In this document: positions 1 through 64,000 of the stretch, in pieces | Numbering within the stretch: the stretch's first letter is position 1 | Layout of the letters: every line of letters begins with the position of its first letter | Assembly (NCBI GenBank): GCA_963828125.1 | Contig: CAWHDP010000002.1 | Location: 64,001-128,000, forward strand | DNA from: an uncultured Chlamydiae bacterium | GTDB lineage: Bacteria > Chlamydiota > Chlamydiia > Chlamydiales > SM23-39 | Direction of reading: 5' to 3' | DNA length: 64,000 nucleotides | The notes under the pieces: generated by a model | Databases searched by the model: none | The model's input: the letters and a program-made list of their open reading frames with translations, nothing else | What the model was told of the DNA's origin: nothing | Translations under genes and position numbers: made by a program

Positions 1-232
1 TCCGTTTGGCGAGCCGGTTCATGGGGATATAATCGCCGACGAGCCGATCGACTTTGACAGTAAAGCCCGTTTCTTCCAAAATTTCCCGAACAACCGCATT
101 CTCTGGACTCTCTCCAGGGTCGATGCCCCCTCCAGGGAGAACCCAAACGGGGACATCCCTCCGTTTAATGAGGAGGAGAGAGGCGCGGTCAGGAGAAAAA
201 ATAATGCCAGCGACGCTTTTGGGGAAGTTCAT
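1..232 (-). CDS. NUDIX hydrolase (runs off the window edge)
   Basis: Not in the ORF track. Manual translation from ATG 232 gives [57 protein letters not shown], which contains the Nudix box GX5EX7REUXEEXGU. Confidence 0.9.
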
Positions 233-656
233 CTGTTTGAGGATAGTCTGTTTTTCGATTTTGTCCACTCTATTTATGAGCTGTTATAAAGAGCACCTCT
301 ACGTGCAGCAGGAGTGGGTCGACCGGAATTTTTTGGCGAGCAGCCGAGTTGGAACGCCCGATCCGAGACAAGAGTCGCCGCCCACAGGGCAGAGGCTGCT
401 CGTCGCCTGGCGCTTTCCCTCCTTTCTCGCGGATCGGCGATTGAAGTTGGTTCTCACTGTCCGATTTTGGGATAATGAAGAGGAGGTGATCTCCCGTCCT
501 ATGCAGCAGGCCCGCGGCTACACCGCATTTAACTTCTTCAATGAGCGGATTTTGACCTACCGCATCCAAGTAGTCGACCAGGATGAGGAGATCCTTGAAA
601 CCTGGGAACACCAATTCTGGACAAAGCTCATCGATGTGGATCAGGCGGAATCTTGA
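54..656 (+). CDS. Putative lipoprotein, conserved chlamydial hypothetical; true start probably near 237
   Basis: Hydrophobic stretch ending LFMSC (lipobox-like). The first ~60 codons overlap the NUDIX gene and are probably not translated. Position next to valS resembles chlamydial synteny. Confidence 0.6.
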
Positions 657-680
657 AATGGCCAAAGCCCAGTTGAACTG

Positions 681-3464
681 CTAATGAACCGCAGTATACC
701 TCAATTTTAATGCGATATCGGAGAGCTGTTTTTCTGTTTGGATGAGCGCCTGCTCTAATTTTTCAACGACCTCGCGCGGGGCCCGGGAACGGAACTCTTC
801 ATTGGCCAATTTCTCCCGAGTCGATGCCCGTACAAGTTCGAGTTTGTCCCGCTCTTTTTCGAGGCGCGCCCTCTCTTTGGCTTTGAACGATTCAGGGATC
901 GGGATCATCAATTTTAAAGACCCCACAAGGGCGCTTGCCCCGAAGGATTTTGGCTCCTCGCTGGTAAACTGGAGGTTTGAAGTTGGCGTCAGCCCCAGTA
1001 AAATATTCTGGTGCGCCTCGACCGTTTTCCAATCTTTTGGGGCGCCGAAAATGATCAATTCTGTTTTTTCTGACGGGGGGAGCTGCATTTCGGCGCGGAT
1101 ATTGCGCACTTGTCGGACGATTTCATTCATTTGTTGGAAGCTGGCCTCGATCCCTTTGTCCGCCTCGCCCATGACTGTCGGATATGGCGCGACGATGCAA
1201 GCAGGGGAGAGGAGGGCCCGAATCGTCTCTTCCGTGTAGAGATCGGCCCCTCCTGGTTTTAAACTGGAGAATTGAGCCTTTAAAAGGGAAAAAATCTCCT
1301 CGGTGATAAAAGGGGAGATAGGGTGCATGAGCCGGATCGCGTTGCAGAGGAGGATGACGAGGAGCCGCTGCTTATTCGCTTTCAGCTCTGGAGCGCCCCA
1401 TTTTCCAAACAAAACCGGCTTAGCCAGCTCCAGATAATTTGCGCAAAAATCGTTCCAGTAAAACTCATAGGCCCGTACGGCTGCCCGATCGAACGCGTAC
1501 TCTTCCAGACACCGGTTGATCTCTCCCGTCGTTCGGGCTAAAAGCGATAGAATCCACCGATCTTCGAGAGTCAACAACTCAAAATCGATCCCTTGAGCTA
1601 AACTTTCAGCGCTAAATCCTTCGAGATTCATGAATACAAAACGGGCGCCGTTCCAAACTTTATTGGCGAAGTTTTTATATTCTTCGAATCTTCGCCGGTC
1701 GAGATCGATTTGCCGCGCGTGGGTGACACTCGAACAGAGAGCAAGGCGCATGGCGTCGGTTCCATATTCATCGATGATTTCGAGAGGATCGATGATATTG
1801 CCCTTAGATTTGGACATTTTTTCCCACTTCGATTCCACCTCTTTTGGCAAAGCCTCTCCGAGATCGTATTTTTTTTTCTCTTCTGGCTTTACATAGGCGG
1901 GGCCTTGCGGCGTCTCTCGCCAGTATGATTTGCCATAGATAAGGCCGTGGAGAAAAGTCTTATGAAACGGAACTTGATGCATGACGTATTCACCCATCAT
2001 GATCATCCGGGCGACCCAAAAAAACAAAATATCGTGGCCCGTAATTAAAGTTGCAGTCGGATAGAATTTTTTTAAGTCGGCCGTTTTTTCAGGCCAGCCG
2101 AGAGCGCTGAAAGGCCAAAGGGCTGACGAAAACCATGTATCTAGGACGTCGGGATCTTGTTTCCAGTCCTCATCGATCCCCGGAGGATCTCCCTCTCCCT
2201 CGTAACAGATCATCTGATCGCCATGATGCCAAATCGGAATCCGATGGCCCCACCAAAGTTGGCGGGAGATGCACCAGTCGCGCAAGTTTTCAATCCAGTG
2301 GAAGTAAGTTTGTTCCCAGTGAGGGGGAATCAGCTCTACCCGTTTATCTCTGACCGCAGAGATCAGCTTTTCTTTGAAATGGCTCATTTTGACGAACCAC
2401 TGCTTGGAGAGGTAAGGCTGGATCACCGCTTTAGAGCGATAAGAGACCCCCACTCGGAGTTGATGGGGCTCTTTTTTCACGACGAGACCCTTCAAATCCC
2501 TTAAGACTGAGGCCCGCGCCTCCTCCATCGTTTGGCCCGCGTAGGCCCCCTCTTTGATATTTCCGTCCGGGGTCATGATATTCAGGCGAGGGAGTTTATG
2601 CCGTTCGGCCACTTCGAAGTCGTTGAAATCGTGCGCAGGCGTGATCTTAACGACCCCTGAACCGAACGTTGGATCGACAAACGGATCAGCGATGATTGGG
2701 ATCAATCGACCGGTTAAAGGGAGCCTGACCTCTCGTCCAATAAGATCTGCATACCGCTCATCTGTGGGATGGACTGCCACCGCTGTATCGCCCAGCATCG
2801 TTTCTGGCCGCGTTGTCGCGATGATCACCCGCCCTCCGCCGACCACTGGATATTCGATATGCCACAAAAACGAATCTCGCTCCTCGTGTTCCACCTCGTC
2901 ATCGGAAAGGGCTGTTTGGGTTACAGGATCCCAATTGACCAAGTAGTCGCCTCGGTAGATGAACCCTTCATCGTACATTTTCTTAAAGCAGCTCCGCACA
3001 GCCCGATTGCACCCTTCATCCATGGTGAACCGAAGCCTGGACCAATCGCAAGAGCAGCCAAGCCTTTTCAGCTGGCCCAAAATTTGCCCCTCACTGAGCT
3101 CCTTCCATGCCCACACATGGGTCAGAAACTCCTCTCTCTCAAAATCTTTGCGCCGCTTCCCTGTTTTTGCATATAAGTTCCTCTCAACGACCGTTTGCGT
3201 CGCAATGCCTGCATGATCGGTTCCTGGAATCCAAAGGGCTTCAAAGCCGCACATCCGCTTCCATCGGATCAAAATATCTTGGAGCGTGTCGACGAGGGCA
3301 TGCCCCATATGGAGTACCCCCGTCACGTTTGGTGGGGGGATTACGATGCAAAAAGGGGGTTTTTCTGATCCGGGATCGGCAGAGAAGTAGCCCCCCTTCT
3401 CCCAGAAGGCATACCACTTCCCTTCAATGAGTCCCGGATCAAAAGCTTTCGGCAGGTCATTCAT
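681..3464 (-). CDS. valS: Valine--tRNA ligase
   Basis: PPPNVTGVLHMGH (HIGH), KMSKS, DWCISRQLWWGHRIP, C-terminal coiled-coil arm. Confidence 0.99.
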   Translation of the reverse strand: MNDLPKAFDPGLIEGKWYAFWEKGGYFSADPGSEKPPFCIVIPPPNVTGVLHMGHALVDTLQDILIRWKRMCGFEALWIPGTDHAGIATQTVVERNLYAKTGKRRKDFEREEFLTHVWAWKELSEGQILGQLKRLGCSCDWSRLRFTMDEGCNRAVRSCFKKMYDEGFIYRGDYLVNWDPVTQTALSDDEVEHEERDSFLWHIEYPVVGGGRVIIATTRPETMLGDTAVAVHPTDERYADLIGREVRLPLTGRLIPIIADPFVDPTFGSGVVKITPAHDFNDFEVAERHKLPRLNIMTPDGNIKEGAYAGQTMEEARASVLRDLKGLVVKKEPHQLRVGVSYRSKAVIQPYLSKQWFVKMSHFKEKLISAVRDKRVELIPPHWEQTYFHWIENLRDWCISRQLWWGHRIPIWHHGDQMICYEGEGDPPGIDEDWKQDPDVLDTWFSSALWPFSALGWPEKTADLKKFYPTATLITGHDILFFWVARMIMMGEYVMHQVPFHKTFLHGLIYGKSYWRETPQGPAYVKPEEKKKYDLGEALPKEVESKWEKMSKSKGNIIDPLEIIDEYGTDAMRLALCSSVTHARQIDLDRRRFEEYKNFANKVWNGARFVFMNLEGFSAESLAQGIDFELLTLEDRWILSLLARTTGEINRCLEEYAFDRAAVRAYEFYWNDFCANYLELAKPVLFGKWGAPELKANKQRLLVILLCNAIRLMHPISPFITEEIFSLLKAQFSSLKPGGADLYTEETIRALLSPACIVAPYPTVMGEADKGIEASFQQMNEIVRQVRNIRAEMQLPPSEKTELIIFGAPKDWKTVEAHQNILLGLTPTSNLQFTSEEPKSFGASALVGSLKLMIPIPESFKAKERARLEKERDKLELVRASTREKLANEEFRSRAPREVVEKLEQALIQTEKQLSDIALKLRYTAVH

Positions 3465-3475
3465 GACGTATCGGC

Positions 3476-4135
3476 TTATATATCAGATGGAGTCGGGGGT
3501 TGTTTTGCTCTGGTGTTCGTTGCATGATCTCGAATTTCCCATTCGCCTCTGTGCGAGGGGGATTCATCTCTACAGATATATGCACCAAGCTCCCCAATCT
3601 GTCTTAGAGTACCTTGATTTTGCCTACTTGGCAGCTCTGACAATATGGTTTCTTGTATCCTTTGGCATGAAGCTTTTTTTGGCTCCCATAGCGATCTATA
3701 TTCATTTGGCACAATTTTACATTCAAATGTGTTTTTCGGAGGTTCAGTCTGTTCGAGACGCCATGCCGGACTCTTGCTCACGGCTATGAAACACCGCCAA
3801 TGCCCAACTTCGGCTGGATCTGGACTTGTTCCCGAAAAAACTAGAATCTTTTTATTCTTATCAAAACTTAATCCGTAATTATGGCTGTGTGCATATAAAA
3901 TTATCTGGTCGATCACGTCAGCAAACAACGTTCCAAAACGTTCCTTTAGGTAGTCTTTGGGGAATTCATAAGTCAGACGATGATTAGCCCTGTGTCCAAG
4001 CTCCTTAAAATAGTTTTCCTCTAGCACTTTCTGCAATGGCTCTAATACGTTCGAAGGGTCCCCTCCGTTCATCTCTGATTGGATCGTTTGTTGCGGCTGG
4101 TTTCCGAATTCGCTGGACGCTCTGCTTACCGTCAT
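3476..4135 (-). CDS. Orphan protein B (219 aa), effector-like, diverged paralog of 4446-5018
   Basis: GGAGG RBS before ATG 4135 (MTVSRASSEFG). AT-rich. The upstream part of the track ORF is valS-copy and leader sequence. Confidence 0.65.
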   Translation of the reverse strand: MTVSRASSEFGNQPQQTIQSEMNGGDPSNVLEPLQKVLEENYFKELGHRANHRLTYEFPKDYLKERFGTLFADVIDQIILYAHSHNYGLSFDKNKKILVFSGTSPDPAEVGHWRCFIAVSKSPAWRLEQTEPPKNTFECKIVPNEYRSLWEPKKASCQRIQETILSELPSRQNQGTLRQIGELGAYICRDESPSHRGEWEIRDHATNTRAKQPPTPSDI

Positions 4136-4143
4136 ATCACCAC

Positions 4144-4246
4144 CTCCATTTAGAATGGTACAGCCGAGATCTTGCCATGCGGGGTCATTAAAGATCAATG
4201 AAAAAATGGGTTTCCCACATCTTTCCACCTTTTTATTTTTGGATTT
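4144..4246. repeat. 103-bp direct repeat of 5027-5129 (upstream leader/RBS module)
   Basis: Identical to 5027-5129 except 3 substitutions by eye. Each copy lies just upstream of an orphan ORF. Confidence 0.95.
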
Positions 4247-4446
4247 TCGGATCAAAATATCTTGGAACGTGTCGACAAGAGCATGCCCCATATGGAGCAC
4301 CCCCGTCACGTTTGGCGGGGGATTACGATGCAAAAAGGGGGTTTTTCTGATCTGGGATCGGCAGAGAAGTAGCCCCCCTTCTCCCAGAAGGCATACCACT
4401 TCCCTTCAATGAGTCCCAGATCAAAAGCTTTCGGCAGCTCGGTCAT
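4247..4446 (-). pseudogene. valS: Duplicated, frameshifted 5' fragment of valS (copy of 3264-3464)
   Basis: About 10 substitutions plus a 1-nt deletion in the G run at ~4317-4321. Reads MTELPKAFDLGLIEGKWYAFWEK.../PNVTGVLHMGHALVDTFQDILIR and then runs into the leader repeat. Confidence 0.92.
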
Positions 4447-5018
4447 CATTTATGGATCCTTGATACGAGTGTTGAACCAAAGGCGTACAGCCCATCTGCA
4501 TAGGTAGCATCAAGGACGCCATAGCCGCCGTTGATGGTGCTACGTTGGGGTTGAAATAGAAATTTGGGATCTTCTTCTCCGCTTGTTATGTCAATCCATT
4601 GCCAACTAGCGTTTTCGGGTTTTCTCAAATTAAATATCTGATTCCTGAGCTCTTCTTTCTCTTCCTTTGTGACATTTGGTTTAGAAAAAATAACAATATA
4701 ATTTTGTTCATTGAAAGTTGGCTGGAAAAACTTCTTGGTTGCAAGGGCTTCAATAGCTTGGGCTGTAGATTCCCAAAGCTTCCCATGACGCTTTACTATT
4801 GTGTTAACAAACACATTATCTGGAGGCATCAGAGCATGAGTAGCGCTATATGAAAGCTGGACGAGATATCGCTGCCATGATATGGACTCTGTCGATTCTA
4901 TGGACCGTGACTGTTGTATTGGAACAAGGGACAGAGGCGTCTCCGTGGCGTCTACATGGGGTTCCTGGTGGAAGAACTCCTGTGGCTGTGATGCTGATGT
5001 GGGTCGCGTTGCTTGCAT
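4446..5018 (-). CDS. Orphan protein A (190 aa), effector-like, diverged paralog of 3476-4135
   Basis: GGAG RBS before ATG 5018 (MQATRPTSASQ). S/T/P/Q-rich N-terminus. Its stop overlaps the ATG of the valS copy. Confidence 0.65.
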   Translation of the reverse strand: MQATRPTSASQPQEFFHQEPHVDATETPLSLVPIQQSRSIESTESISWQRYLVQLSYSATHALMPPDNVFVNTIVKRHGKLWESTAQAIEALATKKFFQPTFNEQNYIVIFSKPNVTKEEKEELRNQIFNLRKPENASWQWIDITSGEEDPKFLFQPQRSTINGGYGVLDATYADGLYAFGSTLVSRIHK

Positions 5019-5127
5019 ATCATTATCTCCATTTAGAATAATATAGCCGAGATCTTGCCATGCGGGGTCATTAAAGATCAATGAAAAAATGGGTTTCCCA
5101 CATCTTTCCACCTTTTTATTTTTGGAT

Positions 5128-7602
5128 TTACGGTTTTTTCCCTACGGACCGATAAAAGAGTTCGATTTGCCGGTGCAGTTCTTTTTTTTCCCACCAGAAG
5201 GCGTGTTCTATCCATCCTTCGAGCCGGTTGGTGAGAAAAAGGCTTGGGAGGGCGGTCGTTGGGGGGTAGGGGGTTTCCAGAACCGATCCGAAGTGGCGGA
5301 AGGCGGCGTCTCTCCCTTCGGTCAAGTAGAGATAGGCTCCGTAGGGGAAGTGGAGCGGCGAGGTCTCTTGCACGATCTCTTCGGGAAATCGGTCGAAGAC
5401 GGCCTTGGCCTCGGCTATTTTTTGGCTGAGGAGATGATTCCAGACGACCAAGGTCTTTTTCTTCCTCGGTTTTCTCGGCGCAAATTTTTGCAGGGCGTCA
5501 GACGCTTCCAACTCTTGCAAACAGACCAAGGCGTTGTTGAATAGCACCTCATTTTCTTGCACGCTTTGCGCGATCTCGACTAAAATGGGGACTTTGGCCA
5601 GCCAAAAAGCGAGAAGGATGGCGATTGAATTGAGCCGGTCGTCGCACTTTTCAATAAAGGGGAGCCGCTCCCAATTTTTCTCTAGGCTCTCGATGAGATG
5701 GCGCGTGTCTGGGTTTTCCAAAAGATCGGGGATGTGGCGGATGGCGAGGAGAATAATCCTATAGGCCGATTCCCGATTATTGAGCGAACTTTCATGCATC
5801 CGGTAGACGATGTGTTCCTTGAGCATAGGGAGCAGCGGATGGTTCGGGAATTTCCGGAGCGCCAGTTCTAAACATTTTGCCTCCTCTTCGACGTCTCCGA
5901 GCGTTTCATAGACGAGCGACTTGCCCAAATATTCAAGGGGCGCGCCTGGAGTCCGGTATAATTTCTCGAACTCTTTTAGCGCCAGGTGATAGAGCTGGTC
6001 GTTTTCTTCCGCTCGCGCTTTTTCGATGAGGGTCAGGCCGGCTCGGAAAAGGGCTTCACGTCCTTCGATTCGACCTGGAAATGACTGGCCGATTCGTCGA
6101 TATTCCTGGAGGGCCGTGTCGTAGAGTTTGTGGCTTAAAAATGCATTCGGTACCGCTAGGCAGCCCACCATTGCGTTGTGGCTCGCGTCGTACACCTTTA
6201 AATTCTTCAGCTCAAAATCCCCATCCTTATGAAGGAGCCCTACGTGGTTGCCGGCAAGCGGCAAGTGGCTTGCGAAATTGATCTTCAACTTCCCGTCGAC
6301 GAAAAATTTCAAATGGTCGTCGACTTTTTCGATGGTGATCTGGTGCCATGTTTTCGGCTGCAAAATCTTTGCCTCCATGAGCTGCACATTGTTTCGGAAT
6401 AATTTGCATCCTGCGTGAGAGGTCCAAAGACAGTACCCTTCTTCCAAGCTATGCCGCTCTTCGGGAACGCTGAGCAAAAATCCAAGGCCATGCCCTTTTT
6501 CGCTCAAACGAACCTCTGCTTCGAGCCGCATATTATTGGCAAAGGCCCCTTTCGAGATCATCAATTCAGCCCACTCGGTTACATCCAGGCTGCGGGTGAT
6601 TGCGATGTTTTTCGCAAGGAGAATATTTTCCTGAAACTGCCAATCTTCTTTCCGATCCAGCTTTAACTCCGCAGATAAAATCCATTCGGGGCGTCCTTCG
6701 ATGTAGCTTTTGATTTCGTTGATCAGCGCAAGGGCTGTCTTGTAGCGATCCTGTTCCGAACGGGCCAAACATTTCCGGCATACCTCGGATAATTGATGCG
6801 GAATATCTCGATAAGGGGCCATTTCGATCGGATCGATGAGCTGCTCAGTGCGCACCTGTTTGCGGAATGCGGCGATCGTCTTTCTCAGAAAAGGGAGCTG
6901 CAGTGTCAGCATCTGATACAAAATCACCCCGAGCGCGTAGAGATCGGTTTGCACAGACGATGATTTGCCCATCAGCCGTTCCGGCGCCATATAAGCGAGC
7001 GTTCCGGTGATTTTGCCCGGACGGGTCAAATCTTCTCCTGAAATCCTATTTTCCGGCAGAGGTTCGTCCTCTCCGATATGGTCGATGAAATCGGCGATCC
7101 CCCAATCGAGAATCATCACCTCGCCGTATTTACCGATGATGATGTTTTCCGGTTTGAGGTCGCGGTGCAAAATCCCTTTTGAGTGAGTGTAGGCGATGGC
7201 TTCGCAAATTTGGAGAAAAATACGGGCCAGAGAGGGGATCGATTTGATGATTGGATGGATCTCCTGATCCTGATGGGTCCGGAGGATTTGGCGGAGGGTG
7301 ACCCCGTCGACAAAAGGCATTGTGTAGTAGACGTCGGGCGGGTGCGTCTGGATCGCTAAAATCGGGACAATCGACGGATGGCTGAGAGCGCTAGCTACTT
7401 GAGCCTCCCGCAAAAAACGGTTTTGAATCGTCTTATTTAATCTCAGCTCGGGCCGGATCCTTTTGAGAGCGACTCGCCTTCCGCACATCGGATCTTCGGC
7501 AAGGTAGACTTCACCCATGCCCCCTGTGCCCAAGCTTTGGATGATCGCATAGGGGCCGATCGCATTTGGAGGTTTGATTTTTGCTTTTCCCATCTTGAGC
7601 AT
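5128..7602 (-). CDS. pknD: Hanks-type Ser/Thr protein kinase, PknD-like, with beta-rich and TPR-like C-terminal regions
   Basis: GTGGMGEVY, VALK, HRDLKPEN, LDWG, GTLAYMAPE. Adjacent to valS as in chlamydiae. Confidence 0.85.
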   Translation of the reverse strand: MLKMGKAKIKPPNAIGPYAIIQSLGTGGMGEVYLAEDPMCGRRVALKRIRPELRLNKTIQNRFLREAQVASALSHPSIVPILAIQTHPPDVYYTMPFVDGVTLRQILRTHQDQEIHPIIKSIPSLARIFLQICEAIAYTHSKGILHRDLKPENIIIGKYGEVMILDWGIADFIDHIGEDEPLPENRISGEDLTRPGKITGTLAYMAPERLMGKSSSVQTDLYALGVILYQMLTLQLPFLRKTIAAFRKQVRTEQLIDPIEMAPYRDIPHQLSEVCRKCLARSEQDRYKTALALINEIKSYIEGRPEWILSAELKLDRKEDWQFQENILLAKNIAITRSLDVTEWAELMISKGAFANNMRLEAEVRLSEKGHGLGFLLSVPEERHSLEEGYCLWTSHAGCKLFRNNVQLMEAKILQPKTWHQITIEKVDDHLKFFVDGKLKINFASHLPLAGNHVGLLHKDGDFELKNLKVYDASHNAMVGCLAVPNAFLSHKLYDTALQEYRRIGQSFPGRIEGREALFRAGLTLIEKARAEENDQLYHLALKEFEKLYRTPGAPLEYLGKSLVYETLGDVEEEAKCLELALRKFPNHPLLPMLKEHIVYRMHESSLNNRESAYRIILLAIRHIPDLLENPDTRHLIESLEKNWERLPFIEKCDDRLNSIAILLAFWLAKVPILVEIAQSVQENEVLFNNALVCLQELEASDALQKFAPRKPRKKKTLVVWNHLLSQKIAEAKAVFDRFPEEIVQETSPLHFPYGAYLYLTEGRDAAFRHFGSVLETPYPPTTALPSLFLTNRLEGWIEHAFWWEKKELHRQIELFYRSVGKKP

Positions 7603-7657
7603 CGTTCATGCCATAACCTCCACAAATACGCCAGCGAATTTTCTTTTTCAAAAAAAG

Positions 7658-8332
7658 TTAACGAATTTCGGTTTTCCCATCGGGGTATCCGACGATGACT
7701 CTTCCCGCCAAATCGAAGAAAAAGCCGGTGTCTACGACTCCAGGGATGTTGATGATCGCCTCATCGAGCGCTTCTGGGGCTTTGGGCGGCGAATCAAACG
7801 CGACGTCTAAAAGCAAATTGCCGTTTTCGGTAATGAATAAGGTCTCGTCTTCATTCATCCTCCACCTTCCCAGATAGCCGAGCTCCTCGATTTTCATCCG
7901 AGTGGCCGGAGAGCCGTAAAATAAAATTTCGACGGGGAGTTTGCCTCTCCCCACTGTTGGAACGAGTTTGCCATTGTCTACAATGACGACCATCTCGGCG
8001 CTGCTGCTGGCTAAAATTTTTTCTCGCACATGCGCTCCGCCGCCCCCTTTAATCATCCTCTTTTTCGGGTCGATCTCATCGGCCCCGTCCACCGTGACGT
8101 CGATCCGGGGAACCTCATTGATATCGAGAACCTCGATCCCCCCCTTTATTGCAAGATCGGCGGAGGCTCTCGAACTGGAGACCGCTTGGATCCGGAGCCC
8201 TTTCCGGCAGCGCTCTATTAAGCTGCGGATAAAACACTCCGCCGTAGATCCGGAGCCCAGTCCGACAATCATCCCATTCTGAATCCACTCAGCGGCTTTT
8301 CGGCCCGCCGCAGCCTTCGCTTCTTCTGACAT
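7658..8332 (-). CDS. rpiA: Ribose-5-phosphate isomerase A
   Basis: GLGSGST, DGADE, KGGGGA, REK motifs. Confidence 0.98.
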   Translation of the reverse strand: MSEEAKAAAGRKAAEWIQNGMIVGLGSGSTAECFIRSLIERCRKGLRIQAVSSSRASADLAIKGGIEVLDINEVPRIDVTVDGADEIDPKKRMIKGGGGAHVREKILASSSAEMVVIVDNGKLVPTVGRGKLPVEILFYGSPATRMKIEELGYLGRWRMNEDETLFITENGNLLLDVAFDSPPKAPEALDEAIINIPGVVDTGFFFDLAGRVIVGYPDGKTEIR

Positions 8333-8405
8333 ACGCCTCAGTATACAAAAAATATAGAATTTTAAATCAAATTTTTATAAGCTGCGCTGGTCAAGGAGGT
8401 CCTGA

Positions 8406-8720
8406 ATGGCCGCAGCACAACCAGAAGAAAAACCGATCGCTCCTGAAAGTTTAAAGACAAAACGGGCCAGAGAAAAACTGGTCAAACAGTGGAAAGCGGA
8501 AGAAGAGCTCATCACCCCCAAAGCGCTGAAGGAAACGACCGATAAAATCCACAAGTGGATTGCCGATAACGCCAAACACCGGCTCCCTATTAAAAAAGAG
8601 ACCAATATCAGGCTTTTTAACCAAAATAAAGATCCCGCAGGAATCAGCAAAAAAATCCATCTTTTTGCTGAAAAGTTGAAGGCCGATATGGAACACCTCA
8701 GCAGAGCTTTCGATCCATGA
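8406..8720 (+). CDS. Hypothetical basic protein (104 aa)
   Basis: AGGAGG RBS, ATG start, fills the rpiA-tyrS gap. Confidence 0.65.
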   Translation: MAAAQPEEKPIAPESLKTKRAREKLVKQWKAEEELITPKALKETTDKIHKWIADNAKHRLPIKKETNIRLFNQNKDPAGISKKIHLFAEKLKADMEHLSRAFDP

Positions 8721-8792
8721 GCCATTTGCATGACTGTATGAAAGCGGCTGATCCGTCTTGATGTAAAACGTTTTTTGCGTTACAATCGCCTC

Positions 8793-10055
8793 ATGAAAAA
8801 TGTGATTGATCTCTTAGAGGAACGGGGCTTCATCGACCAGATGACGCACGCCGATCTCCGTTTGCGGGTGAATCAACCGATCAAGGCTTATGTCGGTTTT
8901 GATCCGACGGCAGATAGCCTCCATTTGGGCAATTTGGTGCCGATTATGGGACTCGCGTGGTTTCAGAAGTGCGGCCACACCCCTTTTGCGATTTTGGGGG
9001 GGGCAACCGGTTTGATTGGCGATCCATCGGGGAAAAGCGTAGAGAGAAATCTCCTCGATCCGGACACTCTGGCCCGTAATGGGCGCTGTCTGGAGGCGTT
9101 TTTCAAAAAAATTCTCGATTTTCCCGAAGGGCCTCGGCCTGTGATTCTCAATAACAACGATTGGCTGGGGAAATTCAGTCTAGTCGATTTCCTCAGAGAT
9201 GTAGGAAAACATTTTCGGATTGGCCCGATGATGGCTAAAGAGATGGTTCGAACGAGGCTCCAGTCGGAAGAGGGGATGAGCTTCACCGAATTTAGCTATC
9301 AAATTTTGCAAGGGTATGATTTTTATTACTTGTGCAAAGAGTATGGAGTGACTTTGCAAATGGGGGCAAGCGATCAGTGGGGCAACATCACGGCTGGCGC
9401 CGAGTACAACCGGAAACTGGGCGGAGAGACGCTGTATGGGTTGACTTTTCCCCTTTTGACGCGAAGCGACGGGAAAAAATTCGGCAAGAGCGAAGAGGGG
9501 GCGATTTGGCTTTCGAGCGCTAAGCTGAGTCCGTATCAGTTTTACCAGTATTTGATAAAAATTTCGGACGCCGATGTGATCCGTCTATTGAAAATGCTCA
9601 CTTTTCTCGAAATGGGGGAGATTCAGGAGATCGAAGCGGGAATGAGCGTCGCCAATAGCGCTCAAAGGCGGCTGGCTGAGGAGGTGACTCGGTTTGTTCA
9701 TGGCGAAGAGGGGCTCAAGGCTGCGTTGAAGGTGACCGAGGGGATGGCGCCGGGGAGCGAGGCCTCTTTGAGCGGATCTGTTTTGAAGGAACTGGCTGCT
9801 GATATGCCGAGCGCCGAATTATCTTTAGGTGAGGTGATTGGACAGAGGTATGTCGATATTGCTGTCCGGGTCGGGCTTGTTTCGAGCAAGTCGGAAGGGG
9901 TAAAGCTGATCAAAAACGGCGGCGCTTATCTCAATAACGGGAGGGTCGTCGATCCGGCTTTTCTCATTTCGATGAAAGATCTGATCGATCATTCCTATCT
10001 TCTCTTCAGCGTCGGCAAAAAAAAGCGTCTCTTAATCCAGATATCTAAAAATTGA
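8793..10055 (+). CDS. tyrS: Tyrosine--tRNA ligase
   Basis: YVGFDPTADSLHLGN, DQWGNI, KFGKS, C-terminal S4-like domain. Confidence 0.99.
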   Translation: MKNVIDLLEERGFIDQMTHADLRLRVNQPIKAYVGFDPTADSLHLGNLVPIMGLAWFQKCGHTPFAILGGATGLIGDPSGKSVERNLLDPDTLARNGRCLEAFFKKILDFPEGPRPVILNNNDWLGKFSLVDFLRDVGKHFRIGPMMAKEMVRTRLQSEEGMSFTEFSYQILQGYDFYYLCKEYGVTLQMGASDQWGNITAGAEYNRKLGGETLYGLTFPLLTRSDGKKFGKSEEGAIWLSSAKLSPYQFYQYLIKISDADVIRLLKMLTFLEMGEIQEIEAGMSVANSAQRRLAEEVTRFVHGEEGLKAALKVTEGMAPGSEASLSGSVLKELAADMPSAELSLGEVIGQRYVDIAVRVGLVSSKSEGVKLIKNGGAYLNNGRVVDPAFLISMKDLIDHSYLLFSVGKKKRLLIQISKN

Positions 10056-10196
10056 TTTGAAAAATATTCGGTAACCGTTATTTTGAACTCGTGAACCCCT
10101 TTACAAAATGAGTTTGGGGCTGCGGTTCCAAAAAAGGAGACAAACAGCTTGTCTGAAAATCAAGAAAGTATTCAAAGCCAAAAGAGGAGCGCTGAC

Positions 10197-10481
10197 ATGG
10201 CGACTATTACCAAAAAGAAGCTGATCCAAACGATATCCACATCAAAGGGATTGCATCCCAATGATGTTCGAAACGTCATTCAGGCTTTCCTCGATGCGAT
10301 GACCGATACCCTTTCCCAAGGCGACCGGCTCGAATTTCGCGATTTTGGAGTGTTTGAAATTGTAGAGAGAAAGCAAAAAATCGGCCGAAATCCGAAAAAC
10401 GCTTCGGTCGCGATTGTGATCCCTGCGCGCAAAGCTGTCAAATTTACTCCTGGCAAGAAAATGCGGAAACTTATTGAATAG
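10197..10481 (+). CDS. ihfA: Integration host factor / HU-family DNA-binding protein
   Basis: GAGGAG RBS. LEFRDFGVFE...IGRNPK...IPARKAVKFTPGK. Confidence 0.9.
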   Translation: MATITKKKLIQTISTSKGLHPNDVRNVIQAFLDAMTDTLSQGDRLEFRDFGVFEIVERKQKIGRNPKNASVAIVIPARKAVKFTPGKKMRKLIE

Positions 10482-10486
10482 TTCCC

Positions 10487-11335
10487 ATGGAACTGATGTC
10501 TTTGTCTAAACTGTGCCAGCTCGCTCTACGGTGGAAAGGGGCAGGCCGTGAAAATGAGGCGGGGGAGCTTGTTTCGTGGCTTTTGCAATTAGAGCCTTTC
10601 CCCTCCTTGTGGTGTCCCGATCAGGAGTATGATGAAGCGGAAGGGCGGCGGCTCTTTGAGTTGATCCGGGGGTTATACCCCCATCGGCCAATCACTTGGA
10701 ATTGGACCCGCGCCGAAGCCCCGGGGATCGACGATCCGCAGGAGCTTTCGTGTGGATCCAAATCCAAGCCATTGGCCGATGGAGATATAAAACCGATTTT
10801 AGGAAAGGGTCCCGGCTTCAATTTAACGCTGACCCCGTCCATGGCCTTGACTTTGGATGGAGATGGGACGACTCTTGGAGTGATCCGGGAAGGGGATGTC
10901 GAGATCAGGGCCTTTGGCCCTCAAAGCGCCTCCCTTGTGTTTGGCATTCAGGGGCGGGGACTTGACGGGTGGACTCGGACAGCCGCCTTCCCAGAGGTGT
11001 GGTTGGAAATGAAAGAGAGGGAGCGGAGATTTGATTTCCGTTTTGTAGGGTTGAGTTCCGAGCAGCCGCTCTCCTTTGCTTTTTATGTGAAGGCAAAAAA
11101 CTGTCAGATTGACAAGGAATTATTTAAGCCGAGGAGCCTCAACCGGTATCAGGGAGAGGCTAGGGGCCCCATTTTTAACGGCAAACTGAAGATAGAGAGC
11201 GGCCAGCCCCATAAAGTTCAATTGATTCCGCTGGCAGGGGAGGGCTGTTTTTGGAATTGCGACTTTCTCCTTCTTTTCGAGCTCCATCCGCTCCTTTCCC
11301 AAATTTCTTTTTTTATCCACTCCATATTTGATTGA
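10487..11335 (+). CDS. Hypothetical protein
   Basis: 282-aa ORF directly after ihfA. No recognisable motif. Confidence 0.7.
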   Translation: MELMSLSKLCQLALRWKGAGRENEAGELVSWLLQLEPFPSLWCPDQEYDEAEGRRLFELIRGLYPHRPITWNWTRAEAPGIDDPQELSCGSKSKPLADGDIKPILGKGPGFNLTLTPSMALTLDGDGTTLGVIREGDVEIRAFGPQSASLVFGIQGRGLDGWTRTAAFPEVWLEMKERERRFDFRFVGLSSEQPLSFAFYVKAKNCQIDKELFKPRSLNRYQGEARGPIFNGKLKIESGQPHKVQLIPLAGEGCFWNCDFLLLFELHPLLSQISFFIHSIFD

Positions 11336-11393
11336 TCCGGGTTGCAAAATACTCCCCCCTTTTCGATAATGGGGGTCAACACATAGGCTGAAA

Positions 11394-12302
11394 GTGAAAT
11401 ATTTTGTGCTCGTCGCGGTTCTCCTTTTTGGGGCTATTGGCGTCATGGGGTGGCTGAAGAGAGAACCAAAACAGGCGGTGGAAGAGCCGGTGCAGGAGAT
11501 GGCTCTTGGGACCTCCGCCGCTCCGATTCCGATTCAGCCTGCGCCGAGCGCTGCGGCGTCTGCAGACGTTCAGGAGATCGACCGGATTCCCCAGCTTTTT
11601 GCCGTCGACTCCCTGTCGCTTCCCATTGTCGAGACAGTCTCATTCACCAGTAGAGTCCCTTGGCTGAAAGACCGACCCGCATGGATTGCCGACTACTCTT
11701 CCCATTACCAGACCTCTCGCCACTTCATTGCCAGGAGCCTGAACCGAAAAGCCGACTATTTTACGCAAAAGGTTCGTCCCGGCGACCGTTTTAACGTGTT
11801 CAAACCGGGGAAGGAGATCACATTCCATCTCGCGGTCGATTTGTCGAAGTGCCGCATGTGGTTTTATTACATCGACGGCAATGAAAAAGTACTCCTGAAG
11901 ACCTATCGGGTGGGTCTCGGCAAGAAGGATTCGCGCCGTCCATCGGGTTTTTTGACGCCGGTAGGGAAATATGGCCTTGGAGAAAAGGTTGTGATTTACA
12001 AGCCGGGCGTCACCGGTTTTTTTCAGGACGCAAAAGTGGAGATGATCCGGGTCTTTGGAACCCGCTGGCTCCCCTTTGAAAAAGAGATTGAAGGGTGTTC
12101 TGAAGCGGCCAAAGGATATGGGATTCACGGCCTTCCTTGGATAGAGGGCCCCAATGGAGAGTTGATGGAAGACCGGAGCAAACTCGGGACGCACGATAGT
12201 GACGGCTGCATCCGGATGGCGTCGGAAGACATTGAAGAGATCTTCGCGATTGTGATCACGAAGCCCACAACCGTTGAAATTGTCAAGGAGTACAAGCCAT
12301 GA
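11394..12302 (+). CDS. L,D-transpeptidase (YkuD family) with N-terminal membrane anchor
   Basis: VDLS..., YRVGLG, TPVGKY, FGTRWL, YGIHG...SDGCIRM (catalytic His/Cys). Confidence 0.85.
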
Positions 12303-13282
12303 CTGTCCTTCCCCACGAAAAGCAGATCCTCGAGGTAGAGCAGACTCTCTCTAAATTAAAAGAGCAAAATAAAAGCAACCCCCTCTTTTCAAAAGAGGAG
12401 TTCATCAAAATGGAAAAAAAACTCGAAAAATTGAGAGAAAAGGTCTATTCGGAGCTCAAGCCGTGGGATCGGGTCGCGATCTGCCGCCATCCGCAAAGGC
12501 CGCACGCCATCGACTACATCCAGCAAATGGCGGATGAGTTTGTCGAACTCTGTGGAGATCGGACCTTTCAGGACGATCATGCGATCATCGCAGGGCTTGC
12601 CATGATTGATGGGGAGAAATATGTGGTGATCGGCCAGGAAAAGGGGAAAGACACCGAGAGTCGGATTTACCGCAATTTTGGCATGCCCCATCCGGAAGGG
12701 TATCGGAAGGCGATGCGATGCATGAATTTGGCTGCCAAGTTCAATCTCCCCGTGATCACCCTTTTGGACACTCCAGGGGCCTATCCAGGCTTGAGTGCGG
12801 AAGAGCGGGGCCAGGGGTGGGCGATCGCGAACAATCTTTGGGAGATGGCCCGTCTTCCGACCCCGATCATCGTCATTTTGATCGGCGAAGGGTGTTCGGG
12901 CGGCGCTTTAGGGATTGGCGTGGGGGATGTGATCGGGATGTTAGAGCACGCCTATTATTCAGTGATCTCTCCCGAGGGGTGCGCCTCAATCCTTTGGAAA
13001 GATTCGAGTAAAAACGCCCTGGCGGCAGCCGCCTTAAAAATGCATGTCGAGGATTTGCTTGCGTTGGGGATCGTCGATCAGATGATTAGTGAACCTCTGG
13101 GGGGCGCCCACTTTAATCCACAGGAAGTTTTCGCCAACGTAAAAGCATTCATCAAAGAGCAGTGGAGTTCTCTAAAAACAGTGCCGATCGACACTCTTTT
13201 AGAAAATCGCTATCAAAAATTCCGGAAAATGGGTAAATTCTGTTCTCATGAAGCTCCTATTGCAAGCGGTACTCAGGAATAG
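12299..13282 (+). CRISPR. placeholder-corrected: see next entry; this interval is a CDS (accA), not a CRISPR array
   Basis: Entry retained only as a pointer. No CRISPR evidence. Confidence 0.
12299..13282 (+). CDS. accA: Acetyl-CoA carboxylase carboxyltransferase alpha
   Basis: [42 protein letters not shown]. Confidence 0.99.
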
Positions 13283-15161
13283 CAAGCACCTCACTCTATC
13301 GATCCTTACCTTTGTCTCCCTTTTGCTCCTTACCATGGCGACCCAGTGCGAGATGTTTTCGGTCGGTTTGATGGCCAATACGGGGGCCGATTTTTTCACC
13401 CTTTTCAGTCCTGAGGGGAAGAAAGTCAAAGACAAAATCAGCCTTGCCGATGTGACCCGCCGCTGGGAGGCGATCGATCTAAACGAAGACGGGGTGATCA
13501 CTAAACAAGAGGCGGCCATCTATATTGCTCAGAGGAAAGATTCCAACCCCCTCCTCTGGGTCATGCACAAAGTCGCCGCCCGTTTTGATTTTGAACAAAA
13601 TTTCTCGCTTCTCATATCGATCCTCGTCGCCGTCGCCCTGTTTAAAGCGATGACCCTTTTTTCCTCCCGCTACATGACCCAGATCCTCTCGATCCGGGTC
13701 ACTCGCGACCTCCGGCAACAATATTTTGAACACATCCAGTCGCTCCCGCTCAGTTTTTACCAAGAACAGAACCTCGGCAGCCTCTCGTCGCGCGCCGTCG
13801 GCGACGCCGGCCAGATCGCCTCCTCTCTCAATTCATGCCTGACCAATTATCTCCAAACCCCCTTTACGCTCGTCTCGACCCTCTTTGCCTGTTTTTATCT
13901 TTCCTGGAAGCTCTCGCTCATTATTTTTCTTGGGCTTCCCCTCATCATCCTACCGGTGATTTTTCTCACTCGGCAAGTGAAGAGGATCACTCGCCAGATC
14001 CAGAAAAACCAAGAGACCTTTGCGTCGGTCCTCCTCGATTTTCTCGCCGGCATTCAGACCGTTAAAATCTTCGCTATGGAGGCCTTTAGCCTCCGGAAAT
14101 ACAAAGAGCAAAACGACCGGATGGCCCACCTTGAAAGCAAAAGCGCCAAATACGGGCTTCTGACGCGCCCCGTCCTCCACTTTATTGCCACTGGCTGTCT
14201 GGCTGTCGTCGTCCTCTTTGGCCTCTATTCGCTCCACATGACTGTTGGACAGCTCCTGATGTTTTGCTGTCTGCTTCACATGTTCTACGAGCCGGTCAAA
14301 AAATTTGCCGAAGAGAATACCAATATCCAAAAAGGGATTATCGCTGCCGAGCGGATGTTCGAGGTGCTTCATCTCAAGCCCCAAATCGAAGACAAAGATG
14401 GAGCCATTCACCTCTCCGGTTTTAAAAATCTCATTGAATTTGACCACGTCTGGTTCAAATACCGCGATGAGTGGGTGATCAAAGACGTCAGCTTTACGAT
14501 TGAGCGGGGACAGGTCGTCGCCCTCGTCGGCGCGACCGGAGCTGGAAAATCGACCCTCGTACAGCTCCTCCCCCGCCTCTATGAAGTGCAAAAAGGGGAG
14601 ATCCGTGTTGATGGCATCCCGTTGAACGCCATCACCCAAAAATCGCTCCGAGAGCAGATCGCCTTCGTCCCTCAAAAACCGTTCCTCTTTTTTGACACCG
14701 TGGCTGAGAACATCGCCTTTGGCCGTAGTTTTTCCTCCGAGGAGATTGAGGAGGCGGCCCGAAAAGCGTACGCCCATGAATTCATCGTCGATTTACCCAG
14801 TCAATACAACACGCTCCTTGCCGAAATGGGGAAGACCCTATCGGGCGGCCAGCAGCAGCGGCTGGCGATTGCAAGAGCCCTTGTGAAGAGAGCCCCTATT
14901 TTGATTTTAGATGAGGCGACCTCCTCTTTAGACGCGATCTCAGAAAATCGGATCAAGAGTGCGATGCTAGAGCTCAGAGGGGAAGTGACTCAAATCCTCA
15001 TTGCACACCGATTATCGACGATCGAGCACGCCGACAAGATCATCTTCTTTGACCGAGGGCGTAAATTAGGGGAGGGGAGTTTGTCCTCTCTCTTAGAGAA
15101 CTGTCTCCCATTCCGCATCTTGTGGGAGGTATATCACCGGTCTGAAGTCGCCCCTGCGTAA
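13248..15161 (+). CDS. msbA: MsbA-like ABC exporter (TMD + NBD)
   Basis: [24 protein letters not shown]. Follows accA as in chlamydiae. Confidence 0.85.
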
Positions 15162-15222
15162 ATTTATATTGACAACGAGTTCAAAAATCGATTATGAGGC
15201 TATCTTTATTTAACGGGTTTTT

Positions 15223-16989
15223 GTGTCAAAAAATAGCCAGTTCCATACCGAGTTGCTCGATTTCTTGCTCCAAAGCTGTCAAAAACAGATCGATGAAGAG
15301 GGGATTAACCCCAACGATCCAGAGATACGGACTCTCTTAAAGAACCTCTCCGCACCGCCTGCGGAGGCGCCCCTTCCTCTGACCGAAATCATCGAAGGAT
15401 ACCAGCATTTGTTTGGCGCCAGAGGCCCCATCCACATCGAGAAGACGCTTCTCGAGGCATTTCCTCCGAAAGATTTTACAGATCTGGGTTTAAGCCGCTA
15501 TTATCCGAAGATCTACCGGGGGCTCCCCAGACTCTACTGTCGAGATCAACCCTCTCAATCCCACATCAAAAGGAATTTCACGCATCTCCCGAGTCTAAAG
15601 AGGGAAACATTGAGCAAGGCCTTATTCAGTCTTTACGGCAAAATACCGGTCAAAGGGAAAGTGACCCTTTTTACTTGGGTGATCAATGATGGACTCGGCG
15701 ATTTTGTCGCTGCGATTGAAGTGCTCCGACTCCTCAAAGGGCGCCTTCCTGACCTCGATCTCCATTTTGTGGCCCTGATCCAGAAAGAGACTCTGACCCG
15801 CCTCTCCCTCCCCGAATCATCGATTGTGATCCCCTATGATAAAGAGTGCCCCTTCAGCCTCTTCACTCCAGAAGCGATCGAGCAGCTCCGCTCCTCCGAT
15901 CTGATTGTGCAAATTCCGACCTACTATCCCCACACCGAAGAGCTGAAGCTCTCCGTTGGAGTCCGGATGGAGTGCATAGGGGAATACGGATTTCTCGAAT
16001 CGAATTGGTTTCACCCCCAATCGGGCAACTATTCTCTTGGACTCCATTTTTTAGAGAAAGGGGTGTTGATCCGGAAGCCCTGCGAGGCCCTCTTCGAGGA
16101 TGTGAAGAACAAAGATCTTCAGAAGTGGCGCTCTCCAGACAATCGGTTTTATCTCGCCTACTTAACCTCGCCCATCGGCGGGGCCATCTACCTTCACGCC
16201 CTACTCAAATCGCTCGAACACGATCTGCAAAGCATCGATCTTTGCGTCCCCGATCTTAGCTGGTTTCTCCAATTCTCGGAAAAACAGAACAAAGCAGGCC
16301 GCCCCCTCCTCGAATGGGATTTAGGGGTTGCATCGATTGAGGTCTACTATAAAGAGCACACCTGTTTCATCTCGTTGCAGCCTGAAGGGAAAAAATTGCG
16401 CATCCTCTGTCCCGGATTCATCACCCAAAGCGACTTTCGAGCCCTCCTCGCCTTCAGCGGCGATTGGGTGGCAGTCAGGGGCAATCAATCCTTTTCTGAA
16501 GCGGTGTCGCAAGGGAAAGCCTTTTTTTATGACGGGAGAGAACACGCCCGCTTTTTCCTCAAAGATCTCGCTGCGCTGGCGAATAACCGCCTTTCTAACT
16601 ATCCAGGCGCCCTCCACTGCATCAATGGCATAGCGCAAGGGTTCCTTTATAATGTGCCTGTCGAAGAGGGGGCATGGGTCGAAGAGACCTTTTTCCAAGA
16701 CGTTGAAGATTGGACGACGATCGCCCTCAACATGGGTCTGGCTCTCCAAGATCCGGAAACGATGGCCGGTTATAAAAAACTCAATCGGATCATCTCTGAG
16801 GAATGTTCAGCGAACGCCTTCCTCTGCCACCTCGTGCAACGGGCCCTCTGTCACAAAGAGCACCCCGACATCGAGGCATTCGAAAACGGACAGACAGCCC
16901 AGTTTGTGACCCAATCGCAGTCTTTCGCTGGCGTCATCCGAGAGGTGAGAACCCATTTAATTGCAAAAGGGTATCATTTGCTCAAATAG
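15223..16989 (+). CDS. Putative GT-B glycosyltransferase with EarP-like motifs
   Basis: VINDGLGDF, GEYGF, QSDFRALL...VAVRGNQSFSEAVSQGKAFFY. The function call is inference. Confidence 0.5.
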   Translation: MSKNSQFHTELLDFLLQSCQKQIDEEGINPNDPEIRTLLKNLSAPPAEAPLPLTEIIEGYQHLFGARGPIHIEKTLLEAFPPKDFTDLGLSRYYPKIYRGLPRLYCRDQPSQSHIKRNFTHLPSLKRETLSKALFSLYGKIPVKGKVTLFTWVINDGLGDFVAAIEVLRLLKGRLPDLDLHFVALIQKETLTRLSLPESSIVIPYDKECPFSLFTPEAIEQLRSSDLIVQIPTYYPHTEELKLSVGVRMECIGEYGFLESNWFHPQSGNYSLGLHFLEKGVLIRKPCEALFEDVKNKDLQKWRSPDNRFYLAYLTSPIGGAIYLHALLKSLEHDLQSIDLCVPDLSWFLQFSEKQNKAGRPLLEWDLGVASIEVYYKEHTCFISLQPEGKKLRILCPGFITQSDFRALLAFSGDWVAVRGNQSFSEAVSQGKAFFYDGREHARFFLKDLAALANNRLSNYPGALHCINGIAQGFLYNVPVEEGAWVEETFFQDVEDWTTIALNMGLALQDPETMAGYKKLNRIISEECSANAFLCHLVQRALCHKEHPDIEAFENGQTAQFVTQSQSFAGVIREVRTHLIAKGYHLLK

Positions 16990-16990
16990 G

Positions 16991-17004
16991 TATACTGCGG
17001 CCAC
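16991..17004. repeat. Family-1 MITE-like end fragment
   Basis: tatactgcggccac, identical to the left end of 35869-35948. Confidence 0.7.
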
Positions 17005-17067
17005 AATGTTAGGTGTCAAATTATTTTTATCAAAAATACTGCATTTTATATAGAATTAAAACTTGTT

Positions 17068-18201
17068 TTGATATATAATCTCGCTGGCAAATGTCAAGTT
17101 TCATATACAAAATGGAGATTTATTGTGAATAGAATTGCAAATTACTGTGCCGCCCCGCTCGGTATAGCGTATAGGGCTTTGGCTCATTTGAGTGTTAAAA
17201 AAATCGTGACGGTAGCTCTCGTTGCATTTGCAATTATGTATGGATCTCCTTATCAAGCCCCTCCTCTCAATCAAGTTATGTTAAAGAGTACTCCTTGCAA
17301 CCCTTTTTCCTCAGAACCCATCCGTCTTGATGGTGCAAAAATAATGGGAGCCAATAATCAAACATTATGTTTTTTTAAGAATCGCCCTGATCTACATCCT
17401 GGAGATCGATTGGCGCAACGGATCGATTCAGATGGTTTTTTTGGCATCCCGTGTTTAGAGAAAATCGCGATTCAAATTGGGGATAGAACGATCAGAGGAA
17501 TTTGTAGCCATGCAGTAGACAACGCGACCGATCTCCGTTCTTCAGATTTCCCTTCAAAAATGGGCGAGTTTTCGATCTTGGACGTTCAGAAAATGGCTCT
17601 ATTGGATGTCTTATTGGGTAATACAGACCGACACTTGGCTAATGCTCTGATTCAAGGAGATCGATTAATTCCGATTGACCATGATGCGGCTGCAATGGGG
17701 CGTATTTTTCTGAATGCTCATTGGTTGACGACTTCGGAACCATTTGTTAATAAAGAGTTTCAAGAGCATGGCCGATATCTCCGCTCATTTTGGATCAAAA
17801 GTCATGCTCTGGAGAGAGGGGATCATTTCCAACAAATCAATGCCCCAGTGGATCTCCAAATCGTGAACTGGATTAATCATTTTGATATTGAAATGCGAGC
17901 TGCCGATCTTCTTAATCAATTAGATCAAAGTGAAGCGGATTATATCCGATTGCATGTGCTCCTGCTAAAGGAGGTCATTGGGGTGAGAGGGCACACATTT
18001 GCTGAATTTGTGAGATTTCAACAAGAAGGCCTTTTTGAAGAAGCCCTGCGGGCCGCAAGAGATGTTTGCATAGCTGCCTTTCCACCATCTGAAATCAGCC
18101 GGAGAGCCAGCCCATCATCGAAAGAGGCGTTTCGACGCAAATTTTTCATCGAATTTCCCAACCAGCTTAGGGCCAGTCTGAATCGTGCAGAGCTGTCCTA
18201 A
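17068..18201 (+). CDS. PI3/PI4-kinase-like (PI4K type II/HipA-like) protein; start may be GTG at 17125
   Basis: ALLDVLLGNTDRHLANALI...LIPIDHD catalytic-loop motifs. N-terminal hydrophobic segment. AT-rich. Confidence 0.75.
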   Translation: MIYNLAGKCQVSYTKWRFIVNRIANYCAAPLGIAYRALAHLSVKKIVTVALVAFAIMYGSPYQAPPLNQVMLKSTPCNPFSSEPIRLDGAKIMGANNQTLCFFKNRPDLHPGDRLAQRIDSDGFFGIPCLEKIAIQIGDRTIRGICSHAVDNATDLRSSDFPSKMGEFSILDVQKMALLDVLLGNTDRHLANALIQGDRLIPIDHDAAAMGRIFLNAHWLTTSEPFVNKEFQEHGRYLRSFWIKSHALERGDHFQQINAPVDLQIVNWINHFDIEMRAADLLNQLDQSEADYIRLHVLLLKEVIGVRGHTFAEFVRFQQEGLFEEALRAARDVCIAAFPPSEISRRASPSSKEAFRRKFFIEFPNQLRASLNRAELS

Positions 18202-18904
18202 CCCGCATTGCTCATACATTCGCGGAAAACATAGTTCCAGCTGTCAGTGATCATCTGGACAAGCCGGTCGTTTTGTGCTCTGTTGTCAGGATAGAAATTT
18301 TGGGCAACGCGGATTGTTTTTCTTGCGAAATTTACGAATGTTTCATGCGGCCTCATTTGCGTTAAAGCCTTAAACCAAATTTTGGCTATAATCTCCATTT
18401 TGTTGGGTCGTCGCATAGATTGAACTACCCGATAAAAAGCATGGCTTGGAATTAAGCTATTTTCGTGTACATACCCAAAGTCATTTTCAGGGCCATGCGC
18501 TTTCGATGATTTGCGAAAATGGGCGGGACGTTGTCGTACATCGCGATCCACAATCTGCCATTCAGGCTTACCTGTTACCCAACTTTTAAAAACAAGTCCA
18601 AAAATATCGGCTAGAGATTCATTTAAGGCTCCGGGTTGTCCTCCTCTACGTAAAGGAGCTAAATGCCCGATAATCGCGTGTGTCCATTCGTGGGCCACGA
18701 CGTCCGGTTCTATATGCTTATTGTGAAATTGGAACGAGCAAGAGACCTCCTTAGCACCCACTTTAGAGCGGCACGACCAGCTTGCATTATCTTGGTTCCA
18801 GTCAATGAAAATGGGCGCCATTTTCCCTGAACCGTCCAATCCATCCAGCTGAAAAGTTTCCCAGAAAAATCGGTGAATCTTTTCGACGATTTTAGAAATT
18901 TTAG

Positions 18905-20284
18905 GGTTCATCCGACAAATGCGTACCTGGACTCGTGTAGGTGATAAAGTCGCAATTTAAAATATTCAATATCTCGAAACCCATAAGCCTGCCTTTTCAT
19001 TGTCTTGATTTTGTTGTTTATGCCTTCTGCTGCGGCGTTCGAGATTCGATGTTTGAAATAGTTCAATAACCCCGTCTTGTATTGGTGTAATGTTTTGACC
19101 ACTCGTCTTAGCGGTTTGAGCCCTGTTGCCAAAGCATCGACTCCCCATCTGACGAGAAAATGTTCCGCCTCCTCTACAGAGTCTTTCTCCCAGAAAAGTT
19201 GGAATTGCTCCTTCAGGGAATGTGCCAAAAACAAGGGTTCATTTACAGCCAATAAGGCGCCCAATCGTGTTTGGTTTTCTAGATCCAAGTTGTCATAATT
19301 CGTTAGGAATAAAAACCGACTTCCCTTCAGTACTTTTGCATCGGCCCCACTCAAGTTTTGCTGTTGATCTTTGCGCACCTCGTCCAGGGCTTTATTCAAT
19401 AAAGCCGTCACATGAAAATGATCAAATACCACATCTACGTTCGGCAAAAACTCTTGTGCTGCTGGGTAGTACGATTTGCTCATGTCCATAGCGATTGCTT
19501 TTAACTTTGGTGCGTGCTTTGCCAGTTTCTTGAAAAAGGGAGCTACCGCCTCTATAGTTCTACCCTCTACAGCGTGAATAATTCTCCCCGACCGTAGATC
19601 TGTGAAAACGGTCATGTATTCATGCCCTTTCCGTATGCTGAATTCATCGACGGTAATGTATTCCAAATCTTCTAGAGGAATTGTTTTATAGAGAGCAGTC
19701 AATTTCTCTTTGTGGATCCTCTTCACGACATTCCAGCTAATTTTTAGAAATCGAGAGACATCCAAGAGAGTGCTAAAATGCAAAAGATCCAGCACGTGTG
19801 CTATCATGGAGCGCACCATTCGGAATTTGCCTTTCATAAAAGGCAATCGAGGCCACCATTTATGGCCACATTGAGGACATGCTACTCGATGTAGCAGCAC
19901 GTTTAGAAAACAGGGCTTGCCGCCAAACGGCACCATTTTAAACTGCCGCTTTTTTTGTCCCTTGAAGATTGTGCGCGTACAGCCACATTTGCATTGAGAT
20001 GGATCGACCATTATAGCGTGGATCGTAATCGCCCCCGCTTCAAATTTGGTAGATTGGTATTGAACTCCGCTGATTCCGTATGCATGATACAAGAGAGAAG
20101 TAGACATAGAAGAAGCCTCCCGTGAGGGTGTTTATTCAAGCTCCTTTTATATGTCTGCTTCTTTTGTTTCTACCCGCCAGTCAAGACCTTCTAGAAATCA
20201 CAACGCGCTGAATAATCAATACTTATAAAAATCTAAGGACTTAATGCCTTTCCCCTCTACAGGTACTCATTTGTCGGATGAACC
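18905..20284 (-). mobile_element. ISL3-family insertion sequence (1380 bp)
   Basis: 24-bp terminal IRs ggttcatccgacaaatg(c/a)gtacct with 1 mismatch. 8-bp TSD aattttag at 18897-18904 and 20285-20292. Confidence 0.97.
18908..20107 (-). CDS. ISL3 transposase
   Basis: Zn finger CKCG...CPQC, VDEF, AMDM, FDHFHV, SNAAAEGINNKIK...AYGFR. Confidence 0.97.
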   Translation of the reverse strand: MSTSLLYHAYGISGVQYQSTKFEAGAITIHAIMVDPSQCKCGCTRTIFKGQKKRQFKMVPFGGKPCFLNVLLHRVACPQCGHKWWPRLPFMKGKFRMVRSMIAHVLDLLHFSTLLDVSRFLKISWNVVKRIHKEKLTALYKTIPLEDLEYITVDEFSIRKGHEYMTVFTDLRSGRIIHAVEGRTIEAVAPFFKKLAKHAPKLKAIAMDMSKSYYPAAQEFLPNVDVVFDHFHVTALLNKALDEVRKDQQQNLSGADAKVLKGSRFLFLTNYDNLDLENQTRLGALLAVNEPLFLAHSLKEQFQLFWEKDSVEEAEHFLVRWGVDALATGLKPLRRVVKTLHQYKTGLLNYFKHRISNAAAEGINNKIKTMKRQAYGFRDIEYFKLRLYHLHESRYAFVG

Positions 20285-20530
20285 AATTTTAGCGGCTTGA
20301 GGATAACGGGAATCATGACAGTTCCCTTGGCTACATATCAGTCGTCCATCCTGAAAAGAAAAAACATGTATCTTGGGCTGAACGGGTTGGGAAAGGTAAG
20401 AAAGAAATGTTCCATATCCACTCTGCTGGAGAGCTCTTGCGATCGTTGCCATAAGGACAGTCCTTGGTTTACAGTTGAAAGAAGGGAACTGTATCTTAAC
20501 ACGTTCTTTGTTGACAATCCATTTTTCTCT

Positions 20531-21355
20531 TCAGTCTAAAACCCGATGAGGGTGGTGCAGGACGAATCCTTCGGCTTTGATTTTGTGGTTGGAGACCCTT
20601 TTATTGCCGGAGTGGAGAGAGGGGTGTTCGGGATCCCAATGGACTTTGGGGAGATGGAATTTGTTTGAGACGGCGTCGTAGAGCTCTTTTCGAGTGGGAT
20701 GTTCGTCATCAGCCAGGTTGTAGATTCCGTCGAGCTGATGGCGGAGGGCGTAGTCCATCGCGGTAGCGCAGTCATGGCTGTGGATCATGTTTGTGTAGTG
20801 GCCGCCTGTTCCCGGAAGGGTGTGCCCTTCCATTTGCTTTACGCGGTGGGAGAGTTCTCTGCCGGGTCCATAGATTTCAGCGAGACGGAGAATCGTGACG
20901 CGCCAGCCTACTTCCTGCAGAGATAGGTAGTGCTTTTCTGCTTCAATCAAGATTTTCCCCTGATCGCTTTTGTTGAGGAGTTCGGAGTGCTCGTCGACCC
21001 ACTGCCCGTGCGCATCGCCATAGACCGATGTGCTGCTTGTGTAAATGAGGTGGCGGGGCAAATCCATCTCGAGGCCTAAATGGCGGATGATTTTAGAGGT
21101 GTTGAGATAGGCGCTTTCATATTGATCCGGGCTGTCGGCAGCCACTGTGACGACGATGGCGTCATTGTCTGCAATCAAGGGAACCCATTCGTCCTCGTCA
21201 TTGCCTTTTAGGACGATCGATTTTTGCGATACTTTGGCAAGGGCTTCGAGCCGATCGGGATTGCGGGTGGTTGAGGTGACCGTGTACCCTTTTTTCTTCC
21301 AGCGAAGAGCGGCCTCTGAGCCGATGTAGCCGCAGCCGATAATTGCAATATTCAA
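20531..21355 (-). CDS. NAD-dependent epimerase/dehydratase (atypical SDR, YeeZ-like)
   Basis: IIGCGYIG, YTSSTSVYG, LRLAEIYGPGR. Confidence 0.9.
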   Translation of the reverse strand: MNIAIIGCGYIGSEAALRWKKKGYTVTSTTRNPDRLEALAKVSQKSIVLKGNDEDEWVPLIADNDAIVVTVAADSPDQYESAYLNTSKIIRHLGLEMDLPRHLIYTSSTSVYGDAHGQWVDEHSELLNKSDQGKILIEAEKHYLSLQEVGWRVTILRLAEIYGPGRELSHRVKQMEGHTLPGTGGHYTNMIHSHDCATAMDYALRHQLDGIYNLADDEHPTRKELYDAVSNKFHLPKVHWDPEHPSLHSGNKRVSNHKIKAEGFVLHHPHRVLD

Positions 21356-22059
21356 GATGCACCTGCCAGATAACCGAGTTTTTCAAAGGCCTCTTTTAGA
21401 GGGGCGTTCTCTTTTTTATCCAAAGCCCCCTCGCGGGCGAGCCATTTGGCGTATTCTTTTGGGATCTCGGTCAGGAGTTTGCCGGCGTGTTTGCCGAAGG
21501 GCATCTTCTGTAGGTCGGATGCAGGGGGTGTTTGGCTGAGAAGAGAGAGAATGGTCCTCATCTCCAGATCATCGATCATACGGCTAAAGACTTGATGCAG
21601 GACGTAGACGTCGTCCAGCGCCCGGTGGGCCTGGTTCGATTCGATTCCGTAGACCTCTCTCAAAAACTGGAGGCTGTGTTTCGGAAGATCTCTTCGGTAT
21701 TTGCGGGACCATTTGAGAGAGTCGATGAAGATCCAGTTAGGCATAGACAGGCCAGCTCTTTGAAATTCGGCGTCCAAAAAAAGCTTGTCGAAAGCGTCAT
21801 TATTATGGGCGATGAGGACAAATTCGCCAGTGCAAAAGTTTGTAAACGCTTGGAGCGCCTCTTGGATAGGAGGGGCCCCTTTGACCATCTCGTCGGTGAT
21901 CCCGCTGATCGCTGTCGAATCGGGGGGGATGGGACAGCCGGGATTTGTGAACATGCAAAACTTCCGATCTTCTGCCGGGTCGAACGCGGCGATTTCAATG
22001 ATCCGGTCTTTTCCCGGTTTGACCCCGGTTGTCTCTGTATCGTAATATATGGGGCGCAT
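21352..22059 (-). CDS. dnaQ: DEDDh 3'-5' exonuclease (DNA Pol III epsilon-like) with C-terminal MPFGKH domain
   Basis: YDTETTG, AHNNDAFD, AHRALDD, MPFGKHAG. Confidence 0.85.
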   Translation of the reverse strand: MRPIYYDTETTGVKPGKDRIIEIAAFDPAEDRKFCMFTNPGCPIPPDSTAISGITDEMVKGAPPIQEALQAFTNFCTGEFVLIAHNNDAFDKLFLDAEFQRAGLSMPNWIFIDSLKWSRKYRRDLPKHSLQFLREVYGIESNQAHRALDDVYVLHQVFSRMIDDLEMRTILSLLSQTPPASDLQKMPFGKHAGKLLTEIPKEYAKWLAREGALDKKENAPLKEAFEKLGYLAGAS

Positions 22060-22156
22060 AAAAACCTCTTGAACAAGAAGTTAGTAAGCCGAATTTCGAC
22101 TTTTTTCTCAACTTTTTCTCGTCTTTTCTGTATGATTCTCCTCTTTGGAGGTATGC

Positions 22157-22318
22157 ATGAACCGTTGGATATGTCTTTCTCTCATCGCTTTAACAGGCTG
22201 TTTTCAGGCCTACAATCCGGACGACGATCTCAGGGCGGTCCCTGTGACCAACAACCCTCACATAGTCCCTAACTATGGGAACGGCATGCCCGGAATTGGC
22301 GGCGGGGGTGCCTATTGA
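22157..22318 (+). CDS. Small lipoprotein (53 aa)
   Basis: Below the track cut-off. GGAGGT RBS. MNRWICLSLIALTGCFQAYNPDDDLRAVPVTNNPHIVPNYGNGMPGIGGGGAY, with LTGC lipobox. Confidence 0.75.
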   Translation: MNRWICLSLIALTGCFQAYNPDDDLRAVPVTNNPHIVPNYGNGMPGIGGGGAY

Positions 22319-22343
22319 CAACGGCGCCAAAGTCGGTTAAGCT
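22315..22343 (+). promoter_or_regulatory. Candidate sigma70/66 promoter for pdhABC
   Basis: TTGACA-17 nt-TAAGCT, 21 nt upstream of the pdhA ATG. Confidence 0.55.
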
Positions 22344-22364
22344 GACAAGACAGGTTCTGCAATC

Positions 22365-23393
22365 ATGAAAAGAAGTCCCGCCTACACCTTTTTTAGGGGA
22401 GATCCCGGCAAGATCGCCTCCAAGCTCGGTCAGGAAAGCTTGCTGAACGTCCTCAAACAGATGCTCTTGGTGCGCAATTTTGAAATCCGAGGCGAGCAGG
22501 CCTACCAGCAGGGGAAAGTGGGGGGATTCTATCACTCTTACATGGGCCAAGAGGCAATCCAAGCAGGATGTACGGCTGCCGTAGGCTTAAATAACTGGTT
22601 TACAACGACTTACCGCTGTCATGCTCTGGCTCTTTTGCTGGGTGTAACGCCCAATGAGGCGATGGCGGAGCTCTACGGGCGCTCTACGGGGAATGCGATG
22701 GGGCGGGGCGGTTCGATGCACCTTTATTCGGAGCGGATGCTTGGAGGCCTTGCCATCGTGGGCGGCCATGTGCCGATCGCGACGGGAGCTGCGTTCAGCA
22801 TCAAGTATCTCAAACAAAAAAATAGGGCGAGTTTTTGTTTTCTCGGCGATGGGGCGGTGGTGCAGGGGGCGGTGCATGAATCGCTCAACTTGGCGGCCCT
22901 TTGGGATCTCCCTTGCATTTATGTGATTGAGAATAATCAGTGGGGGATGGGGACGGCCGTTTCGCGCGCGGTCTGTATGGAGCCCATTGGGGAGAATTTA
23001 GCGAAGGCCTATGGGATCCAATCCTACACAGTCGACGGCTCCAATTTTTTCGATTGCTATGCCCTTTTTGAAGAGGTGTATCAAAAAACCCTTGAAACGA
23101 GTCGCCCTGTCCTCATCGAGGCGGTGACAGAGCGGTTCAGAGGACATTCGATCTCTGATCCGGGCCATTATAGGACGAAGGAGGAGCTGGCTCTTGTAAT
23201 GGAAAAAAGGGATCCGATCGCCCTTTTAAAGAGGAGTCTCATTGAACAAGGGATGTTGACTGAGGAGCAATTCAAAGAGTTCGATCAAGAGCAAAGGGAG
23301 ATCGTGATGGCGGCGATGAAATTTGCAGACGAGAGTCCCTGGCCCGATCCGATGACCCTTGAGCAGGGCGTCTTTGCGCCGGAGGAGAAGTGA
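22365..23393 (+). CDS. pdhA: Pyruvate dehydrogenase E1 alpha
   Basis: GFYHSYMGQEA, GRGGSMH, GDGA...N TPP motif, RFRGHSISDP. Confidence 0.97.
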   Translation: MKRSPAYTFFRGDPGKIASKLGQESLLNVLKQMLLVRNFEIRGEQAYQQGKVGGFYHSYMGQEAIQAGCTAAVGLNNWFTTTYRCHALALLLGVTPNEAMAELYGRSTGNAMGRGGSMHLYSERMLGGLAIVGGHVPIATGAAFSIKYLKQKNRASFCFLGDGAVVQGAVHESLNLAALWDLPCIYVIENNQWGMGTAVSRAVCMEPIGENLAKAYGIQSYTVDGSNFFDCYALFEEVYQKTLETSRPVLIEAVTERFRGHSISDPGHYRTKEELALVMEKRDPIALLKRSLIEQGMLTEEQFKEFDQEQREIVMAAMKFADESPWPDPMTLEQGVFAPEEK

Positions 23394-24373
23394 TGGGGGG
23401 GCAGATTGTTGAAATTAGAGAGGCGCTCCGCCAGGCGATCGATGAGGAGATGACTCGTGATAGAACTGTCTTTGTGATCGGCGAAGAGGTGGCGGAGTAC
23501 AACGGCGCTTATAAAGTGACTAAGGGGATGCTTGCTAAGTGGGGCCCTGAGAGAATCATCGACACGCCGATTGCGGAAAACGGCTTTGCAGGCCTTGCGA
23601 TTGGCGCAGCGCAGACTGGGCTTAGGCCAATTGTCGAGTTCATGAGTTGGAATTTTTCCTTTGTGGCGGCCGATCAATTGATTTCAAACGCGTGCAAGGC
23701 TCATTATATGTCGGGCGGCCGTTTTAAAGTGCCGATCGTGTTCCGCGGCCCCAATGGCGCTGCGGCGCAGGTCTCTTGCCAGCACTCCCACTGCGTCGAG
23801 GCGATCTATGGCAATCTTCCTGGGTTTATCGTGATTGCGCCGAGCAATTCTTATGATGCAAAAGGTCTTTTGAAATCGGCGATCCGGTCGAACAATCCGG
23901 TCATTTTCCTCGAGAATGAACTCGAGTACGGGGAAAAGATGGAGATCCCGACCGAAGAGTATCTCGTCCCGATCGGCAAAGCGAAAGTGATCCGAGAAGG
24001 GAAGCACGTCACCTTAATTTCATATAGCCGGATGTTGAAATTTTGCCGTGAGGCGGCCGATGAGATGGCCAAAAAAGGGGTCGCGGTAGAGATCATCGAT
24101 TTAAGAACCATCAAGCCGCTCGATATTGCGACTGTGGCCTCGTCGGTTCGTAAAACCCATCGATGTGTGATCGTTGAAGAGGGGCATATCTTTGCCGGTA
24201 TTTCGGCAGAAGTCGGCTTCCAGATCATCGAGCACTGTTTTGACGATCTCGACGCTCCATTAGTCCGCGTTTGCCAGAGGGAGACCCCCATGCCTTATTC
24301 CAAAGGGCTGGAAAGAGAGACTCTCCCCAATAAAGAGAGAATTTTAGTTGCCCTGGAAGAAGTCCTCGCCTAA
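23390..24373 (+). CDS. pdhB: Pyruvate dehydrogenase E1 beta
   Basis: GEEVAEYNGAYKVT, DTPIAE, FRGPNGAA. Confidence 0.97.
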   Translation: MMGGQIVEIREALRQAIDEEMTRDRTVFVIGEEVAEYNGAYKVTKGMLAKWGPERIIDTPIAENGFAGLAIGAAQTGLRPIVEFMSWNFSFVAADQLISNACKAHYMSGGRFKVPIVFRGPNGAAAQVSCQHSHCVEAIYGNLPGFIVIAPSNSYDAKGLLKSAIRSNNPVIFLENELEYGEKMEIPTEEYLVPIGKAKVIREGKHVTLISYSRMLKFCREAADEMAKKGVAVEIIDLRTIKPLDIATVASSVRKTHRCVIVEEGHIFAGISAEVGFQIIEHCFDDLDAPLVRVCQRETPMPYSKGLERETLPNKERILVALEEVLA

Positions 24374-24399
24374 TATAGTGCTTTTAAGCGAGGTGTGCT

Positions 24400-25677
24400 A
24401 TGCAATTCACTGTGACGATGCCTAAACTTTCCCCCACGATGGAAGAGGGGACGATCGCCAAATGGCACAAGAAAGAAGGGGACAAAGTCGGGGCAGGGGA
24501 GCTACTCGTCGATGTAGCCACCGATAAAGCGACCATCGAATACAATGCCCTCGACGAGGGGTATCTTCGGAAGATTCTGATTCCGAATGGGGGTCATGCT
24601 GTCGTCAATCAGCCGATTGCCCTATTCACAGAAAAAGCAAACGAACATTTCGCACTCCCAGAGGTTAAGCCCGAGCCGCCCAAAGCCGCTGCTCCGTCTA
24701 CAGCCGCCCCTACCGCTTCTATCAAGCCTGCTGTTGCGGCAGCCATGCAGCAGCCCGCCTTCGCGCCGGAACCGCCTCTGGAAAAATATGAGTTCGCCTT
24801 TCCAACAGGTGGCTCCGGTAGGCGCACGCCAGCCTCTCCGCTCGCGAAAAAGCTCGCCAAAGAGAAGGGGCTCGACATCGCCTCGGTGAAAGGCTCCGGG
24901 CCAGGCGGGAGGGTCGTTAGCCGCGATCTCGACCTCGCGCAGCCCGATCAGACAGTCTCCTTTGGGAAACGGGAGGCGCCGACCGAGACGCCCGGCAGCT
25001 ATGAGGAGCTCTCCCTCACCCCGATGCGCAAAGTGATCGCGCAAAGATTGCAGCAAGCCAAGAGTTTTATTCCTCATATCTATGTGAGACAAGAGATCGA
25101 TGCGGCCCCCCTTGTTGAGGCGCGCGAGCAGCTCAAAAGCGGGAACGTAAAAGTGACGTTCAACGACTTCGTGATTAGGGCCTGCGCCCTCGCTCTCCGG
25201 GAACACCCGAATGCCAACAGCGGCTTTGATTCAGTGAACCAGTCGATCATTCTGTTTAAGACGGTCGATATTTCCGTAGCAGTCACTGTGGAAGGGGGGC
25301 TGATTACCCCGATCATCCGTCACGCCGACTACAAAAACCTCGGTGAAATATCGCTTGAAGTCAAAGAACTTGCGACAAGAGCCCGCGCAGGGAAATTGCA
25401 GCCCGAGGAGTACAAAGGGGGATCGTTCACGATCTCCAATATGGGGATGTTCGGAGTGAGCGACTTCGCCGCCATCATCAATCCCCCCCAAGCAGCGATC
25501 CTCGCCATTGGCGGCATCGAAGAGTGTCCTTGCGTGAGACAGGGGCAAGTGGTGGTGGGGAAGCGGATGCATTTGATCCTTTCCGCCGACCACAGAGTGC
25601 TAGACGGGGCCGAGGCCGCCAAGTTCATCAAGGCTGTTCAAAAATATCTAGAGAATCCGGCGCTACTGCTGGTTTAA
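24400..25677 (+). CDS. pdhC: Dihydrolipoamide acetyltransferase (E2)
   Basis: Lipoyl motif TDKA, ASPLAKKLA E3-binding domain, DHRVLDG. Confidence 0.97.
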   Translation: MQFTVTMPKLSPTMEEGTIAKWHKKEGDKVGAGELLVDVATDKATIEYNALDEGYLRKILIPNGGHAVVNQPIALFTEKANEHFALPEVKPEPPKAAAPSTAAPTASIKPAVAAAMQQPAFAPEPPLEKYEFAFPTGGSGRRTPASPLAKKLAKEKGLDIASVKGSGPGGRVVSRDLDLAQPDQTVSFGKREAPTETPGSYEELSLTPMRKVIAQRLQQAKSFIPHIYVRQEIDAAPLVEAREQLKSGNVKVTFNDFVIRACALALREHPNANSGFDSVNQSIILFKTVDISVAVTVEGGLITPIIRHADYKNLGEISLEVKELATRARAGKLQPEEYKGGSFTISNMGMFGVSDFAAIINPPQAAILAIGGIEECPCVRQGQVVVGKRMHLILSADHRVLDGAEAAKFIKAVQKYLENPALLLV

Positions 25678-25754
25678 TTTGTAATATGCTAATTGTCTGT
25701 GCATGAGCATATCTTTAGATAGAACATAAAATCTTTATATGACATCATATCCAC

Positions 25755-28700
25755 TTACTTTACAGGAGGTGGGCTATGGGTAAATTTACTAGAGCGGATG
25801 AAAAAATCCTCAAAGGGAAAGTGGGCGATGAGTTCCTTTTCAGTCCTGGGGAAGGATTTGAAAAAGAGGGGGCTGGCGACGAAGAGAAATTTTTTCCTTG
25901 CTCGGCTGATTGCGACGTTGAATCTGCGGTAGTCTTTCAAAAAGGGGCTGTGGAGGGTCTCTCGATCGGATACTGTGGCGGAGAAAAACACGAGATTGAA
26001 TTCTTGGCCTTGCATCCGCTCTACTGTATCGATTTTGGGATGTCTGATGGCGAAAGGAAGGGTCTCTTTCAGAGCGCTCAGGATTGTGTTGTTTTGGAGC
26101 CGATGGGGGGAAATAATGCCGATCTCTTCGATGGGAAAGGAGTAGTCTACAGTAAGGCGCTTGACTGCTTGTGCGATCCAGAGGGCCTCTTCTTTTGAGG
26201 ATTGGAGATTCCCTTCATGTTCTACGGGCACAACCGTTAATGGCTTAGATGGGTCGAGGTAGGCGTCGATGGGGTCAGAAAACAGAGGATAATGCGGCAG
26301 CTCGAGTCTTTGGGTTCGCTACGGCGCTCTGAAGCTCTTGGTCATACCAATGCCGGCTGACAAATTGGCAGATCGGTCCATTCATCCGGTGGGTTTCTTT
26401 CAATCGGAGGCGATGTTGAGGTTCGAAACGGGAGATGAGCTCTGCCAAGATGGAGCGGGCGGGGATGTCTACTGCCACAATGGGGGGCAGTTGTTGGGTG
26501 TCTCCGTAGAATAGAGCGTTTCCTTTTCCAAAGACGAGACTTAACAGCGCGTAGGAGGGGAGTATCTGCGAGGCTTCGTCAAAAATGACCCAGTCGAAGA
26601 CGCGCGGGAACTGTTTGCCCTCGAGGAGCTGGTAGGCGCCAAATCCTGTGGCGCCGAGAATAAAGCTCGTGTTTTGCATGGGCGGTTTAGCGTCTGGCAG
26701 TGGCTCTACGCCAGACTTGGCCTCGGTAAAGCGCCCATATTTCCAGATGGGGATTTGTTCTTTTGGGCCGAGGGTGCGCGCGAGTTTGAGTAAAATTTGA
26801 TCGATGGCTTGGTGGGTGAGGGCTGTCACCAGAATTTTGATCGGGCGGTCGATCGATTGTGCATGAGAGATCAGTGCGATCAATGTCCAGACGAGAAGGT
26901 GTGTCTTGCCGGTGCCTGGAGGTCCTTCGATGAGGCCGATGTTTTTTAAAAAGGGGAGGAGCAGAGCCTGTTTTTGCATCGCATTCAGGCTCGCCGCTTC
27001 GGCATGGCTGGCGTACCACTGCTCTACCCACTCTGCTGCAAGGATGGGGGCCTGTTTTCCGTGGCCGTGGAGCGTGTGGATGATCTCGGGTCTAAATTTA
27101 GGGTCTTTGAGCCTTTGTAAAACGGTTTCGATTTTGGGCGCATTCCAGTCTGTCGCACATTCATCGAGGGCGTATAATTGGTTTTTGCCGATGGGCATTT
27201 TGTCAGACAGAGGCTGAATGGAAAGCGTCCCCTCTTCGGGAGAGTAGGAGGTGAGGATGACGGTAAGGCCGTCCTGAATCTGCGCACTATGCGCGGCAGA
27301 GAGTTTGAGGAAGTCGCCGACCCGAAATTTGGCAACGGGCGCTTTGGGATCGATCGAAAAGAAGTAGCGGCTTTCTCTCTTTTCTGAAATGACGCTTAAA
27401 AACGTTAGGGGGCCAATGGCACGAAACTGCTCCACGCGCGTTGCCAGGGGGTTTTTCTGAAAGGCTAGTGTGGCAAGAGTCCGCTCTTCCCACTCCCTGC
27501 GCTGCATGGATAGGTAGGTATCGATAAGACCGGTTGGAGGCGGCGCAGCAGAGCAGGTGCTTTTTACGTGGGAGGCGCACCAGGTACAAATCTGTTTGTA
27601 TAAGTCAGGGGGGACGGAAACATCGTCGTGGTAGAGACTGAGCGGTGGGGGTGGGTCTGTCATCAGCCCTAAGCATCTAGCCACCTGGGTTGCGGTGAGA
27701 TGCCCTTCGACGGGCCAAGTAAAATGTTTTTGGAGAAAAGAGTGGATCGATGGCCAATCATCAGCATTGGGGAGAAAATCGGCAGATTCGGGTTTGACAC
27801 AGACAATCGGTCGTGCGGGCGGGGGCGCTTGGCTTTTCAATAGGGTCTCTTGGTAACAGTAGGAAAAGTAGCGGCAGGAGGTGCAACTGGAGTGCAAAGC
27901 GTATTGGTCGGGAGGTTTCATCGCATCGGTTCTCCATCCAGCGATGAGGTGGGGCATCCAACTGCTAAAAGGGAGGAGCGCGAAAGGGGTCCGTTTTTGC
28001 TCGGCCCCGCTCCGGTGGACTAGGCCTGCGCAGTGGGAAAGGGTCACGGGAACCCCTGGTAAAAGACGCTCTAGCAAGTAGACGTAGAAGGCAAGCCTCC
28101 ATTTTTGGGCATAGGAGAGCGTCTCTTGGGGCTTGACGTCCCACACCTCGAGGCGCACATGGGAGCCTTCGTATTTCAGATAGATCAGGTCGGGACTCCC
28201 TCTCATCGGGAAGGGGTCATCGATGGCTAGTTTTACCCCCGCTAAAAATAGAGAGGTTTGGCTGGCTACACAATCGTCAATCGCTTGTCTCAACGTAAAA
28301 TCAGCTGTTTCGAAGCGTACACCCGCCAATGTTGCGAGGATCTGTTTTTTAAAATCGCTTTTTGGCCAAACCGTTTGCAGGCGGGGATGGGGCTCTATGG
28401 CAAAACCAACACGCTGAAAATGGGCCAACCTCGGACAGGTTTGGTGCGCGACATAGCTTTGTAGTTGGTTCGCTGTCAACCCACGCTCCACGCCTTGAGG
28501 GACTTCGGGAAACAAGAACTGCCCCCACGTCTTTCTCTCGTCTTCCAATGACCATGGCCTACCCACTAGAGGGATCAACTTCTCTGTCGGGAGGTTCTCG
28601 ACGAGAAGCGGCGGAGGCTTTTGGCTCGGTTCTGTCCGATACTTGTCAAAACGCTCTAACACCCTCAGATCTAGGAGGCTAGCACAGATCTCTTTTATTT

Positions 28701-30708
28701 GGAGATCGTCCGGCAGTGAAGAGAGCCAACTGTTCCACGAAAAAGCCTGTCGCAAAAGAGGTAAATACGCTTCTACCCACTCCTGAAAGAGAGGGACAGA
28801 GTAGGGGAGCGTTAGGATTTCGAAGGGGATCCACTCATTGCTTTCAATGGCAATTTCATCAAAACGGACAAATAGCCCTTCCATTTTGGCAGACAATTGA
28901 TGTTTGATCTGGTGGTAAATAATAAAATTTCCAACCGTGCCCAAAAACGTCTCATAACAGTAGGCGCCGGATTGCAAGCGACGGACGTAAAGAGGGCCGT
29001 CTTCTCTGTAAGGCCGGCGTGCATTTTCTAACAAACGCCGTGTACGAGTCAGTAAGCCTTGCAGCTGTATACCATCATCGGCCAATAACTTGGATTTCAT
29101 CGTTTGGGCCACTTCGAAGGAGATCGGCGCTCCACAGCCACTCCAAGAGAGCTCTACACTCACCGGCTCAGCCGATGCTTCGACGAAAACTTCTCGAGAG
29201 GCTCTCTTTTCCTCAATTTGGAGCAATTTCAATCCTCTCCCCGTGAGTTGAAAAATATCGCCGATCTTTAGCTGTTTGATGACAGCTAAGGGGAGTGAAG
29301 CGATCACCTCTTTTTCTAAAATCACCTCGTATTCTTCATCTGCCGGAGGGAAATTGCTCCAAATTTGTTGTCTTTGCAAAGCGATCTTATAGCGCCATCC
29401 GCCAGAAAATAATCCCGGCTCTGGCATCGGCTGCAGCCAATCCTTGGCTCCCATCTTTTCCATGATCACGGGGAGCTCCTCTGCGGTAAAAAGGGGATGT
29501 AATGAATGGAGTGAGATCGCTTTTTTTGCATAGAGACACGATAAAATTTGCTGAAACAACACACTATGGTGGCTTGTCGCGGGACGTTTTTCTACTCTAT
29601 TTTCCTTGCCAAGCTCAAATAGAGCGAGAAATCGGAGGAGCTGGCGCTCCGCCTCGGCGCCATAGCAGACACCCCAAAATTTCAGGATGTTTTGCCTCCG
29701 GTTACCCCTCCCGATCCGCTGCAAAAAGGCCATCGTCGAGGGTGGAGGCCCCATCAACACAACGCCGTCGATATCCCCGATGTCGATCCCCATTTCCAAC
29801 GTACTGGTGGCGATGCAAAGACATTGTTTCCGATCGCGAAAGGACGATTCAATGAAGCGTCGCTCTTTAGTAGAAAGATTGGAATAGTGCAGTAGGACGT
29901 TGCCCTTAAAATTCCCTTCGCAGTTCAAAGCTTCAAATAATTGCTCGCATTTTTTACGGCTGTTTGCAAAGACCAATAACTTTTTGCACGGAAGATCATC
30001 AAAAAAAGGAACTAATTCCCGCCGTTCATCCACAATGTGCACCCAGCAAGGCTCTAGCTTCCGGGCCGCAGATTGTTGATAATAAAACACATTAGTTAGA
30101 TGAAAAAAGGAACGAATGTCCTCTGGATATGTAATGGTGGCCGACAGGGTTAATGTTTGCAGACCTCCCTTAGACTGCACTTCCAGCCGGCGCCGCAGAT
30201 GGGAGAGCTGTGATCCACGCTCCGTCCGGAGAAAAGTATGCACCTCGTCGATGATGAGGACACGAACATGTTTTAAAAAATATTTATTCTCCATATTTTG
30301 GCTGCCCAAGAGGACATCCAACGACTCTGGAGTGAGGATCAGGAGGTGGGGCTTTGCATCTTGTAGAGTTTTTCCATCCCCCGTCCGCATCCCCGATTTT
30401 AGCCCCAGTTGTTTGTAGAGCGGTTGAATCCTCCGATGCATATCCAAAGCCAATGCACGGGTCGGGACGATGTAGAGGATCGTGAAATGGCCCTGATGAG
30501 TCATCAGCCGCTCTGTCGCAGGGGCTAATACCGCCTCTGTTTTTCCCAATCCCGTACCCGCTTGGAGGATGACATCTCTTTTTTCAAGAATCGGCTGGAC
30601 GAGCGCTTTTTGTGCGGCCGTTAAAAAGCCAAATCTTCCGAAAAAGGGGCGGTACGTGTTAGGAAGCTGTTCCAGTACAGAAGATGTCGAGCTGATGAAC
30701 CAACGCCT
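25755..30708 (-). CDS. Lhr-like SF2 helicase - Fe-S PD-(D/E)XK nuclease - Dna2/UPF1-like SF1 helicase fusion (~1,650 aa; one frameshift at ~26313; start uncertain)
   Basis: SF2 motifs: AGTGLGKTEA, PTRAL, IIDEVH, LSAT, TSTLEMGID, QRIGR. Nuclease motifs: CPR...PDL...WDVK...CTSCRYFSYC. SF1 motifs: GPPGTGKT, FDEASQ, GDTQQLPP, HRM, then TVERMQGQE and NVAISRA in 25755-26231. The frame is open upstream to 30708. Confidence 0.85.
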
Positions 30709-31774
30709 TTAGTTTGAATCTTGTTTCTTGGCTGTTTAGTTTTCCGAGAAGGACTCTCATTTGCTGTTTGATTTCCAGAGCTTTGGCCGTAATGTCGATT
30801 TGGTAGGCCTCCGCATAGAGAGTGATGAGTCGATCCTGCAGAGTTTCCCAGCGCGCCAAAGAGGAATCCTGCAATCGGACGATCTGCACACTTTTCCAAG
30901 TCTCAGAGTAATTTTGGGGAAATCGTGGTATTTCACCGCCATATTCCTCAGAGCGAACCTGATCGAAAAAAGTCTCTGTGAACGCGAACACAGGGTACAC
31001 AAAGCCGCTCTGCTGAAAAAACTGACTGAGAATTCCATAGCTCTTAACCCTTGCGCTGAGACGCCCTTGCGCGATCGATTCCGCCTCGTCGAAAAACAGC
31101 ACCAGGCCCTTGAGGCCCATTGCATGAAGGAGTGTGCCTAGAGATTGGATCATTTGGACATATGGGTCATTTCCGCGGACAGTCAAGCGGCTGTTCTCGA
31201 TACCCCTCCACCCCTCTAGCCTTCAAGATCTGTGTTAGACAGGAAATAGGGAGATCGTGGCCCGCCAATGCCTCTCCTAGCCAATAGTCGAAGTCTTTGG
31301 GTTTGAGTCCACTCTTCACCCCTCCCTTTTTGAGGAGGAGCTTATTTTTAGAGCGGAGGGCCTGCAGAATCATCCGAAAACGATGAGGCATGTCGTCGGC
31401 TACTTCCAACAAGCCCTCTTTCCATCTTGCAGCAAACGACTCCCCAGTCGGCAAAGAGAGATTCTTCATGATCGATTGGTACACAACCGGAAATTGATGA
31501 AAAGGGGTCTCCCTTACATCGAGCTGAAGGAAACTCGTCGCATACCCTTGATCGCGAGCCTGTCTCTGTAAGTAAGTCAGGTTATGGGATTTCCCCTGCC
31601 CATACGAGCCGCAAATGCACAAATGACCCGACTGCCCCTTCTCCAGAGCTTTCAAGCCCCTTAAAAGGTCTGGACGAGTCCCTCCTCCTCCATCGTCAAA
31701 CGATCCACCGCGACTGGATCGAAGAGTCCAGCTCTCAGCCGTTCGATGGCTTGTCGTACAGGAAAGGCGCCCAT
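30659..31774 (-). CDS. BrxD/DUF2791-like P-loop ATPase 2 (~370 aa; frameshifts at ~31665 and ~31187)
   Basis: ATG 31774 MGAFPVRQAIERLRAG, then GSYGQGKSH (Walker A), then KGLVLFFDEAE (Walker B), across three frames. Confidence 0.8.
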
Positions 31775-31775
31775 C

Positions 31776-33039
31776 TTATGCATCCCACGCGGGCTCAAGC
31801 TTCTCCGCTCTTTCTCGTTCCATTTCCTGGTGGCTGGCGAGCAGATTGTCGACCAGATTAAAGTCTTGCTGAATATGCCCTTGCTCCGCCATATCGAGGA
31901 AACGGATCATCTGCTTGATGAAGAGGCGCACTTCGCTCAAAATTCCCATCTCCTCCTGTTTTTTGCACATATCTGCAATCAGATTTTCAGAAACCATGTC
32001 CCGAGCCTCCCAGCGATAAGAGATTTCGTGGATTTTTCGTAAACAAACGCCCAGATCGATTAATTCTGGCCGCTTGAGCGGCGTTTTATGCAGATCGATG
32101 AGCGTGCCGCGGTAGTTCACCCCCTCAGAATCCCCCACCGAACGGACGCGGCTCCAGAGCGCATCGTAGGACTTAAATCCTTTTTCCGATAAAAGCACAT
32201 CGGGAATGAGAGAAAAGAACAGTTGCAAATATTCAGAATGCTCGGCGTTATCCATCAGCAACCGAATGTTTTCATAAGCCGCGCTGCGAACAGAACTCCC
32301 TTGCGCCAACACAGTCTCTAGCTCGTCCAAAAGGACAATCAATCCCTTATGGCCCGTGAGCTTCAAAAAGGAGATCAGCGACTGCAAAAACATCTTACTA
32401 TTCGACTTATTCAAAACTTCAAAAATATGGAATTTCGCCAGATTCTTCTTAGGGATCTTTTTCCCCTCTAACCACTGATACAACATCTCCTGCATCGCCG
32501 CTGTCTCTTCTGGCGGCTCATTGTCAGCAGCTTCCCGCAAAAGCCCCATTAGGGCATTGGCAAAGTTGACATCCAACCTGGGAACCCTGCGCAAAGACTG
32601 AAGAAGCGTCTCCCGGTCAACATCCACTTTTTTTTGTTTTTCGACCCACTGCTGCACCAACGCCCGGACGCCCACCCCCTCAAATCGCCCCCGCAGCATG
32701 CTGAACGATCTCTTGGTAGACGAGCTCGAACTTGTGGATAGGAATATCGCGCGTTAACACAACAAAAGAGGCGGCAAACTGCTTTTGCAGCGCCAGCTGA
32801 CAGATCACCGACATAAAATGGGTCTTTCCATCCCCATAATCGCCATTGATGAACCGCACCTTGCCGCCTCCCTCCCCGATGAAGCCATCTAAATCTTCCT
32901 CGACAAACTTAAGCCAATTTTGGCGCCCCACAGTGAAAAACGGCACATACTCCGTCGGAGTAAGCCCCTTCCTAAGACTCTCTATGATCGCTCTGGCTTG
33001 GAACGGTTTCAGCTGCTCAATATCTTCTTTTGTAATCAT
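31776..33039 (-). CDS. BrxD/DUF2791-like P-loop ATPase 1 (~420 aa; frameshift at ~32697)
   Basis: IIESLRKG.P...VGR, GDYGDGKTH, KGLIVLLDELE, YDALWSR. Confidence 0.85.
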
Positions 33040-33040
33040 A

Positions 33041-33883
33041 TTAAGCCTTCGCAAAAGAGGCGTGGGAAATCTGCCGTTTTTCCCCCTGTTGATCGATAAG
33101 CCAAAGCGTCCTCATTCTGCCAGAAGCTAACCGAATGCAGTACCCGCCACTCGTAGCAGAAACATTCGAAGTAAAAAAGCGCCAGAGATCGACCGCAAAT
33201 TGCTCAACGCTATAGCCTTTAAACTTCGCCTTGTCCATATTTTGCAAAAACGCTTTACTCTGCAACGACCAAACATAGTCGGTGTACAACTGGAGAATAG
33301 GAACTACATCCCCCATCCCTTGCTTCTCTTTTTTCAGGATCTCCTGATAGCACGCAAATAAAGAATCAATGAATAGCTCCGGTTGAAAAACAGAGTCATA
33401 CAGCTTCCTCTTGAGGTTTAGAGCAGCCGATACAATCCTTTTTGGATCGAACGATTTGATCGTGAGCTCTCCCAACACCGTCCGTCTCGTAGCAAAGTTT
33501 ACCTCACCATCGATCCCTCGCAGCACAAAAAATTTGGGGAACTCGATCCGCATAGGGAGCCCCGCCCTCTCTGCGGCCTCCATCAAACCGTTGTTAAATT
33601 CCAACTTATACCGCTCAATTTGTTCGTCTGCATACCCTTGCAACTGAGAGAAAATCGGCTCGCAGCCCCCAAGACTTGCGTCCTCTAAGACCTCTCCAAC
33701 CTGCTTGGCTTTGAGCAGCTCATCCAATTGGAAAAAGTCATTCTTTTCCATGCACTGGATGCATTTTTTGATGAAATCGGACTTTTTCTGCTGCCGATTT
33801 AGCTCTTGCTGAAATGGCTTTACAATCTCTCCGAGACGATGCTTGGCCTCTTCCACATTTGTTAACGGCTCTAACAAGGTCAT
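33041..33883 (-). CDS. Hypothetical protein (280 aa), first gene of the island operon
   Basis: Intact ORF ending 1 nt before the ATPase 1 start. No recognisable motif. Confidence 0.8.
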   Translation of the reverse strand: MTLLEPLTNVEEAKHRLGEIVKPFQQELNRQQKKSDFIKKCIQCMEKNDFFQLDELLKAKQVGEVLEDASLGGCEPIFSQLQGYADEQIERYKLEFNNGLMEAAERAGLPMRIEFPKFFVLRGIDGEVNFATRRTVLGELTIKSFDPKRIVSAALNLKRKLYDSVFQPELFIDSLFACYQEILKKEKQGMGDVVPILQLYTDYVWSLQSKAFLQNMDKAKFKGYSVEQFAVDLWRFFTSNVSATSGGYCIRLASGRMRTLWLIDQQGEKRQISHASFAKA

Positions 33884-33961
33884 AAGCGCGCACCCTTTTG
33901 TTAAGCGAGGAAGTGTAGCAAATCACAAAAATTGCCTTCAAGAGAAATATTTGGAGAGCCA

Positions 33962-34861
33962 TTACTGCTGTAGCGGGAATGGGAAACTTTGCGTCTCATC
34001 GTCCAATATATAGCCGGGGAGGGCGAAGGCTGCCCTATGAACGGCTGGCGTGTAATAGCGCATGGTTCCTTGGATCTTGGCAAGGCGTTGGCGAAGGGTC
34101 TTTTCCGAGGGTCTGTATTTCTTGTCGTTGGCCCAGCCGAAGGCCATGAGGCCGCCCGCATAGCTCGGAACTGGCGCAACGAAAAATGTGGTATGTCGGA
34201 AATGGGGTTTTCTGTTTTCGACTGTCAACTTCAGCTCGCTTTTTTGCATGAAGGGAACCCCATTTTGATTGACGAAAATCCCGCCTGGCTTCAGGATTTT
34301 TTTGCAATCGCCGTAAAATTCAGAGGTGAATAGTCCTTTGGCAGGCCCCTCTGGATCATTGGAATCGCAGAGGATCACGTCAAATTTTTGATCGGTTCCC
34401 TTCACATATTTTGCAGCGTCTTGGATGACAATCGTGGCTTTTGGATGTTCAAAGGCCCCCTTGGAGATACTGGGAAGGTATTTCTTGGAGAGCTCGATCA
34501 TCGACCGGTCGATCTCTACGAGAATCACCTTGTCCAGCGCCTCATGCCGGAGTACCTCTCTCAAGAGCCCTCCATCACCGCCGCCGATGATCAGAACGGA
34601 TTTCGGATCGGGGTGCGTGAGAAGAGGGACGTGAGCCATCATCTCGTGGTAAATCCATTCGTCTTTTTCAGTGAGCTGGATGACTCCGTCAAGGGCAAGC
34701 ACGCGGCCAAACCGGCTGTTTTCAAAAATCGTTAGATCCCAAAATTCAGTTTTTTCCTCGTAGATCATCTCATCGATGGAAAAAGTCTGCTTCCATTCCG
34801 GATAGAGCCGCTCTTGATAACTCGAAATCAGTGCCGCAGCGAAAAGTAGGGTGGCGAGCAT
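33962..34861 (-). CDS. speE: Spermidine synthase (polyamine aminopropyltransferase)
   Basis: LALDGVIQ, YHEMMAH, IIGGGDGG, VEID, DSNDP. Confidence 0.95.
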   Translation of the reverse strand: MLATLLFAAALISSYQERLYPEWKQTFSIDEMIYEEKTEFWDLTIFENSRFGRVLALDGVIQLTEKDEWIYHEMMAHVPLLTHPDPKSVLIIGGGDGGLLREVLRHEALDKVILVEIDRSMIELSKKYLPSISKGAFEHPKATIVIQDAAKYVKGTDQKFDVILCDSNDPEGPAKGLFTSEFYGDCKKILKPGGIFVNQNGVPFMQKSELKLTVENRKPHFRHTTFFVAPVPSYAGGLMAFGWANDKKYRPSEKTLRQRLAKIQGTMRYYTPAVHRAAFALPGYILDDETQSFPFPLQQ

Positions 34862-34903
34862 GAAAACCTCCAAAAAAGAAGAGAGTATAGATAAATAAAA
34901 TTT

Positions 34904-35824
34904 TTATAGCCAGCGGTTTTTGCGGAAAAGGGCGACAGCCACGATGGATGCGGCGAGGGTGATCGCCATGAGGAGGATGAATGCGTAAGGTTTCCCCTGG
35001 AAGGGGAGGCTCACGTTCATCCCGTAGACCGATGCGATCACTGTCGGAATGGTGAAAATAATGGTCACGGCGGTCAAAAGCTTAATGGTTCGGTTGACGT
35101 CGTTGGTAAAAATAATATGGTAGGAATCGCGGAGCGACCGGATGCTTTTGATGTTGACGCTGCAAACATCTTCTGATTGGCGCATTGCGATCATCAAGTC
35201 CTCGAGAAGATCGAGGTCGGCCTCATAGAAGTTCATGTATCTGCCAGAGGCCATGCTCTCGAGGAGATTGCGCATTGGGACGATTGAGGTGAGGTATTGG
35301 TTGAGGATCTCTTCATTTTTGGTTAGGACGATGATCGAGTTGCTATCGACGATTTTTGGCGGCTCCTCGGCTCCCAATATGCTCGCCCGAACCCGTTTGA
35401 TGCTATTCGTATAATCTTGAGTGATTTTCAAAAGGATGTGGAGGATGAGTTTTGGCCTCTGGTTTGTCCCGAGCGCTGTGTGGCTCGCGATGAGATTTTC
35501 AATGATCTCGCAGCGGTGAGGGGAGATGGCGATCACATACTGATTCGTCAAGATCATTGTCAAGGTCTCGGTATAAAGGCCGATTTCATGATTGCCGGGA
35601 TGGCGGACGAAAAATAGGATATTGTCGTCGATGTGCTCGATCCGGGGCAACTCGAATTTGTCCAAACTATCCCGGATATCGGTGATATCGATCGCAGCCG
35701 CCTCGGCAATTTTGCTCAAATCTTCGAGATTGGCCTCTTTGGCGTAAATCCAGCTCCCTGAGCGAAAATCGGGGACGAGCTTGAACTCGCTCTCCCCCTC
35801 GGTTTTGTTGTAGGTCTCAATCAT
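34904..35824 (-). CDS. corA: CorA-family Mg2+ transporter
   Basis: YGMN signature between two C-terminal TM helices. Confidence 0.9.
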   Translation of the reverse strand: MIETYNKTEGESEFKLVPDFRSGSWIYAKEANLEDLSKIAEAAAIDITDIRDSLDKFELPRIEHIDDNILFFVRHPGNHEIGLYTETLTMILTNQYVIAISPHRCEIIENLIASHTALGTNQRPKLILHILLKITQDYTNSIKRVRASILGAEEPPKIVDSNSIIVLTKNEEILNQYLTSIVPMRNLLESMASGRYMNFYEADLDLLEDLMIAMRQSEDVCSVNIKSIRSLRDSYHIIFTNDVNRTIKLLTAVTIIFTIPTVIASVYGMNVSLPFQGKPYAFILLMAITLAASIVAVALFRKNRWL

Positions 35825-35868
35825 GAGCCTATCCTTTTATTAGCGCGGATCGGGATCTAATGCAACCT

Positions 35869-35948
35869 TATACTGCGGCCACCCCAAAAGTGTAATTTGG
35901 GCAGATTTGACGCTGCCCAAATTACACTTTTGGGGTGGCCGCAGTATA
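35869..35948. repeat. Family-1 MITE-like palindrome (80 bp)
   Basis: Perfect 36-bp inverted arms tatactgcggccaccccaaaagtgtaatttgggcag around an 8-nt loop. Confidence 0.95.
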
Positions 35949-36025
35949 TATTCGTTTTATAGGAAGGAGGATTTTTTTTGCAATTTGTCTACTATTTCAG
36001 TTACACTGGACATTGGCCATTTACA

Positions 36026-36898
36026 ATGTCGGATATGGATACAACCCATCGCAGTCATAAAGTCGGCATTGTTTATATTCTTATCGCATGGCTTTTATTT
36101 ACTTTTATGACTATCATTGCCCGTTTTACAAGTAAAACGATACCGCTTGCTTCCATCCTCTTTATACAGAATCTGATTGGCCTCATCACTTTGATTCCTT
36201 GGATTCAGAAACATGGATGGGGGTTAATGCGCACCCGTCGATTTGGACTCCTCCTCTTTCGATCCATGGCCAGCATCAGTGCGATTGCGCTCAGTTTTTT
36301 AGCTGTGCAACGGACGTCGCTGGTCGATACGATGCTTTTAAATAATTCATCGCCTCTTTGGATCCCATTTGTCGTTCTGATCTGGCTTAAAAAACCGATC
36401 AACCACTTCTTATGGCCCGGTTTGATCGCCGGTTTTATCGGTATTGTGCTGATCCTCAATCCGGGGAAAGAGTTTTTTCAAGCGGGGGCTTTCCTTGCGC
36501 TTGCCGCAGGGATCTTGCAAAGCGTCAATATGGTCTCCATCAGGGTTCTCTCCTATACAGAGCGCAATCACACTGTGATATTCTATTATTTCTTGACCGG
36601 CACAATGATTTGTCTCCCTTTTTCGATCTATGAATGGGTGCAGCCTGGATTTGTTGAATGGGGTGGACTCATCACGATCGGTCTTTGCCTTGCATTGGGG
36701 CAGTGGACATTTGTTCGCGCTTTCCATCACGCAAAGGCCTCCGAGTTAGGACCCTTTTGTTATGCGGCAGTTGTCTACGCAGTCCTCATTGATTGGGCGC
36801 TTTATAAACAAATGCCGGCCCTATTGGTTTGGATCGGCGTCGCTCTTGTTTGCGCAGGGGGGATTTGGGCGATCCGATTCAGCAGCCCTTCTAAATAA
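36026..36898 (+). CDS. EamA/DMT-family transporter
   Basis: About 10 TM helices in two EamA repeats. Confidence 0.9.
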   Translation: MSDMDTTHRSHKVGIVYILIAWLLFTFMTIIARFTSKTIPLASILFIQNLIGLITLIPWIQKHGWGLMRTRRFGLLLFRSMASISAIALSFLAVQRTSLVDTMLLNNSSPLWIPFVVLIWLKKPINHFLWPGLIAGFIGIVLILNPGKEFFQAGAFLALAAGILQSVNMVSIRVLSYTERNHTVIFYYFLTGTMICLPFSIYEWVQPGFVEWGGLITIGLCLALGQWTFVRAFHHAKASELGPFCYAAVVYAVLIDWALYKQMPALLVWIGVALVCAGGIWAIRFSSPSK

Positions 36899-37004
36899 AT
36901 GTTTTGACTGGACATTGTTCAGTGTATTGCACGGGAAGCAGTGTAACAAAGATCTCAGGCGGGAGGTACTGAAAAAAGTTCTAGAGGAGATTTCTTCACA
37001 GCAA

Positions 37005-37030
37005 TGTGAATTTGGGGTGGCCGCAGTATA
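37005..37030. repeat. Family-1 MITE-like right end
   Basis: tgtgaatttggggtggccgcagtata. Confidence 0.85.
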
Positions 37031-37099
37031 GATAAATTTTTTTCTTTCAATAAATAATGCATGGGTGTAGAATCCTCACCAGATTTTAGAGGGGTCTAT

Positions 37100-37456
37100 A
37101 TGTCATTTGCAATACGCATCAAAGAAAACAATGAACCAGACACCCCGTGGCGATTTTTTCGGGAATTTAACAAGAGGAAAGAATACGAAGAGAGTCTAGA
37201 GCTCTGTGTAAATCGGAAACGTTGGGGTCAGACTTATGCTAATAAAACGGATCCCTACAAGTTCCAGCATCACTGGCTGCACAGATATTTGGTTGAGCAG
37301 CAGGCTGGCCCTTGCATCCTACAAGGCGCTCACGTCGTTTTGCGGGCAGAGACATCCACGATGTGTCAGCAAGAGACATTTGAGTTCGTAACGCTCCCAT
37401 TCGGTGAAAGCCGTCACTGCAATGATGTACAAGGTATAACCCAATCGGCTGTATGA
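37100..37456 (+). CDS. Hypothetical protein (118 aa)
   Basis: GAGGGG RBS before ATG 37100. Stop overlaps the next ATG. Confidence 0.55.
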   Translation: MSFAIRIKENNEPDTPWRFFREFNKRKEYEESLELCVNRKRWGQTYANKTDPYKFQHHWLHRYLVEQQAGPCILQGAHVVLRAETSTMCQQETFEFVTLPFGESRHCNDVQGITQSAV

Positions 37457-38598
37457 TCTGCATTGGTAAAAAAATTCTATTATTCCTGTTTTTCAGCGCC
37501 ATGCTCTGGGCCGAAAAACCGACTCCGACTCTCAAAGAGCTTCCCACCCCTTTTTGCTTTTTCGAAGATCTCTACTATGTCCCGAAGACGTCGACGTTCG
37601 TCGTGCTAAACAACCCTGATCTGACTAAAAGGGCGATCGATATGCGAGAAACGAGGGGCTATGCGTTCAAAAATACCCACAGGCCTCTCAAACATGCGCA
37701 AAAAGTGGCTGGGACGACCCTTTTCCTTTTTGAGGGGCTCGGATCGACTTGCTGCACCTACCATTTTTTTCACATTCTGGAACACATTGTGGGAGATTGG
37801 GCCTATTATGGCGATCGATATTCCGAAGATGTGAAGCTCATCGTCATCGCGTCGGCCGGAGAAACAGCGCGGATGGCTTGGGAGGGGCCGAACCGGATCA
37901 ATAAACACGTACTGAGAGCCCTATTCCCCAATGCAGAAGTGCAGACCTGGGTGGAGTTTCGAGAGACCTTTCAAAAAGTCCCCTACTGTTTCGAACGGGT
38001 TCTCACCTCCGATCGGAGGATTTCGTATCGGGATCCTGAGTGCCAAAGACTCAACCGGATGCTAGGTTTTGCCCGCCACTCCCTGCCACAAGAGGCTCTC
38101 CAAAAGCTTGCCGATCGGGTCAATGCCTATGCAGGAACCAAAATCAACGATGAGGAAAGGCTACGGGTCACCTTTTTAAAGCGTTCCCCTCCCCGCACTC
38201 TCGATCCGACCCTCGAGGAGAAGCTCCTCTCCTCTATCCGGATGATGGGCAACGCCTCTTTACGAGTGGAGGACTTTGCGACGCTCCCTTTCAAAAAGCA
38301 GGTGAACATCATTGGAAATACCGATGTGTTGATCAGCGTCCACGGCAACGGGCTGAGCCACTCGCTCTTTTTGCCGCCGGGGGCCAAAGTCATAGAGATT
38401 TTTCCGCCGGACACCCATACGGTCGACTACCGGATCTTCGCCGAGGCGAGAGGCCTCGACTACACCTGCATCATGTCCAATCGAGGAATCATCTCTCAAG
38501 AGGAGTCTTATCAGACGGGCGCTTACGGAAATTTCTCCCAAACAATCTATGATCTAGATATTCCTCTTGTTTTAAGGGAAATCGGAGGGAATCGCTGA
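37453..38598 (+). CDS. Glycosyltransferase family 61 (DUF563) with signal peptide
   Basis: HFFH, QV...DVLISVHGNGLSHSLFLPPGAKVIEIFP. Confidence 0.85.
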   Translation: MICIGKKILLFLFFSAMLWAEKPTPTLKELPTPFCFFEDLYYVPKTSTFVVLNNPDLTKRAIDMRETRGYAFKNTHRPLKHAQKVAGTTLFLFEGLGSTCCTYHFFHILEHIVGDWAYYGDRYSEDVKLIVIASAGETARMAWEGPNRINKHVLRALFPNAEVQTWVEFRETFQKVPYCFERVLTSDRRISYRDPECQRLNRMLGFARHSLPQEALQKLADRVNAYAGTKINDEERLRVTFLKRSPPRTLDPTLEEKLLSSIRMMGNASLRVEDFATLPFKKQVNIIGNTDVLISVHGNGLSHSLFLPPGAKVIEIFPPDTHTVDYRIFAEARGLDYTCIMSNRGIISQEESYQTGAYGNFSQTIYDLDIPLVLREIGGNR

Positions 38599-38740
38599 AA
38601 GAAGAATTTCGGAAACGATCGTTTGAGCCTCTTTGAGAATCTGGTTTAAATGCTCTTTTCCGAGAAAGCTTTCTCCGTCATGGCTCCAATACGCTTTCCC
38701 TTCTTCCAAACTGCCAACCATTTGTGATATCCTCCCCTTT

Positions 38741-39439
38741 ATGAAACCGAAAGTGACTTTTGCGACCTCGTGCTGGGAGCGGGATTGGCGGCGCCTTCTC
38801 CTCGATCGCGATTATTTGGCTCTCCTCCAGATCGGCAACCACTGTTTCCCTTTCGCCGAGCGGCTTCTCATCCTCAATAATGTAAACGATCTCGATCTGC
38901 TCAAAAGAAAAGCTCAGGAGAAGGTCGATTCAAGGGTTTTAAGCCGCTATGTGGTTGCGACAGATACTTTGTCCGATTTTGGACTGCAGCGGAGCGATTT
39001 CAATGACTGGCAATATTACAATATGCTCGGACCCTTGGCGGCGATCCGCGAGGCGAAAGGGGACTATCTTCTTTATATGACAGGCGACGTCTATTTGAAG
39101 CGCCCTGTCAACTGGATCGGCAAGGCGATCCGCTGCATGGAGAAAAACCCCCGATTTAAAGTGGCTAATCTCACATGGAATGACAATTACCGCGAAGCTC
39201 AGGAAGAGTCTTACCGACGTACATGGAATTTTTTCGTGGCAGATAAAGGCTTTTCCGATCAGATGTTTTTAGTCCGGACGGCCGATTTCCGGGGGCCTAT
39301 TTATGACGAGATCCGCGCTGATGGCGCCCACTATCCTCGCGGAGATGTTTGGGAAAAGCGGGTCTTTAGCTATATGAAAAATCACGGGTGGGAAAGAATC
39401 ATATATAAACGCGGATCTTACACGCACGAACATATCTGA
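38741..39439 (+). CDS. Hypothetical protein, possibly GT-A-like glycosyltransferase
   Basis: AIREAKGDYLLYMTGD resembles the GT-A pre-DxD strand. Neighbour of the GT61 gene. Confidence 0.5.
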   Translation: MKPKVTFATSCWERDWRRLLLDRDYLALLQIGNHCFPFAERLLILNNVNDLDLLKRKAQEKVDSRVLSRYVVATDTLSDFGLQRSDFNDWQYYNMLGPLAAIREAKGDYLLYMTGDVYLKRPVNWIGKAIRCMEKNPRFKVANLTWNDNYREAQEESYRRTWNFFVADKGFSDQMFLVRTADFRGPIYDEIRADGAHYPRGDVWEKRVFSYMKNHGWERIIYKRGSYTHEHI

Positions 39440-39517
39440 GAGCCTATCCGCAACCGAAGACCGATGTGAGAGCGAGAAGACTGTATAGAGTTCTGTTTTT
39501 CATTCCGGCGATTAAAG

Positions 39518-39586
39518 GCGCGCAGAGCTGATATACTGCGGCCACCCCAAATTCATGCCGCAGTATAAATGGCCAATGTCCAATTT
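39518..39586. repeat. Family-1 element (39532-39567) nested in a family-2 arm
   Basis: gcgcagagctgaTA[tactgcggcc...gccgcagta]TAaatggccaatgtcca. The flanks rejoin into the family-2 arm cgcagcgccgataaatggccaat. Confidence 0.8.
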
Positions 39587-39645
39587 AAAAAAGAAAAAAA
39601 ATTTTATTTACAAACTTTGGTTTTTATTTTAGGATTCGGAGCTAT

Positions 39646-42144
39646 ATGGAACCATTCGATATCCTCGAAAGAGCCAAAATCAAGGGGTACGATCTTTTAG
39701 AGTATCTCGCCTTCAACCTCCGTTCTTGTTGGACGCACAGCACAGATGAGATCTGGCGCAAACTGGACGGAGAGTTATGGGAGTTGACGAGCAATCCTTG
39801 GGCCGTTTTGCAGGCAGTCTCGATCGATACGCTCAAACAGTATTTGGCTGATCCGGAATTTAGCAGCCGGGTCGAGTTTCTATATAAAAAAAGGAAAGCG
39901 GTTCTCAATATTCCGAGCTGGTTTGAGCAAAATCATGCGGGGGGGCCGCTGAAATGCGCCGCCTACTTCAGCATGGAATTCATGGTGAGCGAGGCGGTTC
40001 CGATCTATTCTGGCGGGCTCGGCAATGTAGCGGGCGATCAATTGAAGGCGGCGAGCGATTTGGCTGTCCCTGTCGTCGGAGTGGGGCTCCTCTATTCGCA
40101 AGGGTATTTTCGTCAATTCATCGATAAAGACGGCAATCAACAGGAGCTTTTTCCCTACAATGATCCAGACCAATTGCCTATCAAGCCGCTCCGTTTGCCG
40201 AACGGGGAGTGGCTCCGGCTAAAAATTGAGTTGCCTGGTTGGCCCCTTCGGATTAGGACGTGGGAGGCGAAAGTGGGGCGGAGAACCCTTTATTTATTGG
40301 ACAGCAACGATATCGCTAATTTCCCTGCCCACAGAGCGATCACGAGCGAGCTTTATGGGGGCGATCGGGAACTGCGTCTCAAACAAGAGCTCATCCTCGG
40401 CGTCGGCGGATGGCGCCTCCTTGAGGCCCTTGGATTGGAGCCCGAAGTGTGTCACATGAATGAGGGTCATGCCGCTTTTGTCGTTTTAGAGCGGGCTCGC
40501 AGCTTGATGAAAAAGGAGAACCTCTCCTTTGAAGAGGCTTTGGTTGTGACTCGGGCGGGCAATCTCTTCACGACCCATACAGCGGTCTCTGCGGGGTTCG
40601 ATGTTTTTCCCCCCGGACTCATTGAGAAATATTTGCGTCCATATACAGAGAAGGAATTAAAAATCTCGTTCGAGCGGCTCCTTTCTCTCGGCCAATTGGA
40701 ACCCTACGGCGATTTTAATATGGCCTATCTAGCGATTCGGGGGAGCGGCTTTGTGAACGGGGTGAGCCGATTGCACGGCGTGGTCAGCAGGCGCCTATTT
40801 AGAGGGCTATTTCCCCGCTTTCCCGAAGAAGAGGTGCCTGTCGGATTTATCACGAACGGAGTCCACGTGCCAACTTGGGCCTCCTTCAGCGCCGAGGCTC
40901 TTTGGACGGAGGCCTGCGGCAACGAGCCGTGGTTTGGGAAAACCGAGGAAATGCATACCAAAATACGTTCTCTTCCCGATCGCCAAATTTGGGAGATGCG
41001 AAACCGGTCGAGAGCGGGTCTGATCGAGTATGCCCGCTCCAGGCTTGTGAGATATTTTGCAGCGAGAGGGGTCGATCCGAATTGGGTCGAAATAGTCAAA
41101 TCCATTTTAAATCCGAATGTCCTTACGCTCGGGTTTGCCCGAAGATTTGCGACCTATAAAAGACCCGATCTGCTTTTGGCAGACGAAGAGCGGCTCTTGA
41201 GGATCTTGAACCATAAGGAGCGGCCTGTACAGCTGATTATCGCCGGCAAAGCCCATCCAGCCGATTCCGGAGGGCACGCCCTGATCCACAAATGGATGCA
41301 GTTTATTTCAAGACCAGAGGCTCGCTCTTCGGTCGTTTTCCTCAGCGATTATGATATGATTTTAACGGCGCATATGGTGCGCGGAGTCGATTTGTGGATC
41401 AATACCCCTCGGCGGCCCTGGGAGGCGAGCGGAACGAGCGGAATGAAAGTGTTGGTCAACGGAGGGCTGAATCTCTCGGAGCTCGACGGCTGGTGGGCTG
41501 AGGCTTATACTCCTGAGGTGGGCTGGGCGATTGGAGATAGGGAGGAGCATGGCGAAGATCCGGGTTGGGATTGGGCTGAGGCAAATGCTTTATATGAGCT
41601 TTTGGAAAAAGAGATCATCCCCGAATTTTATACGAGAGATGAGAGGGGGATCCCCGTAAACTGGACGGTTAAAATCCGCGAGAGCATGGCCCGGCTCACG
41701 CCTTATTTTTCTTCGAACCGCGCTGTGCGCGAATATACAGAAAAATTCTATCTGCCTGCTGCGGAAAATTATGTAAAGCGGGCCAAAAATAACGGGCACA
41801 TGGGTAAAGAGATCCTCAAGTGGCGCCAGAATATCGAAAAGAATTGGGGGCGGCTCCGCTTCGGCTCGGTGAAGGTGGAGGAAAAAAACGGTCAGCGCCA
41901 ATTTGAAGTGGAGGTATATCTTGCCGATCTCGATCCAAAAGCGCTCAAAGTGGATCTCTATTCGGCAGCCTTGACCCAAGAGATGCAATACGAGGGGCGG
42001 ATTTCCGGGAGCCAGGATGGGCACTGGTATCGAGTAGAGGTCCCGCTTGCGGCGCCCCCTTCGGATTTTACGGCCAGGATCGTCCCTCATTTTCCTGGAG
42101 TGGCCGTTCCTCTCGAATCGACTTATATTTTGTGGCAGCGATGA
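39646..42144 (+). CDS. glgP: Alpha-glucan (glycogen) phosphorylase
   Basis: YSGGLG, HMNEGH, FARRFATYKR, EASGTSGMK (PLP lysine). Confidence 0.97.
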   Translation: MEPFDILERAKIKGYDLLEYLAFNLRSCWTHSTDEIWRKLDGELWELTSNPWAVLQAVSIDTLKQYLADPEFSSRVEFLYKKRKAVLNIPSWFEQNHAGGPLKCAAYFSMEFMVSEAVPIYSGGLGNVAGDQLKAASDLAVPVVGVGLLYSQGYFRQFIDKDGNQQELFPYNDPDQLPIKPLRLPNGEWLRLKIELPGWPLRIRTWEAKVGRRTLYLLDSNDIANFPAHRAITSELYGGDRELRLKQELILGVGGWRLLEALGLEPEVCHMNEGHAAFVVLERARSLMKKENLSFEEALVVTRAGNLFTTHTAVSAGFDVFPPGLIEKYLRPYTEKELKISFERLLSLGQLEPYGDFNMAYLAIRGSGFVNGVSRLHGVVSRRLFRGLFPRFPEEEVPVGFITNGVHVPTWASFSAEALWTEACGNEPWFGKTEEMHTKIRSLPDRQIWEMRNRSRAGLIEYARSRLVRYFAARGVDPNWVEIVKSILNPNVLTLGFARRFATYKRPDLLLADEERLLRILNHKERPVQLIIAGKAHPADSGGHALIHKWMQFISRPEARSSVVFLSDYDMILTAHMVRGVDLWINTPRRPWEASGTSGMKVLVNGGLNLSELDGWWAEAYTPEVGWAIGDREEHGEDPGWDWAEANALYELLEKEIIPEFYTRDERGIPVNWTVKIRESMARLTPYFSSNRAVREYTEKFYLPAAENYVKRAKNNGHMGKEILKWRQNIEKNWGRLRFGSVKVEEKNGQRQFEVEVYLADLDPKALKVDLYSAALTQEMQYEGRISGSQDGHWYRVEVPLAAPPSDFTARIVPHFPGVAVPLESTYILWQR

Positions 42145-43790
42145 ACATAAGCCCCCTTGCAGGCAAATTGCCGCCTCCCGAGTTGCTGATTGATGCTTCC
42201 AAACTCATTCAAGCTTATTACAAAGGCGTGCCCGATCCTTCTGTCCCTGCGCAGCGGGTCGAATTCGGCACCTCCGGCCACCGCGGCTCTTCTTTGAGCG
42301 CGAGCTTCAACGAGCATCATATTCTCGCAATCACTCAGGCGATCTGTCTGTATCGGAACCAATACCACATCGACGGACCCCTCTTCTTAGGGATGGACAC
42401 CCATGCCCTCTCTATGCCAGCCTTTAAGACGGCTCTTGAAGTGCTTGCCGCGAACGGAGTCGCCGTGATGGTCTCTGAGGGAGACGAATATACGCCGACT
42501 CCCGTTATTTCGCATGCGATCCTCGTCTATAACCGAGGTCGAAAGACCGGGTGTGCCGACGGCATTGTGGTCACCCCTTCTCACAATCCTCCAGATCAGG
42601 GGGGCTTTAAGTACAATTCTTCAAATGGAGGCCCCGCGGATCCATCGGCCACCGATTGGATTCAGGAGAGAGCCAATGAATTATTGGAAAGGGGACTCTC
42701 TGGCGTCAAGAGGATTGGGTCGGCAGGAACGGTCCGGAAGTATGATTACCGCAAAGCCTATATCAGAGATCTTGGCTCTGTCATCGATATGGAGACGATC
42801 CGGAAATCGGGGATTCGCATTGGAGTCGATCCGCTCGGCGGCGCTGGTCTCCATTATTGGGAGCCAATTGCCGATCTCTACGGGATCGATCTGACTGTCG
42901 TCAATCAAACCATCGACCCCACTTTTCGCTTTATGAGCGTCGATTGGGATGGGAAGATCCGGATGGATCCCTCTTCTTCCTATGCGATGGCTGGACTCAT
43001 CGGTTTGAAGGATCGCTTCGATATTGCCTTTGCCTGCGACACAGATCACGATAGGCACGGGATCGTCGCTAAGAGCTGCGGACTCATGCCGGCGAATCAT
43101 TACCTCTCGGCTGCCATTCTCTATCTGTTTCAAAATCGCCCCCACTGGTCGAAACGGGCCGCTGTGGGGAAAACTCTCGTCAGTAGCGGAATGATCGATC
43201 GAGTGGCAGATAAACTAGGCCGCAAGCTCTATGAGGTTCCTGTCGGCTTCAAGTGGTTTGTCCAGGGGCTCTTGGACGGCTCTCTCAGCTTTGCAGGGGA
43301 GGAGAGCGCAGGGGGCTCGTTTTCCCGCATGGACGGAACCGTCTGGACGACAGACAAAGATGGGATCATTCTCGCCCTCCTCTCGGCCGAGATGAGAGCA
43401 GCGCTCGGAAGAGATCCCGGAGAGCTCTATCAAGATTTAACGGCTGAATTTGGAACTTCAGCCTATGCCCTCATTGAGGCCCCTGCGACCGCGGCTCAGA
43501 AGAAAATTTTGAAAAACTTGAGTCCAGACAAAATCCGATCCAAAAAACTCGGAGGAGAGGAGATCCTATCTATCCTGACCCAAGCGCCAGGCAACAACGC
43601 TCCCATCGGCGGACTCAAAGTGATCACTGCCAATGGGTGGTTTGCCGCCCGCCCCTCAGGGACGGAGAGCCTCTACAAAATATACGGGGAAAGCTTTCTC
43701 GGAAAAGAGCATTTGAACCAGATTCTCAAAGAGGCTCAAACGATCGTTTCCGAAACTCTTCTTTCAGCGGTCCCCTCCGATTTCCCTTAA
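42141..43790 (+). CDS. pgm: Phosphoglucomutase (E. coli-type)
   Basis: FGTSGHRG, TPSHNP, DTDHDR, GEESAG, RPSGTE. ATGA overlap with glgP. Confidence 0.97.
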   Translation: MNISPLAGKLPPPELLIDASKLIQAYYKGVPDPSVPAQRVEFGTSGHRGSSLSASFNEHHILAITQAICLYRNQYHIDGPLFLGMDTHALSMPAFKTALEVLAANGVAVMVSEGDEYTPTPVISHAILVYNRGRKTGCADGIVVTPSHNPPDQGGFKYNSSNGGPADPSATDWIQERANELLERGLSGVKRIGSAGTVRKYDYRKAYIRDLGSVIDMETIRKSGIRIGVDPLGGAGLHYWEPIADLYGIDLTVVNQTIDPTFRFMSVDWDGKIRMDPSSSYAMAGLIGLKDRFDIAFACDTDHDRHGIVAKSCGLMPANHYLSAAILYLFQNRPHWSKRAAVGKTLVSSGMIDRVADKLGRKLYEVPVGFKWFVQGLLDGSLSFAGEESAGGSFSRMDGTVWTTDKDGIILALLSAEMRAALGRDPGELYQDLTAEFGTSAYALIEAPATAAQKKILKNLSPDKIRSKKLGGEEILSILTQAPGNNAPIGGLKVITANGWFAARPSGTESLYKIYGESFLGKEHLNQILKEAQTIVSETLLSAVPSDFP

Positions 43791-43872
43791 GCTGGACATT
43801 GGCCATTTATCGGCGCTGCGCGCCCTGGATCTTTGCCCCGCAGCGCCGATAAATGGCCAATTTCCAGCTTAA
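43787..43872. repeat. Family-2 palindrome (86 bp)
   Basis: 34-bp inverted arms ttaagctggacattggccatttatcggcgctgcg with 1 mismatch. Partial copies at ~657-678, ~36006-36022 and ~39568-39583. Confidence 0.9.
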
Positions 43873-43994
43873 TGGGTTGTTAAATAATAAATTCTTTAAA
43901 ATTCAATGTAAGTGATTTTTTTGTAAATTTATGTTTGATTTTATTATAGTTTTTGTTAAAATATAGTGATAAGGAATAAAATTAACGGTATGCC

Positions 43995-44756
43995 ATGAAT
44001 TCAATAAAATATATGGGCGCTGCAGGCGCAACGGCTTTAGTGTCTGCTGGAGCCTATTTTGGGTATCAAGCTACGCAATCATATAGCGCATTGCTGGACA
44101 CCTCGCTCAAATGTTCGGATATGATGGGCGAATATCTAGGGATTTTTATAGGTCTGTGGAAGGAAGCCAATAGTTTTTCATTTGACAAAATCACACAATT
44201 GCCTCAACATGCCGCATCACAACTTAGGATAGGAAAACTGGTAACCGAGATGGGAATAGAGTATGGGGGCGAGCGGGCTGTGCGTGTCGCGGTGGAGGCG
44301 TTTCAAGCGGGTACAACTCTCCAGACAAATGAATTAAATGAATTGCCTTTTGTATTTTGTGACAATGGAGGGGGTTGGCAACCTATTCTGCGTGCGGCTT
44401 GCTCCGCTGCTATTTGTTTTAGTCTTGCTGCATACGTATGTTACAAGTTAACGAGCCGTAAACAAAACCCGCTCAAACAAAAGATTGAACAAGATAAAAA
44501 AGAGGCAGCAAAAGCGACGAGTGCGAAGGAGCAGATGACTACGAAATCTCCGACGCCAAAAGCCGTGGTTGTTCAGCCTGTGCGATCAACTACAGAAGAG
44601 GGTCCAAAAGAGGATGCGCTGCGGGTGACAAATGAGCCTGCTTCTACGAATATAGAAAATTCAGATGCAGAGAGAGTGCGCCGCGAACAAGAACAACGGG
44701 CAAGCTGGGTTGCCAACAAAAGCCAGAGATACCGGTCTAAACTCACAAATAAGTAG
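43995..44756 (+). CDS. Orphan membrane protein
   Basis: Two hydrophobic segments and a charged low-complexity tail. AT-rich upstream region. Confidence 0.65.
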   Translation: MNSIKYMGAAGATALVSAGAYFGYQATQSYSALLDTSLKCSDMMGEYLGIFIGLWKEANSFSFDKITQLPQHAASQLRIGKLVTEMGIEYGGERAVRVAVEAFQAGTTLQTNELNELPFVFCDNGGGWQPILRAACSAAICFSLAAYVCYKLTSRKQNPLKQKIEQDKKEAAKATSAKEQMTTKSPTPKAVVVQPVRSTTEEGPKEDALRVTNEPASTNIENSDAERVRREQEQRASWVANKSQRYRSKLTNK

Positions 44757-46938
44757 AAATCGGATCCACATCCACCTTAGCGCCGGGGAGATCGTTCAGA
44801 TGCTCCCCCATTTGACTCATCTTAAAGACTTTGATCAGGAATTGAAAGCGGTATAGATCCTTCACTTTCGCATGCCCGGATGGCATGACGGGGAGGATTT
44901 CGACGGGAGGCGGCAGGAGCTTTTTTAGTTTTTTGCGGGCCTCTTCGGCCAGGCCTCTGGCGATTTCTGGATCTTTGTCGGAGAAGAGGAGTTTCACTAG
45001 GTGGCAAAACGGAGGGTAGGAGAAGCTTTGCCTCTCGGCGATCTCTGTGGCGTAGAACGAGGGGTAGTCTTGGGCGGCGGCGAGGCGTAGCGTTGGATGG
45101 TCGGGCAAAAAGGTCTGGATGATCACCTCGCCAGCCAGTTCGGCTCTCCCTGCCCTCCCTGCGACTTGGGTCAGGAGCTGAAAGACCTGTTCAGAGGAGC
45201 GGAAATCGGGAATGCCCAGGCTTGCGTCGGCATTGAGCACGCCGACGAGCGTTACTGAGGGGAAGTGGAACCCTTTGGCGATCATCTGCGTGCCGATGAG
45301 GACGTCGGCTTTGTGGGCGCGGAACTGCTTAAACATCTCTTCGTGGCTGTTTTTTTTGCCGGTGGTGTCCCGATCCATCCGGAGGGTTCGGACTTCGGGC
45401 AAAATCGCGTGGAGGGTCCGTTCGACGTGTTCAGTTCCAAAGCCGCGAAACTGGAGCGATTCGGGGTGTTCGCATTGAGGACATCTGCGCGGGGCTTGCT
45501 GTTTGTAATCGCAGAGATGGCATTGCAGGTAGTTCGCTTCTTTGTGGAAGGTGAGCGAGAGATCGCAGTGGGGACATTTAATGACGTGCCGACAGCTGCT
45601 GCACACTTGCATCCGGTGGTAGCCCCGCCGGTTGAGGAGGAGAAGGGATTGCTCGCCGTTTTGGAGCCGCTTTTTTAAGGCGTCGAGCAGTTCATCGCAA
45701 AAATGGGTAAAGCCGCCGGAGAGCTCAAAGGCCCGTTTCATGTCGATGATCTTGACAGAGGGAAGGGGGGCTGAGGTGGCCCTCGTCTTAAGGGCGTGGA
45801 ATTGGTATTTGCCGATCTCGGCGTTGTAGCGCGATTCAATGGAGGGGGTGGCGCTCCCGAGGATGACGACGCAGTTTTCAAAGTAGCCCCGCATCACTGC
45901 AGTGTCCCTCCCATGATAGCAGGGGATCTCATCGCCTTGCTTATAGGAGCTATCGTGCTCTTCGTCGACGATGATGAGGCCGAGGTTCTGGGCAGGACAG
46001 AAGAGGGCCGATCTAGCGCCAATGACGAGTTTGGCTTCCCCTCTCCGAAGCTCTTCCCAGGCGGTGGTCCGCTCGCCAAGGCTCCGCCGATGGTGTAGAA
46101 TGGCGATTTTCTCCGAAAAACGGGCTTTAAATCGTTCAATGGTCTGCGAGGTGAGGGAGATCTCGGGAACAAGCATGATCGCTGTTTTATTTCGCTCTAA
46201 GGCGGCCTGAATCGCTTGCATATACACTTCGGTCTTGCCGCTGCCGGTGACTCCATGCACCAAATGGGTGGCAAAACGGCCTTGGCTCTCTGAGGCCAAT
46301 ATCGCCTCCAGACACGCTTGCTGCTCTCCATTCAAGACTTTGGCAAATGTCGGAAAAAATTCCTCTTCGAGCCATAAATCTGCATTGACCCTCATGGCCC
46401 GCGCTTCGATCCACTTCTTTTTGACTAAGCTTTTGACGGCGCTCTCTGATACGTCCAGGTCGGCTAAATAGGCTCCCTTGGGCACATGAAGGAGTTTTTC
46501 CAGCGCCTCTGCTTGCGCCGGATGCTTCGATCTGAGCTGTCCGATCGCCTCGATGCAGGCGTTGTGGCTTTGGGCCAAACTCAAAAAAATCTGCGTCTTT
46601 TCTTTCACCTCTTTCCGAACATTGACCGGAATGAAGCACTTCAGAACTCTCTGCAGCGGCGCAGCATAATACTTCGCCATCCAATGGGCAAGCTTCCATT
46701 GGGCCTCCGACAATTCTCCCCCTTCGGAAAGGAGCCTGGCTATGGGTTTGACGTTGGGCCATTTACTGCTATCTTTGATTTTTGTGATCGTCCCTTTTTT
46801 CAGCGCCGATTTCAGCGGCACTTCAACTCGCATCCCCACCTCAACCCGAAAGGGGGCGGGCGCTATGTAATCGAGCGGCCTCGCTAAATTTTGATCGAGG
46901 AGAACCTCTACGAAAATTTCTGACACAAAGCCCTCCAC
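44743..46938 (-). CDS. priA: Primosomal protein N'
   Basis: GVTGSGKTEVY, DEEH, four CxxC motifs, QVAGRAGR. Confidence 0.98.
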   Translation of the reverse strand: MEGFVSEIFVEVLLDQNLARPLDYIAPAPFRVEVGMRVEVPLKSALKKGTITKIKDSSKWPNVKPIARLLSEGGELSEAQWKLAHWMAKYYAAPLQRVLKCFIPVNVRKEVKEKTQIFLSLAQSHNACIEAIGQLRSKHPAQAEALEKLLHVPKGAYLADLDVSESAVKSLVKKKWIEARAMRVNADLWLEEEFFPTFAKVLNGEQQACLEAILASESQGRFATHLVHGVTGSGKTEVYMQAIQAALERNKTAIMLVPEISLTSQTIERFKARFSEKIAILHHRRSLGERTTAWEELRRGEAKLVIGARSALFCPAQNLGLIIVDEEHDSSYKQGDEIPCYHGRDTAVMRGYFENCVVILGSATPSIESRYNAEIGKYQFHALKTRATSAPLPSVKIIDMKRAFELSGGFTHFCDELLDALKKRLQNGEQSLLLLNRRGYHRMQVCSSCRHVIKCPHCDLSLTFHKEANYLQCHLCDYKQQAPRRCPQCEHPESLQFRGFGTEHVERTLHAILPEVRTLRMDRDTTGKKNSHEEMFKQFRAHKADVLIGTQMIAKGFHFPSVTLVGVLNADASLGIPDFRSSEQVFQLLTQVAGRAGRAELAGEVIIQTFLPDHPTLRLAAAQDYPSFYATEIAERQSFSYPPFCHLVKLLFSDKDPEIARGLAEEARKKLKKLLPPPVEILPVMPSGHAKVKDLYRFQFLIKVFKMSQMGEHLNDLPGAKVDVDPISTYL

Positions 46939-47636
46939 AAAGAGCGCTTGAGCGAGGGATCTTTCAAATAGAGCGATAGGTCGGGGAGCAAAAAGATTGG
47001 AACATTCCCCAGTACACGGATCCCTTGAGCGGGGGTCTCTTTATAAAATTGCATGAGAGCGCCCAATTGCCAAAGTGTATAGTCGCAAACCACAACCGCC
47101 TTCAAGCCGGCGACCGACAAAAAGGCGCCCCACTGCTTCTCTTTTTCGATCCCTTCGGCTTGGACGATTTTGGCGGGGCCGAAATAGACGTCCAAAGCCG
47201 TGGCGATCTCCTCTAAAAAAGCCCTTTGTTCCGGTTGTTCTTGGTAGACGAGAATGGAAATCGGCGCGCTCTGATTTTTGGTTTTCCATCGCTCCGCGAT
47301 TTTCCGAGCTGTTTCGTCGCTCGGCGTCTCGTTCAAAATCATCAGTTCCGGAGCCACTACAGAAAGAATATTTTTCACCGACAATAAATCAAACGACGGT
47401 CTCGGCTCCTTCACGGCCTCTTTCGCCGCTACAATTTCTTTAAGGGGCGGCGGCTCTGCCACTTTCGGCGGAACTGGGATTTCGATCTTCGTCTCTACCT
47501 TGAGCTTCTGTGGTTTATATTTGGCTTTTCTAAAGAATTCCGCATCTTCGGAACTGGCCATGACAGGGCCGTACTCTCTTAGAAGCTCAACGATTAAGTC
47601 TACTGTCTCATCTCGGGGCGGCATGGCGTTTCCCAT
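46908..47636 (-). CDS. Hypothetical protein, conserved chlamydial priA neighbour
   Basis: Overlaps priA. C-terminus DPSLKRSLWRAL. Confidence 0.7.
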   Translation of the reverse strand: MGNAMPPRDETVDLIVELLREYGPVMASSEDAEFFRKAKYKPQKLKVETKIEIPVPPKVAEPPPLKEIVAAKEAVKEPRPSFDLLSVKNILSVVAPELMILNETPSDETARKIAERWKTKNQSAPISILVYQEQPEQRAFLEEIATALDVYFGPAKIVQAEGIEKEKQWGAFLSVAGLKAVVVCDYTLWQLGALMQFYKETPAQGIRVLGNVPIFLLPDLSLYLKDPSLKRSLWRALCQKFS

Positions 47637-48349
47637 TGGATGGCGTCGACGAGCGGCTCCACAGAGGTGAGGAATGTGGTGAAGCCTCTTCGCGTATACC
47701 CCTCGTGAATGGCGGCGCGGAGCTGATCGTGGCCGGCGGGGAAAAAACTCTGCAAAAGCTCCTCGATCTTCCTTTCTCCGAGGTGCCTGTTGAAATGGTC
47801 TTTATTCTCAATGAGATAAATAAGGAAATTTTCATCTGAGCGGGCCTCCTTGAGGAAGGGGGAGAGGGCTGTGAAAAAACGGCAGAGTTTATCAAAAAGA
47901 TCAGAATAGAGCCCCATCAGTTGTTCGAGCATTTCTTCAAGAGGGTACCGATTCGGCACTTTTTTCCACACCATGATTTTTGATTTCATGACAAGAATCG
48001 ATTTTCTCATCTCCTCCATCACTACGGTCACTTCGGGATCGGTGACATGAGACGCTTGTAGCAAGATTTCTGAATAAAAGCACAGTTTATCGAGGACGCT
48101 CCCTCTTTGGGCGAAGGGGTTTTCTAAAGAAAAAAGGTAGATTTTTTCCAATTCCTTGGAAATGGAGGCGATCTCCTTTTTTAGATGCATCCCTATTAAT
48201 TGGAACGGAGTAGATCCCTTCAGCTCTTGCACAAGATCGAACGCATCGATGAGAGCCTGCAAAATAAATTGGATGCTCAGAGATCTCGCTACAGGCGCCT
48301 CCAAGTTCGGGGGAAAGACAGACCATGGGTTGAGACTGCGCATAAACAC
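47600..48349 (-). CDS. Hypothetical protein
   Basis: 249-aa helical ORF in the same operon. Confidence 0.7.
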   Translation of the reverse strand: MFMRSLNPWSVFPPNLEAPVARSLSIQFILQALIDAFDLVQELKGSTPFQLIGMHLKKEIASISKELEKIYLFSLENPFAQRGSVLDKLCFYSEILLQASHVTDPEVTVVMEEMRKSILVMKSKIMVWKKVPNRYPLEEMLEQLMGLYSDLFDKLCRFFTALSPFLKEARSDENFLIYLIENKDHFNRHLGERKIEELLQSFFPAGHDQLRAAIHEGYTRRGFTTFLTSVEPLVDAIQWETPCRPEMRQ

Positions 48350-48461
48350 CGGAGTGACAAGACCAGACAGACTAGCACATCTTGGTTATTGAGAAAAGAA
48401 AATTGAATCTTTCCTTCTCCCCGTGCTATAACAGGGTTGAAAGCATGGAAGAATGGGGCTT

Positions 48462-49630
48462 ATGAACCTCCACGAGTATCAAGCGAAAAAAATTTTAAAA
48501 AAATATGGGATCGCGATTCCAGAATTCGGTGTCGCGGCCACTGTTGAAGAGGCGCGGCGCGTAGCCGATGAACACCATTGGAACGAGGCGGTGCTGAAAA
48601 TCCAGGTTCATGCCGGAGGCAGGGGAAAGGCGGGCGGAGTGAAATTCGCGAAGTCCAAAGAGGAGATTGTCCGGTGCGCTCAAGAGCTCATTGGGATGAA
48701 AATGGTCAACGGGCAGACTGGCCCGGAGGGGGTTGTTGCTGAACGGGTGCTCCTCTCCAACCGATCGAGATCGAGAAGGAGTTTTATATCGGCGCCTTGA
48801 TTGATCGGGATCGGGCAGTTCCCCTTCTCATCGCCTCGCCCGAAGGGGGGATGGAGATTGAGGAGATCGCCCAGAAGTCGCCCGAAAAGATTTTAAAGAT
48901 GCCGTTTGCCTTCAATGGCCATTTGCGCCCCTACCAGATTCTCCGCTTGGCGAAATTCATGGGCTGGAGCGGGGATTTGGCCCGCAAGGGGGCCGTACTT
49001 GCGCAGGGGATCGCCAAGTGTTTCATCGACTCCGATGCATCGCTTTTGGAGATCAACCCCCTCGTCCTTGCGAAAGGGGGCGATCTGTTAGCTCTCGATG
49101 CAAAGCTTAGCGTCGACGACAACGCTCTCTTTCGCCAATCGGAGATCTTCTCTTTTTATGATCCGACTCAAGCATCGCCGCAAGAGGCTGCGGCTAAAGA
49201 GTTTGAGCTTGCTTATATCGCGATGCACGGGAATATTGGCTGTATGGTCAACGGAGCCGGGCTTGCCATGGCGACGATGGATATCATTCGCCTTCACGGC
49301 GGCGCACCTGCCAATTTTCTTGACGTCGGAGGCGGCGCCTCGAAAGAAAAAGTGGCCGAGGGGTTTCGGATTATCCTCGGCGATCCGAATGTGAGGGCCG
49401 TTTTAGTCAATATTTTTGGAGGCATCATGAATTGCGCAACGCTCGCGGAGGGGGTCATTCACGCTTGTCAAGAGCAGCGGATTAAAATTCCGATTGTGAT
49501 CCGGATGGAAGGGACGAATGTTGAGGAGGGGAAGCGGCTGTTTAAAGAGAGTCGTCTGAAAATCATGATAGCGACAAATTTATTGCAGGCGGCGGAACTC
49601 ACAGTCCGAGCTGCGAAGGGGTCAGTATGA
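48462..49630 (+). CDS. sucC: Succinyl-CoA synthetase beta (1-nt frameshift at ~48760)
   Basis: [18 protein letters not shown], then [23 protein letters not shown]. Adding one A to tccaaccg restores [11 protein letters not shown]. Confidence 0.93.
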
Positions 49631-50496
49631 TTTTAGTGAATAAAAAAACCAGGGTGATCGTCCAGGGGATCACCGGCCAGTCGGGGAAATTTCACGCTGA
49701 GCAGTGCAAAGAGTATGGGACTCAGATTGTCGGCGGCGTAACGCCGGGCAAAGGGGGAATCGAGGTGTTGGGCGTCCCTGTTTTTGACACTGTTTGGGAG
49801 GCGAAAACAGCCGTTCATCCCGACGCGACGCTTATTTTTGTCCCCGCCCCTTTTGCAGCTGATGCGATCCTTGAAGCCGAAGATGCGGGGATCCCTCTCA
49901 TCGTCTGCATCACAGAGGGGATTCCTGTGCGCGATATGCTTGAGGTGAAGCGGGTCATGAACAGTTCTCAGTCAAAGCTCATCGGCCCCAACTGTCCGGG
50001 GATCATCACTCCTGGCGAATGCAAAATCGGGATTATGCCCGGATATATTCATAAACGGGGGAACGTCGGAATCGTATCTCGTTCAGGTACGCTTACCTAC
50101 GAAGCTGTTTGGCAAACTACTCAGCTAGGCATGGGTCAATCGAGCTGTGTCGGGATCGGCGGCGATCCGCTGAACGGGACGAATTTCATTGATATCCTGA
50201 AACTTTTTCAAGCCGATCCAGAGACTCAGGCGGTACTTTTGATCGGCGAAATTGGCGGAGACGCCGAAGAGCAAGCAGCCGAATGGGTGAAAGCCCACTT
50301 CACAAAGCCGCTCGCCGTTTTCATCGCCGGCGCCACCGCCCCGCCCGGCAAACGGATGGGCCATGCAGGCGCTATTATTTCGGGGGGCAAGGGGACAGCC
50401 GCCGATAAATTTGCCGCTTTTGAAAAAGTGGGAGCCACCATTACAAAAAGTCCCGCTGAAATGGGACATGCCGTCCAAAGGGCGATGAAGAGATGA
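49627..50496 (+). CDS. sucD: Succinyl-CoA synthetase alpha
   Basis: [32 protein letters not shown]. Confidence 0.99.
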
Positions 50497-51629
50497 TCGA
50501 ATTTCCCGGATCCATTCCTGTCTCTATCCACCCTTTTTTCTGGCTTTTTGCCGGCTTGATCGGCTGGATCAACAGCGGAACAGTGATAGGCGCTTTCATT
50601 TGGCTCGGCATTATTTTTTTTTCCGTCCTGATCCACGAGTTTGGACACGCCCTCACCGCAGTCTTTTTTAAACAAAAAGCTCGCATTCAGCTCGTCGCCT
50701 TCGGCGGCCTCACTCAATTTGACGGACCCAAACTCAAATTTTGGCAGCAGTTTGTCATCACCTTCAACGGGCCGCTCTTCGGCTTTTTTCTCTTTCTTTT
50801 TGCAACGGCGCTCCTTCAAATCTCCTTCCCTCCCCCCATTCTGAAAATCCTGAGAGCGACCCAAATTGCCAACCTGTTTTGGACTGTCGTGAACCTTCTC
50901 CCTGTTCTCCCTCTCGACGGAGGGCAACTCCTCCGGATCGTCCTTGAGGCAGCCTTTGGCGTCCGGGGCTTTAAAGCCTCCCTCCTCATCGGGTCTCTCA
51001 TCGCAGTTCTTTTTGCTTTGTATTTTTTTATGCTGCAGCAGTTTCTCATCGGCGCCTTTTTTTTCCTCTTTGCCTTTCAGAGTTTTGACTCTTGGCGGAA
51101 AAGCAAACGGGCCACTAGCGACGACAGGGAAGAGGGGAATAAACAACTCATGATGCAAGCGGAAGAGGCCCTCCAAGCGGGCCAGACAGCCGAAGCGAAG
51201 CGGCTCTTGGAAGAGGTACGGCAAAAAGCCTCTGGCGGCACCCTCGCCGTGGCCGCGCAGCAGTATCTTGCTTTTTTCGACTACAAAGAGGGGAGAAAAA
51301 AAGATTGCTACGATTTGCTCTTGCCGATTAAAGACCAGTTGGCCGATGATTCTCTTTGCCTGTTGCACGAGCTGGCTGCAGAAGAGAAGAATTATCCGCT
51401 TGTAGCGGAGCTTTCAGCTAAATGCTACCAGATCGATCCGAGCCAGAAAATGGCCCTTAATAACGCCCGCGCTTTTGCCTGTCAGCGCCAGGCCAAGCCA
51501 GCGGGGGGGTGGCTCCAGACTGCTTGGCAATTTGGGAATTTAAACCTCGGAGAGATTTTGAATGAAGAGGCATTTACCGTGTTTAAAAACGACCCTGAAT
51601 TTAGGGAATTTGTAGAGGGCTTAAAATGA
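50493..51629 (+). CDS. Site-2 protease (M50) with TPR-like C-terminus
   Basis: HEFGH and [11 protein letters not shown], multiple TM helices. Confidence 0.92.
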
Positions 51630-52039
51630 GACAATCGACCGCTCTCCTCTGGCTCCCCCTTCTTTTAGCCTCCTGTTTTGGTGGGAACGAGTCTCTCCTT
51701 GTCCAACAATCGCTTAGCCCGAAAAAGCAACGGCAAAAGATCGCTGTTTTGCAAAAAAAGTTGGAGAGCGCTGAGAAAGAGCAGAAGAAGATTGAGACTG
51801 ACGTCGAGAAGATCGCCCGTGAAATCGATGAAGCTCAAATCGCCCTCATTCGGCGGCAGCTCGATGAGTACGAGAATCGGGCACACAACAAGGCATCTCT
51901 TTTTGTTGAAGAGAGGGAAGCCCTTTATCGGATGATCCAATCGGGCCCCTCTCCATCGGCCTTTGAAGCGCAAGTCGAACTCGACCGTATTCTCCGCCTG
52001 ATCACAGAGTTTAGCGATGGGGAAAAAACCATTTTCTAG
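51626..52039 (+). CDS. Coiled-coil lipoprotein
   Basis: LLASC lipobox, ATGA overlap with the upstream gene. Confidence 0.75.
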   Translation: MRQSTALLWLPLLLASCFGGNESLLVQQSLSPKKQRQKIAVLQKKLESAEKEQKKIETDVEKIAREIDEAQIALIRRQLDEYENRAHNKASLFVEEREALYRMIQSGPSPSAFEAQVELDRILRLITEFSDGEKTIF

Positions 52040-53153
52040 CGGCCGCTGAGGTTTTGTTGAGAGCGCAGGCTCGCGTAATTTGATTCACGTTTGGCGTGTT
52101 GACGCCTGAATTGAGTATATTGAATGTCTTGATTTTTTTGATTTTAATGAATTGAATGACCGGCTCAACACAGGTATCCCTGAAGCGGCAGCCTGATAGA
52201 TCGAGATGTTCGATCTTTGAGTGTGGGTTTTGTTGAATGGCCGAGATGAGTTCCATAAGATGCTCGTTATTGATGTCAGCCCTAGGGAGATTTAATGTTT
52301 CAATGCTGGTATTGAACCGGAGTGCATTTATTATATATGGAATAGTCGTTTTATTTATAAGTGTTCCTTGCTGTTGGTTGTGTACAGACAGGGTCACTGT
52401 TTTAATTGATTGTGTGTTTTGTAATAGCAAACTAATGTTGCCGACAGCAAATTGAGAGTAATTATGAGATGATGATAAATCTAATGTTTCCAGTAAAGAA
52501 GATAGAGCGAACGCGTTTGTTATTTCACCCTCTTCATCTTTATTAAACATAGTCATAGATTCGATGATGTGATATTTTTTTGTAATTTCATTTAAATTAA
52601 TGTGTGTTCTTAGTTTAGTAGGGTCTGCATATCTTTTGGCTTCACAGACCCAAAAAAGGGCTGTAGATAGATACCCATAAGAGAGATAACGCTCTGCAAA
52701 AGCTATCGCCCCCCTCATATCTTTGGTGTTTTGTATGAGTTTTCCTTGATCACTGAGGGTTAAGGCTGTTCGCATTTGTGGCACGGGTTGATCCATATAT
52801 CTATTTTTTTGGAGCGCTAATAGAGTTTTTGCAAAATCTGTGCTGTTTGGCCATATTTTGCATCCCTTTTCCTGCAGCTGTTTGATCGCACCAAAAAAGA
52901 GGGGGGCTCGTTCTGCTCTGATTTCATATTGCCGACTCTCTCGATCTAATGGGAGGGATTCCCCTTGAATTGTCATGATTTTGGCAATCTCCTCGCATTG
53001 ACTAAATCTAATAACGCATTCCTGGTTCTTTTTTTTGACAAATGCTATTGATAACAATCTTTCTGTAGATCGTGGGGTTTTGGCGGTAAGGTTTAAATGG
53101 ACGATCGTATTTTTATGATAACTCTGATGATAGCCCTCAAATTGGATCGACAT
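52011..53153 (-). CDS. Leucine-rich-repeat (RNI-like) orphan, putative effector
   Basis: LETLDLS, ALRFNTSIETLNL, IEHLDLSGC. Markedly AT-rich. Confidence 0.75.
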   Translation of the reverse strand: MSIQFEGYHQSYHKNTIVHLNLTAKTPRSTERLLSIAFVKKKNQECVIRFSQCEEIAKIMTIQGESLPLDRESRQYEIRAERAPLFFGAIKQLQEKGCKIWPNSTDFAKTLLALQKNRYMDQPVPQMRTALTLSDQGKLIQNTKDMRGAIAFAERYLSYGYLSTALFWVCEAKRYADPTKLRTHINLNEITKKYHIIESMTMFNKDEEGEITNAFALSSLLETLDLSSSHNYSQFAVGNISLLLQNTQSIKTVTLSVHNQQQGTLINKTTIPYIINALRFNTSIETLNLPRADINNEHLMELISAIQQNPHSKIEHLDLSGCRFRDTCVEPVIQFIKIKKIKTFNILNSGVNTPNVNQITRACALNKTSAAARKWFFPHR

Positions 53154-53191
53154 ATTTTTCCTCTTAAAATTATTTTTGATGACAAAGATGA

Positions 53192-53239
53192 TAGACTGCG
53201 GCCACCCCAAATTCACACTTTTGGGGTGGCCGCAGTATA
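53192..53239. repeat. Family-1 MITE-like palindrome, internally deleted
   Basis: tagactgcggccaccccaaattcacacttttggggtggccgcagtata. Confidence 0.9.
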
Positions 53240-53280
53240 AAATACATAGACTTAAGAAAGCGAACTAAAAAATTTACTTC

Positions 53281-53955
53281 TCATCCAAGCAGAACGGCGG
53301 CAACGATGGGGGCGGTCTCCGCGCGGAGGATATTGCGGTGCAACCGCACCCCCTGCGCCCTCTCTTTTAAAATCGTGAGTTCTTTCTCCGAAAATCCCTT
53401 TTCGGGACCGGAAATAAAAATAGATTCTTCCTCAGAGTATGCGGCGTTGCACTCCGATTGCGGGTGGCCGAATCGATAAAGCTCCGACCCTTGAAAAAGA
53501 TCGTCAAGAGAACCGACGAGCTTTATTGCGGGGAGATCGAGCCTGCCGCACTGTTTCATGGCGGAGATAGCGATGAATTTCAGCCTTTCTTGCTGATGCG
53601 GGGAGAGGTCGTCCTTTTCTGAATGCTGCGCGGGGTAGAGCCAAAAGGCGCTCGCGCCGAGCTCCGTGCATTTTTCTATGACGAGTTCGAGTTTAGCGAG
53701 GCGCATGAGGGGGACGGCGAGGGTGAGAAGCGGTGAGGGGATCCGATCTTGCGTCACAGAGAGGATATCGAGCCTTGCGCTATGTTTACCGATCTCTGCC
53801 ACTCTAGCGGACGCAATGGCGCCCCGTCCGTTGACGATTTCGACCTCATCGGACACCCTCATCCGCATCACATGAGCCAAGTGATGGTGTTCGGCCCCCT
53901 CCACTTCGATAGTTCCATGGAGATCGCCGTCAAAAAAGAAACGTTCAGCGGGCAT
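53281..53955 (-). CDS. rsmE: 16S rRNA m3U1498 methyltransferase
   Basis: HHLAHVMR, EKCTELG, KQCGR, GPEKGFS, ILRAETA. Confidence 0.96.
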   Translation of the reverse strand: MPAERFFFDGDLHGTIEVEGAEHHHLAHVMRMRVSDEVEIVNGRGAIASARVAEIGKHSARLDILSVTQDRIPSPLLTLAVPLMRLAKLELVIEKCTELGASAFWLYPAQHSEKDDLSPHQQERLKFIAISAMKQCGRLDLPAIKLVGSLDDLFQGSELYRFGHPQSECNAAYSEEESIFISGPEKGFSEKELTILKERAQGVRLHRNILRAETAPIVAAVLLG

Positions 53956-55240
53956 GTTCTTCCTCCTTATGCCAAATAGAGCCAGGCCGGCAGAGAGCCC
54001 GCTTGAAGACGTCAGATAAATTGTGGTGGGGCGGCAAATGTTCAGCTGCGAGCTTTTTGAGACTCTCCAAGTCTACCACATCAAACGCGCTCAGCCGTTC
54101 GTAGTGTTTATGAATCTGTCGATATCCGGTGAAATTGAACACGAGCTTAAAGCGGAAATCGTTTAACAGGGTCTCTTCTAAAGTCTTATAGTAATATATT
54201 TCGTCGGCGTGAATCAGAGGAATGTGTCGGTTCTTCTCAGGGACGATTAAAAATAAAAAGGCGAGGGGATAGATCTCTTTGAGGGTCGGCAGATGGGGCA
54301 ACAGTTGATCGAGCCCCTCGCTTGGGAGGATGATGCAGATGCAGTCTTGCCGAAATCTTTTGTAGAGGTTGTGGGTGGTCTGTTGCTTCCATCGGTTATG
54401 TTGCCACAGCCATTCTCCTGGAGCCTGTTGGATGCTCTCTTGGAGGAGGGTCAAGGTCTGATCCATCATCCGGACGATCTCCAGCTCGACAGGCCTCGAT
54501 AGATCGGGCCAGATAGGCTCGTGATAGCGGATCCGGTAGCCGCCCCGGATCCTCCGCGTAGAGGCAAAGATGATCGGGGAATGGGTCTTATAGGCAAGGA
54601 GCGCAGGGGCAGTCGAAGTCCAAGCCCGTCTGCCCAAAAACGGGAATGAGTAGCCGCTGTCGGGCATTCCCTGATCGCCGACGATCCCTATAAAGGCCCC
54701 CTTTTTTAATGCGCGGAACCCTTCCCGGACGGCGTTTCTGGGAGCGATGATCTTGCCGCCGTTTTTTTCGCGGATCGATAAAATCCAGTTATAGAGCCTC
54801 TTATTCTTAATTGTTTTGCCAATGGCAACCCCTTTCATTCGGCTCGTGCCGTCGAGAAATAGCACCTCCCAATTCGATTGGTGGCCGCAAAAAAAAATGA
54901 TCCCCTGGCCCGTTTTGTAGATCCGGTCTGCGATCTCTGGATTTTCGCAGTGGATGACCCCCGCAAAATCAGATTCTCTCCCCAATTTTGGGTATTCGAG
55001 ACAGTTGATGGCGAGATTTTGAAACGATTGTTTCGCGGTCCAGACCAACTCTTTGGGGCTCAGCGCCAAATCGGTGGCCAAAGCGAGATTGCTCAACGCC
55101 CTTTTCCGGTATTCGCGCATGAAATAAAAGGCGATCTTGCCAAACAGCCTGCCAAGGCGATGGAGCCAGGAATAGGGCATGAGGCTGCACGGATAGGTCG
55201 CTATCCGGATGGCATAATAGAGCCACTTCTCTTTATCCAC
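53945..55240 (-). CDS. htrB: Lipid A late acyltransferase (HtrB/LpxL)
   Basis: HQSNWE, VGDQ, FLG, PGEWLWQHNRWK. Confidence 0.9.
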   Translation of the reverse strand: MDKEKWLYYAIRIATYPCSLMPYSWLHRLGRLFGKIAFYFMREYRKRALSNLALATDLALSPKELVWTAKQSFQNLAINCLEYPKLGRESDFAGVIHCENPEIADRIYKTGQGIIFFCGHQSNWEVLFLDGTSRMKGVAIGKTIKNKRLYNWILSIREKNGGKIIAPRNAVREGFRALKKGAFIGIVGDQGMPDSGYSFPFLGRRAWTSTAPALLAYKTHSPIIFASTRRIRGGYRIRYHEPIWPDLSRPVELEIVRMMDQTLTLLQESIQQAPGEWLWQHNRWKQQTTHNLYKRFRQDCICIILPSEGLDQLLPHLPTLKEIYPLAFLFLIVPEKNRHIPLIHADEIYYYKTLEETLLNDFRFKLVFNFTGYRQIHKHYERLSAFDVVDLESLKKLAAEHLPPHHNLSDVFKRALCRPGSIWHKEEEHAR

Positions 55241-56357
55241 AGTTCCTCATCAAAATCTTCATTTGATTTGAAAAATCGAGGTGTTTCACACTTTCCCGGA
55301 TCGCCTCAGCGCTTTTTTCTGTTTTTCGACGCCGCAGGGCGATCCGGAGCGCATCGACCATGGCGTCCACACTGAGAAGATCTTCAATCACGGCGCCATT
55401 TTGCGGCTGCAAGATCTCATGTCCTCCGTTGTGTTTTGACGAGAGGACGAAAAGGCCCATGGCGAGCGCTTCGACAGTGACGTTTGCAAAGGGGTCGTAA
55501 AACGAGGGGATGACGAGGCAATCGGCGAGCTGATAAAAGAGGCGGATATCGAGACTTGGGCCGAAAAAATGGATCCGGTCTTTCAGGCCGAGCTGCACCG
55601 CTTTGGCCCGGTAGAGATCGATCTGGTTGTCTTTGCCGATGACAGAGAGGTGGAACGGTTCGTTTCGAAGCTCAGACAAGGCGAGAAGAAGTTGATCGAG
55701 TCCTTTGCGCAAATAGCCGTTCCCTATGAAGAGAAAATGGAAAACGTTTGGATCGAGGTAAAATTTTTTGAACCCCTCTTTTCTTTGTTCTTTCCAAACT
55801 GTGAAATCGCCCTCCATTTCCTGCCACTCGACGCCATTATGGATCACCTGGATCTTGGCTGGGTCGACCGCATAATGGGATAGCACCTGGCTCCGGACCA
55901 TATGGGAATTAGTAAACAGTTTTTCTAGAGACGGATTTTCAAAGGCGCTCCTTTCCAGTTCGAGGATTTTGCGGTGGAGGGGATTCCAATGGAAAAAAAG
56001 GGCCTTGAGACGCCCTTCGGTAAAAAGTCTACTTTTCAGATAGGCAGCATGGACTCCATTGCCCGCCCGGATGTGAGTTTGATACCGGTTTCTATCCATT
56101 CCAAAGACGAGATCGGCCCTATTTTTCTTGAGCCACTTCTGGACGAAAGCGTCGAATTGCTCCATCCGGAGGAAAGCAGGCCAGGGGAGGGTTTTTGTCG
56201 TAAAGACAGGGATCTCCGGATGTCGAAGGGCGTCTCCCGTGGTCAAGATCGAAATGCGGGCCCCCTGATCGAGAAAGGCTTGCGCGATGCGGGAGGCATA
56301 TTTTTCGAGGCCGCCGTGGTTGTTGGAGCGGGATTTGAGGAGAACAACGTGTTTCAT
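55233..56357 (-). CDS. GT4 glycosyltransferase (WaaG/WabG-like, LPS core)
   Basis: GGLEKY, IHNGV, RKGL, PSFYDPFANVTVEALAMG. Confidence 0.88.
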   Translation of the reverse strand: MKHVVLLKSRSNNHGGLEKYASRIAQAFLDQGARISILTTGDALRHPEIPVFTTKTLPWPAFLRMEQFDAFVQKWLKKNRADLVFGMDRNRYQTHIRAGNGVHAAYLKSRLFTEGRLKALFFHWNPLHRKILELERSAFENPSLEKLFTNSHMVRSQVLSHYAVDPAKIQVIHNGVEWQEMEGDFTVWKEQRKEGFKKFYLDPNVFHFLFIGNGYLRKGLDQLLLALSELRNEPFHLSVIGKDNQIDLYRAKAVQLGLKDRIHFFGPSLDIRLFYQLADCLVIPSFYDPFANVTVEALAMGLFVLSSKHNGGHEILQPQNGAVIEDLLSVDAMVDALRIALRRRKTEKSAEAIRESVKHLDFSNQMKILMRNCG

Positions 56358-57613
56358 GGATAGTTTTGCGCTGTTACTGAAATCGCGTTGGCTTGGAGTT
56401 CGATTTTGAGGGAGAGTTTCCGGTTGTTCGGAGTGTAGAGGCGAAACCGGTTCATATAGCTCCGGAAGCGATTGCGGAGGGACTCCTCGATGAGATGGGG
56501 CTGCGCATCAGAAACGATGTCATTCGATTCGGCCATCACTTTGGCTACATACCGATCCTCGAGTTCATGGGGAGAGAGGAACTGGGCGTTCCAGAGAAGG
56601 GTCTCCCGTTCCGATTTAGGTGAGGCGATGATGACCATTTCGATCCGATCTTTCACCGTCTCTAAAAAAAGGCGACTCACCCCTTGTGCATAGAGAGGCG
56701 CATTGAATACCTTGATCCCATTTTTCTTGGCGATGAAGTCGTTTGGAGCGAGCGGGTAGGTCTCTGGATTGAGAGTATTGCTGTATTTGGGGGGGAAAAA
56801 GACGGTGACCGGGATCGAAAACCCGATCGGCAGCAGGTCTTGGCGCGAAAAATCGATCCGCAAGGTTTTGGCGAGGGGGTCATCGATCTCAATCGGCGTT
56901 TCAGAGAGGAGAGGCAGGGAGATTTTTTTCCATGAATCGGGGACGAAAAAGCTGATCTCATCCGATTTGTCGGCTAAGACAGCGCTTTGAAGAGCGTCGA
57001 GATCTTCCTGCCGGAGATCGTTCAAATTAAAGGTGAGTTTGAGGCCCCGGGTTTTGAGCCTTTTGACCGCCTCTTCGGGGCCGTTTACTGAGACGGATAG
57101 CTGAGAGGGGTAAATATCGAGGAATTGGTACCCTTTTGGAACCTCTCCGATTGGCTGCGTCACTGTGATCGGGATCCGGTCGCTGATCAGCTTGCTTTGA
57201 CGGATAATGAGTTCAGTAGGCAAAATGCGGGAGATCTGTTTGTCGATATCGAGATCGGCGTTGAGGCTCACTAAATGTTTCTTTTCGATCGAGGCGATCC
57301 ACTCGTGCGATTTGTCCTTCGCATCGATCAAGATCTCGAAATCTTTTGCCGAGATCTCCTCGAGAGCCGATTTGTGGCCGATCAGAGTGAGAGAGACCCT
57401 TTTGCTTAAATAGCCGTTGAGCTGCATCCCCTCGATCGTTTTATCGAGCGGCAAATTGACGACCCTCACCGGAATATTCTGGACGACTTTACTCACGGTC
57501 ATCGAGTGGCTCACCATCATCCAGACGATCACCGCTAAGATGAGCGAGACCAACTTGCGGGGCCAATTTTCGATAAATAGGCGGAATAACAGGCTTTTCA
57601 CGTCTTCAACCAC
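56354..57613 (-). CDS. ybbR: YbbR/CdaR-like diadenylate cyclase regulator
   Basis: NWPRKLVSLILAVIVW anchor. Follows dacA. Confidence 0.8.
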   Translation of the reverse strand: MVEDVKSLLFRLFIENWPRKLVSLILAVIVWMMVSHSMTVSKVVQNIPVRVVNLPLDKTIEGMQLNGYLSKRVSLTLIGHKSALEEISAKDFEILIDAKDKSHEWIASIEKKHLVSLNADLDIDKQISRILPTELIIRQSKLISDRIPITVTQPIGEVPKGYQFLDIYPSQLSVSVNGPEEAVKRLKTRGLKLTFNLNDLRQEDLDALQSAVLADKSDEISFFVPDSWKKISLPLLSETPIEIDDPLAKTLRIDFSRQDLLPIGFSIPVTVFFPPKYSNTLNPETYPLAPNDFIAKKNGIKVFNAPLYAQGVSRLFLETVKDRIEMVIIASPKSERETLLWNAQFLSPHELEDRYVAKVMAESNDIVSDAQPHLIEESLRNRFRSYMNRFRLYTPNNRKLSLKIELQANAISVTAQNYP

Positions 57614-58392
57614 TCCATCAAACTGAATTTTGTTTTCATGCTATGGGCCGGAGGATTGAAGATACTGCGGACGATCCCTTTAAAGCGATCGATTTTTACG
57701 CCGCGGGTCATAATCCCCTCTCTTGCGATAGAGACCTTGCCCGTCTCCTCTGAGACGACGATCACAAGGGCGTCGGTCATATGGCTTAAGCCGAGCCCCG
57801 CTCTGTGGCGCGTCCCCATCGATTTAGCGAGTTGAGAAGAATCCTCGATCAAAGGGAGAATGACAGCGGCAGCCAGGATCGTTTTATCCCTTAAAATCAC
57901 GGCGCCGTCGTGAAGGGGGGTGTTCGTAGAGAAAATCGTTTCGAGCAGCTCCGGCGAAAACTCGCCGTTCAGCATCACCGCTTTTTGGGCATATTCTTGG
58001 AGGGAATCTTCGTTTTCCATAGCGATGAGGGCGCCGATCCGCTTTTCCGACATTTTGTAGACGGAGTTTGCCAGCTGGTCAAGGAAGCGGTCGAATTCGG
58101 TGATCTCTCTCGATCTGCGGCTTTTCAGACTCAGCTTGGAGAGGGCCACCCTCAGTTCAGGCTGGAAAATGATGATCACTGCAATCGCGGCGACATTGCC
58201 GACCAGGATCATGATTTTATGGAGGACCGGGAGATTGAGCCAGCTCGAAACGCCCAAAATGAGAAAAAAGGCGAGGAAGCCGAGGACGAGATCCATCGAT
58301 TTCGTATTCCAGAGGAAAGACAAGATGTAGTTCAGCATGACCGCGATGATCATGACTTCGATAAAAGGGGTGATCGAATGAAAAAAACTCAT
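57598..58392 (-). CDS. dacA: Diadenylate cyclase (CdaA type)
   Basis: Three TM helices, FQPELR, LHDGA, GTRHRA, VSEETG. Confidence 0.96.
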   Translation of the reverse strand: MSFFHSITPFIEVMIIAVMLNYILSFLWNTKSMDLVLGFLAFFLILGVSSWLNLPVLHKIMILVGNVAAIAVIIIFQPELRVALSKLSLKSRRSREITEFDRFLDQLANSVYKMSEKRIGALIAMENEDSLQEYAQKAVMLNGEFSPELLETIFSTNTPLHDGAVILRDKTILAAAVILPLIEDSSQLAKSMGTRHRAGLGLSHMTDALVIVVSEETGKVSIAREGIMTRGVKIDRFKGIVRSIFNPPAHSMKTKFSLMEWLKT

Positions 58393-58588
58393 AAGATTGT
58401 CCTTTTACAAAAAATCGATAAATCTTTGCAAGATATTCATGACTAGCCCCAGGACGATTGTAGTGTTTTTGGGAGTTGAAGACAAGTGGTAGAAAAAAAT
58501 TCTCAGTCGTTTTCAAAAAAACAAAATATCTTCTTGCAACGCCTCTTGAATTTCTATAAACTCCTCGTCCTTTCTCAAGGGGGTGACG

Positions 58589-59434
58589 ATGCGTGCGCTT
58601 TTTATTGCTGTTTTGTTGGCGTTCTCTCTCTCGGCAGATGAAGAAATTGGACTCATCGGATCGAGTCCCGATCAGATCGCCTCTTTGATGAGCGACGGCT
58701 CGTTTTTGATCGGAGGCTGCGTCCACCCATTGTCTGGGCAGCTCTCTTTAAGTTCCGTGGATTTGGTAGCCAAGGGAACCCAACCTTTAAGCCTTTTCCG
58801 CGTCTTTGTTCCCGGTTCGATCGCTCCCCCTCCGCCGCTCCGCCATTCGGAAATGCAAGAGTATTCCAATGAAAGAGCTTTTTTACAGTCTATCCAGAAG
58901 AGTCATAGAGGCTGGGTCTTTCTCCCCCATGCAAGGCTGGAGTGGAAGGGAGCGGAGTTGTTAGCTCCCGAGCGATGGAAGGTTCCCGATACAAATGGCG
59001 CCATCTATTCCTTCGCCTCCGGGAGTGGGAAATGGCTCGATCTCTCAGGCGTAAGCAACGCCTCGGGGGATACCCCCTCAGGCCGTTTTGATCCGAGGAA
59101 TATTCAAGTTATCCCTCAACCTGAGGGTGTTGAGGTTTCGTTTCCCGATGGGACGAAGAGAATCTACCATGGAGGGAATCAGGTATTTAATCTCTCCAAG
59201 GAGATTCTTCCCAACGGGAAAGTCGTTAAGTACTCCTATTCGGAAAACAAGATCCTGATCGAAAGTTTCGATCCTTCAGAAAAACACCTCTACGCCTCTT
59301 TGATCCTCGATACCGCGACCTTCCCCAATCAACTCTTGATCCATGATTGGTTCCGCAAAGGCACTTGCGGCGAGTACAAAAATAGCAAAGGAGAGTACAG
59401 GGGGGAACGAGAGGCGTCCCCTATATGGCGGTAA
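58589..59434 (+). CDS. N-terminal part of an RHS protein with Sec-type signal peptide
   Basis: MRALFIAVLLAFSLSA, CVHPLSGQL...DL...G..PL.L.R typical of RHS N-termini, EILPNGK. Out of frame with 59425-63573. Confidence 0.75.
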   Translation: MRALFIAVLLAFSLSADEEIGLIGSSPDQIASLMSDGSFLIGGCVHPLSGQLSLSSVDLVAKGTQPLSLFRVFVPGSIAPPPPLRHSEMQEYSNERAFLQSIQKSHRGWVFLPHARLEWKGAELLAPERWKVPDTNGAIYSFASGSGKWLDLSGVSNASGDTPSGRFDPRNIQVIPQPEGVEVSFPDGTKRIYHGGNQVFNLSKEILPNGKVVKYSYSENKILIESFDPSEKHLYASLILDTATFPNQLLIHDWFRKGTCGEYKNSKGEYRGEREASPIWR

Positions 59435-62400
59435 CTGGAGCGCGAACCAACACTGGGCAAACCGCCGCCTACGGATATGAGTCCACCAACAGATCTAAAA
59501 AACTCGACAAGAAGTGCGGGCTATTCACGGATGAATTTTCTTTCATCCCAAATTTAAAAACTGCCTCCACTCCTGAATATCGGGGAGAGAGTTTTGAGTA
59601 TGACCATTATTTGCCGATGATCCATTTCGGGAAATCTCAATTTGTGAAAGTGACTTATCAAGGCTCCCCCCTTCGCGTCAAAACGCTCCACTTTCCAAAC
59701 GGAAACCAAGACGCCTTTATCCCTCTCTACACGATCGATATCGATCCACCGATATCCAATCAAAAATCAGGAACGACTACCGTGACTCGTAAAGACGGTT
59801 GTCAAACAATCTACACTTTTTCTCATCAGATGCTCCCCCAATCGATCCGATGGCTCGCCCCCGATGGCAAAACGGTTAAACTCAAGGTTTATGGCTGGGA
59901 CGCCGATCATCGCTTGACCTTTATCGAGTGGAGAGATGGGGACAATCGCCTTTTTTATCGAAAATCTTTCGAAGAGTATGACAGCTTCAACAATCCGCAA
60001 AAAGAGAGGATGACGGGCGATCTCACTGGATCGGGATCCATTGAAACGTATACGATCTCGCGTGTTTTCTCCAAAGATCGGATGAACCTCATTCTTCAGG
60101 AAGAGACCGAAGACGGCCTGACGACCACCTTTCGCTATGTGGATAAAACCAATCTGTTGAAAAGTAAGTACACGAGAGGCGAAGGGGTTCATGTTAGAGA
60201 ATTCTTTGAATACGACGCCTCCAATAACCTCATTCGAACCATCCTCGATGACGGCAGCCATGACGATCCGGACGACATGAGGGATATCACTGAACAGCGC
60301 ATCGTCAACTATACTCTCCGGCAGAGCGCCCCCTTTTTACACATGCCGGAACAGATTGAAGAGAGATCGATGGATGGCTCGCTCATCAAGAAGACGAAGC
60401 TAACCTATGACAAATGGGGGAACGTTGCAGAAGAGGAGGTGTTTGGTTCCGATGATCAGCTCGCCTATTCTGTTAAGAAAGAGTTTGACGAGCAAGGCAA
60501 TATCGTTTCAGAGACCAATCCCCTTCAATGTACGGCTGTTTCGAGCTATGATCCGAGGGGCTTTCTCCTCACATCGGCGACCTTCTCAAACCGGCTGAAA
60601 ACTGAAAGGGCATACAATGCAGCAGGCCGGCTCAAAGAAAAGGTTGAAACAGGAGGAGAAATCGTCCACACCACGCGCTACGATTACGACATCTATAGCC
60701 GGCTGATCAAAGAAACGGATCCTTTTGGCAACGATACCGAATATAAAGAATACGATTCCGTAGCAGCTCAGCCCAAACGGATAGACGAGCCCCTCGGCAT
60801 AGTCAATAAAAATCTCTATGACGGCTTAGGCCGCTTCATTGAGAAAATCGATCCAAACAACCACGCAACCCACTATAGATATAACGCTTATGGTTCTCCC
60901 GTAGAGATCATCTATCCAGATGGGACGTCTGAAAAATACGTCTACTATAAAAATGGGAAAATGAGATCCTACACGGATCAGAGAGGAGTGACGGCCGAAT
61001 ATTTTTACGATGTGTTGGAGAGACCCACTAAAAAAAAATTTTCCTTTCAGAAAGAACAGATCGCCCAAGAGATTTTTACTTATAGTTCATTCCATCTCGA
61101 AACCCACACGGATAAAGAAAAGCGGATCACGACCTACAAATACGACGGCGCCGGAAGAAAAAGGGAAGAAACCTTTTGCGGTAGAACCAAAGTCTTTGAA
61201 TACAATCCGATTGGACAGCTCGCAGCCGTCACAGAGGGCGGCACTCTTAAAACGGAGTATGACCGCGATCCGTTAGATCAGATCCTCGAGATTCGGAAAA
61301 CCGATCTGAAAGGGGAGCTGCAATACCGGATCGGATATGGATGGGATCCGGACGGCAATCAAATTTCTACCACTCGCTATCCGCATAATCAAGCGGCTGT
61401 GGAGACCTCCATATTCGATCCATTTGGACGGATCACCGAATGGAAAGATCCGATTGGCTTTAGCACTACTACAAAATATCTGGAAAGTTCCCATCTGCAA
61501 ACGATTTCAACAGACCCGAATGGGATAGAGACGACTCAAATCTTTGATGCCTGTGGGAGACTCACTTCGACGCAGATCGGCGCATTGTATAAAGAAATCC
61601 AAAAATACGATTTTGCGGGCAATCTCATCGAAAAAGAAGAGGCGTCGCTTAAAACACGCTATGAATACGACAGTCTAAATCGGATAAAAACTTTGACCCG
61701 AGCGTACGGCTCTCCTGACGCTAGAACCACTACCTATACTTATAAACCAGGGGGCCTGCTTGGCACGAAAACATTCCCCAATAAAACGAGCTTAACCTAT
61801 GAGTATACTCCCCTTGGCCACCTCCATTTTGTCGATTCTTCGGACGACTCTATTCACCAAATATTCGAACATGATTTAAACGGACAGCTCCTTTCTGCCA
61901 TTGACGACCACCACGTCTTTACCCGTATCCTCGATGATTTCGGCAATATTTTAACCGAAACGATCAATGGGATCTCTGTTCAAAGAACCTACGACCCCCT
62001 CAATCGCCTCGCATCGATCACATTTCCCGATCAAAGTTCTGCCCATTATATCTATGAGGCCCTCTATTTAAAAACTGTTCAACGTTTCTCTGCCTCTCAT
62101 CAGCCGCTCTATATCCACACCTACTCATCCTATGATTTATCCGGAAATCTCATTACCGAAGAATTCATCCACAATCTCGGCTCCCAATCCCATACCTGGA
62201 ATACCAATCGAGCCAAAACCTCGATCACTAGCCCCTATTTCACACAAACCCTTGAGTTTGATCCTGGTTCTCGGATCAGATCGATCTCCTCCGATGGGAC
62301 TTATGAGTACAACGATCAATCCGAGTTGACCCTCGAGCATCTTCCCGACCGCCAATGTATCTACGCCTACGATCTGCACCACAACCGTTCTGAAAAAAAC

Positions 62401-63573
62401 GGTCATACGACTGTATACAATCTCCTCGATGAGCCTATCACCCTCGATCATGACCTCAATGGCAATCTCCAACAAAATAGCCAATTTCAATATCGCTATG
62501 ACAGCCTGAACAGACTGACTGAAGCGGAAAATAGCGAGACACAGATTGTTTTTTCTTACGACGCGCTGGATCGATGCATTGCAAAAACCGTCAATGGCCT
62601 CCGTGAAATTTATCTCTATCATGGGATCGAAGAGCTGGGCGCCTTCCATCCGGACGGCCAAACAAAGGAACTAAAAATCCCAGGATTGCCCCTCCGACCC
62701 GTCGCGATCGAACTGGTAGATGAGGTTTTTGCTCCCATTTGCGATTACCGAGGCAATATCCGACGGCTAATCGATGCAACAGGCCAAATCGCCGGATCTT
62801 ACGACTATACCGCTTTCGGAGAGGATCTCGTTCCTATCATCTCTTTGAACCCGTGGCGATATTGCGCAAAGCGATTCGACAGTCGATTGGGACTCTACGC
62901 CTTTGAAAAGCGGTTCTACGATCCTTCCTCCGCTCGATGGAGTACTACCGATCCCGCAGGATTCATGGATGGGACCAATTTATATACCTATCTCCACAAC
63001 GATCCTCTCCGGAACATTGATCCAAGTGGAACCTTTGCTTTCCCCCTCATTGGTCTATCGTGGGGGGCCTCGAGTTGGGTGGCAACCGCCCTCTGTTCGC
63101 ATCCGGTGGGCTGGGCTATCGGGGGAACCCTCATGGCGGCGGTCGCTATCGGTTGGGCCACCCAGCAGCTGATAGACACACGCCACATTTCGACGAGTAC
63201 AAAAGGGATAGCTGAGACGATTGCCAAAGGATTGATCTCATCGCTGGGATCTTCTGCTGGAACAAAGGTCTGCTCTACAGGATATGGTGGGTATGTCTAT
63301 CTAGATAAAAATCACAGTCTATCGAAAAATGAAGTAAGGGTAGATCCTAAAAATCTAAGCGAACAGCTAACCCTTGAAGAGGCTAAAGCAAAACCACAAA
63401 ATTCTAAAGAAGAAATAATGCAAGGCAAAATCAAAGATTCCAGATATCCTGAAAAGGAATGGAAAAAAGTTGAGCACACCCACGAAAAGCCGGATGGAAC
63501 CAAGATTGATATTCATTACTGGGAAAATAGGATAACGGGAGCAAGGCATGGTTTTAAATTCAAAAATAAATGA
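59425..63573 (+). CDS. RHS/YD-repeat polymorphic toxin with C-terminal toxin domain
   Basis: YD repeats. Core end RFYDPSSARWSTTDPAG...NLYTYLHNDPLRNIDPSG, then a hydrophobic linker and a low-GC tip. Confidence 0.93.
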   Translation: MAVTGARTNTGQTAAYGYESTNRSKKLDKKCGLFTDEFSFIPNLKTASTPEYRGESFEYDHYLPMIHFGKSQFVKVTYQGSPLRVKTLHFPNGNQDAFIPLYTIDIDPPISNQKSGTTTVTRKDGCQTIYTFSHQMLPQSIRWLAPDGKTVKLKVYGWDADHRLTFIEWRDGDNRLFYRKSFEEYDSFNNPQKERMTGDLTGSGSIETYTISRVFSKDRMNLILQEETEDGLTTTFRYVDKTNLLKSKYTRGEGVHVREFFEYDASNNLIRTILDDGSHDDPDDMRDITEQRIVNYTLRQSAPFLHMPEQIEERSMDGSLIKKTKLTYDKWGNVAEEEVFGSDDQLAYSVKKEFDEQGNIVSETNPLQCTAVSSYDPRGFLLTSATFSNRLKTERAYNAAGRLKEKVETGGEIVHTTRYDYDIYSRLIKETDPFGNDTEYKEYDSVAAQPKRIDEPLGIVNKNLYDGLGRFIEKIDPNNHATHYRYNAYGSPVEIIYPDGTSEKYVYYKNGKMRSYTDQRGVTAEYFYDVLERPTKKKFSFQKEQIAQEIFTYSSFHLETHTDKEKRITTYKYDGAGRKREETFCGRTKVFEYNPIGQLAAVTEGGTLKTEYDRDPLDQILEIRKTDLKGELQYRIGYGWDPDGNQISTTRYPHNQAAVETSIFDPFGRITEWKDPIGFSTTTKYLESSHLQTISTDPNGIETTQIFDACGRLTSTQIGALYKEIQKYDFAGNLIEKEEASLKTRYEYDSLNRIKTLTRAYGSPDARTTTYTYKPGGLLGTKTFPNKTSLTYEYTPLGHLHFVDSSDDSIHQIFEHDLNGQLLSAIDDHHVFTRILDDFGNILTETINGISVQRTYDPLNRLASITFPDQSSAHYIYEALYLKTVQRFSASHQPLYIHTYSSYDLSGNLITEEFIHNLGSQSHTWNTNRAKTSITSPYFTQTLEFDPGSRIRSISSDGTYEYNDQSELTLEHLPDRQCIYAYDLHHNRSEKNGHTTVYNLLDEPITLDHDLNGNLQQNSQFQYRYDSLNRLTEAENSETQIVFSYDALDRCIAKTVNGLREIYLYHGIEELGAFHPDGQTKELKIPGLPLRPVAIELVDEVFAPICDYRGNIRRLIDATGQIAGSYDYTAFGEDLVPIISLNPWRYCAKRFDSRLGLYAFEKRFYDPSSARWSTTDPAGFMDGTNLYTYLHNDPLRNIDPSGTFAFPLIGLSWGASSWVATALCSHPVGWAIGGTLMAAVAIGWATQQLIDTRHISTSTKGIAETIAKGLISSLGSSAGTKVCSTGYGGYVYLDKNHSLSKNEVRVDPKNLSEQLTLEEAKAKPQNSKEEIMQGKIKDSRYPEKEWKKVEHTHEKPDGTKIDIHYWENRITGARHGFKFKNK

Positions 63574-63578
63574 TTTTT

Positions 63579-64000
63579 ATGAAAGTGAAATGCATTTCTG
63601 GTGAAAATTCTTTTTTAAATGAAAAACGAGAATCGACTTATGAATTTTTGGAAATAGGAGCCATATATACCGTGTATGGAATGATTATAAATCACGGGGT
63701 TCTTTGTTATTATATATGCGATCGAGCGCGAGATTTATTTCCTATCGCAAGACCTATGCATTTTTTTGAAATTATAGATAATCGCCTTTCTCGTTTTTGG
63801 GTTTTTGGAATTATTGAAGCTTTTGAAAATTATCCAGTTTGGATGTTTTCTGAATGGATAAATGAACCATATTTTCAAGATAATATAACAGATTATGAAG
63901 AACGGGAGGTTGCCATTTTTAAATCTTACAAAGAATCAATGGATTTAGAATTTTCTGACCCCTCCATTCAGGAGACAGCTCAAATTGGTGACGACAAATG
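63579..64000 (+). CDS. Putative immunity protein (runs off the window edge)
   Basis: Not in the track. ATG 5 nt after the toxin stop, open to the end: MKVKCISGENS...YTVYGM...FFEIIDNRLSRFW. AT-rich and acidic. Confidence 0.75.
   Translation, partial: MKVKCISGENSFLNEKRESTYEFLEIGAIYTVYGMIINHGVLCYYICDRARDLFPIARPMHFFEIIDNRLSRFWVFGIIEAFENYPVWMFSEWINEPYFQDNITDYEEREVAIFKSYKESMDLEFSDPSIQETAQIGDDK

Follow-up and report, generated by a model that had tools for sequence, protein, structure and literature searches.

The window, a 64,000-nucleotide stretch of DNA from an uncultured Chlamydiae bacterium, encodes on its minus strand a fusion of an SF2 helicase, a four-cysteine nuclease and an SF1B helicase. 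We hold with moderate confidence that this one two-motor nuclease protein, last in a mobile four-gene cassette, is the likely DNA-destroying effector of an undescribed system against invaders, with Shango and the BrxD-BrxHI pair of BREX type 2 as its relatives. The cassette runs gene A, two BrxD-type ATPases and fusion gene, and is inserted between pdhC and speE. Its parts, in window positions, are:

33041..33883, minus strand: gene A, 280 aa; helical N-part, small beta domain and probable C-terminal winged helix (model pLDDT 96.3)
31776..33054, minus strand: BrxD-type ATPase 1, frame broken at 32696 (PF10923, E 5e-24 and 4e-27 on two pieces)
30659..31774, minus strand: BrxD-type ATPase 2, with frame breaks at both 31663 and 31183 (PF10923, E 6e-11 and 3e-9)
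25755..30675, minus strand: fusion gene, SF2 helicase plus four-cysteine nuclease plus SF1B helicase, about 1,640 aa if unbroken
29674..30675, minus strand: ATPase core of the SF2 half, consisting of two RecA folds and of Lhr/BrxHI/SngC type (PADLOC BrxHI E 1.7e-80, SngC 1.7e-73)
28624..29673, minus strand: predicted SF2 winged helix, barrel and Lhr-like C-terminal region, boundaries approximate (the BrxHI profile spans residues 28-626)
27829..28491, minus strand: PD-(D/E)XK nuclease with 1+3 cysteines and a predicted 4Fe-4S staple (model pLDDT 91.9)
27559..27828, minus strand: shrunken remnant of a TM0106-type middle region, from length comparison and profile alignment
27103..27540, minus strand: stalk helices and beta barrel, UPF1/Dna2 type (IGHMBP2 4b3g, Dna2 5ean)
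26317..26988, minus strand: first RecA domain of the SF1B helicase, motifs I-IV (AAA_11, E 2e-20)
25755..26316, minus strand: second RecA domain of the SF1B helicase, motifs V and VI (AAA_12, E 1.8e-21), a separate frame in the assembly
25702..25788, plus strand: 87-base fragment of a roughly 200-base repeated element; the fragment overlaps the final codons of the fusion gene

The original prediction was of a single polypeptide with a full SF1B motif set. In the window itself there are two frames: one open frame of 1,477 aa stop to stop (30708-26278) terminates past SF1 motif IV, and the second RecA domain is read in a different one (26318-25758), because of one extra base at 26317. All SF1B motifs are thus encoded, with V and VI in the other frame, and a homologue of 1,655 aa (P0002) covers both frames (30675-26308 at 80% and 26312-25788 at 89%). 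Position 30708 is only the upstream stop; homologue starts map near 30675-30687, and none of the start codons ATG, GTG and TTG occurs there in the window. The one-chain architecture does hold for the homologue family, in which all 111 proteins of at least 1,500 aa are single chains, and for a sibling strain, whose short-read contig (run X1; 10,113 bases, 99.7% identical) spans an intact fusion gene without the 26317 indel. The domains might have turned out in reads to be separate genes; short-read contigs join them. Run X1 also lacks three further indels of the upstream genes, namely that at 32696 in ATPase 1 and those at 31663 and 31183 in ATPase 2; the latter two are absent from run X2 as well, and 31183 also from run X3. 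Frameshifts are far denser in the cassette (4 in 8 kb) than in the background (4 in 178 kb). We consider the breaks to be probably consensus errors rather than recent decay. Run X1 shares two features private to the lineage: a 4-residue deletion, and the replacement of Tyr by His in SF1 motif IV. A methylation-type sequencing error was rejected as the source of the 20 substitutions relative to run X1: inspection by eye showed no common context, and of the 12 changes in the helicase 7 are silent. Breakage only in long-read assemblies does not hold as a rule either, the G165 copy being interrupted by insertions of about 1.4 and 1.7 kb and the G185 copy being a truncated remnant, each of them in one frame; two of eight other copies in the phylum are decayed. 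The 87-base repeat piece has 10 further matches in the genome (contig depth 114 versus 12), and longer copies of the element open a short transposase-like frame, presumably IS5.

The SF2 half carries Walker A at 30532-30564, DEVH at 30232-30255 and motif VI at 29695-29721, and matches Pfam DEAD (E 1e-37) and Helicase_C (4e-16). Its domain names follow the description of BrxHI-type helicases (PMC12839542). The motifs of the predicted complete Lhr-type set are therefore where they were expected, in a relative of BrxHI and SngC instead of in Lhr proper: profile alignment to two Lhr proteins has probability 100 over 510 columns, and the invariant W522 (29145) aligns with the Lhr W-x-G motif, while Lhr family cut-offs are not reached (192 versus 850 bits for TIGR04121, 144 versus 849 for PRK13767). 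In a quick tree with few references (3 BREX-2, 6 Shango and 2 Lhr rows), the 23 fused rows fall together in a single clade (SH-aLRT 100), which joins the plain cassette helicases, apart from Shango, BREX-2 and Lhr (support 99.7); the 3 BREX-2 rows group with Shango, away from 38 cassette rows (support 99.7). With these few references, the SF2 half falls inside none of the BrxHI, Shango or Lhr clades. Judged by sequence, it belongs to a third family of Lhr-related helicases, next to BrxHI of BREX-2 and SngC of Shango. Movement of Lhr in the 3'-5' direction requires Thr145, Arg279 and Trp597 (PMC5758891), and their counterparts, mapped via other Lhr proteins, are kept in 111/111 homologues. We infer that the SF2 half translocates 3'-5'.

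The C-terminal half, as modelled from residue 700 of the fusion protein onwards, models as the layout of Dna2: four-cysteine nuclease, stalk, barrel and UPF1-type SF1B motor. The residues of the predicted Cas4/AddB/Dna2-style nuclease are all found where they had been placed: C758 (28437), D840 (28191), D857-x-K859 (28140-28134) and C942/C945/C951 (27885-27858). The region does model as a PD-(D/E)XK domain of Cas4/AddB/Dna2 type, superposing on Cas4 7mi4 (Z 13.0, rmsd 3.9, 200 aligned) and matching RecE, AdnA, Cas4 and Exo5 in Foldseek at E<1e-3. By sequence alignment, the four cysteines and D840, the PD aspartate, are kept in 111/111 homologues. The stalk and barrel superpose on IGHMBP2 4b3g (Z 10.3, rmsd 3.2, 127 aligned), a Foldseek match to Dna2 5ean (E 3.3e-10) spans nuclease and barrel, and the best three middle-region matches are all Dna2. 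The SF1 motif sites include GPPGTGKT at 26899-26925 and DEASQ at 26566-26589. Relative to Dna2 the domain order is the same and the relative placing of the domains differs (rmsd 22 over 290 residues). Chance does not account for the three motif sets, given the Pfam E-values and the universal cysteines and D840. All three catalytic centres are jointly intact in 92 of the 111 homologues; of the remainder, 10 show only alignment gaps from partial sequences and 9 show nuclease substitutions, with no substitution at the tested SF2 and SF1 core residues in any of the 111.

The same half probably derives, on sequence evidence, from TM0106-type RecB-like nucleases that accompany a UPF1-type helicase. 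Long forms of the fusion align with these proteins along the nuclease and the middle region, in 456 columns with probability 99.9. They differ in that the RNase H-like region is degenerate in the long forms and mostly deleted in the window copy, and in the added N-terminal SF2 helicase: from the last cysteine to the stalk there are 133 residues in the window copy, whereas the 35 longest homologues have a median of 316. With TIGR03491, the window pieces have no match and one long form scores 26 bits against a cut-off of 97.

Whether the nuclease cuts in every member is less clear-cut. The motif III acid is retained in 109/111 homologues and the motif III lysine in 104/111. Among the 76 homologues shorter than 1,850 aa, which include the clade of the window copy, the motif I glutamate is replaced by lysine in all 76 and the motif IV glutamine by arginine or lysine in 74, and the catalytic lysine is missing in 7, versus none of 35 long forms. 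In the window copy, motif I reads Phe-Lys and motif IV Arg, with motifs II and III kept; Dna2 has His164 and Gln314 at motifs I and IV, neither of which the window copy retains. Because motifs I and IV are altered in its clade, cutting by the window copy is only putative. The nuclease could be weak or dead in the short clade, the domain serving as a cysteine-stapled clamp or sensor of single-stranded DNA; the protein would then be a translocase whose two motors unwind or block the DNA of invaders, and only the long Desulfobacterota forms would cut. The loss of most of the middle region, the existence of a plain cassette without any nuclease and the processive helicase unmasked when the DNA2 nuclease is inactivated (PMC5030094) are all consistent with this. 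The near-universal acids and lysine of motifs II and III speak against it, and a glutamate ahead of motif III, invariant in the 76 shorter homologues, might compensate for the altered motifs. We consider this alternative unlikely, although it is the strongest of those we weighed.

The most probable explanation remains a DNA-destroying effector, which could work as follows. The two BrxD-type ATPases would load or switch on the fusion protein, with gene A perhaps a DNA-binding subunit. The Lhr-type motor would track one strand 3' to 5', opening the duplex; the displaced 5'-ended strand would pass through the tunnel of the cysteine-stapled nuclease and on to the SF1B motor, which would pull 5' to 3'. 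Moving 3'-5' on one strand and 5'-3' on the other, the two motors would travel in the same direction along the duplex, and one strand would be cut as both advance; BLM/WRN and DNA2 work in this way as a pair of proteins. The opposite ("bipolar") polarity of the motors is an inference from their families. As for the proposal of a RecBCD-like machine in one chain, the single chain stands for the family, and the closer parallel is BLM/WRN/Sgs1 with Dna2, because the entire C-terminal half has the Dna2 layout. Common to both are the four-cysteine PD-(D/E)XK nuclease, stalk, barrel, UPF1-type SF1B motor and 3'-5' SF2 partner; the fusion differs in being one chain, with an Lhr-type rather than RecQ SF2 motor, in a bacterial mobile cassette. 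RecBCD, AdnAB and AddAB share motors with a RecB-family nuclease, the AddB-like cysteine staple and, in RecBCD, motors of opposite polarity, but are multi-subunit SF1 repair machines, RecBCD having SF1A RecB, RecC and SF1B RecD as separate subunits, whereas the fusion joins SF2 and SF1B in one gene.

The target might instead be RNA:DNA hybrids or transcripts, in R-loop clearing or RNA-triggered defence, rather than DNA ends. Lhr prefers RNA:DNA hybrids (PMC5758891), and the SF1 part is near UPF1, IGHMBP2, Sen1 and ZNFX1 and matches Mokosh MkoA/MkoC in PADLOC, RNA recognition having been proposed for Mokosh. However, Dna2, an enzyme that leaves RNA uncut, is the best solved relative of the family profile (E 1.4e-53), and the nuclease fold is of the single-stranded DNA nuclease type. 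We think an RNA target quite improbable.

Three upstream cassette genes had been overlooked in the original prediction. ATPase 1 matches BrxD and SngB in PADLOC, and the ATPase pieces score below the NCBIfam BrxD cut-off. Gene A has no Pfam, PADLOC or NCBIfam match; it has 142 relatives at E<=0.001, with no domain family common to more than one of 100 aligned members, TerB and SngA being absent too. Its structure has no Foldseek match at E<=0.001 and only unnamed Atlas look-alikes, and residues 167-280 weakly resemble ORC1/TubR winged helices (Z 5.7-6.2). The best structural Z, 8.1 to a helical ribosomal protein, lies inside the background range. When gene A and ATPase 1 of locus L001 were predicted as a complex, from alignments with 77 and 36 rows, the score was 0.00 and uninformative, and a promoter and terminator scan gave 3 and 8 sites, fewer than in shuffles.

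The best PADLOC match is to BREX type 2 (PMC12839542), where a BrxD-type ATPase also lies directly 5' of an SF2 helicase that has a winged helix, a barrel and an Lhr-like C-terminal domain; the cassette differs in its two ATPases, gene A and a helicase that falls outside the BrxHI clade and continues into a nuclease-helicase in the same chain. No BREX core gene (PglZ, PglX, PglW, BrxC) lies beside the cassette, flanked by pdhC and speE, or among 99 neighbour proteins, and PglZ was not found in the 95%-complete genome (search control positive in 2/14). Three of five other fusion-bearing genomes have PglZ somewhere, and there the cassette may act in trans with BREX. Shango is likewise a compact operon of a first gene, a DUF2791/BrxD-type ATPase and an Lhr-like helicase, and its SngB and SngC profiles match. 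In the cassette, gene A lacks TerB, the ATPase is doubled, and the helicase is more than twice the length of SngC (about 720 aa) and outside the SngC clade; TerB_N is absent from the genome, the same search being positive in 3/3 Shango plasmids. The anti-phage activity of Shango, with its homologous ATPase and helicase, has been measured.

Distribution also points to a defence-type cassette. Of 400 genomes of the phylum, 8 have the nuclease region, spread over 5 families, and the cassette also occurs in Desulfobacterota; pdhC adjoins speE or corA, an empty site, in 9 of 13 same-genus loci. Across 22 fusion-bearing genome loci, a BrxD-type gene is present in 15, with gene A upstream as well in 12; the other 7 lack a BrxD gene in the fetched DNA, which in 5 cases extends more than 3 kb upstream. 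A further 13 loci combine gene A and two ATPases with a plain helicase of about 700 aa; this plain form is found on two plasmids, on one directly behind a BREX-2-like PglZ-BrxD-helicase block. No full-length match was found among 72,556 plasmid or 50,697 phage records. Most of the 99 neighbour proteins have no PADLOC match, and many fusion loci sit amid housekeeping genes. An accessory repair or end-resection machine that spreads horizontally would suit the repair roles of Lhr and Dna2 and those fusion genes without a cassette, three of them directly behind a Pif1-type helicase gene. We give such a role little credence, given its presence in 2% of the phylum in scattered families, the decayed copies, partner ATPases known from defence systems only and a separate RecB-like gene elsewhere in the genome; the fusion gene likely belongs to a defence-type cassette rather than being a repair gene. 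An incidental fusion, in which a cassette helicase ran into a TM0106-type nuclease-helicase next to it and the halves act independently, would fit the separate occurrence of each half and the splits within the middle region, seen at 1 of 22 genome loci and at one metagenome locus, but is very improbable given a single origin, retention across phyla down to about 35% identity, and close C-half homologues without SF2 that resemble fragments or broken copies (checked in part).

For the anti-invader effector we thus count the conserved catalytic centres, Dna2 folds, cassette linkage, patchy spread and Shango activity; against it, the altered nuclease motifs I and IV, the modest defence context, the 7/22 loci without BrxD, the frameshifts, the decayed copies and the finding that the Dna2 helicase is largely dispensable for resection. 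A defence SF1-SF2 fusion may already exist in DpdJ, described as YprA-type SF2: the first 470 of 2,112 positions of the DpdJ variant profile PDLC02895 match the SF1B part of the fusion, with opposite domain order, another SF2 family and another operon. A literature search found no published description of fusion or cassette; the supplements of PMC12839542 might list the cassette. Tentatively, and with rather less confidence than in the effector role, we suggest that the fusion could be the first natural single chain in which SF2 3'-5' and SF1B 5'-3' motors on opposite strands drive one iron-sulfur nuclease, a one-piece bacterial BLM-DNA2 loaded by an ORC/Cdc6-type ATPase pair, in a third, unnamed BrxD-helicase immune family.

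In RecBCD and BLM/WRN-DNA2, both multi-protein machines, two motors of opposite polarity are known to feed a nuclease. In a single chain, each motor would be mutable in a fixed one-to-one setting, which bears on the purpose of the Dna2 helicase. Intact copies exist in the cultured strains Desulfobacter curvatus DSM 3379 (L024) and D. vibrioformis DSM 8776 (L028), and the plain helicase, whose cassette is carried by a Desulfomonile plasmid, the long fusion and the short fusion with altered nuclease motifs provide natural controls. The cassette would also give access to the mechanism of BrxD-helicase pairs such as those of BREX-2 and Shango, since here the pair has a candidate effector attached.

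The motifs quoted in the original prediction lie where it had placed them, according to a motif check on the translated sequence and alignment. Its claim of a single polypeptide stands in near-identical DNA, where the gene is unbroken, but not in the assembly, where DEAD, Helicase_C and AAA_11 fall in one frame and AAA_12 in another, so that the gene is split just past SF1 motif IV. Comparison with related loci revealed four net frameshifts in the window, one of them at this split:

Open frames of the fusion gene and frameshifts in the cassette
30708-26278, minus strand: open frame 1, 1,477 aa stop to stop, carrying DEAD, Helicase_C and AAA_11
26318-25758, minus strand: open frame 2, 187 aa, carrying AAA_12
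26317: frameshift in the fusion gene
31183 and 31663: frameshifts in ATPase 2
32696: frameshift in ATPase 1

Both pieces align end to end with their closest homologue, P0002 (1,655 aa). As a background, 151 orthologues (178 kb) found with 269 probes were checked, and 4 switch frame once one false case is dropped; by hand arithmetic this predicts ~0.2 breaks per 8 kb, so four are a local excess. Four of the five listed sequencing runs, all from one study, were compared with 25000-34500. Run X1 yielded a single contig (10,113 bases, depth 12) covering 25759-34500 with none of the four indels, while X2 lacks three and X3 lacks one, their remaining indel sites having no reported cover. Because X1 differs from the window at 20 bases (12 within the fusion gene, 7 of those silent), it represents a sibling strain and not the same DNA read again. 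The frameshift cluster could be explained by either a mixed-strain consensus or recent decay, and we moderately favor error over decay; in either case, the whole fusion gene is present in near-identical DNA. Two further peculiarities, a 4-residue deletion past residue 239 that none of the 15 closest homologues share and a Tyr-to-His change in SF1 motif IV, both look real, and X1 contradicts neither. Elsewhere in the window, sucC (48453-49630) is also broken into two frames, probably by assembly error.

The architecture is real and conserved. A homologue search returned 135 proteins, and the 120 listed came from Chlamydiota, Desulfobacterota, Entotheonella and others. Among the 111 listed proteins of at least 1,500 aa, which were aligned, 92 retain all SF2, nuclease and SF1 core residues; ten others have gaps only and nine a substitution in the nuclease. 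The nuclease is joined to the SF2 part at 22 of 72 genome loci (18 whole, three truncated at contig ends and one split within the middle region). A rival reading is that the fusion is incidental. Nuclease-helicases do also occur stand-alone (1,130-1,475 aa) and as two-gene versions; these, together with a Dna2-like domain order (as given for Dna2 in passages of PMC4716839) and the alignment of TM0106-type nucleases with the 35 longest homologues across 456 columns, identify the C-half as a TM0106/Dna2-type module with a shrunken middle region (median 316 residues in the long forms versus 133 in the window's clade). In a structure model of residues 700-1240 (103 sequences, pLDDT 91.9), Dna2 structures were the top three Foldseek hits (E 3e-10 to 3e-7), above RecE, AdnA, Cas4 and IGHMBP2. 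A wide structure search matched Cas4 (Z 13.0, rmsd 3.9, 200 aligned), IGHMBP2 over its stalk and barrel (Z 10.3), and Dna2 at Z 11.7 with an rmsd of 22, indicating shared domains in a different pose.

The active-site residues of Dna2 are His164, Asp278, Glu299, Lys301 and Gln314. Of 35 long forms, 34 retain glutamate at motif I and 34 glutamine at motif IV; the 76 shorter forms all have lysine at the motif I position, 74 have arginine or lysine at the motif IV position, and seven lack the catalytic lysine. The window copy retains D840, D857 and K859. Its nuclease is about as likely to be active as not; a rival reading takes it to be dead and clamp-like.

The N-half best matches BrxHI (E 1.7e-80) and SngC (E 1.7e-73) in PADLOC, and aligns with Lhr across 510 columns. 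Movement of Lhr from 3' to 5' requires Thr145, Arg279 and Trp597 (passages of PMC5758891); their predicted counterparts are invariant in the fusion family, the Trp position having been placed via a Pantoea Lhr. In a quick tree of 49 SF2 rows, with few references (6 Shango, 3 BREX-2 and 2 Lhr), the fused rows form one clade (support 100) that groups with the plain cassette helicases (99.7), separate from the references. SngC, BrxHI, DruE and DpdJ make up a defence clade in passages of PMC12278908. A DpdJ model in PADLOC begins with an SF1 part, a possible precedent for joining SF1 and SF2 motors.

Close-packed 5' of the fusion gene are gene A and two PF10923 ATPase genes. An ATPase gene lies upstream at 15 of the 22 fusion loci, and gene A too at 12; at L005, L020 and L023, a Pif1-HRDC helicase gene is immediately 5', with no ATPase genes. 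The plain cassette, made up of gene A, two ATPases and a ~700-aa helicase, was found at 13 further loci and on plasmids of Aulosira and Desulfomonile. On the Aulosira plasmid (L118:1-9052), it stands back to back with a BREX-2-like block, so that three BrxD-type ATPases and two helicases follow one another. A separate RecD-like gene (1,240 aa; PADLOC PDC-S68, E 0) near 3 of the 13 plain cassettes (L025, L027, L030) hints at repeated pairing of the cassette with a second motor. A UPF1-type SF1 helicase gene (~590 aa) with a UvrD-like one (~680 aa) behind it also recurs (L040:6418-8529, L065:2434-4461 and similar) in Chloroflexota, Acidobacteriota and others, likewise two motors, of likely opposite polarity.

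Of 400 genomes in the phylum, 8 carry the cassette: six copies are whole and have all of it, another is interrupted and the last is a remnant. None of 60 relatives has the cassette. It is an insertion, since pdhC adjoins speE or corA at 9 of 13 same-genus loci. Whole-genome searches found no PglZ and no TerB_N, the latter with its positive control detected. Other parts of the window include two lower-GC stretches, 17068-20107 (a frame weakly matching PI3/PI4-kinase, a partial M4 peptidase and an ISL3 transposase) and 59425-63573 (an RHS-repeat protein, 1,382 aa), and a 307-aa frame (3476-4399) next to valS, which matches the N-terminus of a tRNA synthetase over its first 54 residues. A partial duplicate is located upstream of valS.

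The conserved N-terminus of the fusion gene (30659-30708; also L001, L131, L134 and L135) has no ATG, GTG or TTG; L136 has GTG. Its first 42 codons are under selection, given 197 silent versus 81 changing pairwise differences. In the closest clade, the ATPase 2 frame extends across this N-terminus, and gene-caller predictions lose the Walker A motif. The five copies that lack a normal start codon all keep an ATC 9 bases behind AAGG, which the ATPase frame may suffice to explain. At the 3' end, a fragment (25702-25788) of a ~200-base repeated element with a short transposase-like frame overlaps the last codons; the element has 10 other genome matches, one ending at almost the same base.

By analogy, we favor a defence effector. 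The SF2 motor would open the DNA duplex while the other strand would be fed through the nuclease and SF1B motor, much as BLM/WRN and DNA2 work together (passages of PMC5030094). The BrxD-type ATPases might load the fusion protein, as suggested for BrxD and BrxHI in passages of PMC12839542. Rival readings are that the substrate is RNA or a hybrid, or that the protein has an accessory repair role.

The literature searched, with subscription papers mostly outside its scope, held no description of the fusion or cassette, nor did passages of 10.1101/2025.09.30.679545, 10.1101/2022.05.11.491447, 10.1101/2022.11.11.516204 and PMC5704561; the main text of PMC12839542, in the portions consulted, mentions neither Dna2, Cas4 nor Shango. 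Passages of 10.1101/2025.09.15.676423 describe a DNA2-like fusion alongside BRIGADE type I. The architecture apparently has no name so far. Its components are all known and their combination is new, with a function predicted from sequence, and the cassette belongs to a third family of BrxD-helicase cassettes.
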